Below, one piece after another: positions 1 through 64,000 of a stretch of DNA of 64,000 nucleotides. The first letter of the stretch is position 1. Each line of letters opens with the position of its first letter. This DNA comes from Gemmatimonadota bacterium. Lineage in GTDB: Bacteria; Gemmatimonadota; Gemmatimonadetes; Gemmatimonadales; GWC2-71-9. A program made the translations under genes and the position numbers. The notes below the pieces were generated by a model. The model was not told where the DNA came from. It was given only the letters and a program-made list of their open reading frames with translations, and did no database searches. The DNA lies in assembly GCA_003220795.1 (NCBI GenBank), contig QHTK01000058.1, forward strand, positions 756 to 64,755, given 5' to 3'.

Positions 1-67
1 TGAGCGTGCGGACCAGCGACTGGTCGTCGTCGGCGACGAGGATCTTGGCCGCGGCACTGTCGGGCAT
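1..67 (-). CDS. response regulator, N-terminal fragment (gene runs off the window start)
   Basis: The reverse complement of 1-67 reads MPDSAAAKILVADDDQSLVRTL, a typical receiver-domain start with the DD acidic pocket. It begins 4 nt after the dehydratase stop. It is absent from the ORF track because it is truncated. Confidence 0.5.
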   Translation of the reverse strand, partial: MPDSAAAKILVADDDQSLVRTL

Positions 68-71
68 CTGC

Positions 72-1001
72 TCAGTCCTCGAGAAGCGAGGGATCGACGT
101 TGCCGCCGCTCACGACGAGCACCGTGGGCGGCACCGGCCGGACGGCACCGGACCGGAGCGCCGCGGTCGTGGCCGCGCCGGACGGCTCGACCGCGATATG
201 GCACTGCCGCCAGAGAAAATGTACCGCCTCGCGCAGTGCGTCATCTTCGACGAGGACCACTCCCGCGAGACGGTCGCGCTGGCGGGCGAGGTGCGCGAAG
301 GGGATGTCCCCGACGCTGAGCGTAATCAACCCATCGGCGAGGCTCGCCGTGCGCTCGAGCCGCACCGGCTGGCCCGCCGCGAGCGAGCGGGTGAGCTTCG
401 GCGCGCCGGCGGGCTCGACGCCCCACACCCGCGCCGCGCTCCCGGCCGCCGCGAGTCCGACCACGACCCCCGAGATGAGGCCGCCCCCGCCTACCGGCAC
501 CACGACGGTGCCGACGTCGGGAAGATCGGCGGCGATCTCGAGGCCCACGGTCGCCTGCCCGGCGACGATGTCCGGGTGGTCGAACGGCGGCACGACCGCG
601 AGCCCCTCCCGTGCGGAGAGCTCTTCCGCCTTCACCTGGCGGTCCTGCGACGTGCGCCCCGCGAACACCACTTCGCCACCCCACTTCTGCACGCCCGCAA
701 CCTTGACCGCCGGCGCCGTTTCGGGCATGACGACGACCGCCCGAATGCCCAGCAGCTGAGCCGCGTACGCGACCGCCTGGCCATGATTCCCGCTCGAGTA
801 GGTGATGACCCCCGCGCGCCGTGCGGCGGGCGGCAGGCGGCTGATGGCATTATAGGCGCCCCGGATCTTGAACGCCCCTATGGGCTGCAGGTTCTCGAGC
901 TTCAAGTAGGCGTCGAGCGGCTCCACGTAGCGGAGGGGCGTCCGGACCGCGACCCCGCGCAGCCGCTCGGCCGCGTCGCGGACGTCCTGGGCCGTGACCA
1001 A
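72..1001 (-). CDS. PLP-dependent threonine/serine dehydratase (fold type II, short IlvA/TdcB-like)
   Basis: The translation has LENLQPIGAFKIRGA (PLP lysine motif), SSGNHGQAVAYAA and a GGGGL glycine loop. The track start at 1100 overlaps the gyrA 3' end with an Arg-rich extension. I place the start at TTG 1001, 1 nt after the gyrA stop; this start is uncertain. Confidence 0.85.
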   Translation of the reverse strand: MVTAQDVRDAAERLRGVAVRTPLRYVEPLDAYLKLENLQPIGAFKIRGAYNAISRLPPAARRAGVITYSSGNHGQAVAYAAQLLGIRAVVVMPETAPAVKVAGVQKWGGEVVFAGRTSQDRQVKAEELSAREGLAVVPPFDHPDIVAGQATVGLEIAADLPDVGTVVVPVGGGGLISGVVVGLAAAGSAARVWGVEPAGAPKLTRSLAAGQPVRLERTASLADGLITLSVGDIPFAHLARQRDRLAGVVLVEDDALREAVHFLWRQCHIAVEPSGAATTAALRSGAVRPVPPTVLVVSGGNVDPSLLED

Positions 1002-1002
1002 C

Positions 1003-3531
1003 TTACCGCTTCTTCTTTCCGGACTTCTTGGGAGCTGCGGCCTTCTTCGGCGCTGGCGTGTCCTCCTCGTCATCCCCGTCGTCCCCGGTCTCGGCCTCAT
1101 CTTCCTTCACCACGCGGGCGACGTCGACCACGAGATCGCCCGGCGTCAGGTTCATGACCTTCACGCCCTGCGTGTTGCGCCCCGAGATACGGATCCCCTC
1201 GACCGGCACGCGGATCATGATCCCCTTCTTGGTGATCATCATGAGCTCGTCGTCGGGGAGCACTTCCTTGAGTGCCACGATGTCGCCGGTCTTATCGGAC
1301 CGCTTGAGCGTGATGATACCGCGGCCGCCGCGGTGCTGCACGCGGTACTCGTCGAGCTCGGAGCGCTTACCCATGCCCTTCTCGGTGACCGTGAGCAGCG
1401 TCGACTTGCGTCGCACCACGACCATGTCGATGACGTGGTCCTTCTTGTCGAGCTCGATCCCCTTCACGCCGGTCGCGGTGCGTCCCATATCGCGCACGTC
1501 CTTCTCCTGGAACCGGATGCTCATGCCCTGCCGCGTGGCGAGCACGATGTCGTTGCGCCCGTCGGTCACCTGCACGTCGATCAGCTCGTCGCCCTTCTCG
1601 ATGTTGATGGCGCGGATGCCGACCGAGCGCGGGTTGCCGAACTCCGAGAGCCGGGTCTTCTTCACCACGCCGTTCTTGGTCGCGAACAGGAGGTACTGGT
1701 CCTCGGAGAACTCGCGCACCGGTACCAGGGCGGCGAGCCGCTCGTCCGGCTTCATCGCGACACAGGAGAGGATCGACTTGCCGCGCGCGGCGCGGGCGGC
1801 CTGCGCGATCTCGTGCACCTTGAGCCAGTAGCACTGCCCCTGCTGCGTGAAGAACATCACGTAGTCGTGGGTCGACGCGATGAACAGGTGCTCCACCCAG
1901 TCGTCTTCCTTGGTGTGGGCGGAGATCACGCCCTTGCCGCCGCGCCGCTGGCGCCGGTACGCCGACACCGGGAGTCGCTTGATGTAGCCCGCGTGAGAGA
2001 CGGTGATCACCATGTCCTCTTCGGCGATCAGGTCCTCGATCGAGAACTCGCCCTGGTCGGCGACGATCTCGGTGCGGCGCTGGTCGCCGAAGCCCGCGGC
2101 CACCTCGGTCAGCTCCTCCTTCAGGATCTTCATGCGGCGCGGCTTGGAGGCGAGGATCTCCTTGCACTCTTTGATGAACTTCCGGACCTCTTTCAGCTCG
2201 TCTTCGAGCTTCGTGATCTCGAGGGCGGTGAGCCGGGCGAGCCGCATGTTGAGGATCTCGGCCGACTGCTTCTCGGACAGCTTGAAGCGCTTGCGCAGGC
2301 TGGCGTCCGCCGTGGGCGTGTCCTTGGACTTCTTGATGATGCGGATGACCTCGTCGATGTTGTCGACGGCGATCTTCAGGCCCTCGAGGATGTGCTCGCG
2401 GTCCTGCGCGCGCTTCAGCTCGAAGTCGGTGCGGCGGACGATGACCGTGTGGCGGTGCTCGATGAAGTGCTCGAGCAGCTCCTTCAGGTTCATCTCCTTC
2501 GGCGCGCCGTCCACGAGGGCGAGCATGATCGCGCCGAAGGTGGTCTGCATCTGGGTGTGCTTGTAGAGCTGGTTCAGCACCACCGCCGGGACCGCGTCGC
2601 GCTTCAACTCGATGACGATCCGCATCCCCTCGCGGTCCGACTCGTCGCGCAGGTCCGAGATCCCTTCCAGCTTCTTGGCGTTGACGAGCTCGGCGATTTG
2701 CGCGATCAGGTTGCTCTTGTTGACCTGATACGGGATCTCGGCGACGACGATCTGGTGCTTGCCGGTCGACTCTTTCTCCTCGATCACCGCGCGGGCGCGG
2801 ATCGTGATCCGGCCGCGGCCCTTCTCGTAGCACTCCTTGATCCCCTCGCGACCGTAGATGATCGCCCCCGTGGGGAAGTCGGGGCCCTTGATGGATTTCC
2901 GCAGGTCCTTGACCGTCGCAGCGGGGTGGTCGACGAGGTAGGTGAGCGCCTCGACCGTCTCGGCGAGGTTGTGCGGCGGGACGTTGGTCGCCATCCCGAC
3001 TGCGATGCCGGCCGCCCCGTTCACGATCAGGTTGGGCAGCTTCGCCGGCAGCACCGTCGGCTCCTGTAGCCGATCGTCGAAGTTGGGGATGAAATCGACG
3101 GTGTTCTTGTCGATGTCCTCCAACATCGTCATCGCCACGCGGGTGAGGCGCGCTTCGGTGTAGCGATACGCCGCCGCCGGGTCCCCGTCCACCGAGCCAA
3201 AGTTCCCCTGACCGTCGACGAGGGGGTACCGCAGCGAGAAGTCCTGCACCATGCGCACCAGAGCGTCGTACACGGCGATGTCGCCGTGCGGGTGATACTT
3301 CCCCAGCACGTCGCCGACGACGGTGGCGCTCTTCTTGTACGGCCGACCCGGCACCAGGCCGAGCTCGTGCATCGCGTACAGGATGCGGCGGTGCACAGGC
3401 TTCAACCCGTCGCGCACGTCGGGCAGTGCGCGCTGCACGATCACGCTCATCGAGTAGTCGAGGAACGACTCCTTCATCTCGTCTTCGATGAGGCGGGGGA
3501 GGATGCGTTCGCGGGCGTTGGGTGCGGTCAT
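1003..3531 (-). CDS. gyrA: DNA gyrase subunit A
   Basis: The 842-aa product has the N-terminal motifs [14 protein letters not shown] and [13 protein letters not shown] and the active-site region [11 protein letters not shown]. It also has C-terminal beta-pinwheel repeats and an acidic/lysine tail. Confidence 0.97.
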
Positions 3532-3596
3532 GAGCGGCTGGGGCCGGTGGTCAGAGGTCAGGGATCGGGAGTGCCGACAAGCACGCTAAGTTGCAG

Positions 3597-3626
3597 AAAA
3601 TTAAACACTTAGACCTGGAAAGGCAA
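3597..3626 (-). promoter_or_regulatory. candidate sigma70-type promoter of gyrA
   Basis: This is the only AT-rich patch in the gyrA upstream region. The minus strand reads TTGCCT-N16/17-TTAATT(T), about 65-95 nt upstream of the gyrA ATG. It is a motif-level guess only. Confidence 0.3.
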
Positions 3627-3805
3627 CGCACGGCGCCGTTCCCTAGGGGGCTTTGTTGACGCCCCGTTGAGGGGTGCCGCACATCGTGTTCCCAGGCTGC
3701 TGTAGCCTGGGCTCGGCCCAACGCTGCGCTGAAACACAACGAGCGAAGCGAAGCTTGTGAAGCGGATGTCCTTCAGGACAGTGCTGCGCCGAGCCCATGC
3801 TTTCC

Positions 3806-4852
3806 TCAGTCGCGCACCTGCACCACGATCTTCCCCAGCTGCTCCCCTTTGTCCAGGCGCTCGAACGCCGCTCGCGCCTCCTCGAGCGGGAAGACGCGGT
3901 CCACGATCGGCCGCAGCTCGCCACTCGCCAGCAGCCCGACGACCTCCCGGTACTCTGCGTCGTTCCCCATCGTCGAACCCAGGATGCTCCAGTGATACCA
4001 GAAAAGCCGCCGCAGGTCGATCCCCACGTCGGGGCCGGTCGTGGCGCCGCACGTCACCAACCGGCCGCCGCGCCCGAGCGAGCGCAGCGACTGCTGCCAC
4101 GTCGCCGCGCCGACGTTCTCGACCACGACGTCCGCGCCCCGCTTGTTGGTCAGGATCCGGACTTCCTGCGCCACCTGTTGGGTGCGGTGATTGAGGGTCA
4201 CGTCGGCGCCCAGACGACGCGCCGTCTCGAGCTTCGCATCACTCGAGCTGGTGACGATCACACGCGCGCCTCGCAGCTTCGCGATCCGCAGCGCCGTGAG
4301 GGACACCCCGCCCCCGATCCCCCAGATCAGGACCGTCTCCCCCGCCCGGAGCTGGGCCCGCGTCACGACCATCCGCCAGGCGGTGAGCGTGACGAGCGAG
4401 AACGCCGCGGCTTCAGCCCAGTTGAGCGGCGGCGTCACTGTCGGGATGATGGCGACATTCTGCTCCGGGACGATGACGGACTCGCACAACGTACCCGGGA
4501 GGTGCTCGCCCAGCATCCGGTAGTTCACACACAGGGAATGCTCCCCCGCCCGGCAATATTCGCAGGTGTAGTCGGAAATGCCGGGGTTGAGCATGACGCG
4601 GTCGCCCAACCGTACAGAGCGGACCTCCGTGCCGACGGCAGCCACCACGCCCGCGCCGTCAGCCCCGAGGATGTGGGGGAAGGTGTGGCCGTGCGGGAGG
4701 CCGCGCACCACGAACAGGTCGAGGTGGTTGAGCGCGGCGGCGCGGATTGCGACACGCACCTCTCGCGGCCCCAGCGGCACCGCGGGCTCGGACACATCGG
4801 CCAGCTGGACTTGATCGAGACTGCCGGTCGCGCGGATGACCCAAGCGCGCAT
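3806..4852 (-). CDS. zinc-type medium-chain alcohol dehydrogenase / quinone oxidoreductase family
   Basis: The translation begins MRAWVIRATG and contains ILGADGAGVVAAVG, a structural-zinc Cys cluster (CEYCRAGEHSLC) and a Rossmann motif (IWGIGGGVS). The start is trimmed to ATG 4852, because the track's earlier start would overlap the upstream gene. Confidence 0.85.
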   Translation of the reverse strand: MRAWVIRATGSLDQVQLADVSEPAVPLGPREVRVAIRAAALNHLDLFVVRGLPHGHTFPHILGADGAGVVAAVGTEVRSVRLGDRVMLNPGISDYTCEYCRAGEHSLCVNYRMLGEHLPGTLCESVIVPEQNVAIIPTVTPPLNWAEAAAFSLVTLTAWRMVVTRAQLRAGETVLIWGIGGGVSLTALRIAKLRGARVIVTSSSDAKLETARRLGADVTLNHRTQQVAQEVRILTNKRGADVVVENVGAATWQQSLRSLGRGGRLVTCGATTGPDVGIDLRRLFWYHWSILGSTMGNDAEYREVVGLLASGELRPIVDRVFPLEEARAAFERLDKGEQLGKIVVQVRD

Positions 4853-4859
4853 CGGCGGC

Positions 4860-7136
4860 TTATGGCATGAACGTCGCGGCCACCATCTGCTCGGCGCCGG
4901 TCGTGGGGATCGCGACCGGGGCACCCCCACCGGCCGCTCCGCCCCCCGTCGCAACCGGCTGGATGAAGATCTTCTGCACGTTCTTCTGCACGTTGACCAC
5001 TAGCGCGAGCAGGTCGCCCCCGGGGGAGACCGCGAAGTCGGTGATGACGAGATCGGTGCCGGTGAGCGGGGCCGCGCGGCCGCTCGCCAGATCCGCCTTC
5101 ACGACCTGCGTGACGGTGCGGCCGCCGTCCTTCCCCTCGAGCAGGAAGGCGAGCGAGCCGTCGCGCATGAAGTGGGGACTCTTTTCCTTGACCTGGGGCG
5201 ACTTCGTGAAGTTGCGCTGGTTCGAGCCGTCACGCGACATCAGCCAGATGTCGTCGCTGCCGTCCCGGTTCGACACGAACGCGATGGTCTCGCCGTCCGG
5301 CGAGGCGGATGGCTGCGAATTCTCCGACGGCTCCTGGGTCAGCTGGATCGCGTCCGAGCCCGTGATCGGCTGCACGAAGATCTGACGGTGGCCGGTGCGC
5401 GGGGAATGGAACACCACGGCACGCCCGTCGGCCGTGAACGACGGGGCGCCGTCCGCGCCCGGGGCGTTGGTGAGCCGCGACGGGCTCGTCCCGTCGGCGT
5501 CCATCACGTAGATCTCCGGCTGGCCGTCGCGTGTCGACACGAACGCCAGGCGCGAGCCGTCCGGCGAGTAGGCGGGCTCGGCGGCCGTGGAGCTGTCGTC
5601 TAGCACCTTGCGCAGCTGCGCCAGGTTCGCGCGCTCCGCGGCGTACAGCTGGAGCCGCCCGGACCGCGAGCTGGCGACTACGATCTCACCCTGCACGAAG
5701 ACCTCGACGACGGCATGCTTGCCCCCGGGGGCGGACGCGGTGACGCGGGCGTGGCCGTACCCGGTTGCCGAGATCGTCCCGTCCTCCGCCACGGCGACGG
5801 CCGGCGGGTTGTCGGAAGCGAAGGTGACGGCCGTCGCGGGGCCGATCACCGTTCCCGTCTCGTCGGCGAAGCTGGCGCGCAATCCATACCGCCGGTTGAG
5901 CGGCAGACCGAGTCGCGTGGCCGACAGCTTGAGGGCCGCGGCGATGACCCGGATCTGCCACGTCGCCACCAGTCCCAGGCCCGGGCCTCTAGCCGTCAGC
6001 GTCGTCTTCCCCGCCTTCTTCCCCGTGAGCGACCCGGTCGCCGGATCGAAGCTCGCCAGCGATGTGTCGCCCACGCTCCACCGGATCGGCGCCTCTGGCA
6101 CGGGCGTCCCATCGGGCGCGACCGCCGTCACCTGAAACTTCGCGGTCCCCTGGATCGGCAGCGGCACTTCGGTCTTGAAGACGGGGATCACCGTCAGCTG
6201 GGCCACCGTCTTGTGCACCACGATGTCCACGCTCTTGGTCTGCAGCAGCCCGGACACGGACAGCGTGGTCTTGCCCGGCGCCACCGCGGTCACGACGCCC
6301 GTGAGCGACACCCGAGCGACGTTCGGGTCCGCCGACGCCCATTGCATCGTCAGGGGACTCACGACGCGATTCCCCTGTCCCGGCACGATCACATGCAGCG
6401 TGTCGACGTCGTTGGGCCCGAGCGTGACGGGACTCGGCTCCTGGATCGCGATGTCGCTCGGTTGCACGACGACCGGTGCCGTCGCCGTGAGCCCGGTCGA
6501 GCTCGTCACCTGCACCGTCCCCTGGCCCGCAGATAGCGCGACGATCACACCGTTCTGGTCCACGCTCGCGATATCGGGGCGGAGCGACTTCCACGTCACG
6601 GCGACCGGTGCGGCGGGCGAGCCGTCGTCCTTGAGCGCGCGCGGCACGACGCGCGTGTTCTCGGACGGCAGCAGGTACACGGTCGGCGGCTCGATCCGCA
6701 TGACGGAAGCCGGGCCCGTGCCGGGGGGCTGGCCCGCGAGCGGATCGACGCCACCAGTCCCGTCCGTCGGTCGGGCCGTCGTCTGCGGTGGCGCGCCCGC
6801 CTGCGTGCCCGCTGACGGCGCGCCGATTACCTGCACGGCCGCCTGACCGCGACGCGGTCCCACCCGCGCTTCGACGATCGCGACGCCCCCGGCCACGCCG
6901 GTCACGGTGCCGTCGTTGTCGACCTTGGCCACCGACACGTTGTTCGAGGACCAGATGAATCGCACCGTCGGGATCACATTGCCCGCACGATCGAACGCCG
7001 TGGCCAACAAGCCACTGCGCTCGCCTACCTTGACCGTCACGGTGGGCGGGGCGACCTGAACTTCGGATACATTTTGCGCGACGGCGCGTCCGGGAAGAGC
7101 GAACGTGATCCAGATCACAACCGCGCGAGGGGTCAT
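4860..7136 (-). CDS. secreted protein with several bacterial Ig-like (Big_2-type) domains and a C-terminal TolB-like PD40 beta-propeller
   Basis: The N-terminal part has repeated ~80-aa units of the type V.V.P....L..G.T..L.A. The C-terminal part has PD40 repeats (SPDGSRLAFVSTRDGQPEIYVMDADG, SPDGETIAFVSNRDGSDDIWLMSRDG). The start is placed at ATG 7136, which gives a signal peptide (MTPRAVVIWITFALPGRAVAQ). A TTGACA-N17-TTACGT element lies just upstream at 7175-7147. The alternative start is 7175. Confidence 0.8.
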   Translation of the reverse strand: MTPRAVVIWITFALPGRAVAQNVSEVQVAPPTVTVKVGERSGLLATAFDRAGNVIPTVRFIWSSNNVSVAKVDNDGTVTGVAGGVAIVEARVGPRRGQAAVQVIGAPSAGTQAGAPPQTTARPTDGTGGVDPLAGQPPGTGPASVMRIEPPTVYLLPSENTRVVPRALKDDGSPAAPVAVTWKSLRPDIASVDQNGVIVALSAGQGTVQVTSSTGLTATAPVVVQPSDIAIQEPSPVTLGPNDVDTLHVIVPGQGNRVVSPLTMQWASADPNVARVSLTGVVTAVAPGKTTLSVSGLLQTKSVDIVVHKTVAQLTVIPVFKTEVPLPIQGTAKFQVTAVAPDGTPVPEAPIRWSVGDTSLASFDPATGSLTGKKAGKTTLTARGPGLGLVATWQIRVIAAALKLSATRLGLPLNRRYGLRASFADETGTVIGPATAVTFASDNPPAVAVAEDGTISATGYGHARVTASAPGGKHAVVEVFVQGEIVVASSRSGRLQLYAAERANLAQLRKVLDDSSTAAEPAYSPDGSRLAFVSTRDGQPEIYVMDADGTSPSRLTNAPGADGAPSFTADGRAVVFHSPRTGHRQIFVQPITGSDAIQLTQEPSENSQPSASPDGETIAFVSNRDGSDDIWLMSRDGSNQRNFTKSPQVKEKSPHFMRDGSLAFLLEGKDGGRTVTQVVKADLASGRAAPLTGTDLVITDFAVSPGGDLLALVVNVQKNVQKIFIQPVATGGGAAGGGAPVAIPTTGAEQMVAATFMP

Positions 7137-7531
7137 AGCGGCGCCAACGTAAGCGCACGTAAGTGTTGTTGTCAAGCTAACTTGTCACCGCGGGGCATGA
7201 TTCGCAACGCGGCCGCCCAGGATCGCTCGGTGCCCCGGCCCGGCCAACGGCATAACGGCTTTCCAGCGAACGAGTCCCACCGGCCATGGCGACGCCGCCA
7301 CGAGCCCGTTCTCCAGGGGCCGCCGGGTCAAGCGGGGCGCGCGCCAGGCGCGCCTCACGCCGGGGCCAACGTCGTTGGTGACGCGCCTACCTCTGGGCGT
7401 ACAACGGACGCGAGTCGCGCTCCCGCGCCGGCCAGGCGACGCGCACGTCGGTGGCGCGTGCTCACTTGCGTGACAGCATTCCCAGGGTAAGCTATAAGCC
7501 ACGCCCACGGACAACCAGCAGAGGAGATCCG

Positions 7532-7798
7532 ATGCTCGAGCCAAACGACTTCTCGGAGAGCAGCTGGACTGGCTCCGGCATGATGGAGCCGATGTACCCG
7601 CCATCGCCTCCACCGATGCCGAGCCCGGCGCCGATGATGGACGAGCCGGAGGAGGCACCGAGGCGGAAGGCGCCCGCACGCAAGAAGAAGAAGGCTGCGA
7701 AGCGGCCCAAGGCGAAGAAGGCCGCCAAGAAGCGGCCGAAGGGTAAGGCCAAGCGGGGCGCGAAGCGGAAGAAAGCGGCGAAGCGGCGTCGCCGCTGA
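7532..7798 (+). CDS. small two-part protein: acidic Met/Pro-rich N-terminus and a histone-H1-like Lys/Ala/Arg tail
   Basis: ATG 7532 is preceded by GAGGAG (7521-7526). The 88-aa product ends in KKKKAAKRPKAKKAAKKRPKGKAKRGAKRKKAAKRRRR. Low complexity makes coding status less certain. Confidence 0.55.
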   Translation: MLEPNDFSESSWTGSGMMEPMYPPSPPPMPSPAPMMDEPEEAPRRKAPARKKKKAAKRPKAKKAAKKRPKGKAKRGAKRKKAAKRRRR

Positions 7799-7908
7799 GC
7801 CCACCGCATCACCACACCGCGGGAGCGCCTGTTGGATGGCTCGACCCATCCCCTCGAGGCGCTCCCGCGGTACGTTTTCGAGTCACCCCGGCACGGAGCG
7901 AAACGGCC

Positions 7909-8394
7909 ATGAACGTGGGGCGTTGGGCCTACGGCGTGGGGGGGGCCGCGGGGGCCGGGGGGGCCGGCCTGTTCATCCTCATCAGTTGTGCGGCACCGAA
8001 GCTACCGCTCGGCGATCCGCAGGCCGAGATCGCCCAGATGCTGGCGCACAGCGCCGCGAACTGGAACGCGGGCGATCTGGCCGCGTTCATGAGCGACTAC
8101 GCGCGCGACTCGCTCACGAGCTACGTCACGGGCGGCCACGTGCAGTACGGCTGGCAGCCGCTGTACGATCACTACCAGGCCGCGTACTTCGCCCCGGGGA
8201 AGACGCGCGATTCGCTGACCTTCGAGGAAGTGCGCGTGCGGCCGTTGACGCTCGACCTCGCCCTGTGCACTGCGCGCTTCGTGCTGCACTCGGGCGGCGC
8301 GGTCGTCGCGAGCGGGCCGTTCACGTTGCTCCTCCAGAAGCGGGGCGACCGCTGGCAGATCCTGCACGATCACACGTCGAGCGACCCGAAGTGA
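7909..8394 (+). CDS. SnoaL/NTF2-like (DUF4440-type) lipoprotein
   Basis: It has a lipobox-like LFILISC. The pattern NWNAGDLAAFMSDY...W...RWQILHDHTS is typical of the NTF2-like fold. Confidence 0.65.
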   Translation: MNVGRWAYGVGGAAGAGGAGLFILISCAAPKLPLGDPQAEIAQMLAHSAANWNAGDLAAFMSDYARDSLTSYVTGGHVQYGWQPLYDHYQAAYFAPGKTRDSLTFEEVRVRPLTLDLALCTARFVLHSGGAVVASGPFTLLLQKRGDRWQILHDHTSSDPK

Positions 8395-9779
8395 AGCGCG
8401 TGAGGGGCCGGCTGCCGACCGCCCGACCGCCGATTCTCCTGACCGCCGCCGTGGTCCTGATGTCGGCCGCGTGCAACCCGTCGGGTGATGGGGTCGTCGC
8501 CCTCGAAGGCGCCACGCTGCTCGACGGCTCGGGGAGGGAGCCGGTAAAGGACGCCCTGATCCTGGTCAAGAACGGCCACATCCAGGCCGTCGCGCGGGTC
8601 AACGAAGTCGCCGTGCCCCGCGGCGCGCGAGAGATCAGCCTGATCGGCAAGACCGTGATTCCGGGACTGATCGACGCGCACGCGCACGTGGAGCGCTGGG
8701 CGCTGGAGCGGTACGTGGCGTGGGGTGTGACCACGGTGCGCGACCTGGGCGCGATGAGCACCGATTCGGCGATCGCGCTCAAGAACGACTGCGACCTCGG
8801 TGCGGTGCTCGGGCCCCGGCTGTTCACGTCCGGGGCGATGATCGACGGCGTCCCTCCGACCTATCCCACGGCGACCGGAGTCGCCGAGGCGAGCGCCGCC
8901 CGCAAGGCGGTCGATCGGCGCGCCGTCGTGGGCACCGACCTGCTCAAGATCTACACGAAGATCACGCCGTCGCTGCTCAAGCCGCTGATGGACGAAGCGT
9001 CGACGCTGCGGCTCGCCGTCGCGGCGCACCTCGGCAAGACCGATGCGATCACGGCGGCGCGGGCCGGAGTCGCCTCGCTCGAGCACATGGCGGGCGTGGT
9101 CCAGGCCGCGGTGCGCGACCCCGCGCCGTACTTCAAGGCGCACGACCAGTTCCTCAGCGGATGGACGCTGGAAGAAGCCGGTTGGGCGGCGCTCGACTCC
9201 GGCTCGGTCCAGCGCGTCGCCCGGGCGGTCGCGGCGACCCGCACCGCCGTGGTACCCACCCTGGTGCTGCACGAGATGCTGGCGCGGCTCGACAACCCCA
9301 CGCTGCTGCTACGCCCCGGGATGGAGGACGTGCCGGCGAGCGCCGCCAGCGTGCGCGACGTTGCCGGCCTGCTCAAGCGCACGCGCTGGCGCGCCGCCGA
9401 CCTCCAGGCGTTCCGCCGCGCCCGGCCGCGCCAGGATCAATTCGTGCGGGAGTTCAAGCGCGCCGGCGGCTTGATCGCCGCCGGTTCGGATGCGGCGAAC
9501 CAGCTGCTCGTGCCCGGGTTGTCGCTTCACGAGGAGATCGCCTTGCTGGTGGCCGCCGGTTTCACCGCGGTCGAGGCGATCACCGCCGCCACGCGGAAAG
9601 GCGCCCAGCTGCTGCACGCGGACTCGCTCGGTCTCCTCGGGGCGGGCAAGGTCGCGGATCTCGTCGTGCTCGACGGCGATCCCGTGACGACCATCGCCGC
9701 GACGCGCCGCATCGCGTGGGTGATGATCCGCGGACGGATCATCCAACCTGATTCGTTGAGGAAGACATGGGCGAAATGA
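8391..9779 (+). CDS. amidohydrolase-family metallohydrolase (secreted or lipoprotein)
   Basis: GTG 8391 overlaps the upstream stop (GTGA). The signal/lipobox is LLTAAVVLMSAC. The metal motif is IPGLIDAHAHV, and the C-terminal DLVVLDGDP is typical of this family. Confidence 0.85.
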   Translation: MKRVRGRLPTARPPILLTAAVVLMSAACNPSGDGVVALEGATLLDGSGREPVKDALILVKNGHIQAVARVNEVAVPRGAREISLIGKTVIPGLIDAHAHVERWALERYVAWGVTTVRDLGAMSTDSAIALKNDCDLGAVLGPRLFTSGAMIDGVPPTYPTATGVAEASAARKAVDRRAVVGTDLLKIYTKITPSLLKPLMDEASTLRLAVAAHLGKTDAITAARAGVASLEHMAGVVQAAVRDPAPYFKAHDQFLSGWTLEEAGWAALDSGSVQRVARAVAATRTAVVPTLVLHEMLARLDNPTLLLRPGMEDVPASAASVRDVAGLLKRTRWRAADLQAFRRARPRQDQFVREFKRAGGLIAAGSDAANQLLVPGLSLHEEIALLVAAGFTAVEAITAATRKGAQLLHADSLGLLGAGKVADLVVLDGDPVTTIAATRRIAWVMIRGRIIQPDSLRKTWAK

Positions 9780-11479
9780 GGCCGGTCCTCGGACTGCTCC
9801 TGCTCGTGGTGGGTTGCGGGAACGGGGAAGGGGGAAGGGGGAAGGGGAACTACGATGTGCTCCTCCGTGGCGGCTGGATCGTGGACGGCAGCGGCAATCC
9901 GCGCTACCGGGGCGATGTGGCGATCGCGGGAGACCGAATCGCGGGCCTCGGGTTCCTGGCGGGCGCCCAGGCCCGCGAGACGCTCGATGTCTCGGGTCTC
10001 GTCGTGGCGCCGGGATTCATCGACATGATGGGGCAGTCGGAGATCAACGTGCTGATCGACAACCGCGTGCTGTCGAAGGTCACGCAGGGTGTCACGACGG
10101 AGGTGACGGGCGAAGGCGGCTCCATCGCGCCGCTCACCGACAAGCTGGTGCGCGACGACTCCGACGCGATGAAGAAGTGGCACTACCGCGAGGACTGGCG
10201 CGATCTGGACGGCTACGTCACCCAGCTCGAGCGCCACGGTTCCACGGTGAACATCGCGACGTTCGTGGGCGCGACCCAGGTGCGCCTCGCCGTGATCGGG
10301 AACGCGAACCGGCAGCCGACCACGCCCGAGCTCGCCCACATGGCGGCGTTGGTGGACACCCTGATGCAGCAAGGCGCGCTGGGCGTGTGGACCGCGCTCG
10401 AATACGCGCCGGCGAGCTACTCGACGACCAACGAAATCATCGCGCTCGCGCGAGCGGCGCGGCGCCACGGCGGCATCTATGCGTCGCACATGCGGAACGA
10501 GGGGATCCAGATCGACCAGGCGCTGAACGAGCTGTTCCGCGTCGCGCGGGAGGCCGACATCCCGGCCGAGGTCTCGCACCTCAAGGTGTCCGGCCGGGAC
10601 AGCTGGGGACAAATGCGCCGGGTGATCGCGCGCATTGATTCGGCGCGCGCCTCGGGTCTCGACGTCACCGCGGACCAGTATCCCTACATCAGGGCCGCGA
10701 CCGCGCTCGATGCCTCGATTCCCACGTGGGCGGAGAGCGGCGGCATGGACTCGCTGCTGGCGCGGCTCCGGGACCCGAGGACGCGGGCGCGGCTGCGCCA
10801 GGAGATGCTCCACCCCCGAGGGGGAGCGGAGAGTTTCTATTACGAAGCGGGCGGCGGCGCCGGTGTGCTGATCACCGGCACCTTCCAGGACTCGCTGCGC
10901 GGGCTGCAGGGCAAGACCATCGCCGAGATCGCCGCCGCCCGCCACCGCGACGCCGTCGAGACGCTGTTCGACATCGTGCTCGCCGAAGGCGGCCATCGCA
11001 CCGACGCCGTATACGCCGTGATGAGCGAGCCCGACGTCCAGGAAGCGATGAAGACGTGGTGGGTGGCCGTGAACACCGACTTCGGCGGCGTGGCGCCCGA
11101 CGGACCGCTCGGCAGCCAGTCCGCTCACCCTCGCGCCTATGGGACATTTGCCCGTATCCTTGGCCACTACGTGCGTGAGCTCAAGCTGTTCCCGCTCGAG
11201 TTCGCCGTGCGGAAGATGACCTCGCTCGCCGCGCAGCGGGTCGGGCTCGGGGACCGCGGCCTGCTCGCGCCCGGCATGGCCGCCGACATCACGATCTTCG
11301 ACGCCAACACCGTGGCCGACCGCGCCACGTTCGAGCGGCCGCATCAGCCGTCCGTGGGGTTCGCGTACGTGTTCGTGAACGGGCAGAAGGTGCTGGACCA
11401 CGGCGCGCTCACGGCCGCCCGGCCCGGTCGCGGGTTGCGGGGCCCCGGCTACGTGCCGCCCGAGCGCCGCGGGCGGTGA
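9767..11479 (+). CDS. D-aminoacylase-like (N-acyl-D-amino-acid deacylase family) amidohydrolase
   Basis: The lipoprotein signal is LLLLVVGC. The motifs DVLLRGGWIVDGSG...DVAIAGDRI...APGFIDMMGQSE and SHLKVSG, together with the C-terminal ADITIFD, resemble the D-aminoacylase family. Confidence 0.85.
   Translation: MGEMRPVLGLLLLVVGCGNGEGGRGKGNYDVLLRGGWIVDGSGNPRYRGDVAIAGDRIAGLGFLAGAQARETLDVSGLVVAPGFIDMMGQSEINVLIDNRVLSKVTQGVTTEVTGEGGSIAPLTDKLVRDDSDAMKKWHYREDWRDLDGYVTQLERHGSTVNIATFVGATQVRLAVIGNANRQPTTPELAHMAALVDTLMQQGALGVWTALEYAPASYSTTNEIIALARAARRHGGIYASHMRNEGIQIDQALNELFRVAREADIPAEVSHLKVSGRDSWGQMRRVIARIDSARASGLDVTADQYPYIRAATALDASIPTWAESGGMDSLLARLRDPRTRARLRQEMLHPRGGAESFYYEAGGGAGVLITGTFQDSLRGLQGKTIAEIAAARHRDAVETLFDIVLAEGGHRTDAVYAVMSEPDVQEAMKTWWVAVNTDFGGVAPDGPLGSQSAHPRAYGTFARILGHYVRELKLFPLEFAVRKMTSLAAQRVGLGDRGLLAPGMAADITIFDANTVADRATFERPHQPSVGFAYVFVNGQKVLDHGALTAARPGRGLRGPGYVPPERRGR
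9818..9850 (+). repeat. tandem G-rich heptamers (GGGGGAA-type), G-quadruplex-capable
   Basis: The sequence is GGGAACGGGGAAGGGGGAAGGGGGAAGGGGAAC, with G-runs of 3, 4, 5, 5 and 4 separated by AA(C). It lies just after the signal-peptide codons of the D-aminoacylase gene. Confidence 0.9.
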
Positions 11480-11853
11480 CCCTCGGCCGGCTCGTCGGCG
11501 CCTGGCTGCCGGTGGCCATCCTCTTCGCCGTCACGCCACCGATCGGATACCGCTGGGACCAGGCGATCGTCCAGAATGCTGTCGTGTGGTCGTTCAACCG
11601 CTGGGAGATCGGGTGGCGGGTCGCCGAGGCCGCAGTGGTGACGCTGTTCGCGGCGCTGTGGTTCGACTCGCTCGGTGCGGGCGGCTGGTGGCTGCTCTTC
11701 TTCCTGGTCGGTCTACTCGTCGCCTTCCCGCGGCGTCTCGTCATGTGGCAGTACGTGGAGCCCCGGCGCCGGCGCGCGCTGCTGGCGCACGCGTCGCTCG
11801 ACGTGGCCCGCTATGTCGGGGCGGGGGCGTTGCTGGCCTGGAGACTCGGCTAG
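11476..11853 (+). CDS. small integral membrane protein, unknown function
   Basis: GTG 11476 overlaps the upstream stop (GTGA). The 125-aa product has 3-4 hydrophobic segments. I recognise no family. Confidence 0.5.
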   Translation: MTLGRLVGAWLPVAILFAVTPPIGYRWDQAIVQNAVVWSFNRWEIGWRVAEAAVVTLFAALWFDSLGAGGWWLLFFLVGLLVAFPRRLVMWQYVEPRRRRALLAHASLDVARYVGAGALLAWRLG

Positions 11854-11906
11854 GCGGCCGCCCACACGCTGTAAGGTTCCGCCAGCCCCGCGCATTACTC
11901 CTTTGA

Positions 11907-12476
11907 GTGGGCCAGACAACGACCAACCTCGTGCCACGTCGCGACGATCCGCCCGTGGATGACCGCGCGCTCGTGGAGCAGCTGCGGGGCGGCGATCAAA
12001 CCGCTCTGGCAGGACTCTATCACCGGCACGCCGGCCGGCTCCTCGGCATCGCCTTCCGGCTGACGGGCTCGCGCAGCGAGGCAGAGGACGTAGTGCAGGA
12101 CGTGTTCGTCGGGCTCCCCCTCGCCGTCCGGCGTTACCACGAACAGGGGGAGTTCGTGGGTTGGCTTCGCACCGTCACCGTTCGTGTGGCGCTGGGTCAT
12201 CTCCGGCGAGAGGGGCGCCGCCGGCAAGTGCCGCTGAACCCGCTTTCGGAGCCGTCGGGGGGAGCGGGGCCGGAGGCGCTGGGGGAGCGGTTGGAGCTCG
12301 AGCGAGCCATCACCACGCTCCCGGACGCCCTGCGCACTGTGTTCGTGTTGAAGGAAGTCGCAGGCTATTCGCACGCGGAGATCGGTCGCATGCTGGGAAT
12401 CCGCACCGGAACGAGCGAAGTGCGTTTGTGCCGAGCCATTCGCACACTGCGACGCGTCCTGGGGAGGGTGCAATGA
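11907..12476 (+). CDS. ECF-type RNA polymerase sigma-70 factor
   Basis: Region 2 reads AEDVVQDVFVGL and region 4 reads LPDALRTVFVLKEVAGYSHAEIGRMLGIRTGTSEVRL. The start codon is uncertain. Confidence 0.85.
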   Translation: MGQTTTNLVPRRDDPPVDDRALVEQLRGGDQTALAGLYHRHAGRLLGIAFRLTGSRSEAEDVVQDVFVGLPLAVRRYHEQGEFVGWLRTVTVRVALGHLRREGRRRQVPLNPLSEPSGGAGPEALGERLELERAITTLPDALRTVFVLKEVAGYSHAEIGRMLGIRTGTSEVRLCRAIRTLRRVLGRVQ

Positions 12477-14620
12477 TCGGGCCGTTACTGCACGCGAGGG
12501 AGCAGACACTCAAGCGGTTCGCCGACGGCGAGCTTCCGCCGCAGACTCGGGAGCGAGTCGCCGCTCATCTGGCTCGTTGCGTCGCGTGTCGGGGTTACGT
12601 CGCGTTCGCGCGAGAGCTGCGGGCCCGCGTGGTCGCGCTCGACGCAGTGACCGCCGCTCCGGGGCTGTTGGACCGCGTCACTGCGCGGCTGGCAGCCGGA
12701 GACAACGTGATCCTTCCAGTGGCCGACCCACGACCTACGCACGTGGTGGGAAGCGTCCCCGCCGCAATCGCGGCGAGTGTGCTGGTGCTCGCGACCGCGT
12801 GGCTGCTGTGGCCCACGCCTCATTTGAGCGCGGGTTCAAGCGAGGGCCTGCTGCGGTTCTCGCCTGCCCGACCGCTCGCCGGCGCGACGCTGCAGGTAGA
12901 GTACCGCGCTTCCGCCCTGCTGGCCGGCCCCGATCGGCTCGTGCTGCGCGCCAGGTTCCGCACACCGCGCGATGACCCCTACAACCGCGGCATGCGGCAG
13001 ACCACGGCGGGCGTGCTGACCCGCGTGGACCGCGAGCTGTATCGCGGCTCACTCCGGCTCCCCGACTCTGTCGTTTACGCCGTGTTCGCAGTGGAGGACT
13101 CAGGCGGCCGACACGTGGACAGCAACGGGAGCCGCCTGTGGGAGCTGCTTGTACACGACACCCTGGGGCGCCCGACCTTCGATGCCCTGACTCAGCGCGA
13201 ACACGACCTGATGGGCCGCAACTGGGAGCTTGGCTACGAGACCGCGCGTCGGGTAGCGGCGCTGTACCCCGAGCGGATCGAGAGCTGGTCGAATCTCCTC
13301 TTTTACGAGAAGCACGTGCTCGGCGAATCACACCTCGACAGCACCCTCGTTAGCCACCGGGCTCGCCTGAAGGCATTTCACGCCCGGCTCAACTCACAGA
13401 CAACGCCCTCTTCCGACGACCTGGGCTTCATGTTCTGGTACGCCCTCTCGATAGGCGACTCGACCCTCGAGGCGTATTGGAAGGACCGGTTGGAACGCGA
13501 GGCGCCACGGTCGCCGTTCGCGGCGCAGAACCGCGCCCTCGCAATCTCCGCGCGGATGTGGAAGGACAAGGACTCGCTCCGCGCGCTGGCCGACATGGAC
13601 CGGTTATGGGACGACGTGGGGCCGGCGCACGGCAACGTCGTAAACGTGGGATGGAGGGTGGCCCAGATCGTGGGGGATTCCGCGGGGCTGGTCCGCTGGG
13701 CAAGCCACTATTTGGACATGAACCGCGGCGACTCCGCATGGATCGCGACCGCGTTCACCCGCTATTCCGGCCTGCGGAACGAAGGGATGCGGCTGCTGCG
13801 TCAGGAGCTCCACGCACTCGACACCCCGGACGACGCGCGGCGGTCGCTCGAGCACACGGTCGAGGAGCAACGCGCGGCTGATGCAGCGAACGCGCGCTCA
13901 CTCCTGGCCGTGCTGGGCCAGGCGCTGGTCGCAAGCGGACACGCCACGGCGGGACTCGATACGCTCGACCTGGCGGTCCGCGAAGGGTGGGACGTCGCCC
14001 TCTTCCGGGACGTCGCGCGCACCCGCCTGGCAACCGGTGACACCGCCGGCGCGCTTACGCTGCTCGCGTTCGCGGCCGCGGACCCCGCTGCCGAGAGCTG
14101 GACGGTGGACTCGACCCGCCGGTTCATCGGCAGCGCCGTGGACACCGCGTCCTGGGGCCGTGCCGTGGAACACGGGCGCTTCGAGATGCGGAGTCGCGTG
14201 CTGGACCGCGCCACCCGCCGCCCCCTGCCTGCGAGCATCCGTCTGGAACGGGCCGCCGGGCGCCTCGTGCGCTTCGACTCGCTGGCGCGCGGCCGGGTGA
14301 CCTTCGTCGCCTTCTGGTCCCGGCGGTGCGGCCCATCGCTCGAGGAGCTGCCCGCCCTGGAGCGCATGACGGCGCGGCTGCGGCGCCAAGGCGTCGGGAT
14401 TGTCACCGTTACCGACGAGCGCATGTCGGAAGAGCTGCAGCGGTTCCTCGTCGCCAAACATCTCTCCTTCCCGGTCTACGGCGACGTGTGGCGAGACGCG
14501 AGCCGCGCCTTCAACCAGTGGGGCACGCCTTCCTATTTCGTAGTGGACGCGAGCGGGCAGGTCCGGTTCGCGTACCGCGACCTCAAACGGACGCCGGCCG
14601 AAGTCGCCGTCTTGCAGTAG
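12473..14620 (+). CDS. transmembrane anti-sigma factor (zf-HC2) with a large periplasmic domain ending in a TlpA/ResA-like thioredoxin fold with a CGPS motif
   Basis: It overlaps the sigma gene by ATGA. It has the H-x3-C-x2-C motif (HLARCVAC) and one TM segment (AAIAASVLVLATAWLLW). The C-terminus reads VTFVAFWSRRCGPSLEELP...GTPSYFVVD. Confidence 0.8.
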   Translation: MIGPLLHAREQTLKRFADGELPPQTRERVAAHLARCVACRGYVAFARELRARVVALDAVTAAPGLLDRVTARLAAGDNVILPVADPRPTHVVGSVPAAIAASVLVLATAWLLWPTPHLSAGSSEGLLRFSPARPLAGATLQVEYRASALLAGPDRLVLRARFRTPRDDPYNRGMRQTTAGVLTRVDRELYRGSLRLPDSVVYAVFAVEDSGGRHVDSNGSRLWELLVHDTLGRPTFDALTQREHDLMGRNWELGYETARRVAALYPERIESWSNLLFYEKHVLGESHLDSTLVSHRARLKAFHARLNSQTTPSSDDLGFMFWYALSIGDSTLEAYWKDRLEREAPRSPFAAQNRALAISARMWKDKDSLRALADMDRLWDDVGPAHGNVVNVGWRVAQIVGDSAGLVRWASHYLDMNRGDSAWIATAFTRYSGLRNEGMRLLRQELHALDTPDDARRSLEHTVEEQRAADAANARSLLAVLGQALVASGHATAGLDTLDLAVREGWDVALFRDVARTRLATGDTAGALTLLAFAAADPAAESWTVDSTRRFIGSAVDTASWGRAVEHGRFEMRSRVLDRATRRPLPASIRLERAAGRLVRFDSLARGRVTFVAFWSRRCGPSLEELPALERMTARLRRQGVGIVTVTDERMSEELQRFLVAKHLSFPVYGDVWRDASRAFNQWGTPSYFVVDASGQVRFAYRDLKRTPAEVAVLQ

Positions 14621-14661
14621 GTCGCCGGGAAGGCTCTAGCCGCAGTATCTTCGGTGGACTC

Positions 14662-15717
14662 ATGTCCACCGAATCCGTGACCGCCATCCGGCTGACGCGC
14701 TACTCGCACGGCGCGGGCTGAGCCTGCAAGCTCGGCCCCGCCGAGCTGGCGCAGGTCCTGCGTCACGTGCCCGCCGCGACGGATCCCCGGATCCTCGTCG
14801 ACGCCGCCACCCGCGACGACGCCGCCGTGTTTCGCTTCACGGCCGATCGCGCGATCGTGGCGACGGTGGACTTCTTCACGCCCATCGTGGACGATGCGTA
14901 CGACTTCGGGCGCATCGCCGCGGCGAACGCCTTCTCCGACGTCTACGCCATGGGCGCCACGCCGCTGCTCGCCCTCAACCTCGTGGGCTGGCCCCGCGAC
15001 ACCCTCCCGTACGACCTGCTGGGCGAAGTGCTGCGCGGCGGCGCGGACGTGGCGCGCGCCGCCGGCGCGTTCGTCTTGGGCGGCCATTCCATCGACGACC
15101 CCGAGCCCAAGTACGGCATGGCGGTGATCGGCGAGGTGCACCCCGACCGCATCGTCACCAACGCGGGCGCGCGGCCGGGTGACGCCCTGGTGCTCACCAA
15201 GCCGATCGGCACCGGCGTCCTGACGACGGCGCTGAAGCGCGACTTGCTCTCCGAACCGGAGCTCGCGCCCGCGGTGACGGTGATGACGACCCTCAACGCC
15301 GCCGCGGCGCGCGCGATGCTGGCGGTCGGCGTCCACGCCGCGACCGACGTAACCGGGTTCGGCCTGCTGGGCCATCTGCACAGCCTGCTCGAGGCAAGTG
15401 GCGCCGCGGCGGAGGTCACGGCACACGCGGTGCCGCTGCTGCCGCACGCGCGCGACATGGCGGCCCGCGGGGCCGTGCCCGGCGGCACACAGCGCAACCT
15501 GACGAGCCTCGCCGATTCGGTGAGCTTCGCCGCGGGCGTGGACGAGACCGCTCGCGTGCTGCTGAGCGACGCGCAGACCTCGGGCGGCTTGCTGATCGCG
15601 GTGGCGCCCGATCGCGTGGCGGGACTGGTGGCCGGGTTGGAGCGCGCCGGGTCGCCCGCCGCCGCCGTCATCGGCCGCGTGGTCGCCGGGCCGCCCGGGC
15701 GGGTGGCGGTCGGGTAG
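14662..15717 (+). CDS. selD: selenide, water dikinase (selenophosphate synthetase), selenocysteine-containing form (in-frame TGA at 14719-14721)
   Basis: Track ORFs 14326..14721 and 14767..15717 are in the same frame. Joined, they read MSTESVTAIRLTRYSHGAG-TGA-ACKLGPAELAQVL...TRDDAAVF...VDFFTPIVDDAYDFGRIAAANAFSDVYAMG. This matches the E. coli SelD N-terminus IRLTQYSHGAG-C-GCK. The product is 351 aa, a normal SelD length. Confidence 0.9.
14719..14755 (+). promoter_or_regulatory. UGA-Sec recoding site with a SECIS-like stem-loop
   Basis: The hairpin starts 2 nt after the TGA. CCTGC (14723-27) pairs with GCAGG (14751-55), and AGCTCGG (14729-35) pairs with CCGAGCT (14741-47). The apical loop is CCCCG and there is an asymmetric internal loop. 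Confidence 0.6.
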
Positions 15718-15727
15718 CGGGGGCCCC

Positions 15728-15964
15728 GTGGCGACGATCCGCGAGTTCACCAGCCTTACGCCGGACGCGCTCGATGCCTTGGAATGGGCGGTGCGGGAGC
15801 GGCGCCGAGTGGCGCTGCGGCGCCGCGGGACCGAATATGTCGTCGTGGCCGAACGGCTCGATACCGGGGAGCGCGAGGAAGCGCTTCAGGGGAGGCTTCC
15901 GATGACGGGGGAGATCCTGGACTTCCCGCTGCGCGAGCTCGAATCCTTCGCCGTGCTGCCCTAG
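15728..15964 (+). CDS. hypothetical small protein (78 aa)
   Basis: The ORF fits exactly between the selD stop and the USP gene start. I recognise no motifs. Confidence 0.4.
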   Translation: MATIREFTSLTPDALDALEWAVRERRRVALRRRGTEYVVVAERLDTGEREEALQGRLPMTGEILDFPLRELESFAVLP

Positions 15965-15966
15965 GC

Positions 15967-16719
15967 GTGTTCACTCGATTGCTGGTGGGGCTGGACGGCA
16001 GCCCGCGGGCCGACGCGGCGTTCGAGCAGGCGGTGGTGCTGGCCCAGCGGTTCGGCAGCACGGTGGTGGTCGCGTACGTGCGGGAGCGGAATGGGCACGC
16101 GGCCAACGGTGCGGCGATGCTGGACCGCGCCCGCGAGCGGCTCGCCACGGCTGGGCTGCAGGCCGAGCTCGCCGAGCGTGAGGGCGAGCCCGACGTCGAG
16201 CTGGCGGAGCTCGCGAAGGCGGCCGACGCGGTGCTCGTCGGCCGCCGCGGCGTCACCACCAAAGGCGGCGCGCTCGGTCCCACGGTCGGGTCGCTCATCC
16301 GGATCGCCGAGCGCTGCGTGATCGTGTGCGGCGGGCTGCCCTCGCCCATGACCTCCTGCGCGCTCGCGTTCGACGGGCGCGAGACCAGCCAGCGCGCGCT
16401 CGAGCTCGCCGTGCGCTTCGCCACCGTGGTCGGGAGCACGATCCACCTGATCCACGCCGCCTCAGACCGGGACGCCGGCCTGCAGGTGGTCGGGGTCGCG
16501 GAGGCCCTGCTCTCGATGCAGCGCGTACCGTTCGTGACGCACGTCGAGCCCGGCACCCCGGGCGAAGTGGTGGCCCGAGTGATCAAGCGCACGCGGTGCG
16601 ACGCCCTGTTCGCCGGGGCTCACCTGAGCCACGAGCACGGCCGCCCCAGCGCCGTCGTCGTGTCGCACGCGGAGGAAATCCTTCGCCACACCGACATCCC
16701 GGTGGTGATCCAGCCCTGA
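15967..16719 (+). CDS. universal stress protein, tandem UspA domains
   Basis: From GTG 15967 the protein begins MFTRLLVGLDGSPRADAAF. The first domain has a G-x2-G-x9-G-like site (VGRRGVTTKGGALGPTVGS). A second USP-like half follows. Confidence 0.8.
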   Translation: MFTRLLVGLDGSPRADAAFEQAVVLAQRFGSTVVVAYVRERNGHAANGAAMLDRARERLATAGLQAELAEREGEPDVELAELAKAADAVLVGRRGVTTKGGALGPTVGSLIRIAERCVIVCGGLPSPMTSCALAFDGRETSQRALELAVRFATVVGSTIHLIHAASDRDAGLQVVGVAEALLSMQRVPFVTHVEPGTPGEVVARVIKRTRCDALFAGAHLSHEHGRPSAVVVSHAEEILRHTDIPVVIQP

Positions 16720-16720
16720 G

Positions 16721-17311
16721 ATGCCCGACAAGACGACGCCGATCCACGTCCTCGTGCACGCCGACGAGAGCTGCCTCGGCAACGGCACCGAGCCGCCCAA
16801 CCCCGGCGGCAACGCGGCGCTGATCGAGGCTCCCGCCGGCGACAGCGTGGCGCGCTGGGACTTCTACGAATGCTCCCCCGACACCACCAACAATCGCATG
16901 GCGCTCGCGGGCGCCATCGCCACGCTCGAATGGCTGCACCGCCAGTGGCGCAGCGCCCACGTCACCTACGTGTCCGATTCCGAGTATCTGATCAAGGGGA
17001 TGAACGACTGGGTCCCCGGCTGGGTGGCGCGCGGCTGGCGCCGCAAGGGCGGCGCGGTCGAGAATCTGCCGCTGTGGCAAAAACTGGTGCAGGCAGCCGC
17101 CGGGCACACGATCGAGTGGCGCTGGGTCCGCGGCCATAACGACAATCCCAAGAACGAATACGCCAACGACCTCGCCATCCGCGCCGCCGAGCGCCAGGAG
17201 CGCTCCAACGGGCTCGTACCGTCCGGCTTCGACACCTGGCTGGCACAGCGGCGGGCGCGGGGGCAATACACCGACTACGATCCCGATCTAGACCTGCATG
17301 AGCGTGCCTAA
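16721..17311 (+). CDS. rnhA: ribonuclease HI
   Basis: The motifs ADESCLGNG, TNNRMALAG, SDSEYLIKGMNDWVPGW, WRWVRGH and NEYANDLA cover the DEDD catalytic pattern of RNase HI. Confidence 0.9.
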   Translation: MPDKTTPIHVLVHADESCLGNGTEPPNPGGNAALIEAPAGDSVARWDFYECSPDTTNNRMALAGAIATLEWLHRQWRSAHVTYVSDSEYLIKGMNDWVPGWVARGWRRKGGAVENLPLWQKLVQAAAGHTIEWRWVRGHNDNPKNEYANDLAIRAAERQERSNGLVPSGFDTWLAQRRARGQYTDYDPDLDLHERA

Positions 17312-17801
17312 AGACGGCGTCGCCGCCAACACGCATTTCTTGAACCTGTTACCCAACGGTGCGTCTGTGCCGCCGGTTGACCGCATACCGCTTTACGAGG
17401 TGTACATGCGGATGGCCGAGGAGCTCGCCAAGCGCTCCACCTGCGCGCGGCTGCGCGTCGGCACGGTGGTGACCGACCAGCTGCTCGAGAACGTGCTCGC
17501 GATCGGCTACAACGGGAACGCCCGCGGCCTCCCCAACCGCTGCGATTCGTCCGTGCCGGGGAGCTGCGGCTGCATTCATTCAGAAATGAATGCGCTCGTC
17601 AAGGCGCCGGGGAGCGTGCGTGACAAGGTGGTCTTCATCAGCGCCTCGCCGTGCGTGATGTGCGCCAAGCTGATCATCAACTCGGGCGTCACGCACGTGT
17701 TCTATCGCAAGGCCTACCGCGACCCATCGGGCATCGAGGTCCTCGAGCAGGGCCGCGTCGTCCCCGTGCTGTACGACCGGTGGGTGGGCGAATGGCGGTG
17801 A
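17298..17801 (+). CDS. deoxycytidylate (dCMP) deaminase, ComEB/CDA-type zinc deaminase
   Basis: The translation has RSTCARLRVG and the zinc motifs HSEMNAL and SPCVMCAKLII. The exact start is uncertain. Confidence 0.85.
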   Translation: MSVPKDGVAANTHFLNLLPNGASVPPVDRIPLYEVYMRMAEELAKRSTCARLRVGTVVTDQLLENVLAIGYNGNARGLPNRCDSSVPGSCGCIHSEMNALVKAPGSVRDKVVFISASPCVMCAKLIINSGVTHVFYRKAYRDPSGIEVLEQGRVVPVLYDRWVGEWR

Positions 17802-17808
17802 CGCCAAT

Positions 17809-17836
17809 GCGGAATGCGGAGTGTGGAATGCGGAAT
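17809..17836 (+). repeat. tandem heptamer array, GCGGAAT type (4 units)
   Basis: The units are GCGGAAT GCGGAGT GTGGAAT GCGGAAT. The array begins 8 nt after the dCMP deaminase stop. The same unit occurs at 26864-26957. Confidence 0.9.
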
Positions 17837-17884
17837 CGCAGAAAAGGGTCGTGCGAAACACCTCACACCTGGAAGGGGTCCGTC

Positions 17885-18928
17885 ATGCGCCGTGTATCGT
17901 TGGCTCTGCTCCTCTTCGTCGTCGCATCTGCCATCGGGTCGCTGAGCGCGCAGTCGCTCATGTACCGAGCTCCGGACCTCGGGGGCACGTGGGTGAGCGA
18001 GGCGGGCGTCGTGCAATTCAACTTCGTGCACCGATTTCACGTCTTCCCTGGGCCCGCCAACGCCGTCGTCAACTATCCCGCTTTCACGCTGGCGGCCGGC
18101 GTGGGCCACAACCTCGACTTCGGTCTCCATTTCGGGACCAAGAGCAGGATCCCGTCCAGCGGTGGATCATCCAACGAGAGCGAATGGTTCGCCCGGTGGC
18201 GAGTGTTCGGAGGACCGGAAGGAAGGGAGGGCTTCGCGGTGGCGGTCACGCCCGCGTACAACAAGCTGGCGAAGAGCGTGGATGGTGAGCTCGGTATCGA
18301 CTGGACCCGTGGGCCCCTGACGCTCTCGGCGGCCGCCCGCGGCATGACGAAGCCGCTCGCCGCGTCGCGCGCCAGGGCGTCCTTCGGCGGAGGAGTGGTG
18401 GCCCGTGTCACGCCGTACGTCGCGCTCAGCGCCGACGTCGGATCGTTCGTGGGACCCACGACACTCGCCGTCTGGGGAGTCGCGCTGAACGTGGTGATTC
18501 CCGGCTCGCCTCACACGTTTGCCTTCGAGGCGGGGAGCGCCTCCCTCAACACGATTCAGGGAAATTCGCTCGGCTCGAACGACGTGCGGTACGGCTTCGA
18601 GTTCACGATCCCGCTGCACCTGAAGCGCTTCAGCCCGTGGTTCCACGGGACCGGCAGGGCGAAGCTGGTCGTTCCGGAGGGGGCCGCCGTCGTGAGAATC
18701 GCGCAGTACAAGTTCGCGACCGACACCGTGCGAATCGCCGCCGGCGCGACGGTCGTCTGGGCGAACGACGATGTCGCGGAGCACACGGTCACTTTCGAGG
18801 GCACCGAGCCGGGCTCGCCGACGCTCGCCCCTGGTGGCACGTTCAGCCACCGGTTCGATCGTCCCGGGACGTATCTCTACCACTGCACCCCCCACCCCTT
18901 CATGAAGGGGGTCGTGATCGTCAGGTGA
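17885..18928 (+). CDS. secreted protein: N-terminal domain of unknown function fused to a C-terminal type-1 copper cupredoxin domain
   Basis: The signal peptide is MRRVSLALLLFVVASAIGSLSAQ. The C-terminus (VVWANDDVAEHTV...YLYHCTPHPFMKGVVIV) supplies the H...C-x2-H-x2-M copper ligand pattern of plastocyanin/amicyanin-like proteins. Confidence 0.75.
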   Translation: MRRVSLALLLFVVASAIGSLSAQSLMYRAPDLGGTWVSEAGVVQFNFVHRFHVFPGPANAVVNYPAFTLAAGVGHNLDFGLHFGTKSRIPSSGGSSNESEWFARWRVFGGPEGREGFAVAVTPAYNKLAKSVDGELGIDWTRGPLTLSAAARGMTKPLAASRARASFGGGVVARVTPYVALSADVGSFVGPTTLAVWGVALNVVIPGSPHTFAFEAGSASLNTIQGNSLGSNDVRYGFEFTIPLHLKRFSPWFHGTGRAKLVVPEGAAVVRIAQYKFATDTVRIAAGATVVWANDDVAEHTVTFEGTEPGSPTLAPGGTFSHRFDRPGTYLYHCTPHPFMKGVVIVR

Positions 18929-18934
18929 ACGGCC

Positions 18935-18957
18935 GGGGAAGGGGGAAAGGGGAAGGG
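18935..18957 (+). repeat. tandem G-rich heptamers (GGGGGAA type), G-quadruplex-capable
   Basis: The sequence is GGGGAAGGGGGAAAGGGGAAGGG. It lies between the cupredoxin stop (18926-28) and the next ATG (18961) and is nearly identical to 9824-9847. Confidence 0.9.
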
Positions 18958-18960
18958 TAG

Positions 18961-19632
18961 ATGCCGGACGACTTGGATCGCCTGTTCGAGCGGCTGGTGC
19001 GGGTGCTGGCGGACGAAGCCCCCGGGCGGCTCGCCGTGCCGTTCCCCGCCGCGGAGGTGTACGAGCGGCTGGTGCCGTACCGCTCCAACCGCTCCGCCCT
19101 CAAGGTCGCGACCCACCAGGACTACGAGATGGCCGTGCTGCGGTTGCTGTCTGGCGAGCGCGGCTACGTCTCGCTCGATCCGGCGGAGGTCCAGGAGGCG
19201 CTGCGGCGCGAGGCGGGAGAGGTCAATCCGGATCCCGGCCTGTTCCGCCAGTTCCCCGATGCGGTCCTCAGTCTCAACCGTCTGGCCGCCGAGCGCTTCC
19301 TGCGCGGCGATCGGGTCTACGCGCCGCCAGCGCTCGTTCCCGACGACGCCCACCCCGCTTCGCCACGTCCCGAGGCGCCCGTGGTGGGGGCACCGGAAGA
19401 GGAAGGGGCGGGGGACGCGGTCGGATCGGCGTTCGAGTTGGCGGAGCAGAGCGAGTCTCCGCGGCAGTGCCCGTATTGCGGGGAGACGCTGCCGGGAGGC
19501 CGCAAGGTGAACTTCTGCCCGCAGTGCGGTCAGCCGCCATCGGGCGAGCTACGCTGTCCCGCGTGCGGCAGCGAAGTCGACGTCGGGTGGCGCTACTGCG
19601 CCGGCTGCGGCCGCGCCACCGGCTTCGAGTGA
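18961..19632 (+). CDS. hypothetical protein with a C-terminal double zinc ribbon
   Basis: The C-terminus reads CPYCGETL...CPQCG...CPACGSEV...CAGCG (four CxxC pairs). I do not recognise the N-terminal 170 aa. Confidence 0.6.
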   Translation: MPDDLDRLFERLVRVLADEAPGRLAVPFPAAEVYERLVPYRSNRSALKVATHQDYEMAVLRLLSGERGYVSLDPAEVQEALRREAGEVNPDPGLFRQFPDAVLSLNRLAAERFLRGDRVYAPPALVPDDAHPASPRPEAPVVGAPEEEGAGDAVGSAFELAEQSESPRQCPYCGETLPGGRKVNFCPQCGQPPSGELRCPACGSEVDVGWRYCAGCGRATGFE

Positions 19633-20660
19633 AGCGCCATCGCGTCGCGGTGATCGCCGGCGACGGGATCGGGCCTGAGGTGATCGGCGCAGCCCTGCCG
19701 GTGCTCGAGCGCGCGGCAGCATGCCACGGCTTTGGGCTCGACCTCGAGCGACTTCCCTATTCGGCCGACCACTACCTCAGAACGAAGGAGACGCTTCCCG
19801 ACGGGGCGTTCCGTCACCTGCGCGACGACGTGGAGGCGATCCTGCTCGGCGCATTGGGCGACCCGCGCGTCCCAGGCAACGAGCACGCGCGCGACATCCT
19901 GCTGGGACTGCGCTTTCGGTTGGACCTGTACATCAACTTTCGGCCCATTACCCTGTTGCACCCCAGCCTCACCCCGCTGCGCTCGGATCGCCCGATAGAC
20001 TTCGTCATCTTTCGGGAAAACACCGAAGGGGTCTATCTCGGCAAGGGCCGCATCGACGGCGAGCGCTACGTCGCGGAGGAGATCAACACCATCAAGGGAG
20101 TCGAGCGGATCATCCGAGCGGCGTTCGAGTGGGCGACGGCGCGCGGCAAGACGCGCGTCACGATGAGCGACAAGGCGAACGCAGTGCCGGCCCACAAGGT
20201 GTGGCAGGAGACGTTCAAGCGGGTCGCGGCGGCGTTCCCCGGCATTACGGCCGAGCACCGCTACGTGGACGCCCTCGCGCTGGAGCTGGTGCGCGAGCCC
20301 GAGCGCTTTCAAGTCATCGTCACAAACAACCTGTACGGCGACATCCTCTCCGACTTGGGCGCGGGGCTCGTCGGTGGCCTCGGCCTCGCGGCGAGCGCGA
20401 ACCTCCACCCCGGCCGCGGGGGACTGTTCGAGCCGGTGCACGGCTCCGCTCCGCTGCTCGCGGGGCAAGGCATCGCCAACCCGATAGCGGCGGTGCTCAC
20501 GGGCGCGTTGATGTTCGAGCAGCTGGGTCATGCCGCCGCCGCTCGGGACCTGGAGCGCGCCGTCAAGGAAACGCTGGCGGCGGGGGTGCGGACGCCGGAT
20601 CTCGGCGGCGGCGCGCGCACCGGCGACGTCGCGGACGCGATCGCCCAGCGCCTCTCCTAG
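19629..20660 (+). CDS. isopropylmalate/tartrate/isocitrate dehydrogenase-family oxidative decarboxylase
   Basis: It overlaps the upstream gene by GTGA. The motifs are RVAVIAGDGIGPEV, FRENTEG and NLYGDILSDL. The substrate (LeuB versus tartrate dehydrogenase type) cannot be decided by eye. Confidence 0.85.
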   Translation: MKRHRVAVIAGDGIGPEVIGAALPVLERAAACHGFGLDLERLPYSADHYLRTKETLPDGAFRHLRDDVEAILLGALGDPRVPGNEHARDILLGLRFRLDLYINFRPITLLHPSLTPLRSDRPIDFVIFRENTEGVYLGKGRIDGERYVAEEINTIKGVERIIRAAFEWATARGKTRVTMSDKANAVPAHKVWQETFKRVAAAFPGITAEHRYVDALALELVREPERFQVIVTNNLYGDILSDLGAGLVGGLGLAASANLHPGRGGLFEPVHGSAPLLAGQGIANPIAAVLTGALMFEQLGHAAAARDLERAVKETLAAGVRTPDLGGGARTGDVADAIAQRLS

Positions 20661-20670
20661 GACTAGGAGC

Positions 20671-22353
20671 ATGCCCCGTACGCGCCACCTGACGCTGGCC
20701 ACCCTGCTCCTTACCATGACTCGAGCGGCCGATTCGCAGCAGCCTCCCCGTCCCACCACGCTGGCGCACCGCTCGACGGTGTACGCGCCGCACGGCATGA
20801 TCGCCACGAGCCAGCCCCTCGCGACCGCCGCGGGCCTCGCCGTGCTCGCGCGCGGCGGCAACGCCGTCGACGCGGCGGTCACGGCCGCCGCCGTGCTCAA
20901 CGTGGTGGAGCCGCAGATGACCGGAATCGGCGGAGACATGTTCGCCATGGTGTGGTCGGCCAAGGACCGCCGGCTGTACGGGCTCAACGGCAGCGGTCGC
21001 GCCGGGAGTCTCATGACGCGTGACGCGCTGCTCGCGAAGGGCCACGCCACGATGCCGCAGGAAAGCGTCGAAGACGTGACGGTTCCGGGCGCCCTGTCGG
21101 GATGGGACGCCCTGCTCCGCCGCTTCGGGACGGTCACGTTGGCGCAGGCGCTCGCACCGGCCATCGGCTACGCCGAGGGCGGCTTTCCCGTCACCCCGAT
21201 CATCACCGCGGAGTGGGGGGCCGAGGTCGCCAAGCTGCGCAAGGACGAGGGCGCGCGCGCGAGCTATCTCGTGGAAGGGAGCCGAGCCCCGCGGCCCGGC
21301 GAATGGTTCAGGAATCCCGATCTGGCACGCACGCTGCGACTCATCGCGGAGCAGGGGATCGGCGAGCTGTACGGCGGCGAGCTCGGCCGCCGCATCGCGG
21401 AGCGCGTGCGCGCGCTGGGCGGCTACCTCACGGTCGACGACTTCAAGAGCCACCGGCCGGAATGGGTCGAGCCGATTGCCGTGACGTTCAGGGGCTATCG
21501 CGTGTGGGAGCTCCCGCCCAACAGCCAGGGCGTCGCGGCGCTCGAGATGCTCAAGATCCTCGAGCCGTTCGACCTGAAAGGGTTGGGTCACAACAGCGCC
21601 GCGTACCTTCACCTCTTGATCGAGACGAAGAAGCTCGCGTACGCGGACATCGCGCGGTACACGGGCGACCCCGCGGCGATGAGTGTGCCCACGGGTAGCC
21701 TGCTCACCGATGCGTACGCCGCGTCGCGGCGTGCGCTCATCGACCCCGCCCGCGCCGCAGACCGCCCCGCGCCCGGGAAGCCGCTGACCGCGAGCGAGAC
21801 GATCTACCTCACCGTCGCCGACTCGAGCGGCAACATCGTGTCGTTCATCAACTCGCTGTACGATGCGTTCGGCTCCGGTGTGGTCGTGCCGGGCACCGGG
21901 TTCGCGCTGCAGGACCGTGGCGCGGGATTCACGCTCGAGCCGGGGCTGCCGAACACGGTCGCCCCAGGGAAGCGACCGTTCCATACCATCATCCCCGCGT
22001 TCGTCACGCGGCCCGACGGCGCGGGTGGCGACGCGCCCTGGCTCAGCTTCGGGGTCATGGGCGGGTCCATGCAGCCGCAAGGCCACGTGCAGCTGCTGCT
22101 CAACCTGATCGTGTTCGGCATGGATCTCCAGGACGCGATCGACGCCCCCCGCTTCCGGCACCTGGAGGGGCGGCGTGTCGCGCTGGAGGCCCCGATCACC
22201 GACGCGGTGCGAAGTGCGCTCGCCGCGCTGGGCCACGAGGTGACGTCTGAGGCCGCCGTCGCCTTCGGCGGAGCGCAGGCGATCCTGCGGCTGCCGCGGG
22301 GTTACGCCGGCGGCTCGGATCCGCGCAAGGATGGCATGGCCGCCGGCTACTGA
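20671..22353 (+). CDS. ggt: gamma-glutamyltranspeptidase
   Basis: AGGAG lies upstream of ATG 20671 and the protein has a signal peptide. The motifs are GMIATSQPLAT, GGNAVDAAV and the autoprocessing site region SETIYLTVADS, plus GGSMQPQG. Confidence 0.9.
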   Translation: MPRTRHLTLATLLLTMTRAADSQQPPRPTTLAHRSTVYAPHGMIATSQPLATAAGLAVLARGGNAVDAAVTAAAVLNVVEPQMTGIGGDMFAMVWSAKDRRLYGLNGSGRAGSLMTRDALLAKGHATMPQESVEDVTVPGALSGWDALLRRFGTVTLAQALAPAIGYAEGGFPVTPIITAEWGAEVAKLRKDEGARASYLVEGSRAPRPGEWFRNPDLARTLRLIAEQGIGELYGGELGRRIAERVRALGGYLTVDDFKSHRPEWVEPIAVTFRGYRVWELPPNSQGVAALEMLKILEPFDLKGLGHNSAAYLHLLIETKKLAYADIARYTGDPAAMSVPTGSLLTDAYAASRRALIDPARAADRPAPGKPLTASETIYLTVADSSGNIVSFINSLYDAFGSGVVVPGTGFALQDRGAGFTLEPGLPNTVAPGKRPFHTIIPAFVTRPDGAGGDAPWLSFGVMGGSMQPQGHVQLLLNLIVFGMDLQDAIDAPRFRHLEGRRVALEAPITDAVRSALAALGHEVTSEAAVAFGGAQAILRLPRGYAGGSDPRKDGMAAGY

Positions 22354-22430
22354 GCACGGCCGAGCGTTCGCGCCCTACCGCGCTCCCTCCATTCCGCCGA
22401 TATTCCTCGGTCTAACGCGGAGCTTCCCCC

Positions 22431-23636
22431 ATGAAAACCCAGGGTTCCCATAAAGACGTAGTCTTCCTCTCCGGCGTCCGCACGGGGTTCGGCGGGTTCG
22501 GCGGGTCCCTCAAGGACCTCTCGGCGATCGAGCTCGGTGCGGTCGCGGCGCAGCACGCGCTGGAACGCTCAGGGGTGCCGGCGGCCGACGTGGGCCACAC
22601 GGTCTTCGGCAACGCGCTCCAGACCTCGGCGGATGCGATCTATTGCGCGCGTCACGTTGGGCTCAAGGCGGGCCTCCCGATCGAGGTGCCCGCGGTGACG
22701 GTCAACCGGCTGTGCGGCTCGGGCTTCGAGGCGATCACCCAAGGCGCGCAGCTCATCCTGCTGGGCGAGGCGAACGCGGTGCTGGCGGGCGGCACGGAGT
22801 CCATGAGCCAGGCGCCCCACGTGGTGCGCGGCGCCCGGTGGGGTTTGCGGCTCGGCCCCGCTGCCCCCCTCGAAGACCTCTTGTGGGAGGCGCTCAAGGA
22901 CCCACAGTGCGGCCTCTCCATGGCCGAGACGGCGGAAAACCTGGCGGAGCGCTACAAGCTCACCCGGAAGGAAGTGGACGAGGTCGCGCTCGCGTCGCAG
23001 CAGCGCGCCAAACAAGCGTGGGACGCGTGCGTCTTCCAGGACGAGGTGGTCCCGGTCCCCATCAAGCAGAAGGGCCAGACTATCGAATACCGCAAGGACG
23101 AGCACATGCGGCCGGACACGACGCTGCAGGTATTGCTCGGCCTCAAACCCTACTTCAAGAAGGACGGGCTCGTGACGGCCGGCAACGCCTCCGGGATCGT
23201 GGACGGGGCGGCGGCCACCGTGATCGCGGGCGAGGATTTCGCCAGGACGCACGGCCTCAAGCCCTTGGGCCGGCTCGTGGCGTGGGCCGTGGCGGGGGTC
23301 GAGCCCAAGTACATGGGCATCGGCCCGGCGCCCGCCACCCGCAAGGCGCTGCAGAAAGCCGGGATGAAGCTCGAGCAGCTCGATCTGATCGAGGTGAACG
23401 AGGCGTTTGCGCCGCAGTACCTCGCGGTCGAGAAGGAGCTGGGGCTCGACCGCGCCAAGACCAACGTGGACGGCGGCGCCGTCGCGATCGGCCATCCGCT
23501 CGCTGCGACCGGCACGCGCATCACCATCCACCTGCTTCACGCCCTGCGACGGCGCAAGTTGCGGTTCGGATTGGGCTCCGCTTGCATCGGGGGCGGCCAG
23601 GGGGCGGCGGTGATCGTGGAAGCCTTCCCGGCCTGA
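22431..23636 (+). CDS. acetyl-CoA C-acetyltransferase (thiolase II)
   Basis: The active-site Cys lies in VNRLCGSG. The C-terminal motifs are [17 protein letters not shown] and [12 protein letters not shown]. Confidence 0.93.
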
Positions 23637-23649
23637 GGAGGAGCTCTCG

Positions 23650-24480
23650 ATGGACATGATCGTCACCGCCGTCCTCGGCGGGCTGGCGCTGTACCTGTTC
23701 GGAGGCCTCAAGGTGCTTCGCGAGTACGAGCGCGCCGTCTATTTCTTTCTGGGCCGCTCGTGGGGCGCGAAGGGGCCCGGCCTCATCTACGTGCCGCCCT
23801 TGTTCGCGAAGACGCAGACCGTGAGCCTGCGCGTCGTCGCGCTGGACATCCCGCCGCAGGACGTGATCACGCGCGACAACATCTCCATCAAGGTGAACGC
23901 AGTCCTGTACATGCTGGTGCGCGATCCCGTCAAGGCCGTGATCGGCGTCGAGAACTACCTGTACGCGACGAGCCAGCTCGCCCAGACGACGCTGCGCTCG
24001 GTGCTGGGCGAGACCGAGCTCGACGAGCTGCTGATGAGCCGCGAGAAGATCAACAACATCCTCAAGAACATCATCGACAAGCGCACCGAGAATTGGGGGA
24101 TCGAGGTCACGGCGGTAGAGGTGAAGGACGTGGATCTGCCTCCCGAGATGAAGCGCGCCATGGCGCGGCAGGCCGAAGCGGAGCGGGAGCGCCGGGCGAA
24201 GATCATCAACGCCGAAGGGGAGCTGCAGGCCTCCGAGAAGCTCGCGCAGGCGGCGCGCATCATCGGCTCGGAGCCCGCCGCGATCCAGCTGCGCTACCTG
24301 CAGACCGTGACCGAGATCTCGTCGGAAAACAACTCGACGACATTCTTCCCGATCCCGATCGACCTATTCAAGGGATTCCTCGACGCGGTGACCAAAAAGA
24401 CGACGACCCCGGCGCTGCCGGAGCGGACGTCGGGCGAGACGCTGCCGGCTGCGCCGGAGAAGAGCAAGGTCCAGGCGTAG
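23650..24480 (+). CDS. SPFH/Band-7 (stomatin-like) membrane protein
   Basis: It has an N-terminal TM segment. The motifs are [37 protein letters not shown] and the coiled-coil segment [14 protein letters not shown]. Confidence 0.9.
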
Positions 24481-24482
24481 CG

Positions 24483-25322
24483 ATGCCCGCCGAGCTGATC
24501 AGCCGCGAGGCGCTCGAGCGAATCATCCAACGCGCCGCCGAGCTCCAGGCTGCGGAGCGCGACATCGGCGACGGGCTGACGAAGGACGAGCTGCTCGCGC
24601 TAGGGCAGGACGTCGGCATTCCCGCGCGTTACCTGCAGCAGGCGCTGCTCGAGGAGCGGACCCGCAGCGTCGTGGAGCAGGGGCGGGGCGCCCTCGCCTG
24701 GCTGGCGGGACCATCGCGGCTCTCCGCTGCGCGCGTCGCCCCGGGTGACCGCGCCGCCATCCTGAAGGCCCTGGGCGCGTGGATGGAGAACGAGGAGCTG
24801 CTGCAAGTGAAGCGGCGCCACGCCGACCGCACCAGCTGGGAGCCTAAGGTGGGCGCGTTCGCGTCGATCCAGCGGGCGCTCGGCACCAAGGGCAAGGGGT
24901 ACGCCCTGGCGCGCGCCGCGGAAGTGGCGGGCCAGGTGACCCAGCTCGAGCCGGGCTTCTGTCACGTGCAGCTCGTGGCGAACTTGCAGAACTTGCGTCG
25001 GGCGCGCCTCACCGGTGCGGGCGCGCTCGCCGCGGTGTCAGGCGCGGCTGTGGCCTTGGGCGCCGTCGTGCCGATCGCCCTGATCTCACCGCTCCTGTTC
25101 GTCACGGGAGCCGTGCTCGGGATCGCCGCGATCGTGGTAGCCCGGCGTCACCGCGCGCAGAACGAGCGGGTCCAGGTGGGGCTCGAGCAGGTGCTCGATC
25201 GGCTCGAGCGGGGCGAGATCCGACCCGAGCATGCCCTGCCGGGCCAGAAGGCCAGCGCGTTCGTCCGTATCGCCGACGAGATCCGCATGCTGATAAACCC
25301 CGGGACACCGCCCCGGGGGTAG
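24483..25322 (+). CDS. hypothetical membrane protein encoded 2 nt after the SPFH gene
   Basis: The 279-aa product has a soluble helical N-terminal domain and two adjacent C-terminal TM helices (GALAAVSGAAVALGAVVPIALISPLLFVTGAVLGIAAIVVA). I recognise no NfeD motifs. Confidence 0.6.
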   Translation: MPAELISREALERIIQRAAELQAAERDIGDGLTKDELLALGQDVGIPARYLQQALLEERTRSVVEQGRGALAWLAGPSRLSAARVAPGDRAAILKALGAWMENEELLQVKRRHADRTSWEPKVGAFASIQRALGTKGKGYALARAAEVAGQVTQLEPGFCHVQLVANLQNLRRARLTGAGALAAVSGAAVALGAVVPIALISPLLFVTGAVLGIAAIVVARRHRAQNERVQVGLEQVLDRLERGEIRPEHALPGQKASAFVRIADEIRMLINPGTPPRG

Positions 25323-25355
25323 CCCGACCCACCCGGATAGAAGGCTGGAGGTCCA

Positions 25356-26243
25356 TTGACTGAGATCAAGGGCGTGGGGGTGCTGGGCTGCGGTCTGATG
25401 GGCAGCGGGATCGCGCAGGTCGCCGCGGCCGCGGGCTACGACACGCTGGTGCGCGACGTGTCGCGCGACATCTGGGACCGCGCGCGGGCCGGCATCGAGA
25501 AGTCGCTGGCCAAGTTCGTGGAAAAGGGCAAGCTCACCGCGGCCCAGCGCGACGCCGCGCTCAAGCGGCTCACCTTCACCACGACGACCGGCGACCTCGC
25601 ACGCTGCGACATCGTCGTCGAAGCCGTCACCGAGGATCTGGAGCTCAAGAACGCTCTGTGGCAAGAGCTGGACGGCCGTTCGGCCCCGGCAACGATCTTT
25701 GCCTCCAATACGTCCAGCCTCACCATCGCCGCCATGGCGGCGGCCACGCGCCGGGGCGACCGTTTCGTCGGGCTGCATTTCTTCAACCCGGTGCCGCTGA
25801 TGCCGCTCATCGAGGTCGTGCGTACCGTCACGACGTCGGAGGAGACGTTCCGTCGCGCCTTCGCGTTCGCCAAGTCCCTCGGTAAAGAGCCCGTCGCCGC
25901 CAAGGACAACTCCGGCTTCATCGTGAACCTGCTGCTCGTTCCATACCTGCTCGACGCCATCCGCGCCGTCGAGCACGGCGTCGCCAGCGTGCCCGATATC
26001 GACAAGGCGATGCAACTCGGCTGCGGCTACCCGATGGGCCCGCTCACGTTGCTCGATTTGGTGGGGCTCGACACCACCTACCGGATCGCCGAGATCATGT
26101 TCACCGAGTACCGCGAGCAACGCTACGCCCCGCCCCCACTGCTCAAGCACATGGTGATCGCCGGCCTGAACGGCCGCAAGAGCGGCAAGGGCTTCTACGA
26201 CTACTCCGTCGATCCGCCCAAACTCGTCGCCTTGGGCATCTGA
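25356..26243 (+). CDS. 3-hydroxybutyryl-CoA / 3-hydroxyacyl-CoA dehydrogenase
   Basis: The NAD motif is VGVLGCGLMGSGIAQ. Other motifs are NTSSL, HFFNPVPLMPLIEVV, NSGFIVNLLL and GYPMGPLTLLDLVGLD. Confidence 0.9.
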   Translation: MTEIKGVGVLGCGLMGSGIAQVAAAAGYDTLVRDVSRDIWDRARAGIEKSLAKFVEKGKLTAAQRDAALKRLTFTTTTGDLARCDIVVEAVTEDLELKNALWQELDGRSAPATIFASNTSSLTIAAMAAATRRGDRFVGLHFFNPVPLMPLIEVVRTVTTSEETFRRAFAFAKSLGKEPVAAKDNSGFIVNLLLVPYLLDAIRAVEHGVASVPDIDKAMQLGCGYPMGPLTLLDLVGLDTTYRIAEIMFTEYREQRYAPPPLLKHMVIAGLNGRKSGKGFYDYSVDPPKLVALGI

Positions 26244-26280
26244 CGCGCCGTCGCCCTCCACCACCCACCACAGGACTGGC

Positions 26281-26862
26281 ATGTTCGGCTACGACTGGCC
26301 CCGCTTTCACGCGGCGGTAAACGACCTCCCTGCGGCCTTACTGCTCGTGACGGTGCTGTTCGATGTCGCCGCGTGGCTCACGAAACGCTCCTCCCTCGAG
26401 GCCGCCGCGCGCTGGACGCTGTGGATCGGCGTGATCGGGGGCTGGATGGCCGTGGTCGCCGGACTCGAGGCCGAGGACGCCATCGAGCACGGCGAGGCGA
26501 TTCACGAGCTCATGGAGACGCACGAGACGCTCGCGCTGGTGACGATGGGCATCTTCACCGTCGTGCTTGCCTGGCGGCTGATCCGCCGTGCTCGGTTGGG
26601 CGGCGCGGAGCAGACGGCCGTGCGCCTGCTCAGCGTCGCGGGGCTCGTCGGCATCGTGTGGACGGCGAGGGTCGGCGGAAAGCTCGTGTTCGACCACGCA
26701 GCGGGAATCCCAGCGGCGACGATGCAGGCCGAGATGCACGACCGCGCGGCAGCACACCAGCATCACCCCGGCGAGGCGGACGAGGACGAACACGAGCATG
26801 CGGACTCGCTGGCCGACTCCACGCATCGGCACGGCCCCGGTACGCCGGCGCACAAACACTAA
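26281..26862 (+). CDS. DUF2231-like membrane protein with a His/Asp/Glu-rich C-terminal tail
   Basis: It has four TM segments and begins HAAVNDLPAALLLV. The tail reads HQHHPGEADEDEHEHADSLADSTHRHG. The family name is recalled from memory. Confidence 0.65.
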   Translation: MFGYDWPRFHAAVNDLPAALLLVTVLFDVAAWLTKRSSLEAAARWTLWIGVIGGWMAVVAGLEAEDAIEHGEAIHELMETHETLALVTMGIFTVVLAWRLIRRARLGGAEQTAVRLLSVAGLVGIVWTARVGGKLVFDHAAGIPAATMQAEMHDRAAAHQHHPGEADEDEHEHADSLADSTHRHGPGTPAHKH

Positions 26863-26863
26863 T

Positions 26864-26957
26864 GCGGAACGCGGAATGCGGAACGCGGAACAGAAGGGCG
26901 AGCGTCGTGCCGCGCGATCCTACCCTGCTGTTCCGCGTTCCCACTTCCGCGTTCCGC
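26864..26957. repeat. inverted pair of GCGGAAY heptamer arrays (4 + 4 units) forming a ~30-bp imperfect hairpin
   Basis: The left arm is GCGGAAC GCGGAAT GCGGAAC GCGGAAC (26864-26891). The right arm is GTTCCGC GTTCCCA CTTCCGC GTTCCGC (26930-26957). The arms have 3 mismatches and a 34-nt loop. The element begins 2 nt after the upstream TAA stop. Confidence 0.9.
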
Positions 26958-27428
26958 GTTTGCCTGTTCTTGGCCGCCTGCACCCCCGTCACCACCCGAC
27001 CCGACTTCCTGCCGGACCCACGGGCCGCCCGGCTGGTACTCGACGCGCCCCCCGCGCGGGTGACCCCCGAGATCGCGGCACTCGTGACGGCGGAGAGCCT
27101 GCAGGTCGAGCGGATGAACGTGCTCGACGGGTATGTGGAGACGGCCTGGTACGACACGCAGTCCCGCCGGTCATTTCGGGGCACCGGAGACGTCCCCGAC
27201 CTCGCCGCCACGGTGAAGATCCGCTGCTGGGCGGATCCCTACGTGCCGGGACAGACGCACCTCACCGTGGAAACGGTGTCGCGCCCTCGCTACGACCCGT
27301 CCCGCACCGAGCGCGATCTCGAGGTGGTCGTGCCCAAGACGCACGCGGGACACACGATCGCCGACTCGCTCGTCGCGGCGCTCAAGAAGCGCTTTGGGAC
27401 ACCCAACTCCGCACCCACCGCTCCATGA
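26907..27428 (+). CDS. hypothetical lipoprotein
   Basis: It has a lipobox (CLFLAAC) followed by a non-repetitive 150-aa region. The start is uncertain: GTG 26907 lies in the hairpin loop, and ATG 26862 overlaps the upstream TAA. Part of the signal peptide is encoded by the right repeat arm. Confidence 0.5.
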   Translation: MPRDPTLLFRVPTSAFRVCLFLAACTPVTTRPDFLPDPRAARLVLDAPPARVTPEIAALVTAESLQVERMNVLDGYVETAWYDTQSRRSFRGTGDVPDLAATVKIRCWADPYVPGQTHLTVETVSRPRYDPSRTERDLEVVVPKTHAGHTIADSLVAALKKRFGTPNSAPTAP

Positions 27429-28200
27429 CGTCCAGATCCAGCATGGCGTCCCGGCACGGGCCGTTGGGGAGTCGCATCGTGAGCCCGAGGACCGGGAGCT
27501 TGCCGGCGACGTCCCGCAGACCGGTCGTCATGTCGCGCTCGCACGCCACGGCCACCACGGCTCGCGGGCGCCGCTCGCGGATCACGCGCCGCGCGAGCTG
27601 CCCGCGGGTCGCCACGAACACCGGTACCTCGTAGCGTCCGGCGATCGCCAGCACGCCATCCAGCGCCTGTTTCGAGAGACAGCGCGGGATCAACACCAGC
27701 AGCTCGCCCTTCCCCACGCTGCGCCGACGGCGCTCGGCGAGGGCGTTGTAGACGTCGATGGCGGCGTGCTCCGCCCAGTCCCGCCGACCGAAGAGGCGGG
27801 CGAGGTAGGAGGTGAAACTCATGACGTGCAGGTACGGCCCGCGCTCGAGCAGCCCCTCCGGCAGCAGCAGCACGCTTCCATAAAAGGAAAGCAGCAGCAG
27901 TACGAACCATAGCGCGCACGCGCCGGCCCCGACTGCCAGCGCGACCCACAGCAGCGCGGGCAGCGCGGGAAGCACGGCCTCGAGCCGCGGCGCGAGTAGG
28001 AAGATCAGCGCCCCGGTCGCACCGAAGCCGACCGCCAGTGTCAGGGCGGCGAGCCGGAAGAACAGTCCGGGAGGTGCCGAGAAGTCGCCGTTGCCGGGGA
28101 GCGGCTTGCCGTCCCACTCGTCCCACTCGTGACCCAGGCGGCGGTCTGTCTCGATATGGATGAGCTGGGCACGCGGCGCGTCGGCAGGCATCACGGTCAA
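27382..28200 (-). CDS. membrane protein, DUF116-like
   Basis: Two N-terminal TM helices are followed by a Cys-containing soluble domain (LIPRCLSK, VAVACERD, PNGPCRD). The family assignment is from memory only. Confidence 0.55.
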   Translation of the reverse strand: MTVMPADAPRAQLIHIETDRRLGHEWDEWDGKPLPGNGDFSAPPGLFFRLAALTLAVGFGATGALIFLLAPRLEAVLPALPALLWVALAVGAGACALWFVLLLLSFYGSVLLLPEGLLERGPYLHVMSFTSYLARLFGRRDWAEHAAIDVYNALAERRRRSVGKGELLVLIPRCLSKQALDGVLAIAGRYEVPVFVATRGQLARRVIRERRPRAVVAVACERDMTTGLRDVAGKLPVLGLTMRLPNGPCRDAMLDLDVMERWVRSWVSQSAS

Positions 28201-28241
28201 GCATCACCCGGGCGTCTGGCGGTGTCAAGCTGACAGCGCGC

Positions 28242-29858
28242 GTGGTAATTTCCACCGTGCCCCACGCGGCCCTTCTCCCTGCCCCTGTCCCCGGCCTCAC
28301 CACCGACGAGCGCGTCCGCGCCGCGTACTCAGAGGGCGCTGGGATCTACCGGATCGTCCCGGCCGGCGTCGCCCTACCGCGCGGCGTGGAAGAGCTGCAG
28401 GCGCTGGTGCGCTGGGCGGCGGAGACGCGCACCCCGCTGGTGCCGCGCGGGGCGGGCAGCGGCATGCCGGGGGGAGGGGTGGGGCGCGGGGTGGTGGTCG
28501 ACCTGAGTCCCGGATTCCACTGGATCGCCCCCGATTGGTCCCACCGCGCCGTATGGGTCGGCGCATCGGTCACGGCGGCGGACATCAGCGACGCGGCCCG
28601 TCCGTTCGGCCTGCGGCTCGCGCCCGACCCATCGTCGGGGGCGTTCGCGACCTCGGGCGGCCTGACGGCGACCAACGCCGCGGGGCCACGCTCGGTGCGC
28701 TGCGGCAGCGTGCGGGCGTGGGTCGACGCGGTCGAGATCGTCGAGGCCGACGGGACGGCGCGCCGGGTGACACGGGGAGCAGGGAGATGGGAGAGGTTCG
28801 TCGTGTCACCCGACCAGCGGCGGCTCGTCGACGCCCGCTTTCCCAAGACCCGCAAGAACTCGAGCGGCTACGCGTTGGACCGTTACGCCGAGTCGGGCGA
28901 CGAGCTGGATCTCCTGATCGGGGCCGAGGGGACGCTCGCGCTCGTCACCGCCGTGCGGTGGCGGCTCGAGCCGATCCCCCCCGACGTCGCCGGAGCGTCA
29001 CTCGGCTTCGGCAGCCTCGACGCGCTCGCCCAAGCGGTACCCTTTCTGATCGCGCTCAACCCGTCGGCCGTCGAGCTGCTCGACCGCACGTTCCTCGAGC
29101 TGGTGCGCGGCGATGGGCTCGACCTGCCCGGCGGCATCGAAGGGCTGCTCCTGGTGGAGTTCGAGCGCGACACTCGGGCTGCGGCGCGCGGCGTCGTAGG
29201 GGACGCGGTCCGCGGTCTCAAGACCTCGACGGTGCACGTCGCCACGGCGGTGGATCGGGGAGGGCTGGAGCGGCTCTGGTCCGTGCGAAAGCTCGCCAGT
29301 CCCGCACTCGCGCGCCTCCCTCCGTCACGGCGCTCGCTCCAGGTCGTGGAGGACGGCTGTGTGCCGCTCGAGCGGCTGGCGGAATACATCGCCGGCGTTC
29401 GCGCGGCGGCCGAGCGCTGCGGCGTGCCGGTCGCGCTGTTCGGCCACGCGGGCGACGGTCATGTGCACGTGAACGCCCTCCCCGACACGACCGTGCCGGG
29501 GTGGCAGGAGGCGCTCGCCGGTCTGTTCGCGGCGGTGACCGAGCTGCTTGTCAAGCTGGAAGGCACGCCGTCGGGGGAGCACGGCGACGGCCGCCTGCGC
29601 GCCGGGCTGCTGGAGCGGTTCTACGGCGCCGACGTGGTGGCACTGTTTCGCGATGTGAAGCGGGCGTACGACCCCCGGGCGATCCTCAATCCCGGTGTTA
29701 TACTCCCCTCGCCCGAGTGGGCGCCCCTCTCCGATCTGAAGGTCGGTGCGGCCGCGGCCCCGATCCCCGACGACATCGGCGCGCGCTTGCGCGAGATCGA
29801 ACGGACCGCCGGCTGGGCCACACCGAAGCTGGAGCTGGCGCGATCCTCGAGCCCCTAG
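28242..29858 (+). CDS. FAD-linked oxidase (GlcD / D-lactate dehydrogenase-like)
   Basis: The FAD-binding PCMH region reads PLVPRGAGSGMPGG. The C-terminal motifs are GHAGDGHVHVN and GEHGDGRLR. Confidence 0.85.
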   Translation: MVISTVPHAALLPAPVPGLTTDERVRAAYSEGAGIYRIVPAGVALPRGVEELQALVRWAAETRTPLVPRGAGSGMPGGGVGRGVVVDLSPGFHWIAPDWSHRAVWVGASVTAADISDAARPFGLRLAPDPSSGAFATSGGLTATNAAGPRSVRCGSVRAWVDAVEIVEADGTARRVTRGAGRWERFVVSPDQRRLVDARFPKTRKNSSGYALDRYAESGDELDLLIGAEGTLALVTAVRWRLEPIPPDVAGASLGFGSLDALAQAVPFLIALNPSAVELLDRTFLELVRGDGLDLPGGIEGLLLVEFERDTRAAARGVVGDAVRGLKTSTVHVATAVDRGGLERLWSVRKLASPALARLPPSRRSLQVVEDGCVPLERLAEYIAGVRAAAERCGVPVALFGHAGDGHVHVNALPDTTVPGWQEALAGLFAAVTELLVKLEGTPSGEHGDGRLRAGLLERFYGADVVALFRDVKRAYDPRAILNPGVILPSPEWAPLSDLKVGAAAAPIPDDIGARLREIERTAGWATPKLELARSSSP

Positions 29859-29875
29859 CCCCGAGCCCCGAGCTC

Positions 29876-30628
29876 ATGGAAATCTTCCGCGCCCCGCGCG
29901 TCACGCTGATCGCCCGGCCTGAGTTCCTCGAGCCCGAGCACCTGCGGGTGCAGTGGCGCGGCGACTCCTCTCCCGGGGAGCGGCTCGCGGAATTCGCCGG
30001 GCGGATCTGCTACATGAGCCAGCACAACCCCGCGCACCGCAGCACGGCGGAATATCTCGAGAACATCAAGAAGCAGGGACACGGCTCGGTGTTGGAGCAC
30101 GCAGTCTACGTGCTGTTGATCGAAGGGATCTCGCGCTCCTGCTCGCACGAGCTGGTGCGGCACCGGGCGGGCTTCGGCTACTCGCAGCTATCGCAGCGCT
30201 ACGTAGACGAATCCCACGCGGCGTTCGTCCTGCCGCCGGCGATCATCGGGGACGCGACGCTCGAGCGCGAGTGGGAACGCGAGGTCGCGGACGCCCAGGC
30301 GGCGTACGTGCGCGCCGTGGACGGGCTCATGCAGCGGTTCGAGTGGGTCGCCGACAAGGTGCACCGCCGGAAGCTGGCGCGTGAGGCCGCGCGCAGCGTC
30401 CTGCCGAACGCGACCGAGGTGAAGATCGTCGTGTCGGGCAACGCGCGCGCCTGGCGCACGATGCTCGAGCTGCGGTGCGGCGAGGGCGCGGAGCTCGAGA
30501 TCCGCCGGATGGCAATCGCATGTCTGCGCGCGTTGCAGCGGGAAGCCTCCGCGCTGTTCTCCGATTTCGAGATCTACGTCGCGGACGACACACAGGAAGC
30601 AGCGCGCGTCGCGTATCACAAAGTTTGA
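29876..30628 (+). CDS. thyX: FAD-dependent thymidylate synthase
   Basis: It carries the ThyX signature RHRAGFGYSQLSQRY (RHR-x7-S-x-RY) and HGSVLEH. The track ORF 28160..30628 is real only from ATG 29876. Confidence 0.92.
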   Translation: MEIFRAPRVTLIARPEFLEPEHLRVQWRGDSSPGERLAEFAGRICYMSQHNPAHRSTAEYLENIKKQGHGSVLEHAVYVLLIEGISRSCSHELVRHRAGFGYSQLSQRYVDESHAAFVLPPAIIGDATLEREWEREVADAQAAYVRAVDGLMQRFEWVADKVHRRKLAREAARSVLPNATEVKIVVSGNARAWRTMLELRCGEGAELEIRRMAIACLRALQREASALFSDFEIYVADDTQEAARVAYHKV

Positions 30629-30661
30629 GGTCCGACGTCGAAAAAAATCCGTACTTCCCTA

Positions 30662-30690
30662 TTGCGCATCCCGCCGACGCGTCGTATTGT
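30662..30690 (+). promoter_or_regulatory. candidate sigma70-type promoter with an embedded palindromic operator, upstream of the ATP-grasp/KamA cassette
   Basis: The element is TTGCGC (30662-67), a 17-nt spacer, then TATTGT (30685-90). The spacer contains the perfect palindrome CGACGCGTCG (30675-84). A related palindrome, CGACGTCG, lies at 30633-40. Confidence 0.35.
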
Positions 30691-30764
30691 CTACTCGACA
30701 GCGAGTTGCTGATTCCCGGACCGCACCAGCGGCCTTTTTTTGTAGGAGGTCACCCCGAGACCAC

Positions 30765-31856
30765 ATGCGCATCGGTCTCGCTTACAACCAGAAACCGGAC
30801 ACCGCGAACTCCGCCGCAGAGCCCTCGAGTACCAACGACGCGTTCGCCGAGTGGGACGACCCGTCCACCATCGCTGCGGTGGAGCAGGCTCTCGGTCTCT
30901 TCGGCAGCGTCGTCCGACTCGAAGCCGATCAAGCCTTCCCGCAGCAGGTCGCACTCACCCGCCCCGATCTCGTGTTCAACATGGCCGAGGGACTCCGGGG
31001 CCAGAGTCGCGAAGCGCTGGTGCCCGCGATCTGCGAGTACCTGAACATTCCGTACACGGGCTCCGATCCCCTGACGCTCGGGTTGTCACTCCACAAGGGG
31101 CGCACCAAAGAGATTCTCGCGTACCGCGGCGTGCCCACGGCGCCGTTTGCGTGCGTCGAGACGCAAGCGGAGCTGGAGCGGTTGCGGCTGCCGTTCCCCG
31201 TGTTCGTCAAGCCGGTCGCTGAAGGGTCTGGTAAAGGTGTATTCAGCAATAACTTATGCGACACGCCCGCGCGGTTACGTGAGCGCGCGCTGTTCCTGCT
31301 CGAGCGCTATGCGGAGCCGGTGCTGGTCGAGACATATCTCCCGGGCCCTGAGTTCACCGTGGCGATCCTCGGCAACGGGGCGGCGGCGTATTGTCTGCCG
31401 GTGATCGGTTTCGATTTCTCGGCGCTGCCACCCGGCGCGCCGCCCGTGTACGGCTACGAGGCCAAGTGGGTGTGGGACCGACCGGAAGCGCCGCTCGCGA
31501 TTTTCCAATGCCCGGCGCTCGTGCCGGCGGGCCTGTACGCCGAGATCGAGCGCACCGCCCTCGACGCCTACCAGGCACTCGGTTGCCGCGACTGGTGTCG
31601 CATCGACATCCGCGTCGATCGCTTCGGCGTGCCGAACATTCTCGAGCTCAACCCCCTGCCCGGAATCATCCCCGATCCCGCGATGAACTCGTGCTTTCCC
31701 AAGGCCGCGCGGGCGGCCGGCTTCGGCTACGACGAGTTGATCCAGGAGGTCGTTCGCATCTCCTGGCGGCGGCTGACGGGAAAAGACATCGCGGTGGGGA
31801 CACGCGGAGCGCCGCAGCATGCCGCGCCCCCGCAGGTCGCCGGGATCACGGCGTGA
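30765..31856 (+). CDS. ATP-grasp ligase, D-Ala-D-Ala-ligase-like but non-canonical (cassette gene 1)
   Basis: AGGAGG lies at 30744-49. The Ddl_C-type motifs are FPVFVKPVAEGSGKGV, VLVETYLPGPEFTV and ILELNPLPG. It lacks the canonical Ddl N-terminal GGxSxEHEVS motif and begins MRIGLAYNQKPD. Confidence 0.85.
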   Translation: MRIGLAYNQKPDTANSAAEPSSTNDAFAEWDDPSTIAAVEQALGLFGSVVRLEADQAFPQQVALTRPDLVFNMAEGLRGQSREALVPAICEYLNIPYTGSDPLTLGLSLHKGRTKEILAYRGVPTAPFACVETQAELERLRLPFPVFVKPVAEGSGKGVFSNNLCDTPARLRERALFLLERYAEPVLVETYLPGPEFTVAILGNGAAAYCLPVIGFDFSALPPGAPPVYGYEAKWVWDRPEAPLAIFQCPALVPAGLYAEIERTALDAYQALGCRDWCRIDIRVDRFGVPNILELNPLPGIIPDPAMNSCFPKAARAAGFGYDELIQEVVRISWRRLTGKDIAVGTRGAPQHAAPPQVAGITA

Positions 31857-32872
31857 GGATCGTCATCCTGTACGACCCGGGAGCCGCCGACTGGACCCCC
31901 GAGGACATCCGTGGCGTGATGAAGGCCGTGGACGAGATCGGGACGATCTTCGCCGCCCGCGGGCACGAGATCCGCAAGGTTCCGGTGCGGCACGACCTGC
32001 GATGGTTCGCGGTGGCGCGGCGGGCCGACCTCGTCTTCAACCTGTGCGAGGGCGTGCACGGCAAGAGCGAGTGGGAGGAGCACGTGGTCGGGTCGCTCGA
32101 GTTCGCCGGCGTCCCGATCACCGGCGCGAGCCTGTGGACGATCGCCGCCTGCCGTCGCAAGGCGGTCGCCAACGCCCTGCTCGCGCAGTCCGGTCTCCCG
32201 ATTCCGCGCTGGACCATCGCGCAGGGGAAGATCGACGACGACTTCCCGCTGCCCGCCATCGTCAAGCCGGCCGCCGAAGACGCGAGCGCCGGGCTCGACC
32301 GCGGCTCGGTCGTCGCCGACCGGAAGGCGCTGCGCGCCCGCGTCGCCGCGATGACCGAGCAGTTCGACGAAGTGCTCGTGCAGGAGTACATCGCGGGCCG
32401 CGAGTTCAACGTGGGGTTCGTCGGCACCCGCACCCTCCCCATCGCCGAGATCGATTTCACCCGCATGCCGGAAGGCGCCTGGCCGATTCTCACCTACGCC
32501 GGCAAATGGGAAGCCGGATCACCCGACGACCTGGGCAGCGTGCCCGTGTGCCCGGCCGCGATTCCCCAGAAGCTCGCCGAGCGGCTCGGCAAGCTGGCGG
32601 AGGCGGCGTGGCGGGTCATGCAGGGGAAAGGGTACGGCCGCGTGGACCTGCGGCTCGACCAAGAGGGGCGCCCCTGGGTCCTCGAGGTGAACCCGAACCC
32701 CGACTTGAATGACGATGCCGGCCTCTCCCGGATGGCGAAGGCGGCCGGCTGGGACTACGCGGAGCTGGTGCGCCGGATCGCGGAGGTGGCGCTCCGTGAC
32801 GCCCAGGGCGTGAGCGCGGCCCGTGACCTGCTTGCTCCGCCCCGTCGGGCGCGCGCAACGCGCACCGCTTGA
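31853..32872 (+). CDS. ATP-grasp ligase, D-Ala-D-Ala-ligase-like but non-canonical (cassette gene 2)
   Basis: It overlaps gene 1 by GTGA. The motifs are PAIVKPAAEDASAGL, VLVQEYIAGREFNVG and VLEVNPNPDL. Its N-terminus (VRIVILYDPGA) resembles that of gene 1, suggesting paralogy. Confidence 0.85.
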   Translation: MRIVILYDPGAADWTPEDIRGVMKAVDEIGTIFAARGHEIRKVPVRHDLRWFAVARRADLVFNLCEGVHGKSEWEEHVVGSLEFAGVPITGASLWTIAACRRKAVANALLAQSGLPIPRWTIAQGKIDDDFPLPAIVKPAAEDASAGLDRGSVVADRKALRARVAAMTEQFDEVLVQEYIAGREFNVGFVGTRTLPIAEIDFTRMPEGAWPILTYAGKWEAGSPDDLGSVPVCPAAIPQKLAERLGKLAEAAWRVMQGKGYGRVDLRLDQEGRPWVLEVNPNPDLNDDAGLSRMAKAAGWDYAELVRRIAEVALRDAQGVSAARDLLAPPRRARATRTA

Positions 32873-33323
32873 ACGGCTCACCCGGGCGACGGGTCTCTTC
32901 CGCCCCGAGGAGGTCGCGCTCGCGGTCGAGCTGCTCGACGATAACCTCGCCGGGGACGACGATTACCGATTCCTGGGTGCGTACGCGGGCGAGGACCTCG
33001 TGGGCTACGCCTGCTGGGGGCCCACCCCGGGAACACAGGGCACCTACGACCTGTACTGGATCGTCGTCGATCCGACCTGGCAAGGGAAGGGCGTCGGCAC
33101 GCGGCTCCTCGCCGCGGTCGAGCAAACGCTGATCGCCGACCGCGGTCGGCTGATTGTCGTCGAGACGTCGTCGCGCGCCGACTACGCGCCGACCCGCAGC
33201 TTCTACGAGCGGCGCGGGTACGCGCAGGCGGCTCGGCTCCGGGGGTATTACGCTCCGGCCGACGACTTGGTGATCTACCGGAAGGACTTGGTGGATGGCG
33301 TCCTGGCAACAACGACTGCGTAA
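32823..33323 (+). CDS. GNAT-family N-acetyltransferase (cassette gene 3)
   Basis: The acetyl-CoA motif A reads WIVVDPTWQGKGVGTRLL, followed by FYERRGY. It overlaps the gene 2 end. The start (GTG 32823 or a later TTG) is uncertain. Confidence 0.8.
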   Translation: MTCLLRPVGRAQRAPLERLTRATGLFRPEEVALAVELLDDNLAGDDDYRFLGAYAGEDLVGYACWGPTPGTQGTYDLYWIVVDPTWQGKGVGTRLLAAVEQTLIADRGRLIVVETSSRADYAPTRSFYERRGYAQAARLRGYYAPADDLVIYRKDLVDGVLATTTA

Positions 33324-34374
33324 CCAGAGCCTCGCCTCGCTGGAAGCCCTCGTCGCCCGGTTCGGGCCCGAGCACTTCCCCGACCTCGGGCGCCTGCGCC
33401 AGGCAGCCGAGAACTTCGAGTTCCGCATCTCGCCCGCCATGGTGGATCTCATCAAGTCGCCCGGCGACCCGATCTGGCGGCAATACGTCCCGGACCTCCA
33501 GGAGCTCGAAGTACACGACGGGATGGTGGATTCGCTCGCCGAGGACGCGCACTCTCCCGTCCCCAATATCACGCATCGCTACCCGGACCGGGCGTTGTTC
33601 CTCGTTTCGCCGGTGTGCGCCTCGTATTGCCGCTTCTGCACCCGGCGCCGCAAGGTCGGTGATCCCGAGAAGATCCCGCTGTCCCAGCTCGAGTCGGCGT
33701 TCCGCTACCTGGAACAGCACAGCGAGATCCGCGACGTCATCATGTCCGGCGGCGATCCCCTGCTCCTCTCGGATCGCCGGATCGAGGAGCTCTGCAAGCG
33801 GCTGCGATCGATTCCCCACCTCGAGATCATCCGGATCGGGAGCCGCATCCCGTGCCACCTGCCGGAACGAATCACGCCGGAGCTGTGCGACATCCTCGAG
33901 AAGTATCACCCCCTCTACATCAACACGCACTTCAACCACCCCGACGAGCTCACCCCGGCCGCGGTGCGCGCGCTCGGCATGCTCGCGGACGCCGGTGTCC
34001 CCCTGGGATGCCAGACCGTGCTCCTCAAGGGCGTGAACGACGACGCCGCGGTGATGAAGCGCCTGATGCAGAAGCTCCTCACCGCGCGGGTGCGCCCGTA
34101 CTACATCTATATGTGTGACCAGGTCGCGGGGGCGGAGCATTTCCGCACCACGGTCGAGAAGGGGCTCGAGATCATCAAGGCGTTGCGGGGCTGGACGTCT
34201 GGGCTCGCCGTGCCGCACTTCGTAATCGACGCGCCGGGCGGCGGCGGCAAGATCCCGCTCCTCCCGGAGTACGTCGAGTCCATCACGGACGAGGAAGTGG
34301 TGCTCCGGAACTACGCCGGACAGCGATACGTGTACAAGCAGCCGGAGGCAGCCGAGCCGATCCTCGTCGGCTAG
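33295..34374 (+). CDS. KamA-family radical-SAM/PLP 2,3-aminomutase (lysine 2,3-aminomutase-like; cassette gene 4)
   Basis: The radical-SAM cluster motif is CASYCRFCTRR. KamA-type motifs are SGGDPL, LLKGVNDD, VRPYYIYMCD, EHFRT and the PLP-lysine loop DAPGGGGK. It overlaps the GNAT gene by 29 nt. Confidence 0.9.
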   Translation: MASWQQRLRNQSLASLEALVARFGPEHFPDLGRLRQAAENFEFRISPAMVDLIKSPGDPIWRQYVPDLQELEVHDGMVDSLAEDAHSPVPNITHRYPDRALFLVSPVCASYCRFCTRRRKVGDPEKIPLSQLESAFRYLEQHSEIRDVIMSGGDPLLLSDRRIEELCKRLRSIPHLEIIRIGSRIPCHLPERITPELCDILEKYHPLYINTHFNHPDELTPAAVRALGMLADAGVPLGCQTVLLKGVNDDAAVMKRLMQKLLTARVRPYYIYMCDQVAGAEHFRTTVEKGLEIIKALRGWTSGLAVPHFVIDAPGGGGKIPLLPEYVESITDEEVVLRNYAGQRYVYKQPEAAEPILVG

Positions 34375-34901
34375 GGGTTGGCCTCGCCCCCCCCGCCTTC
34401 GCTTTTTCCCCAGCGTTTCCTCGGAACGCCCGCGACCCGACGCTCCCTCAAGTACCGTTGCAGCACCACCACCCGGGCGGCGTCCGCCCCCAGGAAGCGC
34501 CGGCCTTGCATGACCGTTCGAATGGCGCGCGTCAGATCCTCCACCGGGCCGGCCTTGTCGACGAAGCCGTGCGCGCCAGCCTCGAGCACGTCCAGCAGCT
34601 GCTGCTCCTGCGGCAACCCCGTGAGGATGAGCACCCTGGTCCCGGTACCCAGGGCGACGATGCGGCGCGTGGCCTCGAGCCCCCCCTGCCCCGGCATCGC
34701 CAGATCCATCAGGACGACGTCCGGCCGGACCGCGCGAACCCGCTCCACGGCCTCATCGCCGCGCCCGGCTTCGTCGACTACGGTGACACCCCGCTGCTTC
34801 TCCAGGAGCGCGCGCAGGCCGGCGCGGAAGACGACGTGATCGTCGACTAGCATGAGGCGGATGGGTGCACGCGAGCGGCGCGTGTGACCGATGGCAAACA
34901 T
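34371..34901 (-). CDS. response regulator with a NarL/FixJ-type receiver and no recognisable output domain
   Basis: The receiver motifs are IRLMLVDDHVV, PDVVLMDLAMPG and VLILTG. The ~45-aa C-terminal tail has no LuxR-type HTH. Confidence 0.8.
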   Translation of the reverse strand: MFAIGHTRRSRAPIRLMLVDDHVVFRAGLRALLEKQRGVTVVDEAGRGDEAVERVRAVRPDVVLMDLAMPGQGGLEATRRIVALGTGTRVLILTGLPQEQQLLDVLEAGAHGFVDKAGPVEDLTRAIRTVMQGRRFLGADAARVVVLQRYLRERRVAGVPRKRWGKSEGGGGEANP

Positions 34902-35031
34902 GGGCGTGCCCGCTGCAAAAGCCGTGCACCCTGCCGAGCGCAGTACCAGGGTAACTGGCGCGACATCGGAGATGCCTCGGCTCGTCAGTGTGTCGCGCGG
35001 TCGCTACACGTCCCTTGGATCCGCGGTGGCG

Positions 35032-36018
35032 CTACGGCAGCTGCCAGATCTCGACGCGGTTCGCGGTGAGCACGGGAATGAGCACGCGGTTTCGCTTCGC
35101 GTCGTACCCGATGTCGGCCGGGCTCGGAATGCTCGTGACGAGCTTTACCTCCTGACCGGTCTCGTAGCTCGACACGGTGGAATCACTCCAGCTCGAGACG
35201 AGGATCTTGCCGCCGACGACCACGACGCCGTCGAACCCGCCAGGTCCCTTGGCGATCACAGTCGGCGCCTTGTCCTCCGGCTTCCACGCGAGCACCGATC
35301 GTCCACCGAATTCGACGATCACGAAGCGCTTGCCCACGGGGTCGAGCGCGATCCCGTTCGGCCGGCCCAGCGTGTCCCCCCGCACCGCCACCGTCACCTT
35401 GCGATCGGGGCCGATCCGGAACACCCGGTCCGGGCCCGGGTGCAGCACGTTCCCCACGTCGTCGAACTTGATGCCTGAGTCGGTGATGTAGAGCGCGCCC
35501 GTTTGCGCGATCGCGATGTCGTTCAGAAACACGGCGCCCAGCGTCGCAAGACTCACACTGTCGCGAGGGGCCCCGGTTCGGGCGTCGAACGCGCGCACGA
35601 CGTCGATGTCGGCCACCCAGAGCGTATCCCCCAGCAGCGCCAGCCCCTTCGGGGCGTGAAGCGTGACACCGTTGTGGCCGCCCTCGATGAACTTGAGGTT
35701 TTCGACCGCCCCGTCCGGCCGCACTCGGCTGATGAAGCCGTTGTCGTCCTTCGCCGTGGGGCTGCCGTTGATGTTTGAGACGAAATAGATGTCCTGCGCC
35801 GTGTCATGCAACACCGACTCCGGCGCGAGGAATCCTGCGATGGTGGCGACTCTCGTGGCGGCCGGAGGCGGCGGCGTGAGAGGCGGTGGCGCCGGCGACA
35901 CGTGGACGGCCGTGGAGTCCGCCGGCGTCCCCGGGGTCTGGGACGCGGACGGTCTCCTGACCGCGGGCTCGCAGGCCGCGCCCGCGGCGAGCAGCGCGCA
36001 CACCACGCTCCGCCTCAT
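35032..36018 (-). CDS. beta-propeller lipoprotein (SMP-30/gluconolactonase/NHL-like)
   Basis: It overlaps the EF-G paralogue by ATGA. The lipobox is LLAAGAC. Blade-like segments repeat (LYITDSG, PNGIALDP, LWVADI). The track ORF's N-terminal extension was rejected. Confidence 0.7.
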   Translation of the reverse strand: MRRSVVCALLAAGAACEPAVRRPSASQTPGTPADSTAVHVSPAPPPLTPPPPAATRVATIAGFLAPESVLHDTAQDIYFVSNINGSPTAKDDNGFISRVRPDGAVENLKFIEGGHNGVTLHAPKGLALLGDTLWVADIDVVRAFDARTGAPRDSVSLATLGAVFLNDIAIAQTGALYITDSGIKFDDVGNVLHPGPDRVFRIGPDRKVTVAVRGDTLGRPNGIALDPVGKRFVIVEFGGRSVLAWKPEDKAPTVIAKGPGGFDGVVVVGGKILVSSWSDSTVSSYETGQEVKLVTSIPSPADIGYDAKRNRVLIPVLTANRVEIWQLP

Positions 36019-38114
36019 GAGGCCTTCGCCTCCGCCATCTCTTTCTTGCGCGTCTCGATCAGCTTGTGGGCCACCTCCGCCGGCACTTCCTGGTAGACGT
36101 GGAATTTCGACCGGTACGTCCCCCGGCCGTGTGTCAGCGAGTGCAGCGCGGTTGCGTAGCGGTCGAGCTCCGCCTCGGGCACGAGCGCCTTCACTTTGGT
36201 GAGCCGGCCATCCTTTTCGGTGCCCATGATGTGGCCCCGTCGGGAAGAGAGGTCGCCCATCACGGCACCCTGATACTCGTCGGGCGTCCACACGTCGACT
36301 TCCAGGATGGGCTCGAGCAGCACCGGTTTGCAGTTCGGGCTCACGTTCCGGAACGCCAGGATGCCGGCCATCTTGAACGACATTTCGTTGGAGTCGACGT
36401 CGTGGTAGGAGCCGTCGTACAGCTCCACCTTGAAGTCCACCACCGGATACCCCGCCACCGGGCCGCGGGCCGCAGCCTCCTGAATACCGCGCTCCACCGC
36501 CGGGATATACTGGCGCGGGATCACGCCGCCGACGATCTCGTCCGCGAATTGTAACCCGGAGCCCCGGGGCAGCGGAGCAATGCGGATCCAACAGTCGCCG
36601 TACTGGCCGCGGCCGCCGGTCTGCTTCTTATGCTTCCCCTGGCCTTCGGCCTTCCCCCGGAACGTCTCGCGATAGGCGACTCGCGGCTTCGTGGTCACGG
36701 CGTGCACGCCGTACTTGCGCGCCAGCCGGCCCACGATGATTTCGAGATGCCGCTCGCCCAGCCCACGGATCAGCGTCTGTTGCAGCTCCGCGTTGTACTC
36801 GTGCTGGAAGGTCGGGTCCTCCTCGTGCAGCTTGTGCAGGCCGTTCGAGAGCTTCTCTTCCTCGCCGCGCTGCTTGACTTCGATCGCCACGGTGATGACG
36901 GGCTCCGGGAACGGGATCTTGCGCAGCACGATCGGCGCCTCCCGGGTGGACAGCGTGTCGTTCGTGTGCGTGTCGCGCAGCTTCGCGACGACCCCGATGT
37001 CGCCGGCGTGCAGCTCGGCGATCTCGAAGCGGTCCTTCCCGACGTTGACGCACAAGTGGTTCAGCTTCTCGACCGCGGAGCGGGGGGCGTTATACACGTC
37101 CTGCCCGTTGCGCACCGCGCCGGAATAGACGCGAAAGTAGGTCACATCTCCCACGTGCGGCTCGGACATCGTCTTGAACACCTGCGCGACGAACGGCCCG
37201 CCATCCTCCGCCCGCAGCATGATCCGCTCGGCGCTACCCCACTTCTGGGCCTCGACCGGGGGGCGCTCGTCGGGCGCGGGGAAGAGCTCCACCATTTTGG
37301 ACAAGAGGGCGCGCGTCCCGTACGTCAGCTCCGCCGCGCCGCAGAACAGCGGGAATAACTCGCCGTGCGCCATCCCCGCCTTCATGGCGGCGATCGCCTC
37401 ATCCCGCCCGATCTCCTCGCCGCCCAGGTAGCGCTCGAGCAGGGTGTCGTCGGTCTCGGCGATGCGCTCGATCAGCTCCTTCGAGTACCGGTCGAACCGC
37501 TCGCGGTACTCCTCCGGGACGTCCACCTCCTCGTACTCGCCCGCCTTCGTCCCCTTCTTGTACAGGTGACACTTCTTCGAAAACAGATTGATGATCCCGT
37601 GGAAGTCGGGGCCTTCGCCCACGGGGATCTCCACCGGGATCACCTTCGGCGTCAGCTGCCGCTTGATCTGCTCGTACACCCGCTCGAAGCCGGCGTGCTC
37701 CTTGTCCATCAAGGAGACGAAAAACAGCCGCGGGATCCCGCGCCCCTCACAGTAGTCCCACACCTTCTCGGTGCCCACCTCGACCCCACCGGTGGCCGAG
37801 ACGACCACCACGGCGCCGTCCGCCGCGTACACGCCCGCCAGCGCCTCCCCCGTGAAGTCGAGATAGCCGGGTGTGTCGATGAGGTTGAGCTTGGTGTCCA
37901 TCCATTCGGCGACCGCCAAGGCGAGATTGATGGAGTACTTGCGCTCGATTTCGTCGGGAGTGTAATCGGTGAGAGCCGTGCCGTCCTTCACGGCGCCGTG
38001 GCGTTTGCTGGTACCGGCCACGAACGCGAGCGCGTCGACCAGTGAGGTCTTGCCGCTCGCGCCGTGGCCCACGACCGCGACGTTGCGAATCTCCGGTGTC
38101 TTGTACACGCGCAT
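36015..38114 (-). CDS. elongation factor G paralogue (EF-G2-like translational GTPase)
   Basis: The G1 motif is VVGHGASGKTSL and G3 is LIDTPGYLDF. The 699-aa product covers all EF-G domains II-V (GDIGVV, HEEDPTF, PVVDFKVELYDGSYHDVDS). Its P-loop differs from the canonical AHIDAGKTT. Confidence 0.92.
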   Translation of the reverse strand: MRVYKTPEIRNVAVVGHGASGKTSLVDALAFVAGTSKRHGAVKDGTALTDYTPDEIERKYSINLALAVAEWMDTKLNLIDTPGYLDFTGEALAGVYAADGAVVVVSATGGVEVGTEKVWDYCEGRGIPRLFFVSLMDKEHAGFERVYEQIKRQLTPKVIPVEIPVGEGPDFHGIINLFSKKCHLYKKGTKAGEYEEVDVPEEYRERFDRYSKELIERIAETDDTLLERYLGGEEIGRDEAIAAMKAGMAHGELFPLFCGAAELTYGTRALLSKMVELFPAPDERPPVEAQKWGSAERIMLRAEDGGPFVAQVFKTMSEPHVGDVTYFRVYSGAVRNGQDVYNAPRSAVEKLNHLCVNVGKDRFEIAELHAGDIGVVAKLRDTHTNDTLSTREAPIVLRKIPFPEPVITVAIEVKQRGEEEKLSNGLHKLHEEDPTFQHEYNAELQQTLIRGLGERHLEIIVGRLARKYGVHAVTTKPRVAYRETFRGKAEGQGKHKKQTGGRGQYGDCWIRIAPLPRGSGLQFADEIVGGVIPRQYIPAVERGIQEAAARGPVAGYPVVDFKVELYDGSYHDVDSNEMSFKMAGILAFRNVSPNCKPVLLEPILEVDVWTPDEYQGAVMGDLSSRRGHIMGTEKDGRLTKVKALVPEAELDRYATALHSLTHGRGTYRSKFHVYQEVPAEVAHKLIETRKKEMAEAKAS

Positions 38115-38184
38115 CGCGCAGGCAGCTCCGGCAGGGGATCAGGAGAATATGAGGCGGCAAACAGTGACTAGGCTAGACTCCCGC

Positions 38185-39387
38185 TCACTCAAGCGGTTCA
38201 CCACGGTGCGTCTGTGCGTCTAGCCGTTGCATCTCCTGTAACTGCACACTGCTCACGCCTGCTACCACCATGATCGCGCCCGCCAGCATGAACACCGTCC
38301 GCTGTCCCAGCCCGTCGTACGCCCAGCCGGCGCCGAGGGGGCCGACGCTCCGGCCGAGCGCGGCGAACGCCTGCGCGGCGCCGAGGATCGTGCCTTGCTC
38401 CGTGGGGTCGGCATAGATGGAAACGAGCCCCGAGGCCGCCGGCGCGAACAGACTGTTCGCGAAGGCGAGCGGGACCGTCAGGATGTAGAGCTGGAGACTG
38501 TTCATGGCGTACGGCACGGCGGCGATGCTCGCCGCCATCCCGAACAGCCCGACGATCAGCAGGGCGCGCGCCCCGGTGTGCCGCTCGAGACGCCCGAACA
38601 GAAACCCCTGCACGGCCGCGGCGATCACACCGATTACCACGAACAGCCAGCCGAGCTCCTTCGCGCCCCAGCTCAAAGCCTGGGTCGCGTGCAACGGCAA
38701 CGCCACGGTGTAGCCCGCGAAGGAAAATGGGGCGAGGAACCACACGAGCATGAGCGGCCGCAGCCGCTCGCGCCGCAGCGCCTCGCTCATGTGCCCGAGA
38801 TCGAACAGCGGCCGCTCCCGCCGGTGCTCGGCGGCGAGCGACTCGCGCAGGATCACACTCGCCGAGACGAAGTTGATCAGCGAGAGCCCGGCCGCGATGA
38901 GACCGGGGGCGCGGTGCCCCAGGTAGTGGTCCGCGAGCCCGCCGATCATCGGGCCCAGCACGAACCCAATTCCGAACGCCGCGCCGATCGTGCCCATACC
39001 GCGGGCCCGCTCGGCGGGCGGCGTGATGTCCGCCACGTACGCCTGCGCCACCGAGATGTTGCCGCTCGCGAAGCCCGAGATCACGCGTGCGATGAACAGC
39101 AGCGCGTACGAGGGGGCGAACGCGAACAACACGTAGCCGGCGGCATTGAACAACATCGTCGTGAGGAGGATCGGCCGCCGGCCGATCCGGTCCGACAACC
39201 GCCCGAGCAGCGCCGTCGCGACGAACTGCATCGCCGAGAAGACGAACACGAGGGCCCCATAGCCGAGCCCCTGCGCTCCGAAGCGTTGCGCGTACAGCGG
39301 CAGGATCGGCATGATAATCCCGAAGCCGATCAGGTCGATCAGGACCGTGAGAAAGATCACGCCGAGTCGGGAGCGGCTCGCGGCCAT
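38185..39387 (-). CDS. MFS transporter, Tet/TCR-like drug:H+ antiporter family
   Basis: It has 12 TM segments. The motif-A region GRLSDRIGRRPILL and the N-terminus VLIDLIGFGIIMPILP resemble TetA-class pumps. Confidence 0.9.
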   Translation of the reverse strand: MAASRSRLGVIFLTVLIDLIGFGIIMPILPLYAQRFGAQGLGYGALVFVFSAMQFVATALLGRLSDRIGRRPILLTTMLFNAAGYVLFAFAPSYALLFIARVISGFASGNISVAQAYVADITPPAERARGMGTIGAAFGIGFVLGPMIGGLADHYLGHRAPGLIAAGLSLINFVSASVILRESLAAEHRRERPLFDLGHMSEALRRERLRPLMLVWFLAPFSFAGYTVALPLHATQALSWGAKELGWLFVVIGVIAAAVQGFLFGRLERHTGARALLIVGLFGMAASIAAVPYAMNSLQLYILTVPLAFANSLFAPAASGLVSIYADPTEQGTILGAAQAFAALGRSVGPLGAGWAYDGLGQRTVFMLAGAIMVVAGVSSVQLQEMQRLDAQTHRGEPLE

Positions 39388-39521
39388 ACGGGCTACAATC
39401 TACCCTCCGAGGGAGCCGTCGAGCGCGCCGCGTGATGCGGGTCACGTTGACGACGGGAACCGACTGTTAACGTCGCGTCCGTCGTCCTAGTCTCATCCGT
39501 GAACCTCTACCGAGGACTCTT

Positions 39522-39950
39522 ATGCGAGGCCGATTCGCGCTCTTGATCGCTCTGGGGCTTGCCCTGAGCGTGCCCGCCGTCATGTCAGCACAGGCTGTGG
39601 GTGATTCCGATGGAAAGAAGGTCCGGAAGGACATCCGGCACGACCGCCGCGAGCTGCACGGCGATCGCACGGACATCCGGCACGACACCAGAGACATTCG
39701 CCAGGATCGCCGGGACATCCGGCAGGACCGGCGCGACGTGCGTGAGGACGTGAAGGAAGGCGACCTGAAGGACGCGCGTCAGGACCGGCGCGAGCTGCGC
39801 GGCGATCGCCGCGACCTGCGCCAGGACCGCCGCGATCGTCGCCACGACGTGCGCGACGCACACGCCGACCGCCGCGACCTGCGGCAGGACCGGAAGGACG
39901 TCCACCAAGATCAGGAGCACCAGCAACAGAAGAAGGACAGCACCCGCTGA
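39522..39950 (+). CDS. secreted, highly charged heptad-repeat protein (D/R/H/Q-rich)
   Basis: The signal peptide MRGRFALLIALGLALSVPAVMSAQA is followed by about 14 heptads of the type DRRD(I/L/V)RQ, encoded by degenerate 21-nt DNA repeats. Confidence 0.6.
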   Translation: MRGRFALLIALGLALSVPAVMSAQAVGDSDGKKVRKDIRHDRRELHGDRTDIRHDTRDIRQDRRDIRQDRRDVREDVKEGDLKDARQDRRELRGDRRDLRQDRRDRRHDVRDAHADRRDLRQDRKDVHQDQEHQQQKKDSTR

Positions 39951-40074
39951 GCGCCGTACCGCCGGAGTAGCCGGTTACGCGGCTACTCCGGCGCGTCGTT
40001 CCTTCCCCTCTCAGACTCGCCCCCCCGCTCCCCGACGGGTAAGTTCGATGCAACAAACACGGCAGGAGCACCCA

Positions 40075-40485
40075 ATGTACGCTCGATCGACCCCCGTGCC
40101 GCTCGCCGTCGTGGCGGCGTTCGTGCTCGCGGGCTGCGGCGGCGGCGCCGGCAGCCAGGCGGGCCACGAGCCGGTCCCCGTTCGCTCGACCGACGTCGTC
40201 ACGCAAGAGGAGCTGGGCAGAGTCGCCACGGCGTCGACGTTGTACGAGGCGCTGCACGCCTTGCGACCGGGCTGGTTCCGTCGCAATCCGACGACGCTCC
40301 GCCCCCAGACCGAAGGCGACGTCGTCGTTTATGTCGACCAAAGCCGCCTGGGGGGCCCGGAAGCGCTCCGCACGCTGCAGGTGAACGCCGCGGTCGCGAT
40401 CCGTCACTACAGCGCGTCCGAGGCGGAAGCCCGTTTCGGCCCCGGACACCTGCACGGCGCCATTCAAGTCGTCACCTCACGGTGA
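40075..40485 (+). CDS. hypothetical lipoprotein
   Basis: AGGAG lies 7 nt upstream of ATG 40075. The lipobox is FVLAGC. I recognise no family. Confidence 0.55.
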   Translation: MYARSTPVPLAVVAAFVLAGCGGGAGSQAGHEPVPVRSTDVVTQEELGRVATASTLYEALHALRPGWFRRNPTTLRPQTEGDVVVYVDQSRLGGPEALRTLQVNAAVAIRHYSASEAEARFGPGHLHGAIQVVTSR

Positions 40486-41555
40486 CGCTGCTGCTGCTCC
40501 TCGCGGCGCTCCAAGGGGACACCGCGACCTTCACGATCGCCGACTTCCGGTTCGCGAGCGGAGAGACCCTGCCGGTCCTGCGGCTCCACTATCGGACGCT
40601 CGGACGGCCCGAGCGCGACGCGCGCGGGATCGTGCGCAACGCCGTGCTCATTCTCCATGGCACCGGGGGCTCGGGCAGCCAGTTCCTGTCGCCGCTCTTC
40701 GCCGGGGAACTGTACGGCCCCCGTCAGCCACTCGACACGGCCACCCATTATCTCATCCTGCCGGATAACATCGGTCATGGAGCGTCGAGCAAGCCGAGCG
40801 ACGGGCTCAAGGCCCGGTTCCCGCACTACACCTACGCGGACATGGTCGCGGCGCAGTACCGGCTGGTGACCGAGGGGCTGCACGTCGATCGCTTGCTGCT
40901 GGTCATGGGCACGTCCATGGGGTGCATGCACGCGTGGCTGTGGGCGGAGCGGCATCCCGACTTCATGGACGGCGTGGTGCCGCTCGCCTGCGCGCCCACG
41001 CAGATCGCCGGCCGGAACCGCATGATGCGCAGCATGATCATCGAGGACATCCGCGGCGACCCGGAGTGGCGGGCCGGCGACTACCTGCAGCAGCCGCGGG
41101 GACTGGTCGCCGCCTTGCAGATCCTGTTTCTCATGGGATCGAGCCCGCTCCCCCTGCAACGCGCCGCGCCGACGCGCGACTCGGCGGACGCCTACATCGC
41201 GCGCTGGCTGCACGACCGGCTCGCCGCGGCCGATGCGAACGACATGCTGTACCAGTTCGCGGCGTCGCGCGATTACGACCCGAGCCCCGATCTCGGTCGC
41301 ATCACGGCCCCGGTCCTCGCCATCAATTCCGCGGACGACCTGATCAATCCGCCCGAGCTCGAGATCGTGCAGCGGCTGATGCGGAGCGTGAAATCGGGTC
41401 GCTTCGTCCTGATTCCGACGAGCGAGCTGACGCGCGGCCACGGCACCCACACCGTCGCGGCGGCGTGGAAACAGTACTTCGCGCCGTTCGTCGCTTCCCT
41501 CGAGCGGTCACGCGAGGCGCCCGCCCCGCCCGGCCGGCCCGGCCCCAGGCGATGA
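40482..41555 (+). CDS. alpha/beta hydrolase (homoserine O-acetyltransferase/MetX-like fold)
   Basis: It overlaps the upstream gene by GTGA. The motifs are VLILHGTGGSG, the nucleophile elbow GTSMGCMH, and a distal SADD...HG. Confidence 0.8.
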   Translation: MTLLLLLAALQGDTATFTIADFRFASGETLPVLRLHYRTLGRPERDARGIVRNAVLILHGTGGSGSQFLSPLFAGELYGPRQPLDTATHYLILPDNIGHGASSKPSDGLKARFPHYTYADMVAAQYRLVTEGLHVDRLLLVMGTSMGCMHAWLWAERHPDFMDGVVPLACAPTQIAGRNRMMRSMIIEDIRGDPEWRAGDYLQQPRGLVAALQILFLMGSSPLPLQRAAPTRDSADAYIARWLHDRLAAADANDMLYQFAASRDYDPSPDLGRITAPVLAINSADDLINPPELEIVQRLMRSVKSGRFVLIPTSELTRGHGTHTVAAAWKQYFAPFVASLERSREAPAPPGRPGPRR

Positions 41556-41965
41556 CGGTCGCCGTCGGCCAGAAGGCCCGGCGCAGCCTCACGCTCTCGG
41601 CGGAGCACGTCGCGACGTACGCACGCCTCACCGGCGACTACAACCCGCTGCACTTCGACGCGGCGTTCGCCGCGAAGACAAAGTTCAAGACGCTGGTCGT
41701 GCAGGGCGGGCTCACGACGGGCCTGCTGCACGCCCTCGTGGCCATGGACCTCCCCGGGCCCGGCACCGTGTTCCTGAGTCAGCACTGGAAGTTCACAGCC
41801 CCGGTCTACGTCGGAGACACGATCACGGCCGACGCCGAGGTGGTGAGCGTCCACGCGACGAAGCCCGTCTGTCGGCTGCGTATTACGGTCACGCGGCAGA
41901 CCGGCGAAACCGTGCTCGAAGGAGAGGCGTGGTGCTACACCTTCCTTGACGACGACCGGACGTGA
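41552..41965 (+). CDS. MaoC-like (R)-specific enoyl-CoA hydratase, hot-dog fold
   Basis: It overlaps the upstream gene by ATGA. The motifs are YARLTGDYNPLHFD and VVQGGLTTGL. Confidence 0.85.
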   Translation: MTVAVGQKARRSLTLSAEHVATYARLTGDYNPLHFDAAFAAKTKFKTLVVQGGLTTGLLHALVAMDLPGPGTVFLSQHWKFTAPVYVGDTITADAEVVSVHATKPVCRLRITVTRQTGETVLEGEAWCYTFLDDDRT

Positions 41966-41968
41966 CGG

Positions 41969-43852
41969 TCAGCGGTACCCCGCCGCCTGCAGCCCGAACA
42001 GCTCCGCGTACAACCCGCCTCTCCCCACCAGCTCGTCGTGCGTTCCCTGATCGATCAGCTCCCCGCCCTGGAGGACGAGGATGCGATCGGCCATCCGCAC
42101 CGTGGAAAAGCGATGCGAGATAAGCACCGCCATCCGCCCCCTCGTGAGCTCGGCAAACCGTAAGAACACCTCATACTCCGCGCGGGCGTCGAGCGACGCC
42201 GTCGGCTCGTCGAGGATCAGCACCTGGGCGTCGCGCATGTAGGCGCGCCCCAGCGCCACCTTCTGCCACTCGCCCCCCGACAGCTCCACACCCCCATCGA
42301 AGCGGCGGCCCAGCATCTGGTCGTAGCCGTGCTCCAGCCGCCCGGCCACCGAGTCGGCGAGGCTGCGGCGCGCCGCCTCGCGGATGCGCGCCTCGTCCTC
42401 CAGCCGCTCGATCTGGCTGACGCCGATGTTCTCCTTCATCACGAAGTCGTAGCGCACGAAGTCCTGGAAGATCACCCCGATGTTGGTGCGCAGGCTGCCC
42501 AGGTCGTAGTCCCGCAGGTCGACGCCGTCGAGCAGGATGCGGCCCTCGTCCGGGTCGTACAACCGGGCCAGGAGCTTCACCAGCGTCGTCTTCCCCGCCC
42601 CGTTCTCGCCTACCAGCGCGATGCGCTCGCCGCACTCGAGCGTGAAGGACAGGTGCCGCACCGCCCAGCGGTCCGATCCCGGATAGCGGAACCCCACGTC
42701 CTGAAACTCGAAGCCCCGGCGGATCGGCACCGGCACCGGCCGCGCTCCGGGACGAGAAGTCACCCGGGGACGCACGTCGAAGAACGTGAACAGGTCGGAC
42801 AGATAGAGGCTCTGCTCCCACACCTGCGACAGCGAGAGCAGGACCCGTTGGATTAGGTCCCGGCTCTGGCGAAACGAGCCCGCCAGGAACGTGAGAGCGC
42901 CGATCGTGAAGTGGCTCAGCACCGTGAGATAGACGATTACCGCGTAGGCGCCGTAGTAGCCGAGCGTACCGATGGTGACGAACAGCGTGGAGACGAGGTT
43001 CCGCCGCACGGCGAGCCGCTTGTTCGCCTCGTAGAACTCGTCCGAGAGCTTGGCGTAGCGGCCCACCAGGAAGTCCGACAGGTCGAAGAGCTTGACCTCC
43101 TTCGCCATCTCGTCCGAGGCCCCGACGTAGCGCAGGTAGTCGAGCAGCCGCCGCTCCGGCGTCCAGGAGAAGAGCAGTGAGTAGCCGAGAGCCGCGTAGT
43201 GCGTCTCGCCCAGAAACGACGGCAGCACCGCGACGACGAGCAGCAACAGGAGCCAGGGGAGCTGCACCAGCAGCACGCCGCCGAGCGAGGCGAGCGTGAT
43301 GATGTCCTGTCCCGTGGAGAGCAGCAGGGCGATCAGGCCGATGCGCCCCACCGTCTGGCGCCGCGCCCGCTCCAGGTGGTCGTACGTTTCCGGGTCCTCG
43401 TACTGGGCGAGATCGAGGGTGGCCGCGTGCTGCATCAGGCGCACGCTGATGCGGTTCGAGAACAGATCACCCAGCAGGCTCTCGAGCAGCGAGGACAGTC
43501 GGGCCAGCCCTTCCCCCGCGACCGCGATGCCGAGCTCCAGCGCGACCAGACCGCCGAGATGCCACCAGTCGATGCCGCCCCCGCCGGCCCGCAGCCGCAC
43601 CGCCGCGATCACGCCGTCGATGATCAGCTTGCCGATCCACAGCACGGCCAGCGGCACGAACGACCGCACCACCCGCAGGACGAGGATCGCCACGGTATAG
43701 CCGCGGTGCGTCTCGTATACGAGCTTGAGGAGCGGGGGCACGTACTTGAGCGCCTGCAGCCGCTCGTCCCACGTAGGCGGCTTGCCGTCCCGACCCGGCA
43801 CGCTGATGCGTCGCGTAGGGATACCGTGCGGGGTGAAACGTGGCGCGGTCAC
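41969..43852 (-). CDS. ABC exporter, fused permease/ATPase (MsbA-like type I exporter)
   Basis: Six TM segments are followed by an NBD with Walker A (GENGAGKTT), the signature LSGGEWQKV and Walker B (ILILDEPT). Confidence 0.92.
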   Translation of the reverse strand: MTAPRFTPHGIPTRRISVPGRDGKPPTWDERLQALKYVPPLLKLVYETHRGYTVAILVLRVVRSFVPLAVLWIGKLIIDGVIAAVRLRAGGGGIDWWHLGGLVALELGIAVAGEGLARLSSLLESLLGDLFSNRISVRLMQHAATLDLAQYEDPETYDHLERARRQTVGRIGLIALLLSTGQDIITLASLGGVLLVQLPWLLLLLVVAVLPSFLGETHYAALGYSLLFSWTPERRLLDYLRYVGASDEMAKEVKLFDLSDFLVGRYAKLSDEFYEANKRLAVRRNLVSTLFVTIGTLGYYGAYAVIVYLTVLSHFTIGALTFLAGSFRQSRDLIQRVLLSLSQVWEQSLYLSDLFTFFDVRPRVTSRPGARPVPVPIRRGFEFQDVGFRYPGSDRWAVRHLSFTLECGERIALVGENGAGKTTLVKLLARLYDPDEGRILLDGVDLRDYDLGSLRTNIGVIFQDFVRYDFVMKENIGVSQIERLEDEARIREAARRSLADSVAGRLEHGYDQMLGRRFDGGVELSGGEWQKVALGRAYMRDAQVLILDEPTASLDARAEYEVFLRFAELTRGRMAVLISHRFSTVRMADRILVLQGGELIDQGTHDELVGRGGLYAELFGLQAAGYR

Positions 43853-43893
43853 GACCTTAACTTCCCTCAGAGGCTGTGCGTCAATATAACCGT

Positions 43894-45573
43894 ATGAAAA
43901 CCCGGACCCTCGTGTGCCTGTGTGGCGCGCTCGCCGCGTGGCCCCTGGTGGAGGCGAGCGCGCAGGCGCCGGCCCTCACCCCCCGCGACTCCGCCCTGCA
44001 CGCACTCAACCGCCTCGCCTACGGCCCTCGGCCTGGCGAAGTGGACCGCGTCGCCGCCGATGGGGTGATGCGGTGGGTCGACAGGCAGCTCTCGCCCCGC
44101 AAAATCGACGACGGCCCGCTCGCCGCGCGGGAGCGGCGGTTCAAGATCCTCGACTACGACGCGGGCGAGCTGGCGCGCGTCTACGTCGACGCCCAGCGCG
44201 AGCGGCGCGAGCAGAAGCGCGCGGCGGCGACTGATAGCATGACCGAGAAACCCGAGCAAGCAGGACCGCTCGAGCAACGCGGACGCCGCTTGGGGGCAGA
44301 GTTTCAGGAGCTCGCCGTCATCCGCGCCGTCCTGTCCGAGCGTCAGCTGTACGAAGTGATGGTCGACTTCTGGGCCAATCATTTCAACGTCTTCTTCGCC
44401 AAGGGCGCGGACCGGTTCCTCACCCCGTCCTACATCGAGCAGACGATCCGGCCTCGCGCCCTGGGGAAGTTCGCGGACCTCCTGATCGCCACAGCCGAGA
44501 GCCCCGCCATGCTGTTCTACCTCGACAATTGGGAGAGCGTGGCGCCCGGTGCCACGCCGCCGCAGGCGATGCGGCTGCGCGCCCGACCACTGTTCGGCCC
44601 ACGCCCGATGTTCGGTCGCCCGCCACTGTTCGATCCGGGACACGATCCGATGCGCGCGGACTCGCTGCGCCGCCAGGCGCTCGCGCGCGTGCCCAAGGGC
44701 ATCAACGAGAATTACGCCCGCGAGCTGCTCGAGCTGCACACGCTGGGCGTGGATGGCGGCTACACCCAGCAGGACGTGATCAACGTCGCGCGGATATTCA
44801 CGGGCTGGAGCGTGCGGCGACCGCAGCAGGGCGGGGACTTTGAATTCCATGACTGGGCACACGACTACGGCGAGAAGGTGGTGATGGGCGTGATGTTCCC
44901 CGCCGGCCGCGGCAGGGACGAAGGAGTGCGCCTGCTCAAGCTGCTCGCCAACTATCCGGCGACGATGCATCACGTGAGCCGCCGGTTGTGCCAGCGATTC
45001 GTGAACGACGACCCGCCCGACGGCTGCGTGGACGATGCGGTGACCGCCTGGAAACGCAGCGACGGCGACATCCGCGAAGTGCTGCGCGCCATCTTCCGGT
45101 CGCCCGACTTCTGGGCGCCGGAAAACGTGCGCGCCAAGATCAAGACGCCGCTCGAGTTCGTTGTGAGCGCCGCGCGCGCCGTGGGCGGTGACCCCGACAC
45201 GACGCCGCGGTTGGCCCAGGTGGTCGCTCGCCTCGGCGAGCCGCTCTTTCTCCACGTGGCGCCGGACGGCTACCCCGAACGGGAAGACGCGTGGGTGAAC
45301 AGCGGCGCGCTGCTCGACCGGATGAACGCCGCGGTCGCGCTCGCGGCGGGGAGACTGCCCGGCGTGGCCGTGAGCCTCGATTCGATCGTGCCGGCGACGC
45401 CGGACGCGGAGCGGCTGATCGCGCAGGCGAACGCCGCGGTGTTGAGCGGCACGATGTCGGAGAACACCAAGCAGGTCATCAGACGTCAGATATCAGACAT
45501 CAGCGATCCGCTTCAGGCTCGTGCACTGGCAATCGGCCTGGCGATCGGCGGACCGGAGTTTCAGAGACAATGA
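43894..45573 (+). CDS. DUF1800-family secreted protein
   Basis: It has a signal peptide (MKTRTLVCLCGALAAWPLVEASAQ). The motifs FWANHFNVF and ELLELHTLGVDGGYTQQDV are characteristic of DUF1800. Confidence 0.8.
   Translation: MKTRTLVCLCGALAAWPLVEASAQAPALTPRDSALHALNRLAYGPRPGEVDRVAADGVMRWVDRQLSPRKIDDGPLAARERRFKILDYDAGELARVYVDAQRERREQKRAAATDSMTEKPEQAGPLEQRGRRLGAEFQELAVIRAVLSERQLYEVMVDFWANHFNVFFAKGADRFLTPSYIEQTIRPRALGKFADLLIATAESPAMLFYLDNWESVAPGATPPQAMRLRARPLFGPRPMFGRPPLFDPGHDPMRADSLRRQALARVPKGINENYARELLELHTLGVDGGYTQQDVINVARIFTGWSVRRPQQGGDFEFHDWAHDYGEKVVMGVMFPAGRGRDEGVRLLKLLANYPATMHHVSRRLCQRFVNDDPPDGCVDDAVTAWKRSDGDIREVLRAIFRSPDFWAPENVRAKIKTPLEFVVSAARAVGGDPDTTPRLAQVVARLGEPLFLHVAPDGYPEREDAWVNSGALLDRMNAAVALAAGRLPGVAVSLDSIVPATPDAERLIAQANAAVLSGTMSENTKQVIRRQISDISDPLQARALAIGLAIGGPEFQRQ
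45480..45507 (+). repeat. tandem heptamer array inside a coding 3' end (CAGAYRT type, 4 units)
   Basis: The units are CAGACGT CAGATAT CAGACAT CAGCGAT. The array is unusually AT-rich for this window and is translated as RRQISDISD in the DUF1800 protein. Confidence 0.8.
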
Positions 45574-46823
45574 CGATCTCGCGACGCGTCTTCGTGAAAT
45601 CAGGCGGCCTAGCGCTGTTCAGTCTGGGCTTGGATCCGTTGTTCCTCGCGCGAGCGGCCTTTGCCGTCCGCCCGTCCGCCGGTCCCCCTGACCGCCGCAT
45701 GTTGGTGTGTCTGTTTCAACGCGGCGCCGTGGACGGGCTCAACATGGTTGTGCCGCACGGGGACCCACTGTACTATCGCGAGCGCCCGCGCATCGCCGTG
45801 CCGGAGCCCGACGTCGTCGACCTGGACGGGCATTTCGGGCTGCATCCGCGCCTCGCAGCCTTGAAGCCGCTGTGGGAGAACAAGAGTCTCGCCGCCATCC
45901 ACGCCATCGGGTCCCCCGACTCGACCCGCAGTCACTTCGACGCCCAGGACTACATGGAGTCGGGCACGCCCGGTGCCAAGGCGACCCCGGACGGCTGGCT
46001 CAACCGCTACTGCCAGCACGACCGCGAGCACCAGGACACCCCGTTTCGCGCGGTGGCATTCGGTCCGCAGCTGCCGCGCATCCTCGCCGGCTCGGCGCCG
46101 TCGCTTGCGATCGACGACCTGCAGGCGTTTGGCCTCAGGGCGCCGCAGCCGGCGGCCCGCGACCGGCTCACCCGGGCATTCGAAGAGCTGTACGCCGGGT
46201 CGGCGACCGGGCTGCTCTCGACGTCCTCCCAGGAGGCATTCGAGGCCGTCCAGATGCTGAAACAGGTGAGCCCGAGTCAGTACCAGCCCGCGCACGGCGC
46301 GGACTACCCGCGCGGCCGGTTCGGCAAGGCGATGATGCAGATCGCCCAACTCATCAAGGCCGATGTGGGGCTGCAGCTGGCGTTCGCCGACGTCACCGGC
46401 TGGGACACCCACGTGAATCAGGGATCGAGCGACGGGCAGCTCGCCGCGCGACTCGCCGACTTTGGGCAGGCGCTCGCCGCGTTCGCCCAGGACCTGGGTG
46501 AGAAGCTGCGGGACGTGGTCGTGCTCACGATGTCGGAGTTCGGCCGCACGGTGCGCGAGAACGGCAACAGCGGGACCGACCACGGGCACGCCACCGCGAT
46601 GCTGGTCATGGGCGGCCCCGTGAACGGGGGCAGGATGCTCGGGCGCTGGCCCGGACTCGACCCGGCCGATCGGTTCGAGGGCCGCGACGTCGCCGTCACC
46701 ACGGATTTCCGCGACCTGTTCGCCGAGGTCCTCGCGCGTCACCTCGGTGCGAAGGACCTCGCGGCGATTTTCCCGGGTTTTTCCCCGGATGCCGCTCGGT
46801 TCCCCGGCGCGATCAAAGTCTAG
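45570..46823 (+). CDS. DUF1501-family (sulfatase-like fold) protein with a Tat signal
   Basis: It overlaps the DUF1800 gene by ATGA. The twin-arginine signal is SRRVFVKSGGLALF. The motifs TGWDTH and GTDHGH are typical of DUF1501. Confidence 0.85.
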   Translation: MTISRRVFVKSGGLALFSLGLDPLFLARAAFAVRPSAGPPDRRMLVCLFQRGAVDGLNMVVPHGDPLYYRERPRIAVPEPDVVDLDGHFGLHPRLAALKPLWENKSLAAIHAIGSPDSTRSHFDAQDYMESGTPGAKATPDGWLNRYCQHDREHQDTPFRAVAFGPQLPRILAGSAPSLAIDDLQAFGLRAPQPAARDRLTRAFEELYAGSATGLLSTSSQEAFEAVQMLKQVSPSQYQPAHGADYPRGRFGKAMMQIAQLIKADVGLQLAFADVTGWDTHVNQGSSDGQLAARLADFGQALAAFAQDLGEKLRDVVVLTMSEFGRTVRENGNSGTDHGHATAMLVMGGPVNGGRMLGRWPGLDPADRFEGRDVAVTTDFRDLFAEVLARHLGAKDLAAIFPGFSPDAARFPGAIKV

Positions 46824-47863
46824 AGGGCGTCCGGCGTAATCGGCAGCTCGAGCTTCTCCGCTTTCCGTAACACCACGATCGTGGTCTCTGCGCCGATCCG
46901 GTCCGAGGCGAGCAGCCGGTGCAGGTCGTCGATCCCCGTCACGGGCTTGCCGTCGAGTCCCACAATGATGTCCTCCGGCCGCACCCCGGTGCGCGCGGCC
47001 GGACTGTTTCCGTCCACGCCGGTCACGAGCACGCCGCTCTTCGCCTCCAGGCCGTGCGCCCGCACGACGAGCCGCGCGAGCGACACGTTCTGCCCTGCCA
47101 CGCCGATCTTGCCGCGCCGGATCTTGCCGTGCCGGATGAGCTGGCCGGTCACGAACTTGGCGGTGTTGATCCCCACGGCGAAGCAGATGCCCTGCGCCGG
47201 GAGGATCACCGCGGTGTTGACGCCGACCACGCGGCCCGCGGAATCCACCAGCGGCCCGCCCGAGTTCCCGGGGTTGAGCGCGGCGTCGGTCTGGATCACG
47301 TCGTCGATCAGTCGCCCCGTCACGGAGCGGAACGAGCGCCCCAGCGCGCTCACCACGCCGGCCGTGACGGTGCTCTGAAAGCCGAGTGGGTTGCCGATGG
47401 CGATGACGAGCTGCCCCACGCGCAGCGCGCTCGAGTCGCCGAATTCCGCGACGGCGAGTGAAACCGGGTTCACACGGATCACCGCGAGATCGGAGTCAGG
47501 GTCGTCCCCGACGAGCTCCGCCCGCAGGCGCCGTCCGGTGGCAAACGTCGCGTCGATGCGCGTGGCGCCGTGCACCACGTGGCTGTTCGTGAGGACGAAG
47601 CCGTCCGGCGTGAACACGAATCCCGAGCCGTGGCCCGGCAGCTCACGCGCGGGGCGGCCCCGCCGCTCGACGCGCTGTCGCACCTCCACGCTCACGACGG
47701 CGGGTCCGACCCGCTCGGCCGCGCTGACCACGGCGCGAGAATAGGCGTCGAGCAGGTCGGCGTCGGCCGCGGGGGGGATGTGGGAACCGTTGGTGCCGGG
47801 TGAACTGCTGCTATCGAGATCGCCGACTCGAGGGTCGGCAAGCAGATCGAGCGTAGCCTCCAT
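46820..47863 (-). CDS. HtrA/DegP-family serine protease with one PDZ domain
   Basis: The catalytic motifs are TNSHVV, D..DLAVIRV and GNSGGPLVD. A C-terminal PDZ domain follows (GVLVTGVDGNSPAARTGVRPEDIIVGLDG). Confidence 0.9.
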   Translation of the reverse strand: MEATLDLLADPRVGDLDSSSSPGTNGSHIPPAADADLLDAYSRAVVSAAERVGPAVVSVEVRQRVERRGRPARELPGHGSGFVFTPDGFVLTNSHVVHGATRIDATFATGRRLRAELVGDDPDSDLAVIRVNPVSLAVAEFGDSSALRVGQLVIAIGNPLGFQSTVTAGVVSALGRSFRSVTGRLIDDVIQTDAALNPGNSGGPLVDSAGRVVGVNTAVILPAQGICFAVGINTAKFVTGQLIRHGKIRRGKIGVAGQNVSLARLVVRAHGLEAKSGVLVTGVDGNSPAARTGVRPEDIIVGLDGKPVTGIDDLHRLLASDRIGAETTIVVLRKAEKLELPITPDAL

Positions 47864-47979
47864 ATCCCGAAAACGCCCGCGGGTTCCCGACTCTATACAC
47901 CGTCACGAGGGGACGTCACGAAGCGGCGTCACGTCGCGACGTATTCCCGCGACGTTGTCTCGTGACGTAGTTTGTAAGC

Positions 47980-49911
47980 GTGCTAGATCCCATTCGGCGA
48001 TTGCTAACCGAAGCCGGAAACGCCAAGCAAACCCGGGCCTTCTGGCAGGCGGCGACCGGCGTCCTGAGCGACTGGGCCGGCGGCGCCCATGTGCAGCTCG
48101 ACTACCAGGGACTGAACGAGTCCGGGACCGTCCAGGCCGGTGCGCCCGGTACGCGCGGCGAGCCGTTCATCATCGACTATCATGACGCCGAGGGGCGGCA
48201 CGTGCGGGCCACGTTCCGCGGCATTCCCGACGGCTTCCCGGCCGACGTGTTGCGCTCGGCGCTGGAGATCGCGACCCACCTCGCGGTCATGGTGGCCCGC
48301 CGGGTGGGGCTCGAGCGGGAGCGGCGGCTCGGGACCTTTCTGGTCGAGCTGTCGCGTTGGCTGCTGGCGGCGCCGGAGCGCGATCTGCTGCTCAAGTACA
48401 CGTTGCAGAGCGTGGTGAGCCTGGTCGAGGCGCAAGGCGCGTTCGTCGCATTGCGGCAGCGGGACGGCGATACGCTGCGGATCGCGGCGACCGTTGGTGA
48501 GTGCGCGGAGATGCAGGGATTCGAGATCGGGCTGACCACGAGCACGACCGGCAGGGTGGTGCGCACCGGCGAGCCGCTCCTCACCGACAACATTCTCGCC
48601 GAGCCCGATACCCAGCCCGGGCTCAATCCCGCCGCCACGGCGCGCGGGGCGATGATCGCCCCGCTCAAGACGTCGAGCGGAGTCGCGGGGGCCGTTGGGG
48701 TGGTCCGGTACGAGCAGCCCGGCACGGAGAGCGTGACGCCACCCTCGTTCGGTCTCGTCGACCTGCAATACCTGGCCGCGGTGGCGGCGTACATCGCCGG
48801 CGGCCTCGAGCTCTCCGAGGCGGTGACGGGCGCTCGCGCGGCCGCGGAGCGGGCGCACGCGATGGTGGACTCGAGCCCGCTCCCGCTCGCCCTGGTCGAC
48901 CGCCAGGGCCGAGTCCAGCAGGTCAACCAGGCGGGGTGCCGGCTGTTCGGGATCGCGAACGAGTCGCAGGCGCTCGGCCTGCATCTGGAGGCCCTGGGAT
49001 TGTCGCCCAGCGAGATCTCGCTCCACCTGGTGCTCGCCCGGCCGCAGACGGGCGCGCCCTGGCACGGACGCGTGCTCGTCACCCAGCCGACCGGGGACCG
49101 GCGCATCTGCGATTGTACCATCACCGGGCTGTCGGGGGTGGGGCGCGACAACCTGCTCGTGGCCCTGTACGACCGGACCGACGAGCTGCGTGCCCAGCGC
49201 GAGCTGATCGCGCGCGAGAAGCTCGCCACCGTGGGCGAGATCGCGAGCGGCGTGGCGCACGAGGTCAACAACCCCCTCGCCGCGATCCGCATGGAAGCGG
49301 AGCTGCTCGGCCGCTCGAGCAAGGACCCCGACACCAACACCACGGCGATGACCATCACCCGCGAGGTGGACCGCGCCGCGCGCATCGTGCGCAGCCTGCT
49401 CCGGCTGGCGCGTCGGGCCGACACCACCCCCACGCGTGTCCAGATCAACGATCTGGTCCACGACGTCGCCGAGATCCGGCAACGCGTGCTGCGCGCGGAC
49501 AACGTGGAGTTCCGCACCCGACTCGATCAGTCCGCGCCCGCGGTCCTCGGCCTGGGGCAGGAGCTGCAGCAGGTGGTCATCAACCTCGTCACCAACGCGG
49601 AGCACGTGGTCAAGGGACGCGAGCCCGCGGTCATTCAGCTCACGACGCAGGCGCGGGAGGGGTGGGTGCGGCTGGTGGTGGAGGACTCAGGGCCCGGCGT
49701 CCCGCCCGAGATCCGCGGCCGGATCTTCGACCCGTTCTTCACGACCAAAGGACCGGATGAGGGCACGGGGCTCGGCCTGGCCATCTGTCAGCGGGTCGTG
49801 ACCGAGGTCGGCGGCAAGCTCTGGCTCGAGGATTCCGAGCTCGGTGGAGCGCGGTTCGTGGTGGAGCTGCCGGCGGCCCCGGAGCAGGTGGCGACCGCGA
49901 CGATCGGCTGA
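47980..49911 (+). CDS. cytoplasmic sensor histidine kinase (GAF-GAF/PAS-HisKA-HATPase)
   Basis: The H-box is [12 protein letters not shown], the N-box is LVTNAEHV, and the G-boxes are DSGPGV and GTGLGLAI. I see no TM segments. Confidence 0.9.
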
Positions 49912-49920
49912 GTCGAGCCG

Positions 49921-50286
49921 TCAGTGCTCGAGGATGCGGTTGCGGTAGATCGCGAGGGTCACCAACCCGTACGCGCCCAACCCCACGAGCAGGGCGGTGA
50001 GTCGCCAATCGAAGGCGAAGCGTGCTGCCCCGGCGAGCGCCGCGACGAGCCACGCGGCGCTCGCGAGGAAGCCCAGCATGACGACTTCCTTCCGTGCCAT
50101 CAGGATGCCGAACACGTACCCCCAGCTGAACCCGCACACCAGGAGGAACATGATGCCGTGCGGGATCTTGCCCGGGTCGATCAGATTCAATGCGCCCGCG
50201 AAGAAGCAGAACAACCCGAGCACGGTGTAGCTCGCCAAGTGCAGGGCCAGCGGCAAGGGAACGGTGCCCATACGGTTGAATGTCAT
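49921..50286 (-). CDS. small integral membrane protein (4 TM), unknown function
   Basis: The 121-aa product consists almost entirely of four hydrophobic helices. I recognise no family. Confidence 0.55.
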   Translation of the reverse strand: MTFNRMGTVPLPLALHLASYTVLGLFCFFAGALNLIDPGKIPHGIMFLLVCGFSWGYVFGILMARKEVVMLGFLASAAWLVAALAGAARFAFDWRLTALLVGLGAYGLVTLAIYRNRILEH

Positions 50287-50298
50287 TCCAAAAAATAC

Positions 50299-50363
50299 GG
50301 TGTCCGGGGTCCGGTGTCAGGGGTCCGGTGGCCACACCTGCCGGACTCCGGACATCGGACCCC
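50299..50363. repeat. inverted heptamer arrays (GGKGTCC type; 5 units versus 3 units) forming a hairpin in a divergent intergenic region
   Basis: The left arm is GGTGTCC GGGGTCC GGTGTCA GGGGTCC GGTGGCC (50299-50333). The right arm is GGACTCC GGACATC GGACCCC (50343-50363). The arms pair with 3 mismatches over three units. Confidence 0.9.
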
Positions 50364-50378
50364 GCTTAGATTCCGCAC

Positions 50379-50882
50379 GTGCTCGCCACACGCACCTATC
50401 TCGAGCTGACCACGCCCGGACAGTTCCAGGCCGCGTTTGGGCAGTTTCCCGACGTCGTGCTCGAGCGCGTCGCCCAGCCCACCCCCGAGCTGTACCGTCA
50501 CTGCTACCGCACGGTGGGCGAGGCCTACCACTGGCGTGACCGCTGGGACTGGACCGATGCAGAGATCCGGGCGCACCTGGCCAAGCCCGAGATCACCTTG
50601 TACGTGGCGCGCCGGCGCGGCACGCTGGCAGGGTGGTACGAGCTGCGGCGCGTCCCGGAGGACGACTCGGTGGAGATCGCGTACTTCGGACTCTCCCCCG
50701 ACGCCATCGGCCGGGGCCTCGGCAGGCACCTGCTGTCGTGCGCCGTGCGCGACGCCTGGGCGCTCGAGCCCGCGCGCGTGTGGCTCCACACGTGCACGCT
50801 GGACCATCCCCATGCGTTGCCGAACTACCGAAACCGGGGGTTCGTGCCGTACAAGACGGAGCAATACGAGGCAGATTACTGA
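50379..50882 (+). CDS. GNAT-family N-acetyltransferase
   Basis: Motif A reads GLSPDAIGRGLGRHLL, followed by NYRNRGF. Confidence 0.75.
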   Translation: MLATRTYLELTTPGQFQAAFGQFPDVVLERVAQPTPELYRHCYRTVGEAYHWRDRWDWTDAEIRAHLAKPEITLYVARRRGTLAGWYELRRVPEDDSVEIAYFGLSPDAIGRGLGRHLLSCAVRDAWALEPARVWLHTCTLDHPHALPNYRNRGFVPYKTEQYEADY

Positions 50883-51286
50883 GTGGGACTGTTTCCGGGT
50901 AGATTCCCCGGCGTGAACTTTACGTTGACGCGCAAGACCAAGCTCATCATCGCGGCGGTCCTGCTCGTGCCGATCGTGGTGTTCGTGCTGTACACGTGGA
51001 GCGCCCTGACGTGGAGCTACTCGAAGGGGGAGCGCGCGGGATACGTCCAGAAATTCTCCAAGAAGGGCTGGATCTGTAAGACGTGGGAAGGGGAGTTGGC
51101 CATCGTTTCGATCCCGGGGACCATGTCGGAGAAGTTCTACTTCACCGTGCGGGACGATTCGGTCGCCGCACGGATCAACCAGTCGATGGGAAAACGGGTC
51201 GCGCTCACGTACCAACAGCACATGGGCATCCCGACGAGCTGCTTCGGAGAAACCCAGTACTTCGTCGTGGACGTGAAGGCGGTGGA

Positions 51287-51290
<4 letters not shown>
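50883..51290 (+). CDS. hypothetical membrane-anchored protein
   Basis: It starts directly after the GNAT stop and has one TM segment ([17 protein letters not shown]). It overlaps acnA by ATGA. I recognise no family. Confidence 0.5.
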
Positions 51291-54082
<2,792 letters not shown>

Positions 54083-54090
54083 ACGGACGC

Positions 54091-54543
54091 TTATGGTGCG
54101 GATTCAGCCCTTTGAGCCCCACTCACGCGCGGCTCGGCGCGCGCCCCCGTTTCGGTCGTGGCGGCACGCGTGAAGACGTCCTCGACGTGATGCCACAGCA
54201 TCTCCAGTGCAATGGGCTTCAGCACGAAGCGCTCGGTTTCGAGGAACAACGCCAAGCTGCGTGGCTCCGGTAGAGGCTCGGATGCGACGAGTACAAACCG
54301 GCCGCGCAGTTCGGGTCGCACTACGAGCGCTTGCCGCCACAGCCACAGGCCCCCGCGATCCGGCATGTTGAGGTCGGTGATGATCACGTCGAACGATTGC
54401 TTCCGGAGAATCTCCAAGGCTTCGACACCGTTGGTCGCGGTGGTGACTCTGCATCCGCGCCGTGCCAACGAGCGCGCAATGGCTTCGCGAATGGCCGTGG
54501 TGTCGTCGACCATCAAGACGGAGAAGTTGGTGGGCTGCAACAT
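54091..54543 (-). CDS. single-domain CheY-like response regulator
   Basis: The receiver motifs are LMVDDTTAIRE and FDVIITDLNMP, followed by KP. There is no output domain. Confidence 0.85.
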   Translation of the reverse strand: MLQPTNFSVLMVDDTTAIREAIARSLARRGCRVTTATNGVEALEILRKQSFDVIITDLNMPDRGGLWLWRQALVVRPELRGRFVLVASEPLPEPRSLALFLETERFVLKPIALEMLWHHVEDVFTRAATTETGARAEPRVSGAQRAESAP

Positions 54544-54646
54544 GCCGGGCTGACCCCGTTGTGTCGCTCAAATTAACTGTCGCCCGAGCGTCATCTCTTT
54601 TCAACTGTTGCAGCGTCGCAGCATTTTTTTCGCAAGAATTCGCGGC

Positions 54647-55123
54647 CTAGCTTCCAGCGTTACCGATCGCCCGCACCCGGGATTCGAGCGCGAGCTGCTC
54701 GAGCTTCTCGAGCGGCAGCGCCAGGAGCAGATCGATCCGCCGGCTCAGCAACACGAACGCGTCCCGGAAGGCCGCCCGCTTAGTGACTCCATCGCCGTCG
54801 ACCTCCGCGGGGTCCGGCATGCCCCAGTGCGCCAGGATCGGCTGGCCCGGGAAGATCGGGCACGCTTCCTTGGCGCGATCGCACACCGTCACCACGAAGT
54901 CCCAATGCTCGCGCTCCAGGCCGTCCACGCCGCGCGGCGCATGGCCGGCCCAGGGGATGCCGTGCTCGCGCAGCGTAGCGATGGCCAAGGGGTTCACTTG
55001 CGCCGCGGGCCGGGACCCGGCGCTGTACGCCTCGAACCGATCCTTCCCCTTCCAGTTGAGGAGCGCTTCCGCCATCTGGCTGCGGGCGGAGTTGCCGGTG
55101 CACAGGAACAGGACGCGAAACAT
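54647..55123 (-). CDS. arsC: arsenate reductase, LMW-PTP/thioredoxin-coupled type
   Basis: The P-loop is LCTGNSARS (CX5R). The downstream Cys pair lies in VTVCDRAKEACP. Confidence 0.9.
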   Translation of the reverse strand: MFRVLFLCTGNSARSQMAEALLNWKGKDRFEAYSAGSRPAAQVNPLAIATLREHGIPWAGHAPRGVDGLEREHWDFVVTVCDRAKEACPIFPGQPILAHWGMPDPAEVDGDGVTKRAAFRDAFVLLSRRIDLLLALPLEKLEQLALESRVRAIGNAGS

Positions 55124-55126
55124 CCG

Positions 55127-55885
55127 CTATCCGAGCGGTTTGTGCGCCCACACGAATGCACTGAACAGCTCACCCCCGACGGCGCGCGCGTCGTCGAACT
55201 CGTGGATCCGGGTCGGCTCGATGCCGATCGCCTCGAACCCGACCTCCGCCAGCAGGCGCCGATATTCGACCTCCTCCAAGGCGCCGGCCACGCACCCCAC
55301 CCACAGCTCCACGTCGCGTCGCACCGCCGCGGGAAGCGCTCCGCGCACCACCACGTCCGACACGGCGAACCGGCCCCCCGGCTTGAGCACGCGGAATGCT
55401 TCGGCGAGCACCCGGCGCTTGTCGGCCGAAAGGTTGATCACGCAGTTCGAGATGACTACGTCCACCGACGCGTCCGGCAACGGAATGCGCTCGATCTCCC
55501 CTTTCAGGAACTCCACGTTCGCGACACCGGCCTTGCGCTGATTCTCGCGCGCCAGGTCGAGCATTTCATCGGTCATGTCGAGGCCGTAGGCCTTCCCGGT
55601 CGGTCCAACGCGCCGGGCGGACAAAAGGACGTCGATCCCGCCGCCGGAGCCCAGGTCGAGAACCACCTCGCCCGCGTGTAGCTCGGCCAGCGCGGTCGGG
55701 TTGCCGCAGCCGAGCGACGCGCGCACCGCCCCTTCCGGGAGCGCGGCGGTCTCGGCCACATCATACAGGTTCGAACTGACGGGATCGCAGGCACAGCCGC
55801 AGTCGCCGCGCTCGCCGCCCAGCACGCGCTGCGCCACGTGCCCGTATTTCTGTTTCACCGTCTCCTTGATCTGGTCGCTGTTCAT
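55127..55885 (-). CDS. arsM: arsenite S-adenosylmethionine methyltransferase
   Basis: The SAM motif is [11 protein letters not shown]. The conserved cysteines lie in CGCACD, LGCGNP, SNCVINL and VGCVAG. The start is placed at ATG 55885. Confidence 0.88.
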
Positions 55886-55925
55886 GTGATGCCGTCTCCT
55901 TGTCGACAAATTCCCGAGAGACACG

Positions 55926-56252
55926 TTAGCCGCAGCACGCTCGGGCACAGCTTCCGGCATGCTTGCCCGGCTTCACGTCGGACGCGAACTCCGCGATTTC
56001 GTCGAGCGCCTCACGATTCAACGCGTAGTAGACCCAGCGCCCGTCCCGACGATCGCTCACGAGCCCCGCATCCTTGAGCGTTTTCAAATGGAAGGACAGA
56101 CGCGATTGCGCGCAGTCGAGCACGTCCTGCAGCTCGCACACGCAGCGCTCGCCGTGCGAGAGCAGCCGCACGATCTCGAGCCGGGTCTCGTCCGAGAGCG
56201 CGTGGAACCACCGGGCGGCCCGGCCGATGTTGGGGAGCGTGGTCGAGGACAT
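55926..56252 (-). CDS. arsR: ArsR/SmtB-family metalloregulator
   Basis: The motifs are ALSDETRLEIVRLL, the As(III)-site CVCEL and the wHTH segment SRLSFHLKTLKDAGLV. The start is placed at ATG 56252, downstream of the operator palindrome. Confidence 0.88.
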   Translation of the reverse strand: MSSTTLPNIGRAARWFHALSDETRLEIVRLLSHGERCVCELQDVLDCAQSRLSFHLKTLKDAGLVSDRRDGRWVYYALNREALDEIAEFASDVKPGKHAGSCARACCG

Positions 56253-56260
56253 GATCGGGG

Positions 56261-56288
56261 AATATATCAAATTATCTTGATATATCAA
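56261..56288 (-). promoter_or_regulatory. ars promoter with an operator palindrome
   Basis: This is an AT-rich island. The inverted repeat ATATATCAA (56262-70) / TTGATATAT (56277-85) has a 6-bp spacer. The minus strand reads TTGATA-N16-TATATT, ending 8 nt before the arsR ATG. Confidence 0.55.
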
Positions 56289-56453
56289 CGGGAGGGTTGC
56301 TCTGGCGCCCCTGGGGCAGGATGTTCCCCCTCATGGCCAGACTGATGGCCGGCGCCGGGCTGGCCGCGTCAACACCATCTCGATCGCCGTCGCGCGGAGC
56401 CCGGAGCGCACCGCGATCTATTTGCGTGCCGGGCTCATGTTCTGACTGGAGCC

Positions 56454-57521
56454 ATGACGCTTCCGCTGCTTGAACGCGTGCCCCTTGCACCCTACACCAC
56501 CCTGGGGTTGGGCGGGCCGGCCCGGTATTTCCACGAATGCACGACCGAGGCGGAGCTGCGCCAGGCGCTCACCGCCGCGCGGGAGCGACGGCTGCGGGTG
56601 CAGATCATCGGCGGGGGCTCGAACCTCGTGGTCGCAGACGCTGGATTCCCGGGCCTCGTTCTCAAGGTCGCCATCGGCGGCGTCACGTTCCGCGACGCGC
56701 CGGACGGGGTGGAGCTCGTCGCCGGGGCGGGGGTCGAGTGGGACGGGCTGGTGCGCCAGGCGGTCGAGCGGGGATGCGCCGGGATCGAGTGCCTCTCCGG
56801 AATTCCCGGCACGGTGGGCGCGACGCCGATCCAGAACGTCGGCGCGTACGGCCAGGAGATCGCGGACAGCCTCGTGTCGGTGCGATGCCTCGAGCGCGCC
56901 AGCCTGGCCGAGGTCGTGTTCACCCACGATCAATGCGAATTCGTGTACCGCGGCAGCCGCTTCAAGGGGCGCGACCGCGACCGCTTCGTCGTCCTCGCCG
57001 TTTCCTTGCGACTGCGGCGCGACACGCTCCCGCAGGTCCGGTACGCGGAGCTCGCACAGGCGGTCAGCCGGCACGGCGGCCTGGAGCAGCTGGAGCCCGG
57101 CCCCGCCGTGCGCGTCGTGCGGCACACGGTTCTCGAGCTGCGGCGTCGCAAGTCGATGGTGCTCGACCCCGCCGACCCGAACACGCGGTCGGTCGGCTCG
57201 TTCTTCGTGAACCCGGTGCTCCCGACCGGCGCGTTCGACGAGCTCGTCCGGCGCTGGCGCGACGCCGGAGAGGTCGACCCCATCCCGACGTTCCCGGCCG
57301 ACGGCCGCGTGAAGGTGCCCGCCGCGTGGCTCATCGAGCACGCCGGGTTCGCGAAGGGATACCGGCAGGGCGGCGTGGGGATCTCGACGCGCCACGCCCT
57401 CGCCCTGGTGAATCACGGCGGCACCACGACCGAGCTGCTGGCGCTTGCCCAATCGATCGACCGGGCGGTGTATGAGCGCTTCGGCGTTCGGCTGGAGCGA
57501 GAGCCGGTGGTGGTGGAGTAG
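56454..57521 (+). CDS. murB: UDP-N-acetylenolpyruvoylglucosamine reductase
   Basis: The motifs are LAPYTTLGLGGPA, IGGGSNLV, IPGTVGATPIQNVGAYG and GSFFVNP. Confidence 0.92.
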   Translation: MTLPLLERVPLAPYTTLGLGGPARYFHECTTEAELRQALTAARERRLRVQIIGGGSNLVVADAGFPGLVLKVAIGGVTFRDAPDGVELVAGAGVEWDGLVRQAVERGCAGIECLSGIPGTVGATPIQNVGAYGQEIADSLVSVRCLERASLAEVVFTHDQCEFVYRGSRFKGRDRDRFVVLAVSLRLRRDTLPQVRYAELAQAVSRHGGLEQLEPGPAVRVVRHTVLELRRRKSMVLDPADPNTRSVGSFFVNPVLPTGAFDELVRRWRDAGEVDPIPTFPADGRVKVPAAWLIEHAGFAKGYRQGGVGISTRHALALVNHGGTTTELLALAQSIDRAVYERFGVRLEREPVVVE

Positions 57522-57629
57522 GTATTCTTCTACTGACGGCACGCGCCCCGGATCTCTTCCACCGGGAATAATCCCGACGCCCGCCCGGTCCAATAGGGAT
57601 GGAAGAACCGCAACATCCATGAGGGACGG

Positions 57630-58163
57630 TTGGAGCCGAGCCAGCTCACCCGCTTCGAGGCCGCCGTGCTACCGCACCTGGACGCCGCGTACACATTGGC
57701 GCGCTATCTGCTGCGAGACGAGCACGACGCGGAGGACGTCGTGCAGGAAGCCTACCTGCGCGCGCTCAACTACTTCGACGGGTTCCGCGGCGCGGGCCCG
57801 GTCGAGGGCCGCAGCTGGTTGCTCACGATCGTCCGCAACACCGCGTACACCTTGCGGGCCAACCGGCGCCCGGACGCGCACGCGACGGAGTTCGACGAGA
57901 CGCTGCACAGCGGGGGCAGCGAGGACGAGCATCCCGAGACGGAGTTGCTGCGCGCCGCGGACCGGGAAACGGTGCAACGCGCGCTCGACGCCCTGCCGGT
58001 GGAATTCCGCGAAGTGATCGTGCTGCGCGAGCTCCAGGACCTTTCGTACAAAGAGATCGCGGAGGTCGCCGGGATTCCGGTGGGAACGGTGATGTCACGG
58101 CTCGCCCGGGCGCGGCGGCGCCTCGAGCGGGCGATCGGGGCCGCGACGAAGGAGCGCGACTGA
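57630..58163 (+). CDS. ECF-type RNA polymerase sigma factor
   Basis: Region 2 reads AEDVVQEAYLRAL and region 4 reads LPVEFREVIVLRELQDLSYKEIAEVAGIPVGTVMSRL. A weak possible ECF-type promoter lies upstream: GGAATAA (57565-71), 17 nt, then TCCAAT (57589-94). Confidence 0.88.
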   Translation: MEPSQLTRFEAAVLPHLDAAYTLARYLLRDEHDAEDVVQEAYLRALNYFDGFRGAGPVEGRSWLLTIVRNTAYTLRANRRPDAHATEFDETLHSGGSEDEHPETELLRAADRETVQRALDALPVEFREVIVLRELQDLSYKEIAEVAGIPVGTVMSRLARARRRLERAIGAATKERD

Positions 58164-58164
58164 C

Positions 58165-58929
58165 GTGAAGCACGACGACTTCGCAGCGCAGCTCGATGCG
58201 TACGGCGACGGCGAGCTGATGGGAAACGAGGCCCGGGAGATGGAGCGGCACCTGCGCGAGTGCGCGGCATGCGCGCGCGCTCACGAGCGGCAACGCGTGC
58301 TGCGGGCGACTATGCGAGCGCAGCTGCCGGCGCTGACCGCGCCGCGGGAACTGCGCTCGCGGGTCCGGCTGGCGCTGCGAGCCGCGGCGGGGGTAACGCC
58401 CGCACGCCCCCGGCCGGAATGGCGCTGGCTTGCCGCGGCGGCGGTGCTCGTCGGTATCGTAGTCGGAACGTGGAAGATCACCGACTCGCGCGACGCGGCA
58501 AACGCGGTCGTCGACGAAGTGTTGGCGAGCCACGTGCGCGCGCTGATGGGCACGCACCTGACGGACGTCGCGTCGACCGACCAGCACACGGTGAAGCCGT
58601 GGTTCAACGGCCGCCTCGACTTTTCGCCGCCGGTGTACGACTTCGCCGGGTTGGGCTACCCGTTGATCGGAGGGCGTCTCGACTACGTCGCGGGCGGGCC
58701 GGTCGCGGCTCTCGCCTATGGACGGCGTCAGCATGTGATCGACGTTTTCCTGTGGCCGACGCAGCGCGGGTCGACGGGCGGGCCGCCGGCAGTCACGCGC
58801 CAAGGCTATCACATGCTCCACTGGTCCGCGCCGGACTACACCTACTGGGTCGTGTCGGACTTGGGCGTCACCGAGCTCGGCGAGTTCTCACGCTTGTTGC
58901 GGCAGGCCGACTCGACGGCGGCACGCTGA
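58165..58929 (+). CDS. transmembrane anti-sigma factor (zf-HC2)
   Basis: It starts 1 nt after the sigma stop. It has the H-x3-C-x2-C motif (HLRECAAC), one TM segment (WRWLAAAAVLVGIVVG) and a periplasmic domain. Confidence 0.8.
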   Translation: MKHDDFAAQLDAYGDGELMGNEAREMERHLRECAACARAHERQRVLRATMRAQLPALTAPRELRSRVRLALRAAAGVTPARPRPEWRWLAAAAVLVGIVVGTWKITDSRDAANAVVDEVLASHVRALMGTHLTDVASTDQHTVKPWFNGRLDFSPPVYDFAGLGYPLIGGRLDYVAGGPVAALAYGRRQHVIDVFLWPTQRGSTGGPPAVTRQGYHMLHWSAPDYTYWVVSDLGVTELGEFSRLLRQADSTAAR

Positions 58930-59034
58930 AACGGAGAACGGGCCCTTCCGTCAAAGAGCCCGTTCCGCATCGCCCGTCGCGCACCACCTCCTTTGATTCA
59001 GGTGTAGGCTCCCTCTGGAGGAGCACCTCCCCTC

Positions 59035-59460
59035 TCAAGGTCGTGGTCTCGGTCCCTCCCACGGCGGACCACCGCCGAACCGTGGGCGGTCGAGGCGCCG
59101 TTCCAGGTCCGCATAGCGCGTCCGTTGCGCCGGCGTGAGCTGCGCGCTGATCTCCGCGCTCATTCTCGACCGCACCGAATCGAATTGCGGATGGACCTGG
59201 CGCCAGATCTTCTCGAGGTCGGCGCGGTGTCGCTCGAGAATCGCTCGTACCGAGTCGCGCTGCGTCGCCGTAAGGTCCAACCGCTCGCTCAGGAAGCCGA
59301 TCATGCCGTCCGGTCCCGGCGGACCTGCTCGCAACGCCCAGCCCCGCGGCCCACCGTGCGCCCGCGTCCCGAGCACCCACCCGAACAACCCGCCCGCCGC
59401 GAATGTCGCCACGAGCGCTGTGATCGCCCAAAATCGGGATTGCTGGAGCATGGCACCCAC
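59035..59460 (-). CDS. periplasmic LTxxQ-motif protein (Spy/CpxP/ZraP family)
   Basis: It has a signal anchor and two LTxxQ motifs (LDLTATQRD and AQLTPAQRT). Confidence 0.7.
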   Translation of the reverse strand: MGAMLQQSRFWAITALVATFAAGGLFGWVLGTRAHGGPRGWALRAGPPGPDGMIGFLSERLDLTATQRDSVRAILERHRADLEKIWRQVHPQFDSVRSRMSAEISAQLTPAQRTRYADLERRLDRPRFGGGPPWEGPRPRP

Positions 59461-59461
59461 C

Positions 59462-59827
59462 TCAGTTCGCTAACATCGAGGCGAACAGGGCACTCGGGTC
59501 GGGCGCGCGGTGTGTCGCGAGCAGCTCGGCGGCCGCCTCGCTCCCGGTGGCGGAAGTCACCCACACCGTGTCGAACGAGGTTGCGACATCGCGCTCTCTG
59601 CCGGCGAGATACCCGCCCAGGAACGCCAGCACGACCGCCGCCGCGATCGCGAAGCGGCTCCACCGCCCCAGCACCGCCCGCCAGGTCCCCACGCCGGCCG
59701 CCTCGGCGCGCGCGAGCACGTGCGTCACGAACTCCGCCGTGTCCTCGCGCGCGGTGAGTGCCGCCCACAGCGCGTCGCCGAGCGCGGCATCAGGGTGGTC
59801 CGGAGACCACAGGGGCTCTTGTCTCAC
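59462..59827 (-). CDS. small membrane protein, probable cognate anti-sigma factor
   Basis: It overlaps the sigma gene by GTGA. It has one TM segment (FAIAAAVVLAFLGGYLAG) and no zinc motif. The role is inferred from position only. Confidence 0.5.
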   Translation of the reverse strand: MRQEPLWSPDHPDAALGDALWAALTAREDTAEFVTHVLARAEAAGVGTWRAVLGRWSRFAIAAAVVLAFLGGYLAGRERDVATSFDTVWVTSATGSEAAAELLATHRAPDPSALFASMLAN

Positions 59828-60405
59828 CGGTCCTCCTTCAAGTCGTCCAACAGCGCCCGCAGCTTGCGCCGGGCGTGAAACACAGCCGATCGCACGGTCC
59901 CCGACGCCACGCCCAGGATCTCCGCAATCTCGGCATGTGAATAGCCCTCGACGTCGAACAGCACGACCGCCACCCGGTAATGCTCCGGCAGCTCGTCCAG
60001 CGCCGCCCGCAGACGGTCGCCGAGCGCGAGACGCTCGGTTTCGGCGTCGGGGAGCGGGCCGCCCGCCGCCAGATCGTCCCCTAACACGCGGGTCTCCCGA
60101 ACCGACCGACGGCGGCGGCGGTCGATCGCCGCGTTGGCCGCGATCCGCAACAGCCACGGGCCGAACGGCCGGGCGGGGTCGTAGCGGTCCAGCTTCACCA
60201 GCGCCGTCAGCACTCCGTCCTGCGCCGCGTCCTCCGCATCGTCCACGTTTCCCAGGATGGCGCGCGTGATGCGGCGCACCGACCCCGCATACGCCTCCAC
60301 CAGCATGCCGAGCGCCGCCCGATCTCCCGCGAGCGCGCGCGCGACGAGCGCGGGCTCGTCCACCCTTGCCTGGCCAGATCGGTCCCGGTCGGGCAGCGCG
60401 CTCAT
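59824..60405 (-). CDS. ECF-type RNA polymerase sigma factor
   Basis: Region 2 reads AEDAAQDGVLTAL and region 4 reads LPEHYRVAVVLFDVEGYSHAEIAEILGVASGTVRS. The start is placed at ATG 60405; the track's extension was rejected. Confidence 0.88.
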   Translation of the reverse strand: MSALPDRDRSGQARVDEPALVARALAGDRAALGMLVEAYAGSVRRITRAILGNVDDAEDAAQDGVLTALVKLDRYDPARPFGPWLLRIAANAAIDRRRRRSVRETRVLGDDLAAGGPLPDAETERLALGDRLRAALDELPEHYRVAVVLFDVEGYSHAEIAEILGVASGTVRSAVFHARRKLRALLDDLKEDR

Positions 60406-60558
60406 GCTGGTGTATACGGGGGCTCCTCCGGGGATGCTGAAAGCCCGGAAACGGCCGATGGGCGCTAGCCGGTCAGCGCCGTACCGCCGGTCGCCGTAGT
60501 TTGCACCTGGGTCTCGGCTTGTCCGTTGCATTCCGAACTGAACGAAGGGAGCGGGTGT

Positions 60559-61098
60559 ATGCGCGCCACCGTCACGAGCGCGACCGTCATCGTTTTGGCC
60601 GCGTGCATGGGGGCTCCGGGGGGTGGAGGAAGTGAGCCGGGCCGTGGCGGCAGGTTCGGGCCGCCGGGTGGCCTGGAGCCGACCCAGCCCCGCTACATCA
60701 ACCCCGGCACGCTCGCGGCGCTCCCGGGGTTCACGCACGCGGTGCGCGTGGGCGCGACGCTCTACATCTCGGGTGAGGTGGCCCTCGACTCGACCGGGCA
60801 GCTCGTCGGCCCCGGCGACCTGCGCGCCCAGGCCCGGCAAGCGTTCGCCAACCTCGCGTTCGTCCTGAAGATCGGAGGAGCAACGCCCGCCGACGTCGCG
60901 AAGCTCACGATCTACGTCGTGAACTATTCACCGCACGACTTCGCGGCCATCCGGGAAGCCGGAGCGGAGTTCCTTCCGGCCCGCAATCCGCCCGCCGGGA
61001 TCGTCGTGGGGGTGCAATCACTTCCGCTGGAGGGAATGCTGATCGCGGTGGACGCCACGGCCGTGGTGCGGGCGATGTTCCAGCCGCGGGTGCGGTGA
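60559..61098 (+). CDS. RidA/YjgF/UK114-family protein with an N-terminal lipoprotein signal
   Basis: The lipobox is VIVLAAC, followed by a Gly-rich linker. The RidA core reads AVRVGATLYISGEVALD...ANLAFVL...VVGVQSLP. Confidence 0.8.
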   Translation: MRATVTSATVIVLAACMGAPGGGGSEPGRGGRFGPPGGLEPTQPRYINPGTLAALPGFTHAVRVGATLYISGEVALDSTGQLVGPGDLRAQARQAFANLAFVLKIGGATPADVAKLTIYVVNYSPHDFAAIREAGAEFLPARNPPAGIVVGVQSLPLEGMLIAVDATAVVRAMFQPRVR

Positions 61099-61184
61099 CG
61101 TCTGGCCGCGGCGCGTGCAACCAACTGCGTCGTCTGCACGTCTTACGAATCAAGCCTTGCTTGACCCAAACAACGGAGCGTCCG

Positions 61185-61700
61185 ATGAGCTCACGCACGA
61201 GAACCCTGCACGCGGCGCTCGCCGCCCTGGTCACGGCCTGCGCCGCCGCGCACCAGCCACCCGTGCCCATAGCGGGAACTGCCGGGGACATGGCCGCGCT
61301 GGCGGGGCAATGGGAGGGGTCGTACTCGAGCGCATCCACCGGCCGGAGCGGCAGCATCTCTTTCACACTGTCCGCCGGCAATGACAGCGCCTTCGGCGAC
61401 GTGATCATGATTCCCCGCGGCTGGGGTCGCCCGCTCCAGGCGTGGAACGGCCAAGCATCGGCGGGCACCGACGCGCGGCCCCGCAGCGCGGTGTTGACGA
61501 TCAGCTTCGTGCGGGTGATTGGCGGCCGCGTGACCGGCACGCTCGCACCCTACGCCGACCCCGAGACCGGGGCGCAGCTCTCCACGACCTTCAAAGGGCG
61601 ACTGGACGGCGACACGATCGCAGGCACGTACTCGACCCGCGGGGCTGGCTCGGGCGACCCGCAGACCGGGCAGTGGACGGTCACGCGTCGCCGGGGATGA
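61185..61700 (+). CDS. hypothetical lipoprotein
   Basis: GGAG lies upstream of ATG 61185. The lipobox is ALVTAC. I recognise no family. Confidence 0.5.
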   Translation: MSSRTRTLHAALAALVTACAAAHQPPVPIAGTAGDMAALAGQWEGSYSSASTGRSGSISFTLSAGNDSAFGDVIMIPRGWGRPLQAWNGQASAGTDARPRSAVLTISFVRVIGGRVTGTLAPYADPETGAQLSTTFKGRLDGDTIAGTYSTRGAGSGDPQTGQWTVTRRRG

Positions 61701-61719
61701 AGCATCGTTCGCCCGCCCC

Positions 61720-62823
61720 TCAATGCCGTGGCAGCACCGGCACGAACGACAAAATGATGGAGACGGCGATCAGCACGATGATGATCCACTCGAGGATCTC
61801 CATCCGGCGGCTCGCCGTCCGGTCCGCCATCTTGGCGTAGATACTGTCGATCGTCTGCAGCTTACGGGTGATGCTCGCGTCCCATTCGCCGAGATGGAAG
61901 CGCCGGGACGCGAGCGAGTACACGCGCGCCAGGTACTGATCGCCCACCAGCTTCAGCGCGTTGGTCACCTGCTCGAACAGGATCGCGCCGTCGAGCTGCA
62001 GCCGGGCCAGCCGCCGCAGATCCGGCCCGTCGCGCCCCGGGGCGCCGATCCGCGTGGGCGGCGGTTGGAGCAGCTCGTACGCCCGATCCAGCACATCGTC
62101 GAGCTGCTGGTCCAAGAAGCGCATCTCGAGCAGCTGGATGTTGGCAAACTCGAGCACGGCGCGCACGTCGTCCCCCTCGGCGTCGAACAGCAGCGTCGCG
62201 TCGGTGTCGATGAACGTCGCGTCGTCGGGACCGAACGAGAGCCGCGAGGTCGTCGCATCGGCGACCTCCTGCTGTGACAGCGTGCGCGGCTCCGCGCGCA
62301 GCACTTGAGCGACGGTGTGCGCGTGCTCGGTCCACAGCGCGGACGCCGGGCAGGGCGCGGCGAACGCCTCGATCTCGAAGATCGAGTAGTCCTCCACGAC
62401 ATCCGCGATGCGCGGTCGCACGGCCGCGTCCCCCACCGTCGCCATCAGCTCCTCCACGTGACGGCGGGCATCGGCCACGAGCCGCTCGTTCCCCCACAGC
62501 TCGTACGCCAGCGCCGGCAGTCCCATCAGCGGTCCCTCGATCGACAGGGCATAGCTTGCCGAGATTGCGCCGAAGTCGTACAGCACCAGCTCGAGCGTCG
62601 GGGCCGTGCGGTAGGCGCCCAGGACGTGCGCGTCCCCTTGCCGCGTCACGCGCAACGGCGCCGGCCGGTACTCGAAGTTCGCGGGCGCGCGCCGCCGCTG
62701 CTTGACCGTCTGGCGCTCGGTGCCGGCGAGAATGCGGCGCTCGGCCGCGTCCAAGTCGATCGCCCGCGCCACGTCGAATGCGAACAGGGGAAAACAGGTC
62801 CCCTTCGCGATCACCGGGTCCAT
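61720..62823 (-). CDS. DUF155/RMD1-like protein with a C-terminal TM helix
   Basis: The start is ATG 62823, a 13-nt overlap with the upstream GH57 gene. The ending (RRMEILEWIIIVLIAVSIILSF) and overall layout resemble the YagE/RMD1 family. The assignment is from memory. Confidence 0.55.
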   Translation of the reverse strand: MDPVIAKGTCFPLFAFDVARAIDLDAAERRILAGTERQTVKQRRRAPANFEYRPAPLRVTRQGDAHVLGAYRTAPTLELVLYDFGAISASYALSIEGPLMGLPALAYELWGNERLVADARRHVEELMATVGDAAVRPRIADVVEDYSIFEIEAFAAPCPASALWTEHAHTVAQVLRAEPRTLSQQEVADATTSRLSFGPDDATFIDTDATLLFDAEGDDVRAVLEFANIQLLEMRFLDQQLDDVLDRAYELLQPPPTRIGAPGRDGPDLRRLARLQLDGAILFEQVTNALKLVGDQYLARVYSLASRRFHLGEWDASITRKLQTIDSIYAKMADRTASRRMEILEWIIIVLIAVSIILSFVPVLPRH

Positions 62824-64000
62824 GGGATCTCGATCCGCGCCTCGCCCAGCGCCGCCGGCCAGCGCGGCGTCAGCGAGCGCCCCTGCACCGTTTCGTCCAG
62901 CCCACGCTCCGACTTGGACACCGTGGCGATGGGAAACGACCATACGTCGGCTTCCGGCGCACACATGAGCTCGAGCGGGTGCGCGAGCGAGATCTCGGGG
63001 GCGAACCACGCGGTCGCCGGCAGCCGCGCCGCGTCCCAGCGGTAGGTCACGGTCAACCCGCCGCCGGCGGCGAAGCGGAGTCGCTTCTCGAGCCCGAGCG
63101 CCCGGCACGTGACCTCGACCGCCTCGCCCGTGGCGCGCACCTCTGCCGCGACGGGCTCCGCCGCCCAGGACACGACCGGTTCGTACTCGCCGCTCGCGTA
63201 CACGTCCAGGGTCAGGTCGGCGGGCAGCACGCGGTCGACGAACAGCGCGCGCCCGTCGCGATCGACCGGCGGCAGCCGGTCGAGCCGCACCCGCTTCTCG
63301 ATGTCGTGAATGCTGGGCGCGCCGCTCTCGCCCCCATCCGCCCCGTCGGGCACGGGCGCGGCGGCTTGCGCCGCCTCCTCGCGCGCGAGCGCGTGATAGG
63401 CTTCGAACCGCCGCGTCACCACGGCGGCGTAGTTAACCCCGTTGCCGAAGCGCGTGTACTCCTCGATCACACCACCGCGCCGCGGGCTCACGACGGCCGA
63501 GAACCCGGCCGCATGGATCCAGATCTCCTCGAACCCGTCGCCGTCCAGGTCCACGCGCTCGACGGCGAGCGGCGCGCCGCGCCGCAGCTCGCCCTCGGCC
63601 AGCGCGAGCTGGTGCCAGATGGCATGTCGCAGATGCGGCAGGTACAGGCCTCCGAACACGCCGTGCCAGTACGCGTCGTTGCACTGCGCGCGGCCGATCG
63701 CCCGGCGCGCCGCCGCCGGCTCGCCCGCGCGCCGGCACAACGCCGACAGCGCCTGCATCTTCTTGTGCATCCGGTTCGACTCGGGATAGCGCACGAAGAA
63801 ATTCCGCCAGTGCGCCCCCCGCACCAGCGCACCGTCGGGACCGGCGAGCCGCTCCTCCCCCAGGTCGCGCTCGAGTCGCGCCAGTCTGAGCGCGGCATCG
63901 GGCGGCAGCGCCCAGCCCTCCATCTCGCGGTACGACGCCGTCGGCAGGTAGGCGAGTCCGCCGCTGGGCACCTCGGCCAGGGCGGTCGCCGGCGTCGTGA
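62811..64000 (-). CDS. glycoside hydrolase family 57-type alpha-glucan enzyme, C-terminal part (gene runs off the window end)
   Basis: The motifs YREMEGWALP, WRNFFVRYPESNRMHKKM and CNDAYWHGVFGGLYLPHLR are typical of GH57 amylase / 4-alpha-glucanotransferase C-terminal regions (DUF1925/DUF1926). The reading frame stays open to position 64000. Confidence 0.75.
   Translation of the reverse strand, partial: TTPATALAEVPSGGLAYLPTASYREMEGWALPPDAALRLARLERDLGEERLAGPDGALVRGAHWRNFFVRYPESNRMHKKMQALSALCRRAGEPAAARRAIGRAQCNDAYWHGVFGGLYLPHLRHAIWHQLALAEGELRRGAPLAVERVDLDGDGFEEIWIHAAGFSAVVSPRRGGVIEEYTRFGNGVNYAAVVTRRFEAYHALAREEAAQAAAPVPDGADGGESGAPSIHDIEKRVRLDRLPPVDRDGRALFVDRVLPADLTLDVYASGEYEPVVSWAAEPVAAEVRATGEAVEVTCRALGLEKRLRFAAGGGLTVTYRWDAARLPATAWFAPEISLAHPLELMCAPEADVWSFPIATVSKSERGLDETVQGRSLTPRWPAALGEARIEIPWTR

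Follow-up and report, generated by a model that had tools for sequence, protein, structure and literature searches.

The locus considered here raises a simple question, whether the in-frame TGA near the 5' end of selD, the gene encoding selenide, water dikinase, ends a reading frame or is read as selenocysteine (Sec). In the ORF list of the window (the whole stretch of DNA that was analysed, 64,000 nucleotides long and 69% GC) the gene appears as two separate ORFs, 14326..14721 and 14767..15717, and the first-pass annotation had proposed that the two are parts of one selenoprotein gene. Both ORFs do share one frame on the + strand, and after weighing the evidence given below, most of it comparative, we consider it very probable that selD of this soil Gemmatimonadales bacterium encodes a selenoprotein, its UGA being recoded as Sec with a two-hairpin signal downstream.

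The selD reading frame and its internal TGA

When the sequence was read from the ATG at 14662, the TGA was found at 14719-14721. The translation of 14662-15717 consists of MSTESVTAIRLTRYSHGAG, the stop and then ACKLGPAEL..., with this one internal stop alone and with its end at the TAG of 15715-15717. The features of the gene are as follows:

14662..15717, + strand: full-length selD (selenide, water dikinase), 351 residues, predicted Sec at residue 20, stop TAG at 15715-15717
14719..14721, + strand: TGA probably read as selenocysteine, aligned to Cys17 of E. coli SelD; TGA is common at this codon in related loci
14767..14769, + strand: GTG, probably a false start of gene callers, giving a 316-aa product without the catalytic loop

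Since the preceding gene ends at 14620 in a different frame, 14662 is a sensible start. The GTG at 14677, which corresponds to the position of an ATG 14 codons 5' of the TGA in several relatives, is an alternative possible start.

For the profile and homology searches of the selD product, the internal stop was replaced by Cys. The joined product scored 408 bits against TIGR00476, the selD equivalog model (cut-off 125, residues 10-318), and 400.6 bits against NF002098 (cut-off 299, residues 7-343), and it showed the PurM-like two-domain layout, with AIRS (PF00586) at residues 52-159 and AIRS_C (PF02769) at residues 171-349. In an alignment with E. coli SelD (PDB 3u0o; 291 bits, residues 7-348), the TGA codon sits exactly at Cys17 (IRLTQYSHGAGCGCK; IRLTQYSHGAG-C-GCK), and the glycine-rich N-terminal loop SHGAG-U-ACK matches SHGAG-C17-GCK20 of the E. 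coli enzyme. The motifs RDDAAV, VDFF, NAxSDxYAMG and TDVTGFG were conserved in the same alignment, and we take the Asp and Asn metal and ATP ligands of E. coli SelD to fall within them. The earlier identification of the joined translation as SelD was thus confirmed, and so was the statement that a start at 14767 deletes the catalytic loop SHGAG-U-xCK, the counterpart of residues 12-20 in the E. coli alignment. By every sequence criterion tested, 14662-15717 is a full-length SelD, whose enzyme activity is predicted.

The TGA itself was recovered from independent data. Contigs from four soil metagenome DNA runs of different studies carried it without any variant at 14719-14721, while strain variants were present in those contigs at 14774, 14775, 14836, 14839 and 14847. 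Two metatranscriptome contigs (14686-14804 and 14716-14805) also span the TGA with zero differences, at a depth of about 2 at which DNA carry-over is possible. With no TGC or TGT at this position in the four DNA runs and the two RNA contigs, the TGA is not a sequencing error.

To place the codon in a wider context, we compared 80 selD loci from species-representative genomes, in 73 of which the motif was found. The aligned codon is TGA in 35 of these 73 related loci (35/80 genomes) and TGC or TGT in 38, and its flanks are kept as SHG[AS]G_[AG]CK in Sec-type and Cys-type loci alike. In sequence terms, this pattern is the classic Sec/Cys interchange. The 35 TGA-type genomes span at least three phyla and comprise 19 Gemmatimonadales/Gemmatimonadota, 10 Actinomycetota, five Anaeromyxobacter/'delta proteobacterium' (Myxococcota-like) and one unclassified genome. 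They include the cultured Anaeromyxobacter terrae SG22, and SelD has been described as a selenoprotein for this genus (PMC1794560).

All 36 Sec-type genes have an in-frame start 13-24 codons 5' of the TGA. Across the 11 codons 5' of the TGA, the mean pairwise difference at codon positions 1, 2 and 3 was 0.25, 0.17 and 0.50 in the Sec-type genes and 0.23, 0.15 and 0.58 in the Cys-type genes. Given this third-position variation together with the upstream starts, the segment before the TGA appears to be under coding selection and translated in one frame with what follows, and for this the UGA has to be read through. UGA has not been reassigned throughout the genome, because TGA is the usual stop codon in the window, where it ends 25 of 43 high-GC3 ORFs.

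Hairpins downstream of the UGA

The structures that may form in the mRNA 3' of the UGA are listed here:

14729..14747, + strand: hairpin H1, arms 14729-14736/14740-14747, loop CCC at 14737-14739, -13.2 kcal/mol
14748..14764, + strand: hairpin H2, arms 14748-14754/14758-14764, loop GUC at 14755-14757, -8.6 kcal/mol
14722..14756, + strand: alternative lower stem, in which 14722-14727 pairs with 14751-14756; it closes the long stem-loop and excludes H2

H1 lies 7 nt 3' of the UGA, overlaps the codons K-L-G-P-A-E-L and is the upper helix of the long stem-loop (14723-14755), which folds at -21.6 kcal/mol. Single-sequence folding of 14719-14765 gave z = -2.3, with 5 of 200 shuffles equalling it, which is weakly above chance in DNA of 69% GC, and folding of 14715-14775 gave z = -1.65 against shuffles. 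In the window, fold A (lower stem and H1, -24.3 kcal/mol) and fold B (H1 and H2, -24.4 kcal/mol) are equal in energy and mutually exclusive. Most close relatives have their energy minimum at the long stem-loop and not at H1 with H2.

Covariation was assessed in alignments of 54 nt from the TGA on, made from 32 distinct Sec-type genes and from 38 Cys-type genes. Standard pairs were formed by 90.8% of the H1 and H2 cells in the Sec-type alignment, compared with 60.7% in the Cys-type alignment, and compensatory changes occurred in 9 of the 15 Sec-type pairs. For H1 alone the values were 88% and 69%, with compensatory changes in 5 of 8 pairs of the Sec-type genes (CUCGG/CCGAG to AUCCG/CGGAU, for example); for H2 alone they were 93.8% and 51.5%, with compensatory changes in 4 of 7 pairs (GCGCAG/CUGCGC to GCCCAG/CUGGGC or GCGCAC/GUGCGC). 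The observed H1 and H2 pairing was matched by none of 500 shuffles for the Sec-type genes and by 147 of 500 for the Cys-type genes, a control that overstates significance since the Sec-type sequences are mutually related, in a region that is also protein-coding. Controls with slid partners gave 29-41% pairing in the Sec-type alignment. Counted gene by gene, H2 with at least 6 of its 7 pairs was present in 33 of the 36 Sec-type genes but in 5 of the 42 Cys-type ones (Fisher p = 4e-13, for sequences that are mutually related).

A covariance model built from the Sec-type alignment found the selD site alone in the window, with 79.6 bits; the next score was 12.8 bits (E 0.09). Rfam gave no SECIS match, either for the whole window at gathering thresholds or for the site at E up to 10, and its hits to PrrB/RsmZ, BTH_s1 and an IRES were dismissed as chance.

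The published consensus of the bacterial SECIS (bSECIS) has an apical loop of 3-9 nt, a G among the first two nucleotides of that loop, as a rule with G or U after it, an upper stem of 4-16 bp, an MFE of -7.5 kcal/mol or lower and a distance of 16-37 nt between UGA and loop (PMC13188914). H2 agrees with the whole of this consensus, having the GUC loop, a 7-bp stem, a 33-nt spacing and a folding energy of -8.6 kcal/mol. Its loop opens with G and then U in all 32 Sec-type sequences, and also in 34 of the 38 Cys-type ones; because this GU is also forced by a Val codon and is common in the Cys-type genes, only the stem of H2, not the loop, discriminates between the two types. On account of the consensus fit and the covariation specific to Sec-type genes, we assign H2 as the likely SelB-binding hairpin, that is, as the best candidate for the apical hairpin of the SECIS.

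Alternatively, the functional SECIS might be the single long stem-loop (lower stem and H1, apical loop CCC), as the first-pass annotation had it, or H1 alone, with H2 being incidental or accessory. This assignment agrees with the folding energies given above, with the covariation of H1, and with the BSepDB SECIS of Acetomicrobium mobile SelD, which lies on the codons K-L-G-P-A-D/E-L, as H1 does (PMC13326102). What speaks against the long stem-loop is its lower stem (14722-27/14751-56), in which 0 of 6 pairs have compensatory changes and which breaks where column 6 or 9 varies, pair 6-36 being broken in 11 of 32 Sec-type sequences. H1 for its part departs from the bSECIS consensus, since just 5 of 32 sequences show a G among the first two nucleotides of its loop, and since this loop lies 15 nt from the UGA, under the 16-37 nt range. 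The minimal SECIS of E. coli fdhF has an 11-nt spacing from the UGA; judged by that spacing, the 5' arm of H1, with its 7-nt spacer, would be within the mRNA channel of the ribosome, or at its edge, while the UGA is being decoded. We hold this assignment to be possible and rather unlikely. Of the earlier claim for the long stem-loop, the folding and the covarying upper helix stand, while its lower stem does not covary and competes with H2, which does.

Decoding model and rival explanations

In the model with H1 and H2 that we prefer, translation would begin at ATG 14662 (or GTG 14677), and selenocysteyl-tRNA(Sec), brought by the elongation factor SelB, would insert Sec at the UGA of 14719-14721. 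The inserted Sec would occupy the catalytic position that equals Cys17 of E. coli SelD, and translation would run on to the TAG at 15715-15717. The recoding signal would lie within the coding sequence just 3' of the UGA in the form of the tandem hairpins, with H2 (GUC loop 33 nt 3' of the UGA) being bound by SelB and H1 serving as a spacer helix. With the UGA in the A site, the nucleotides of the lower stem would be inside the ribosome, which would leave H2 free to form.

Several readings without Sec were weighed against this model. Given that about 81 kb of the genome showed no trace of the Sec machinery, one could put the TGA down to a nonsense mutation or to faulty assembly, with selD being a pseudogene or truly Cys-type. 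However, the same TGA occurs in four DNA runs, in the RNA contigs and in 35 other genomes, the codons 5' of it are under coding selection, and the covarying RNA structure that follows it is specific to TGA-bearing genes, so that the chance of this reading being right is practically negligible. The UGA might also be decoded as an amino acid other than Sec, either as Cys through a Cys-charged tRNA(Sec)-like tRNA or as Trp by near-cognate read-through, yielding a selenium-free enzyme. Sec is the predicted residue at this codon, selA was not found in the window or its flanks, and a precedent exists in the non-canonical tRNAs recoding UGA in the presence of a SECIS that are mentioned in PMC13582414. 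Non-Sec decoding is nevertheless very unlikely in our judgement, as the codon lies at the canonical Sec/Cys site of SelD, which is among the two bacterial selenoproteins of widest distribution (PMC5029168, PMC1794560), a SECIS-type hairpin is conserved, and at least 12 repeated TGA-to-TGC switches on the tree fit known Sec-to-Cys conversions.

A further reading is suggested by the public protein collections themselves, which contain the gene as a 316-aa protein. In the collection searched, the product of the window gene itself and those of over 60 relatives (82-100% identity) are present only as entries of 316-323 aa that start just 3' of the TGA; the prediction that standard gene callers would miss the true selD was therefore correct, and SelD is 'frequently misannotated' according to BSepDB (PMC13326102). 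If these entries were right, the true product would start at GTG 14767 and the upstream frame would be untranslated, which we regard as extremely unlikely. Such a protein would be without the SHGAG-U/C-xCK loop (E. coli residues 12-20), and mutant work on E. coli SelD has found Cys17 and Lys20 to be essential. All 36 Sec-type genes have both the loop and a start codon 5' of it, with the third-position variation described above, and Cys-type orthologues are full-length: the full-length relatives in the collection have 346-357 aa, 75-80% identity and the Cys-type motif HGAGCACK. With Sec inserted at the UGA, the true selD of the window, like that of 19 or more related genomes of Gemmatimonadales, would be stored N-terminally truncated, with the catalytic residue missing, and surveys built on such protein calls would give a wrong picture of how selenium is used in a phylum that is abundant in soil.

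Recoding of the UGA as Sec makes this selD an instance of a well-known phenomenon and leaves the understanding of Sec biology unchanged; for these Gemmatimonadota, it implies that UGA is decoded as selenocysteine. Sec-type SelD occurs in Haemophilus influenzae and in Aquifex aeolicus (PDB 2yye/2zod is the Aquifex enzyme). Further examples are found in Anaeromyxobacter, Geobacter and Clostridium, and among bacterial selenoproteins no other two are as widespread as SelD and FdhA (PMC5029168, PMC1794560). Like the known Sec-type SelD proteins, the one described here belongs to the TIGR00476 family, has its predicted Sec in the glycine-rich loop and is encoded with a SECIS-type structure just 3' in the coding sequence; the misannotation problem and the Sec-to-Cys conversions with SECIS remnants are shared as well. 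The host, in contrast, is a soil Gemmatimonadales, and the consensus-like hairpin is the second of a tandem pair (33 nt from the UGA), whereas it is the first in the published Acetomicrobium SelD.

The Cys-type SelD of E. coli shares the catalytic loop and the ATP- and metal-binding motifs over the aligned residues, but its Cys17 is encoded by TGC and needs no recoding signal, while Sec is predicted at the TGA here. Comparison with the SECIS of E. coli fdhF, the best characterised bacterial SECIS, showed a coding-sequence stem-loop 3' of the UGA with G then U in a small apical loop in both cases. There is no sequence similarity between the two; the selD signal has two hairpins instead of one, and its G/U loop is farther from the UGA, yet inside the range of 16-37 nt. 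No report of selenoproteins in Gemmatimonadota, Gemmatimonadetes or Gemmatimonas was found in the literature searched. The lineage may be new, and so may a signal built from a tandem of covarying hairpins whose second member is the consensus-like one.

Sec-to-Cys conversion, selenium machinery and genomic setting

The Sec and Cys forms were intermingled in a neighbour-joining tree of 78 SelD sequences, for which parsimony counted at least 12 changes. The nearest Cys-type relatives (loci L082 and L084; 80% identity, identical amino acids over the region) have H1 and H2 intact, and H2 is lost in more distant Cys-types (3/7 and 5/7 pairs). Retention of both hairpins in near Cys-types and loss of H2 in distant ones matches the known pattern of remnant SECIS elements. 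Sec-to-Cys conversion of SelD that leaves SECIS remnants has been described (PMC1794560), and likewise for SelD by Inoue et al. 2024, as cited in PMC13582414. Sec-type and Cys-type genes that pair up at 75-80% identity, in some cases with an intact fossil SECIS, offer a natural series for SECIS decay after conversion.

The search for the Sec machinery covered the window, its flanks and the related loci. ARAGORN found no tRNA genes in the 64-kb window and no tRNA-Sec within 6 kb of selD in the 80 relatives. In tblastn searches of the window and the 80 related loci with E. coli SelA and SelB (NC_000913.3), there was no match for selA and no true match for selB, the sole SelB match in the window falling on EF-G (gene at 36015-38138), in its GTPase domain. 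The flanks were extended by exact-protein look-ups, about 9 kb to the left and about 7 kb to the right (about 17 kb added, about 81 kb in total), and selA and selB were absent among the genes called in this extra flank of the same organism. A Pfam survey of about 50 ORFs of the window turned up neither selU/ybbB nor yqeB/C nor a formate dehydrogenase gene. A GC3-based scan for in-frame TGA gave no second selenoprotein candidate in the window, the other hits being a gene junction (50880) and antisense shadows only. Since the machinery is absent from the window and from the flanks of about 17 kb, selA, selB and selC presumably lie elsewhere in the genome, which is the usual arrangement. The earlier statement that the organism decodes UGA as Sec is upheld on its comparative side, while the window and flanks showed none of selA, selB and selC.

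Another structure surrounds the start codon of selD:

14650..14673, + strand: 10-bp hairpin TTCGGTGGAC-tcat-GTCCACCGAA, which encloses the ATG start and the SD-like GGTGGA

The 55-nt segment with this hairpin folds at -20.4 kcal/mol. Loci L005, L006 and L072 retain the helix through paired changes, as L032 mostly does, despite differing N-terminal residues; it is missing in L001, L002 and L011. A role of this hairpin in translational control is possible. Because the two folds 3' of the UGA are equal in energy and mutually exclusive, and a conserved hairpin buries the ATG and the SD-like motif, we also considered that the start and UGA region of selD could be a regulatory device and not just a passive SECIS; we deem this speculative and improbable. 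If it were true, SelD synthesis could depend on the supply of selenium or SelB, and SelD would need its own product for its synthesis, forming a positive feedback loop. A related possibility, of the same low probability, is that SelD alone among selenoproteins maintains the Sec trait of these soil bacteria, which are largely aerobic.

The nearest genomic relatives of selD were all from soil Gemmatimonadales/Gemmatimonadota MAGs, and more than 90% of the sampled sequence words were present in twenty soil metagenome runs. The other genes of the window are ordinary chromosomal genes, such as gyrA, EF-G, aconitase, murB, thiolase and gamma-glutamyltranspeptidase, together with ECF sigma/anti-sigma pairs and an arsR-arsM-arsC-like cluster. 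Next to selD lies one further ORF:

15728..15964, + strand: 78-aa ORF, 10 nt 3' of selD, syntenic with selD across Gemmatimonadales

Its product had no Pfam or NCBIfam match, and tblastn placed it directly 3' of selD in about 36 loci, Sec-type and Cys-type alike.

Putative fossil and divergent SECIS hairpins of SelD

Among the selD loci of related genomes, L082 and L084, with 80% identity, are of the Cys type, carrying TGC at the codon where the window has the in-frame TGA. Both hairpins lying 3' of this codon are intact in the two genes, the first (H1) with 8/8 or 7/8 pairs and the second, the candidate SECIS hairpin (H2), with 7/7, and the amino acids over the hairpin stretch are identical to those of the window. 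The selD genes of L082 and L084 look like very recent Sec-to-Cys conversions which still carry a fossil SECIS.

In three Sec-type genes of Actinomycetota (L060, L063, and L078; HGSG-U-ACK), H2 is not formed, with 3-4/7 pairs. Another hairpin, nearer to the UGA, was found in its place in L063 and L078, as exemplified by GCCCCAAG-GAC-UUGGGGC in L063, and only a weaker, different fold was found in L060. The SelD SECIS is not uniform and differs between phyla.

Start-codon hairpin and gene order around selD

The selD start is covered by the following feature:

14650-14673, 10-bp hairpin, arms TTCGGTGGAC / GTCCACCGAA, loop TCAT

Both the selD ATG and the SD-like GGTGGA are enclosed by this hairpin. 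L005, L006, and L072, and for the most part L032, retain the helix through paired base changes, despite differences in the first SelD residues; it is not present in L001, L002, and L011 among the relatives compared. The translation initiation of selD may be under the control of this hairpin.

In relatives, selD is preceded by an amidohydrolase gene and a small membrane protein gene (106-112 aa) and followed by the 78-aa ORF and then by the genes for Usp, RNase H, dCMP deaminase, and a zinc-ribbon protein, in this order. The small membrane protein gene and selD are separated by an ECF sigma factor gene and an anti-sigma-like gene in the window and in L088-L090. The neighbors of selD in the window are:

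11476-11850, small membrane protein
11907-12476, ECF sigma factor
12473-14620, anti-sigma-like protein, 715 aa
15728-15964, 78-aa ORF, 10 nt 3' of selD

The 715-aa protein possesses a thioredoxin/AhpC-TSA domain with a CGPS motif at its C-terminal end. The 78-aa ORF contains no cysteine, has no Pfam or NCBIfam family match, and directly follows selD in about 36 Gemmatimonadales loci of both Sec and Cys type, with 50-90% identity. It is a lineage-specific, selD-linked gene.

Same-frame gene pairs elsewhere in the window

50370-51290, GNAT acetyltransferase ORF, then 135-aa ORF

The GNAT acetyltransferase ORF stops at TGA 50880-50882 and is followed in the same frame by the 135-aa ORF, which has a predicted membrane segment and no family match. 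The site looks more like a gene junction than like recoding of this TGA, and the region is split into two genes by gene callers (L091).

An arsenic-type cluster was also observed, comprising an ArsR-like HTH regulator, an ArsM-like SAM methyltransferase, and a phosphatase/ArsC-like gene:

54647-56330, minus strand, arsenic-type cluster
55127-55972, minus strand, SAM methyltransferase, ArsM-like
54647-55126, minus strand, low-molecular-weight phosphatase/ArsC-like gene

The ArsM-like and ArsC-like genes abut in one shared frame, with a single TAG between them.

Follow-up and report, generated by a model that had tools for sequence, protein, structure and literature searches.

A conserved cassette of two Ddl-fold ATP-grasp ligases, a GNAT acetyltransferase and a KamA-type aminomutase as a candidate pathway to an acetylated beta-lysine conjugate

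In the AblA/AblB system of methanogens and in yodP-kamA of Bacillus, the gene for a lysine 2,3-aminomutase adjoins that for a GNAT acetyltransferase, with beta-lysine as the intermediate and an acetylated product. In a Gemmatimonadota bacterium (Gemmatimonadales; GCA_003220795.1, contig QHTK01000058.1, positions 756 to 64,755; the whole 64,000-nucleotide stretch is referred to as the window), two ligase genes, both labelled D-alanine-D-alanine ligase (Ddl) in the source records, precede such a pair, which raises the question of what the four gene products make together. The evidence presented here points to an acetylated beta-lysine conjugate as the most likely product.

The four genes all lie on the + strand, in the order AG1-AG2-GNAT-KamA, and each overlaps the next. 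AG1 (30765..31856, 363 aa; ATG 30765, TGA 31856) shares the sequence GTGA with AG2 (31853..32872, 339 aa; GTG 31853), whose homologues have a common start at MR/KxxILYD. The earliest possible start of the GNAT (32823..33323, up to 166 aa) is GTG 32823, which gives an overlap of 50 nt with AG2; the similarity to PDB 2R7H starts at GNAT residue 16, so the real start could be slightly downstream. KamA (33295..34374, 359 aa; ATG 33295) overlaps the GNAT by 29 nt, and homologues of equal length cover 100% of it. The Pfam matches were Dala_Dala_lig_C for AG1 and AG2, Acetyltransf_1 for the GNAT, and Radical_SAM and LAM_C for KamA. The overlaps at 31853, 32823 and 33295, read in an earlier note on this DNA as a sign of tight coupling, were confirmed.

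The leader between thyX and AG1 (30629..30764, + strand) was aligned across seven Gemmatimonadales loci, in which the blocks CTATTGCGCAT (30659-30669) and TATTGTCTA (30685-30693) are invariant and a short conserved hairpin (GGACCGC-ACCA-GCGGCC, 30718-30734) has a variable loop; a conserved T-run (30735-30741) and Shine-Dalgarno sequence, GGAGG (30745-30749), follow, all on the + strand. The leader had been called promoter-like. Its sequence is indeed conserved in the Gemmatimonadales, but a sigma-70 consensus scan and an Rfam search of the leader gave no match, its predicted fold was not significant (z-score -0.38) and a search for covariation found none.

Conservation of the neighbourhood had been named in the earlier note as a test of its reading. 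The order AG1-AG2-GNAT-KamA, on one strand, was found in 70 of ~93 fully flanked loci, in the Gemmatimonadota, Ignavibacteriota, Acidobacteriota, Desulfobacterota and others, and KamA is adjacent in ~87% of these ~93 loci. The version in Desulfovibrio is rearranged (KamA-AG-AG-GNAT), as is that of archaeal loci (GNAT-KamA-AG1, the gene for AG2 being encoded on the other strand), and in some Gemmatimonadaceae AG1-AG2-GNAT stands without a KamA next to it. KamA-AG1, AG1-KamA, AG1-GNAT and AG1-AG2 fusion proteins were seen, AG1-AG2 in 18 representative clusters and KamA-AG1 rarely (1-2 sequences per cluster). The recurrence of order and strand across phyla is more than chance and, together with the overlaps, strongly bears out the proposal that the four genes form one operon. 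No further gene, whether for a precursor peptide, a transporter or anything else, was found to accompany the cassette consistently from phylum to phylum. The hosts of the cassette are for the most part bacteria from soil, sediment and groundwater, not halophiles. No description of the cassette was found in the open full-text literature, in line with the earlier remark that the architecture matched no characterised pathway.

KamA contains the motifs CASYCRFCTRR (residues 108-118) and GGGGK (315-319) and matches the Clostridium lysine 2,3-aminomutase (KAM; PDB 2A5H) with E = 9.5e-111. Residues C108, C112, C115, R117, D275, D312 and K319 correspond to C125, C129, C132, R134, D293, D330 and K337 of 2A5H; the first six are present in all 115 cassette KamAs and the last in 114 of the 115. 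The three cysteines form the CxxxCxxC cluster motif, and K319 aligns with the PLP-binding lysine. In the structure of the Clostridium enzyme (2A5H) D293 and D330 reportedly bind the epsilon-ammonium group of lysine, and Arg134 the carboxylate. The two acidic residues, which the earlier note had proposed to check, are thus kept throughout, as is the arginine, which supports its assignment of the last gene to the lysine 2,3-aminomutase type. Since the active site is conserved, KamA would very probably convert L-lysine to beta-lysine (3,6-diaminohexanoate). Relative to the Clostridium enzyme the protein is a short form, missing ~55 residues at the C terminus and also Cys268 of the zinc site. Profile placement among the aminomutase clades, also suggested earlier, gave 288 bits for the KamA family (TIGR00238, cut-off 199). 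AblA (TIGR03820) was the top-scoring NCBIfam model, though at 442 bits it fell below the cut-off of 525, and the missing C-terminal residues also set KamA apart from that family. The scores for EpmB (TIGR03821, 233 bits, cut-off 369), glutamate 2,3-aminomutase (TIGR04368, 392 bits, cut-off 650) and arginine 2,3-aminomutase (TIGR04468, 324 bits, cut-off 600) were likewise too low; both aspartates are kept, at variance with the latter two, and no efp gene lies within 7-9 kb at any of 163 loci.

The GNAT is a member of the Acetyltransf_1 family (PF00583, E = 8.8e-15, 55 bits, cut-off 20.7), with QGKGVG fitting the acetyl-CoA motif Q/RxxGxG/A. Its best NCBIfam match is rimI (46.7 bits, cut-off 86), and a close homologue of solved structure, PDB 2R7H (E = 4e-37), is encoded in a cassette of the same type in Oleidesulfovibrio. 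AblB (TIGR03827) gave no match at E <= 0.001. With KamA below the AblA cut-off, this agrees with the earlier view that the cassette is more than an AblA/AblB pair.

Are the two ligases ordinary Ddl enzymes? AG1 (PF07478, E = 1.4e-29) and AG2 are 31% identical, and in the NCBIfam Ddl models TIGR01205 and NF002378 (cut-offs 243-246 bits) AG1 scored 160 and 126 bits and AG2 135 and 118 bits, respectively. The AF2 model of AG1 (pLDDT 92.4) is predicted to have the full three-domain Ddl fold, and the only structures that match it are Ddl structures (TM 0.7-0.84). Across both families the residues equivalent to Ddl K97, K144, E180, K215, R255, D257, E270 and N272 do not vary or hardly do so, and by fold, ATP-binding lysines and Mg-binding Asp/Glu/Asn both proteins belong to the ATP-grasp amide-ligase superfamily. 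As the set of catalytic residues is complete, ATP-dependent amide-bond formation is expected, as the earlier note had proposed. Its claim that the Ddl motif GGxSxEHEVS is missing was right for the Gly-rich GGxSxE loop, which is absent from both ligases; however, an AE(W/F)D motif that hardly varies (its Glu is E29 in AG1) directly precedes helix 1, and this Glu is probably the counterpart of Ddl Glu15. The ligases thus have the fold of Ddl and VanA and the very same residues for ATP, Mg and catalysis, but differ in score (135-160 bits against at least 243), in the replaced N-terminal loop and in context, which is never that of the cell wall at the examined loci. A bona fide D-alanine-D-alanine ligase was rejected for both, as the scores are far under the cut-offs and the Ddl set of substrate residues is not retained. 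No additional Ddl homologue was found within the window. The gene murB, identified by eye in the ORF list at 56454-57521, is outside any cell-division or cell-wall gene cluster, and the cassette was correctly described as lying away from cell-wall genes.

One account of the locus would be a known AblA/AblB-type route to N-epsilon-acetyl-beta-lysine beside two ordinary D-alanine-D-alanine ligases, present by chance or for the cell wall. A KamA and a GNAT suffice for a minimal AblAB gene set, KamA scores best against the AblA model, and the ligases are annotated as Ddl. Nevertheless, this account is very improbable and is largely refuted by the missing AblB match, the sub-threshold AblA score and the low Ddl scores, by the loss of both Ddl substrate serines from AG2, and by the fact that the ligases accompany KamA and the GNAT in one phylum after another and are fused to them in some lineages. 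The cassette GNAT is also half the length of AblB. The differences from AblA/AblB are two integral ATP-grasp ligases, a small RimI-like GNAT and a short KamA.

The substrate pockets of AG1 and AG2, judged from their aligned residues, clearly differ, a point that the present analysis adds. Substrate binding in Ddl involves a triad (Glu15, Ser150 and Tyr216), with Ser281 serving the carboxylate of D-Ala2. The residues that match Ser150 and Ser281 are kept in AG1 (S155 and S309), whereas in AG2 both are replaced by Ala and near-invariant Asp143 (EDAS motif) and Asp284 (NPNPD motif) are gained, giving an acidic substrate pocket. The Tyr216 equivalent is Trp in 22 of 22 AG2 sequences and in 17 of 44 AG1 sequences, being otherwise variable in AG1.

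A second addition to the earlier note is a version of the locus, seen in some lineages, in which the ligases have a homospermidine module beside them and no KamA next to them. At 11 loci (four in genomes of Deltaproteobacteria or Thermodesulfobacteriota and seven on unassigned metagenome contigs) the genes speY-speB-pdaD, known to make homospermidine (PMC13625781), precede the ligases. Mean similarity between the polyamine and KamA variants is 55% for AG1 and 45% for AG2, compared with 62% and 52%, respectively, within the polyamine variant, and the ligases thus appear barely to differ between the two.

We give about an even chance to a pathway that starts from beta-lysine made by KamA, links it to other groups in two ATP-grasp ligations, one after the other, and has the GNAT supply an acetyl cap, so that the operon would build a small amide-linked metabolite around beta-lysine. 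With their catalytic residues intact, AG1 and AG2 would each form one amide bond via an acyl-phosphate on putative substrates. Because AG1 keeps the Ddl-type serines it probably couples two amino-acid-like partners, one of them probably beta-lysine since AG1 is the ligase fused to KamA; the acidic pocket of AG2 makes a cationic amine its probable substrate, to be acylated or processed in some other way. The RimI-like GNAT may then acetylate a leftover free amine, and the expected product would be a beta-lysine that bears an aminoacyl or dipeptidyl group and is N-acetylated. The variant operons would use homospermidine or putrescine instead of beta-lysine, with which the variant amine shares a 1,4-diaminobutane skeleton. 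All parts of the earlier interpretation that could be tested stood.

This pathway is favoured by the overlaps, the cross-phylum order, the rearrangements with the same gene set, the fusions, the lysine-site residues of KamA and the catalytically complete non-Ddl ligases, and also by the AG2 pocket changes, the polyamine variant, whose ligases hardly differ from those of the KamA variant, the lack of any other conserved gene (the cassette is self-contained) and a published precedent (PMC6187163). Against it, the substrates proposed for AG1 and AG2 are deduced from just a few residues of the pockets; AG1 looks alike in the KamA and polyamine variants, which would be awkward if it used beta-lysine directly; and KamA-AG1 fusions are rare, KamA is not adjacent in some Gemmatimonadaceae and the hosts are mostly non-halophile.

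Two ligases with different pockets recall cyanophycin synthetase, which has two ligase activities, and the cassette might instead polymerise beta-lysine, either by itself or together with another amino acid, to give an oligo-beta-lysine polycation or a store of the cyanophycin kind. The backbone would then be extended by one ligase and decorated with side chains by the other, and the GNAT would cap or regulate. Streptothricins contain beta-lysine oligomers linked through the epsilon-amine. HsvB, moreover, is able to add more than one residue (PMC6187163). Polymerisation is nonetheless improbable: AG1 and AG2 are plain Ddl-fold proteins of ~340-360 aa with neither a primer-binding nor any other additional domain, the surroundings hold no conserved depolymerase, an acetyl cap better suits a defined small product, and the polyamine variant could not polymerise because homospermidine has no carboxylate.

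The pairing of the ligases with either KamA/EpmB-like or DHS-like SpeY modules, families of EF-P beta-lysylation and IF5A hypusination, also brings macromolecules into question. The ligases might couple beta-lysine (an aminobutyl-type polyamine at the variant loci) to EF-P, a ribosomal protein or some other protein, or to a precursor of peptidoglycan or the envelope, and the GNAT would then cap the adduct. KamA is short like EpmB, without the C-terminal domain of Clostridium KAM, the top family match of the GNAT, RimI, is a protein N-terminal acetyltransferase, and there are known ATP-grasp enzymes that act on proteins (RimK) or on precursors of peptidoglycan (Enterococcus D-aspartate ligase). 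EpmB/EpmA offers a parallel, as a short KamA-family enzyme there feeds beta-lysine to an ATP-dependent ligase, but EpmA is a lysyl-tRNA-synthetase paralogue and not an ATP-grasp enzyme. We consider such modification unlikely, given that neither the 7-9 kb around each of the 163 loci nor the window contains an EF-P gene, the cassette has no conserved neighbour that could be a target, KamA is far under the EpmB cut-off, none of the examined loci is in a cell-wall gene cluster and free amino acids are the usual substrates of Ddl-fold enzymes. A narrower form is a long shot: an AG1-AG2-GNAT core that decorates EF-P or another translation protein independently of EpmA, with a donor swappable between KamA/EpmB-like and SpeY modules. 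Beta-lysine and deoxyhypusine-type chemistries are those that bacteria and archaea/eukaryotes use on EF-P and IF5A, and such a core would supply the missing EF-P modification of many phyla.

For the acetylated beta-lysine conjugate, the most economical role would be that of a cytoplasmic compatible solute or polyamine-like cation; as neither an exporter nor a regulator is conserved alongside it, an osmolyte role is a guess. N-acetylglutaminylglutamine amide (NAGGN) is an osmolyte made by Ngg and AsnO in Sinorhizobium and Pseudomonas. By description, GNAT activity and an ATP-grasp ligase there also give an N-acetylated dipeptide, but Ngg is a single bifunctional protein, no beta-amino acid or aminomutase is involved and the third step is an amidotransferase. 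By analogy, the pathway logic of the cassette would resemble that of NAGGN synthesis and match that of phevamine A, the product of hsvABC of Pseudomonas syringae and Erwinia, in which two ATP-grasp ligases build a dipeptidyl-polyamine (PMC6187163). There, HsvA readies a cationic amine to which HsvC and HsvB add residues stepwise, from a compact operon without an NRPS (PMC6187163). In gene content the cassette likewise combines two ATP-grasp ligases with a predicted cationic-amine enzyme, conserved as a set. The amine in phevamine A is amidinospermidine, supplied by an amidinotransferase; in the cassette it would be beta-lysine formed by a radical-SAM aminomutase, with homospermidine as its substitute at the variant loci. 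The hsv operon has no GNAT cap and is a narrowly distributed virulence operon, whereas the cassette includes a GNAT and occurs in many free-living phyla.

The cassette comprises four genes on the forward strand, which, as the earlier note described, are stacked with overlaps at positions 30765-34374 of the window. AG1 (30765-31856, 363 aa), which does not overlap the preceding gene, and AG2 (31853-32872, 339 aa) are Ddl-like ATP-grasp ligases (both Pfam Dala_Dala_lig_C) joined by a GTGA overlap; the acetyltransferase, GNAT (32823-33323, up to 166 aa; Acetyltransf_1), overlaps AG2 by up to 50 nt and the aminomutase, KamA (33295-34374, 359 aa; Radical_SAM and LAM_C), overlaps GNAT by 29 nt. The G+C content of the window is about 69% and its nearest protein matches are all from Gemmatimonadales metagenome-assembled genomes. 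The flanking genes, thyX upstream (29909-30628) and a receiver-domain gene downstream (34371-34901, reverse strand, 176 aa), convergent with KamA, are kept in close relatives only. The receiver is of the NarL/UvrY type with no DNA-binding domain detected, its stop region shares 4 nt with that of KamA, and the gene is missing from the corresponding position in the related locus L001.

Among the 1.8 billion representative proteins searched, 1024 were relatives of AG1 at E ≤ 1e-30, many of them double ATP-grasp proteins of 650-720 aa. Scans of species-representative genomes (one genome per species) and of metagenomes gave at least 573 and at least 570 loci, respectively, and the best 80 from each, including some near-duplicates, were mapped. 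Co-occurrence of the four families, which the earlier note proposed to survey, was borne out by these neighbourhoods: AG1-AG2-GNAT-KamA are found in this order on one strand in 70 of the approximately 93 fully flanked loci and KamA is adjacent in about 87% of them, counts that are not unbiased frequencies because the loci were picked by best score. Domain scans and BLAST also detected fusions of AG1-AG2 (18 clusters), KamA-AG1 (P0264 and P0345), AG1-KamA (P0346) and AG1-GNAT (P0376), those with KamA being rare (1-2 members each). The named hosts are Gemmatimonadota, Ignavibacteriota, Melioribacter, the isolate Stygiobacter electus, Candidatus Kryptonia, Acidobacteriota, Desulfobacterota, Desulfuromonadales, Geobacteraceae, Rokubacteria, Auribacterota and others; a version assigned to archaea, on the strength of a FEN1/XPG gene that neighbours it on a single contig (L113), has the order GNAT-KamA-AG1 with AG2 on the opposite strand. 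Some Gemmatimonadaceae (L009, L014, L015 and L017) have AG1-AG2-GNAT without an adjacent KamA, and in L010 (10700-12088) a 462-aa protein with 29% identity to KamA and no Pfam match at E ≤ 0.001 stands in its stead.

KamA passes the generic model of its family (288 bits, cut-off 199). In the profile placement proposed in the earlier note it scored below the cut-off of every equivalog, namely AblA (442 bits, cut-off 525), glutamate 2,3-aminomutase (392, cut-off 650), arginine 2,3-aminomutase (324, cut-off 600) and EpmB, the aminomutase of EF-P beta-lysylation (233, cut-off 369). The match to the lysine 2,3-aminomutase (KAM) of Clostridium subterminale (PDB 2A5H) has an E value of 9.5e-111, and the cluster cysteines C125, C129 and C132, together with R134 and the PLP lysine K337, are all retained. 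So are D293 and D330, the two acidic residues singled out for checking, which we take to be those holding the epsilon-ammonium of lysine. The C-terminal ~55 residues of 2A5H are absent and its zinc ligand Cys268 is replaced by Asp. In the cassette-linked KamAs from other loci C125, C129, C132, R134, D293 and D330 are invariant (115/115) and K337 is kept in 114 of the 115. Given this conservation of the active site, KamA very probably converts lysine to beta-lysine.

AG1 and AG2 share 31% identity and belong to the ATP-grasp superfamily. They are atypical as Ddl enzymes, as had been suspected, scoring 160 and 135 bits, respectively, against a cut-off of 243 for the Ddl subfamily, and no second Ddl was found within the 64-kb window. 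AlphaFold modelled AG1 with confidence (pLDDT 92.4), and the model matches Ddl structures only, over ~340 columns with a TM of 0.7-0.84. An anchored pairwise alignment onto E. coli DdlB (residues 62-303) showed that K97, K144, E148, E187, K215, R255, D257, E270 and N272 are retained in both families, while E180 is invariant in the AG1 family and Glu or Gln in the AG2 family; we infer the equivalence at Glu15. With these catalytic residues retained, both proteins should be active acyl-phosphate-forming ligases. The pockets were compared in 44 AG1-family and 22 AG2-family sequences. The AG1 family keeps Ser150 (36 Ser, 6 Thr) and Ser281 (38 Ser), both of which are Ala in the AG2 family, and Tyr216 is replaced by Trp in 17/44 AG1 sequences, being otherwise variable, and in 22/22 AG2 sequences. 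Two extra aspartates, Asp143 (in an EDAS motif) and Asp284 (in an NPNPD motif, at DdlB Gly276), are each present in 21 of the 22 AG2 sequences and in none of the AG1 family. This pattern suggests that the pocket of AG1 is of the amino-acid type and that the pocket of AG2 binds cations.

GNAT belongs to the GNAT family and resembles RimI, although its score of 46.7 bits falls short of the rimI cut-off of 86; the NCBIfam profile search gave no AblB match. Tests for membership of Ddl, AblA, AblB and EpmB were all negative across the cassette. We give very little weight to the cassette being AblAB, the route to N-epsilon-acetyl-beta-lysine, plus an ordinary Ddl. A close homologue of GNAT has been solved (PDB 2R7H, E = 4e-37) and is the cassette GNAT of an Oleidesulfovibrio alaskensis-like organism (P0399; L164 9001-9531). 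This structural-genomics entry was deposited as a 'putative D-alanine N-acetyltransferase', a name that is probably wrong and that probably comes from the Ddl-like neighbour genes. A crystal structure of one cassette component already exists under a misleading name. Likewise, 'D-alanine-D-alanine ligase' annotations at these loci should not be taken as cell-wall genes, nor 'lysine 2,3-aminomutase (AblA)' annotations as genes for N-epsilon-acetyl-beta-lysine. In the window, murB (56454-57521, read by eye) lies apart from division and cell-wall clusters.

The ligase pair also occurs at 11 loci with no adjacent KamA (L050, L052, L066, L083, L084-L089 and L092), four from genomes labelled Deltaproteobacteria or Thermodesulfobacteriota and seven from unassigned metagenome contigs. 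Here the gene order is speY (deoxyhypusine-synthase homologue, PF01916), speB (arginase family, PF00491), a pyruvoyl arginine decarboxylase gene (PF01862), AG1 and AG2, followed sometimes by GNAT and usually by a SAM methyltransferase. Recent work demonstrated homospermidine formation from agmatine by SpeY, SpeB and an arginine decarboxylase (PMC13625781). This gene content links the ligase pair to putative homospermidine synthesis, a partnership that would connect beta-lysine and polyamine chemistry. The variant ligases resemble those of KamA-type cassettes (mean 55% for AG1 and 45% for AG2) about as closely as they resemble one another (62% and 52%); ligase specificity is probably little changed between the two types. 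A chemical rationale may be the 1,4-diaminobutane unit shared by beta-lysine (3,6-diaminohexanoate), putrescine and homospermidine; the amine spacing of alpha-lysine is 1,5.

In the pathway we propose, KamA would, on strong grounds, generate beta-lysine, the two ligases would form two amide bonds and GNAT would cap a free amine, giving an N-acetyl aminoacyl- or dipeptidyl-beta-lysine. The best precedent found for this logic, an amine-forming enzyme followed by two ligases, is phevamine A, in which amidinospermidine prepared by HsvA receives valine from HsvC and phenylalanine from HsvB (PMC6187163). Partial analogues are NAGGN synthesis and AblAB. We consider the chances about even that the product is a free small-molecule conjugate. 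It is unlikely that a protein or an envelope precursor is modified, and more improbable again that a polymer is made. All-against-all clustering of flanking ORFs found no conserved transporter, precursor peptide, peptidase or other cross-phylum neighbour, only phylum-level synteny, and tblastn with an E. coli EF-P query had no match in the window or 163 loci. PADLOC matched none of the four proteins to a defence system. An acetylated beta-lysine peptide or conjugate, if made, would be a new, widespread class of beta-amino-acid metabolite. We class the cassette as a small pathway of ATP-grasp ligases whose building-block module is new, as is its very wide distribution. Compact and widespread, it appears to be without published function: no description was found in the full-text literature searched, outside which the Iyer/Aravind 2009 amidoligase survey (PMC3268129) may mention the neighbourhood, and nothing relevant was found for the cassette locus tags or 2R7H.

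Cultured, tractable carriers are the Oleidesulfovibrio alaskensis-like organism, Desulfovibrio mangrovi and Stygiobacter electus. The first two have the order sigma-54 activator, KamA, AG, AG, GNAT, with a TGGCAT-N5-TTGC (-24/-12-like) element at the same relative place upstream of KamA (L164 5488-5502; L166 5457-5471). In these Desulfovibrio-type loci the activator is a sigma-54 enhancer-binding protein, and the KamA gene calls (484-527 aa) probably begin too early; the cassette genes go unmentioned in a paper on the Desulfovibrio sigma-54 regulome. Directly 3' of the D. mangrovi cassette (L166 9629-11386) is a 585-aa GNAT plus histone-deacetylase-family protein, whose PF00850 domain is acetylpolyamine-amidohydrolase-like. 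Acetylation of acetylpolyamines is reversible, and this gene hints that acetylation in the cassette may be so too.

The leader in the window, the thyX-AG1 spacer (30629-30764), contains the blocks CTATTGCGCAT and TATTGTCTA, ~15-17 nt apart and invariant among Gemmatimonadales, and, immediately 5' of the Shine-Dalgarno sequence, a CCGC/GCGG hairpin whose loop varies, together with a T6-7 run. The spacer has the look of a promoter and a 5' stem or attenuator. A sigma-70 and terminator consensus scan found no promoter in this leader, described as promoter-like in the earlier note. A riboswitch or attenuator was considered; despite the conserved blocks, the fold is not significant (z-score -0.38) and covariation is absent, so no leader RNA element is claimed. 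Rfam (E ≤ 1, 27000-38500) gave no RNA element.

Further along the window, an EF-G paralogue (36015-38114, reverse strand, 699 aa) lies 1.6 kb downstream of the cassette, a position kept in related Gemmatimonadales (L001-L003) and not in other phyla. By eye, the genes beside murB (54647-57521) resemble an arsenic-resistance set, encoding apparent ArsC-like LMW phosphatase, methyltransferase and ArsR-like regulator proteins, along with what looks like a sigma/anti-sigma pair. An ORF at 39522-39950 (forward strand), likewise picked by eye from the ORF list, has a signal-peptide-like start and a highly repetitive charged body with DIRHDRR.../DIRQDRR repeats.
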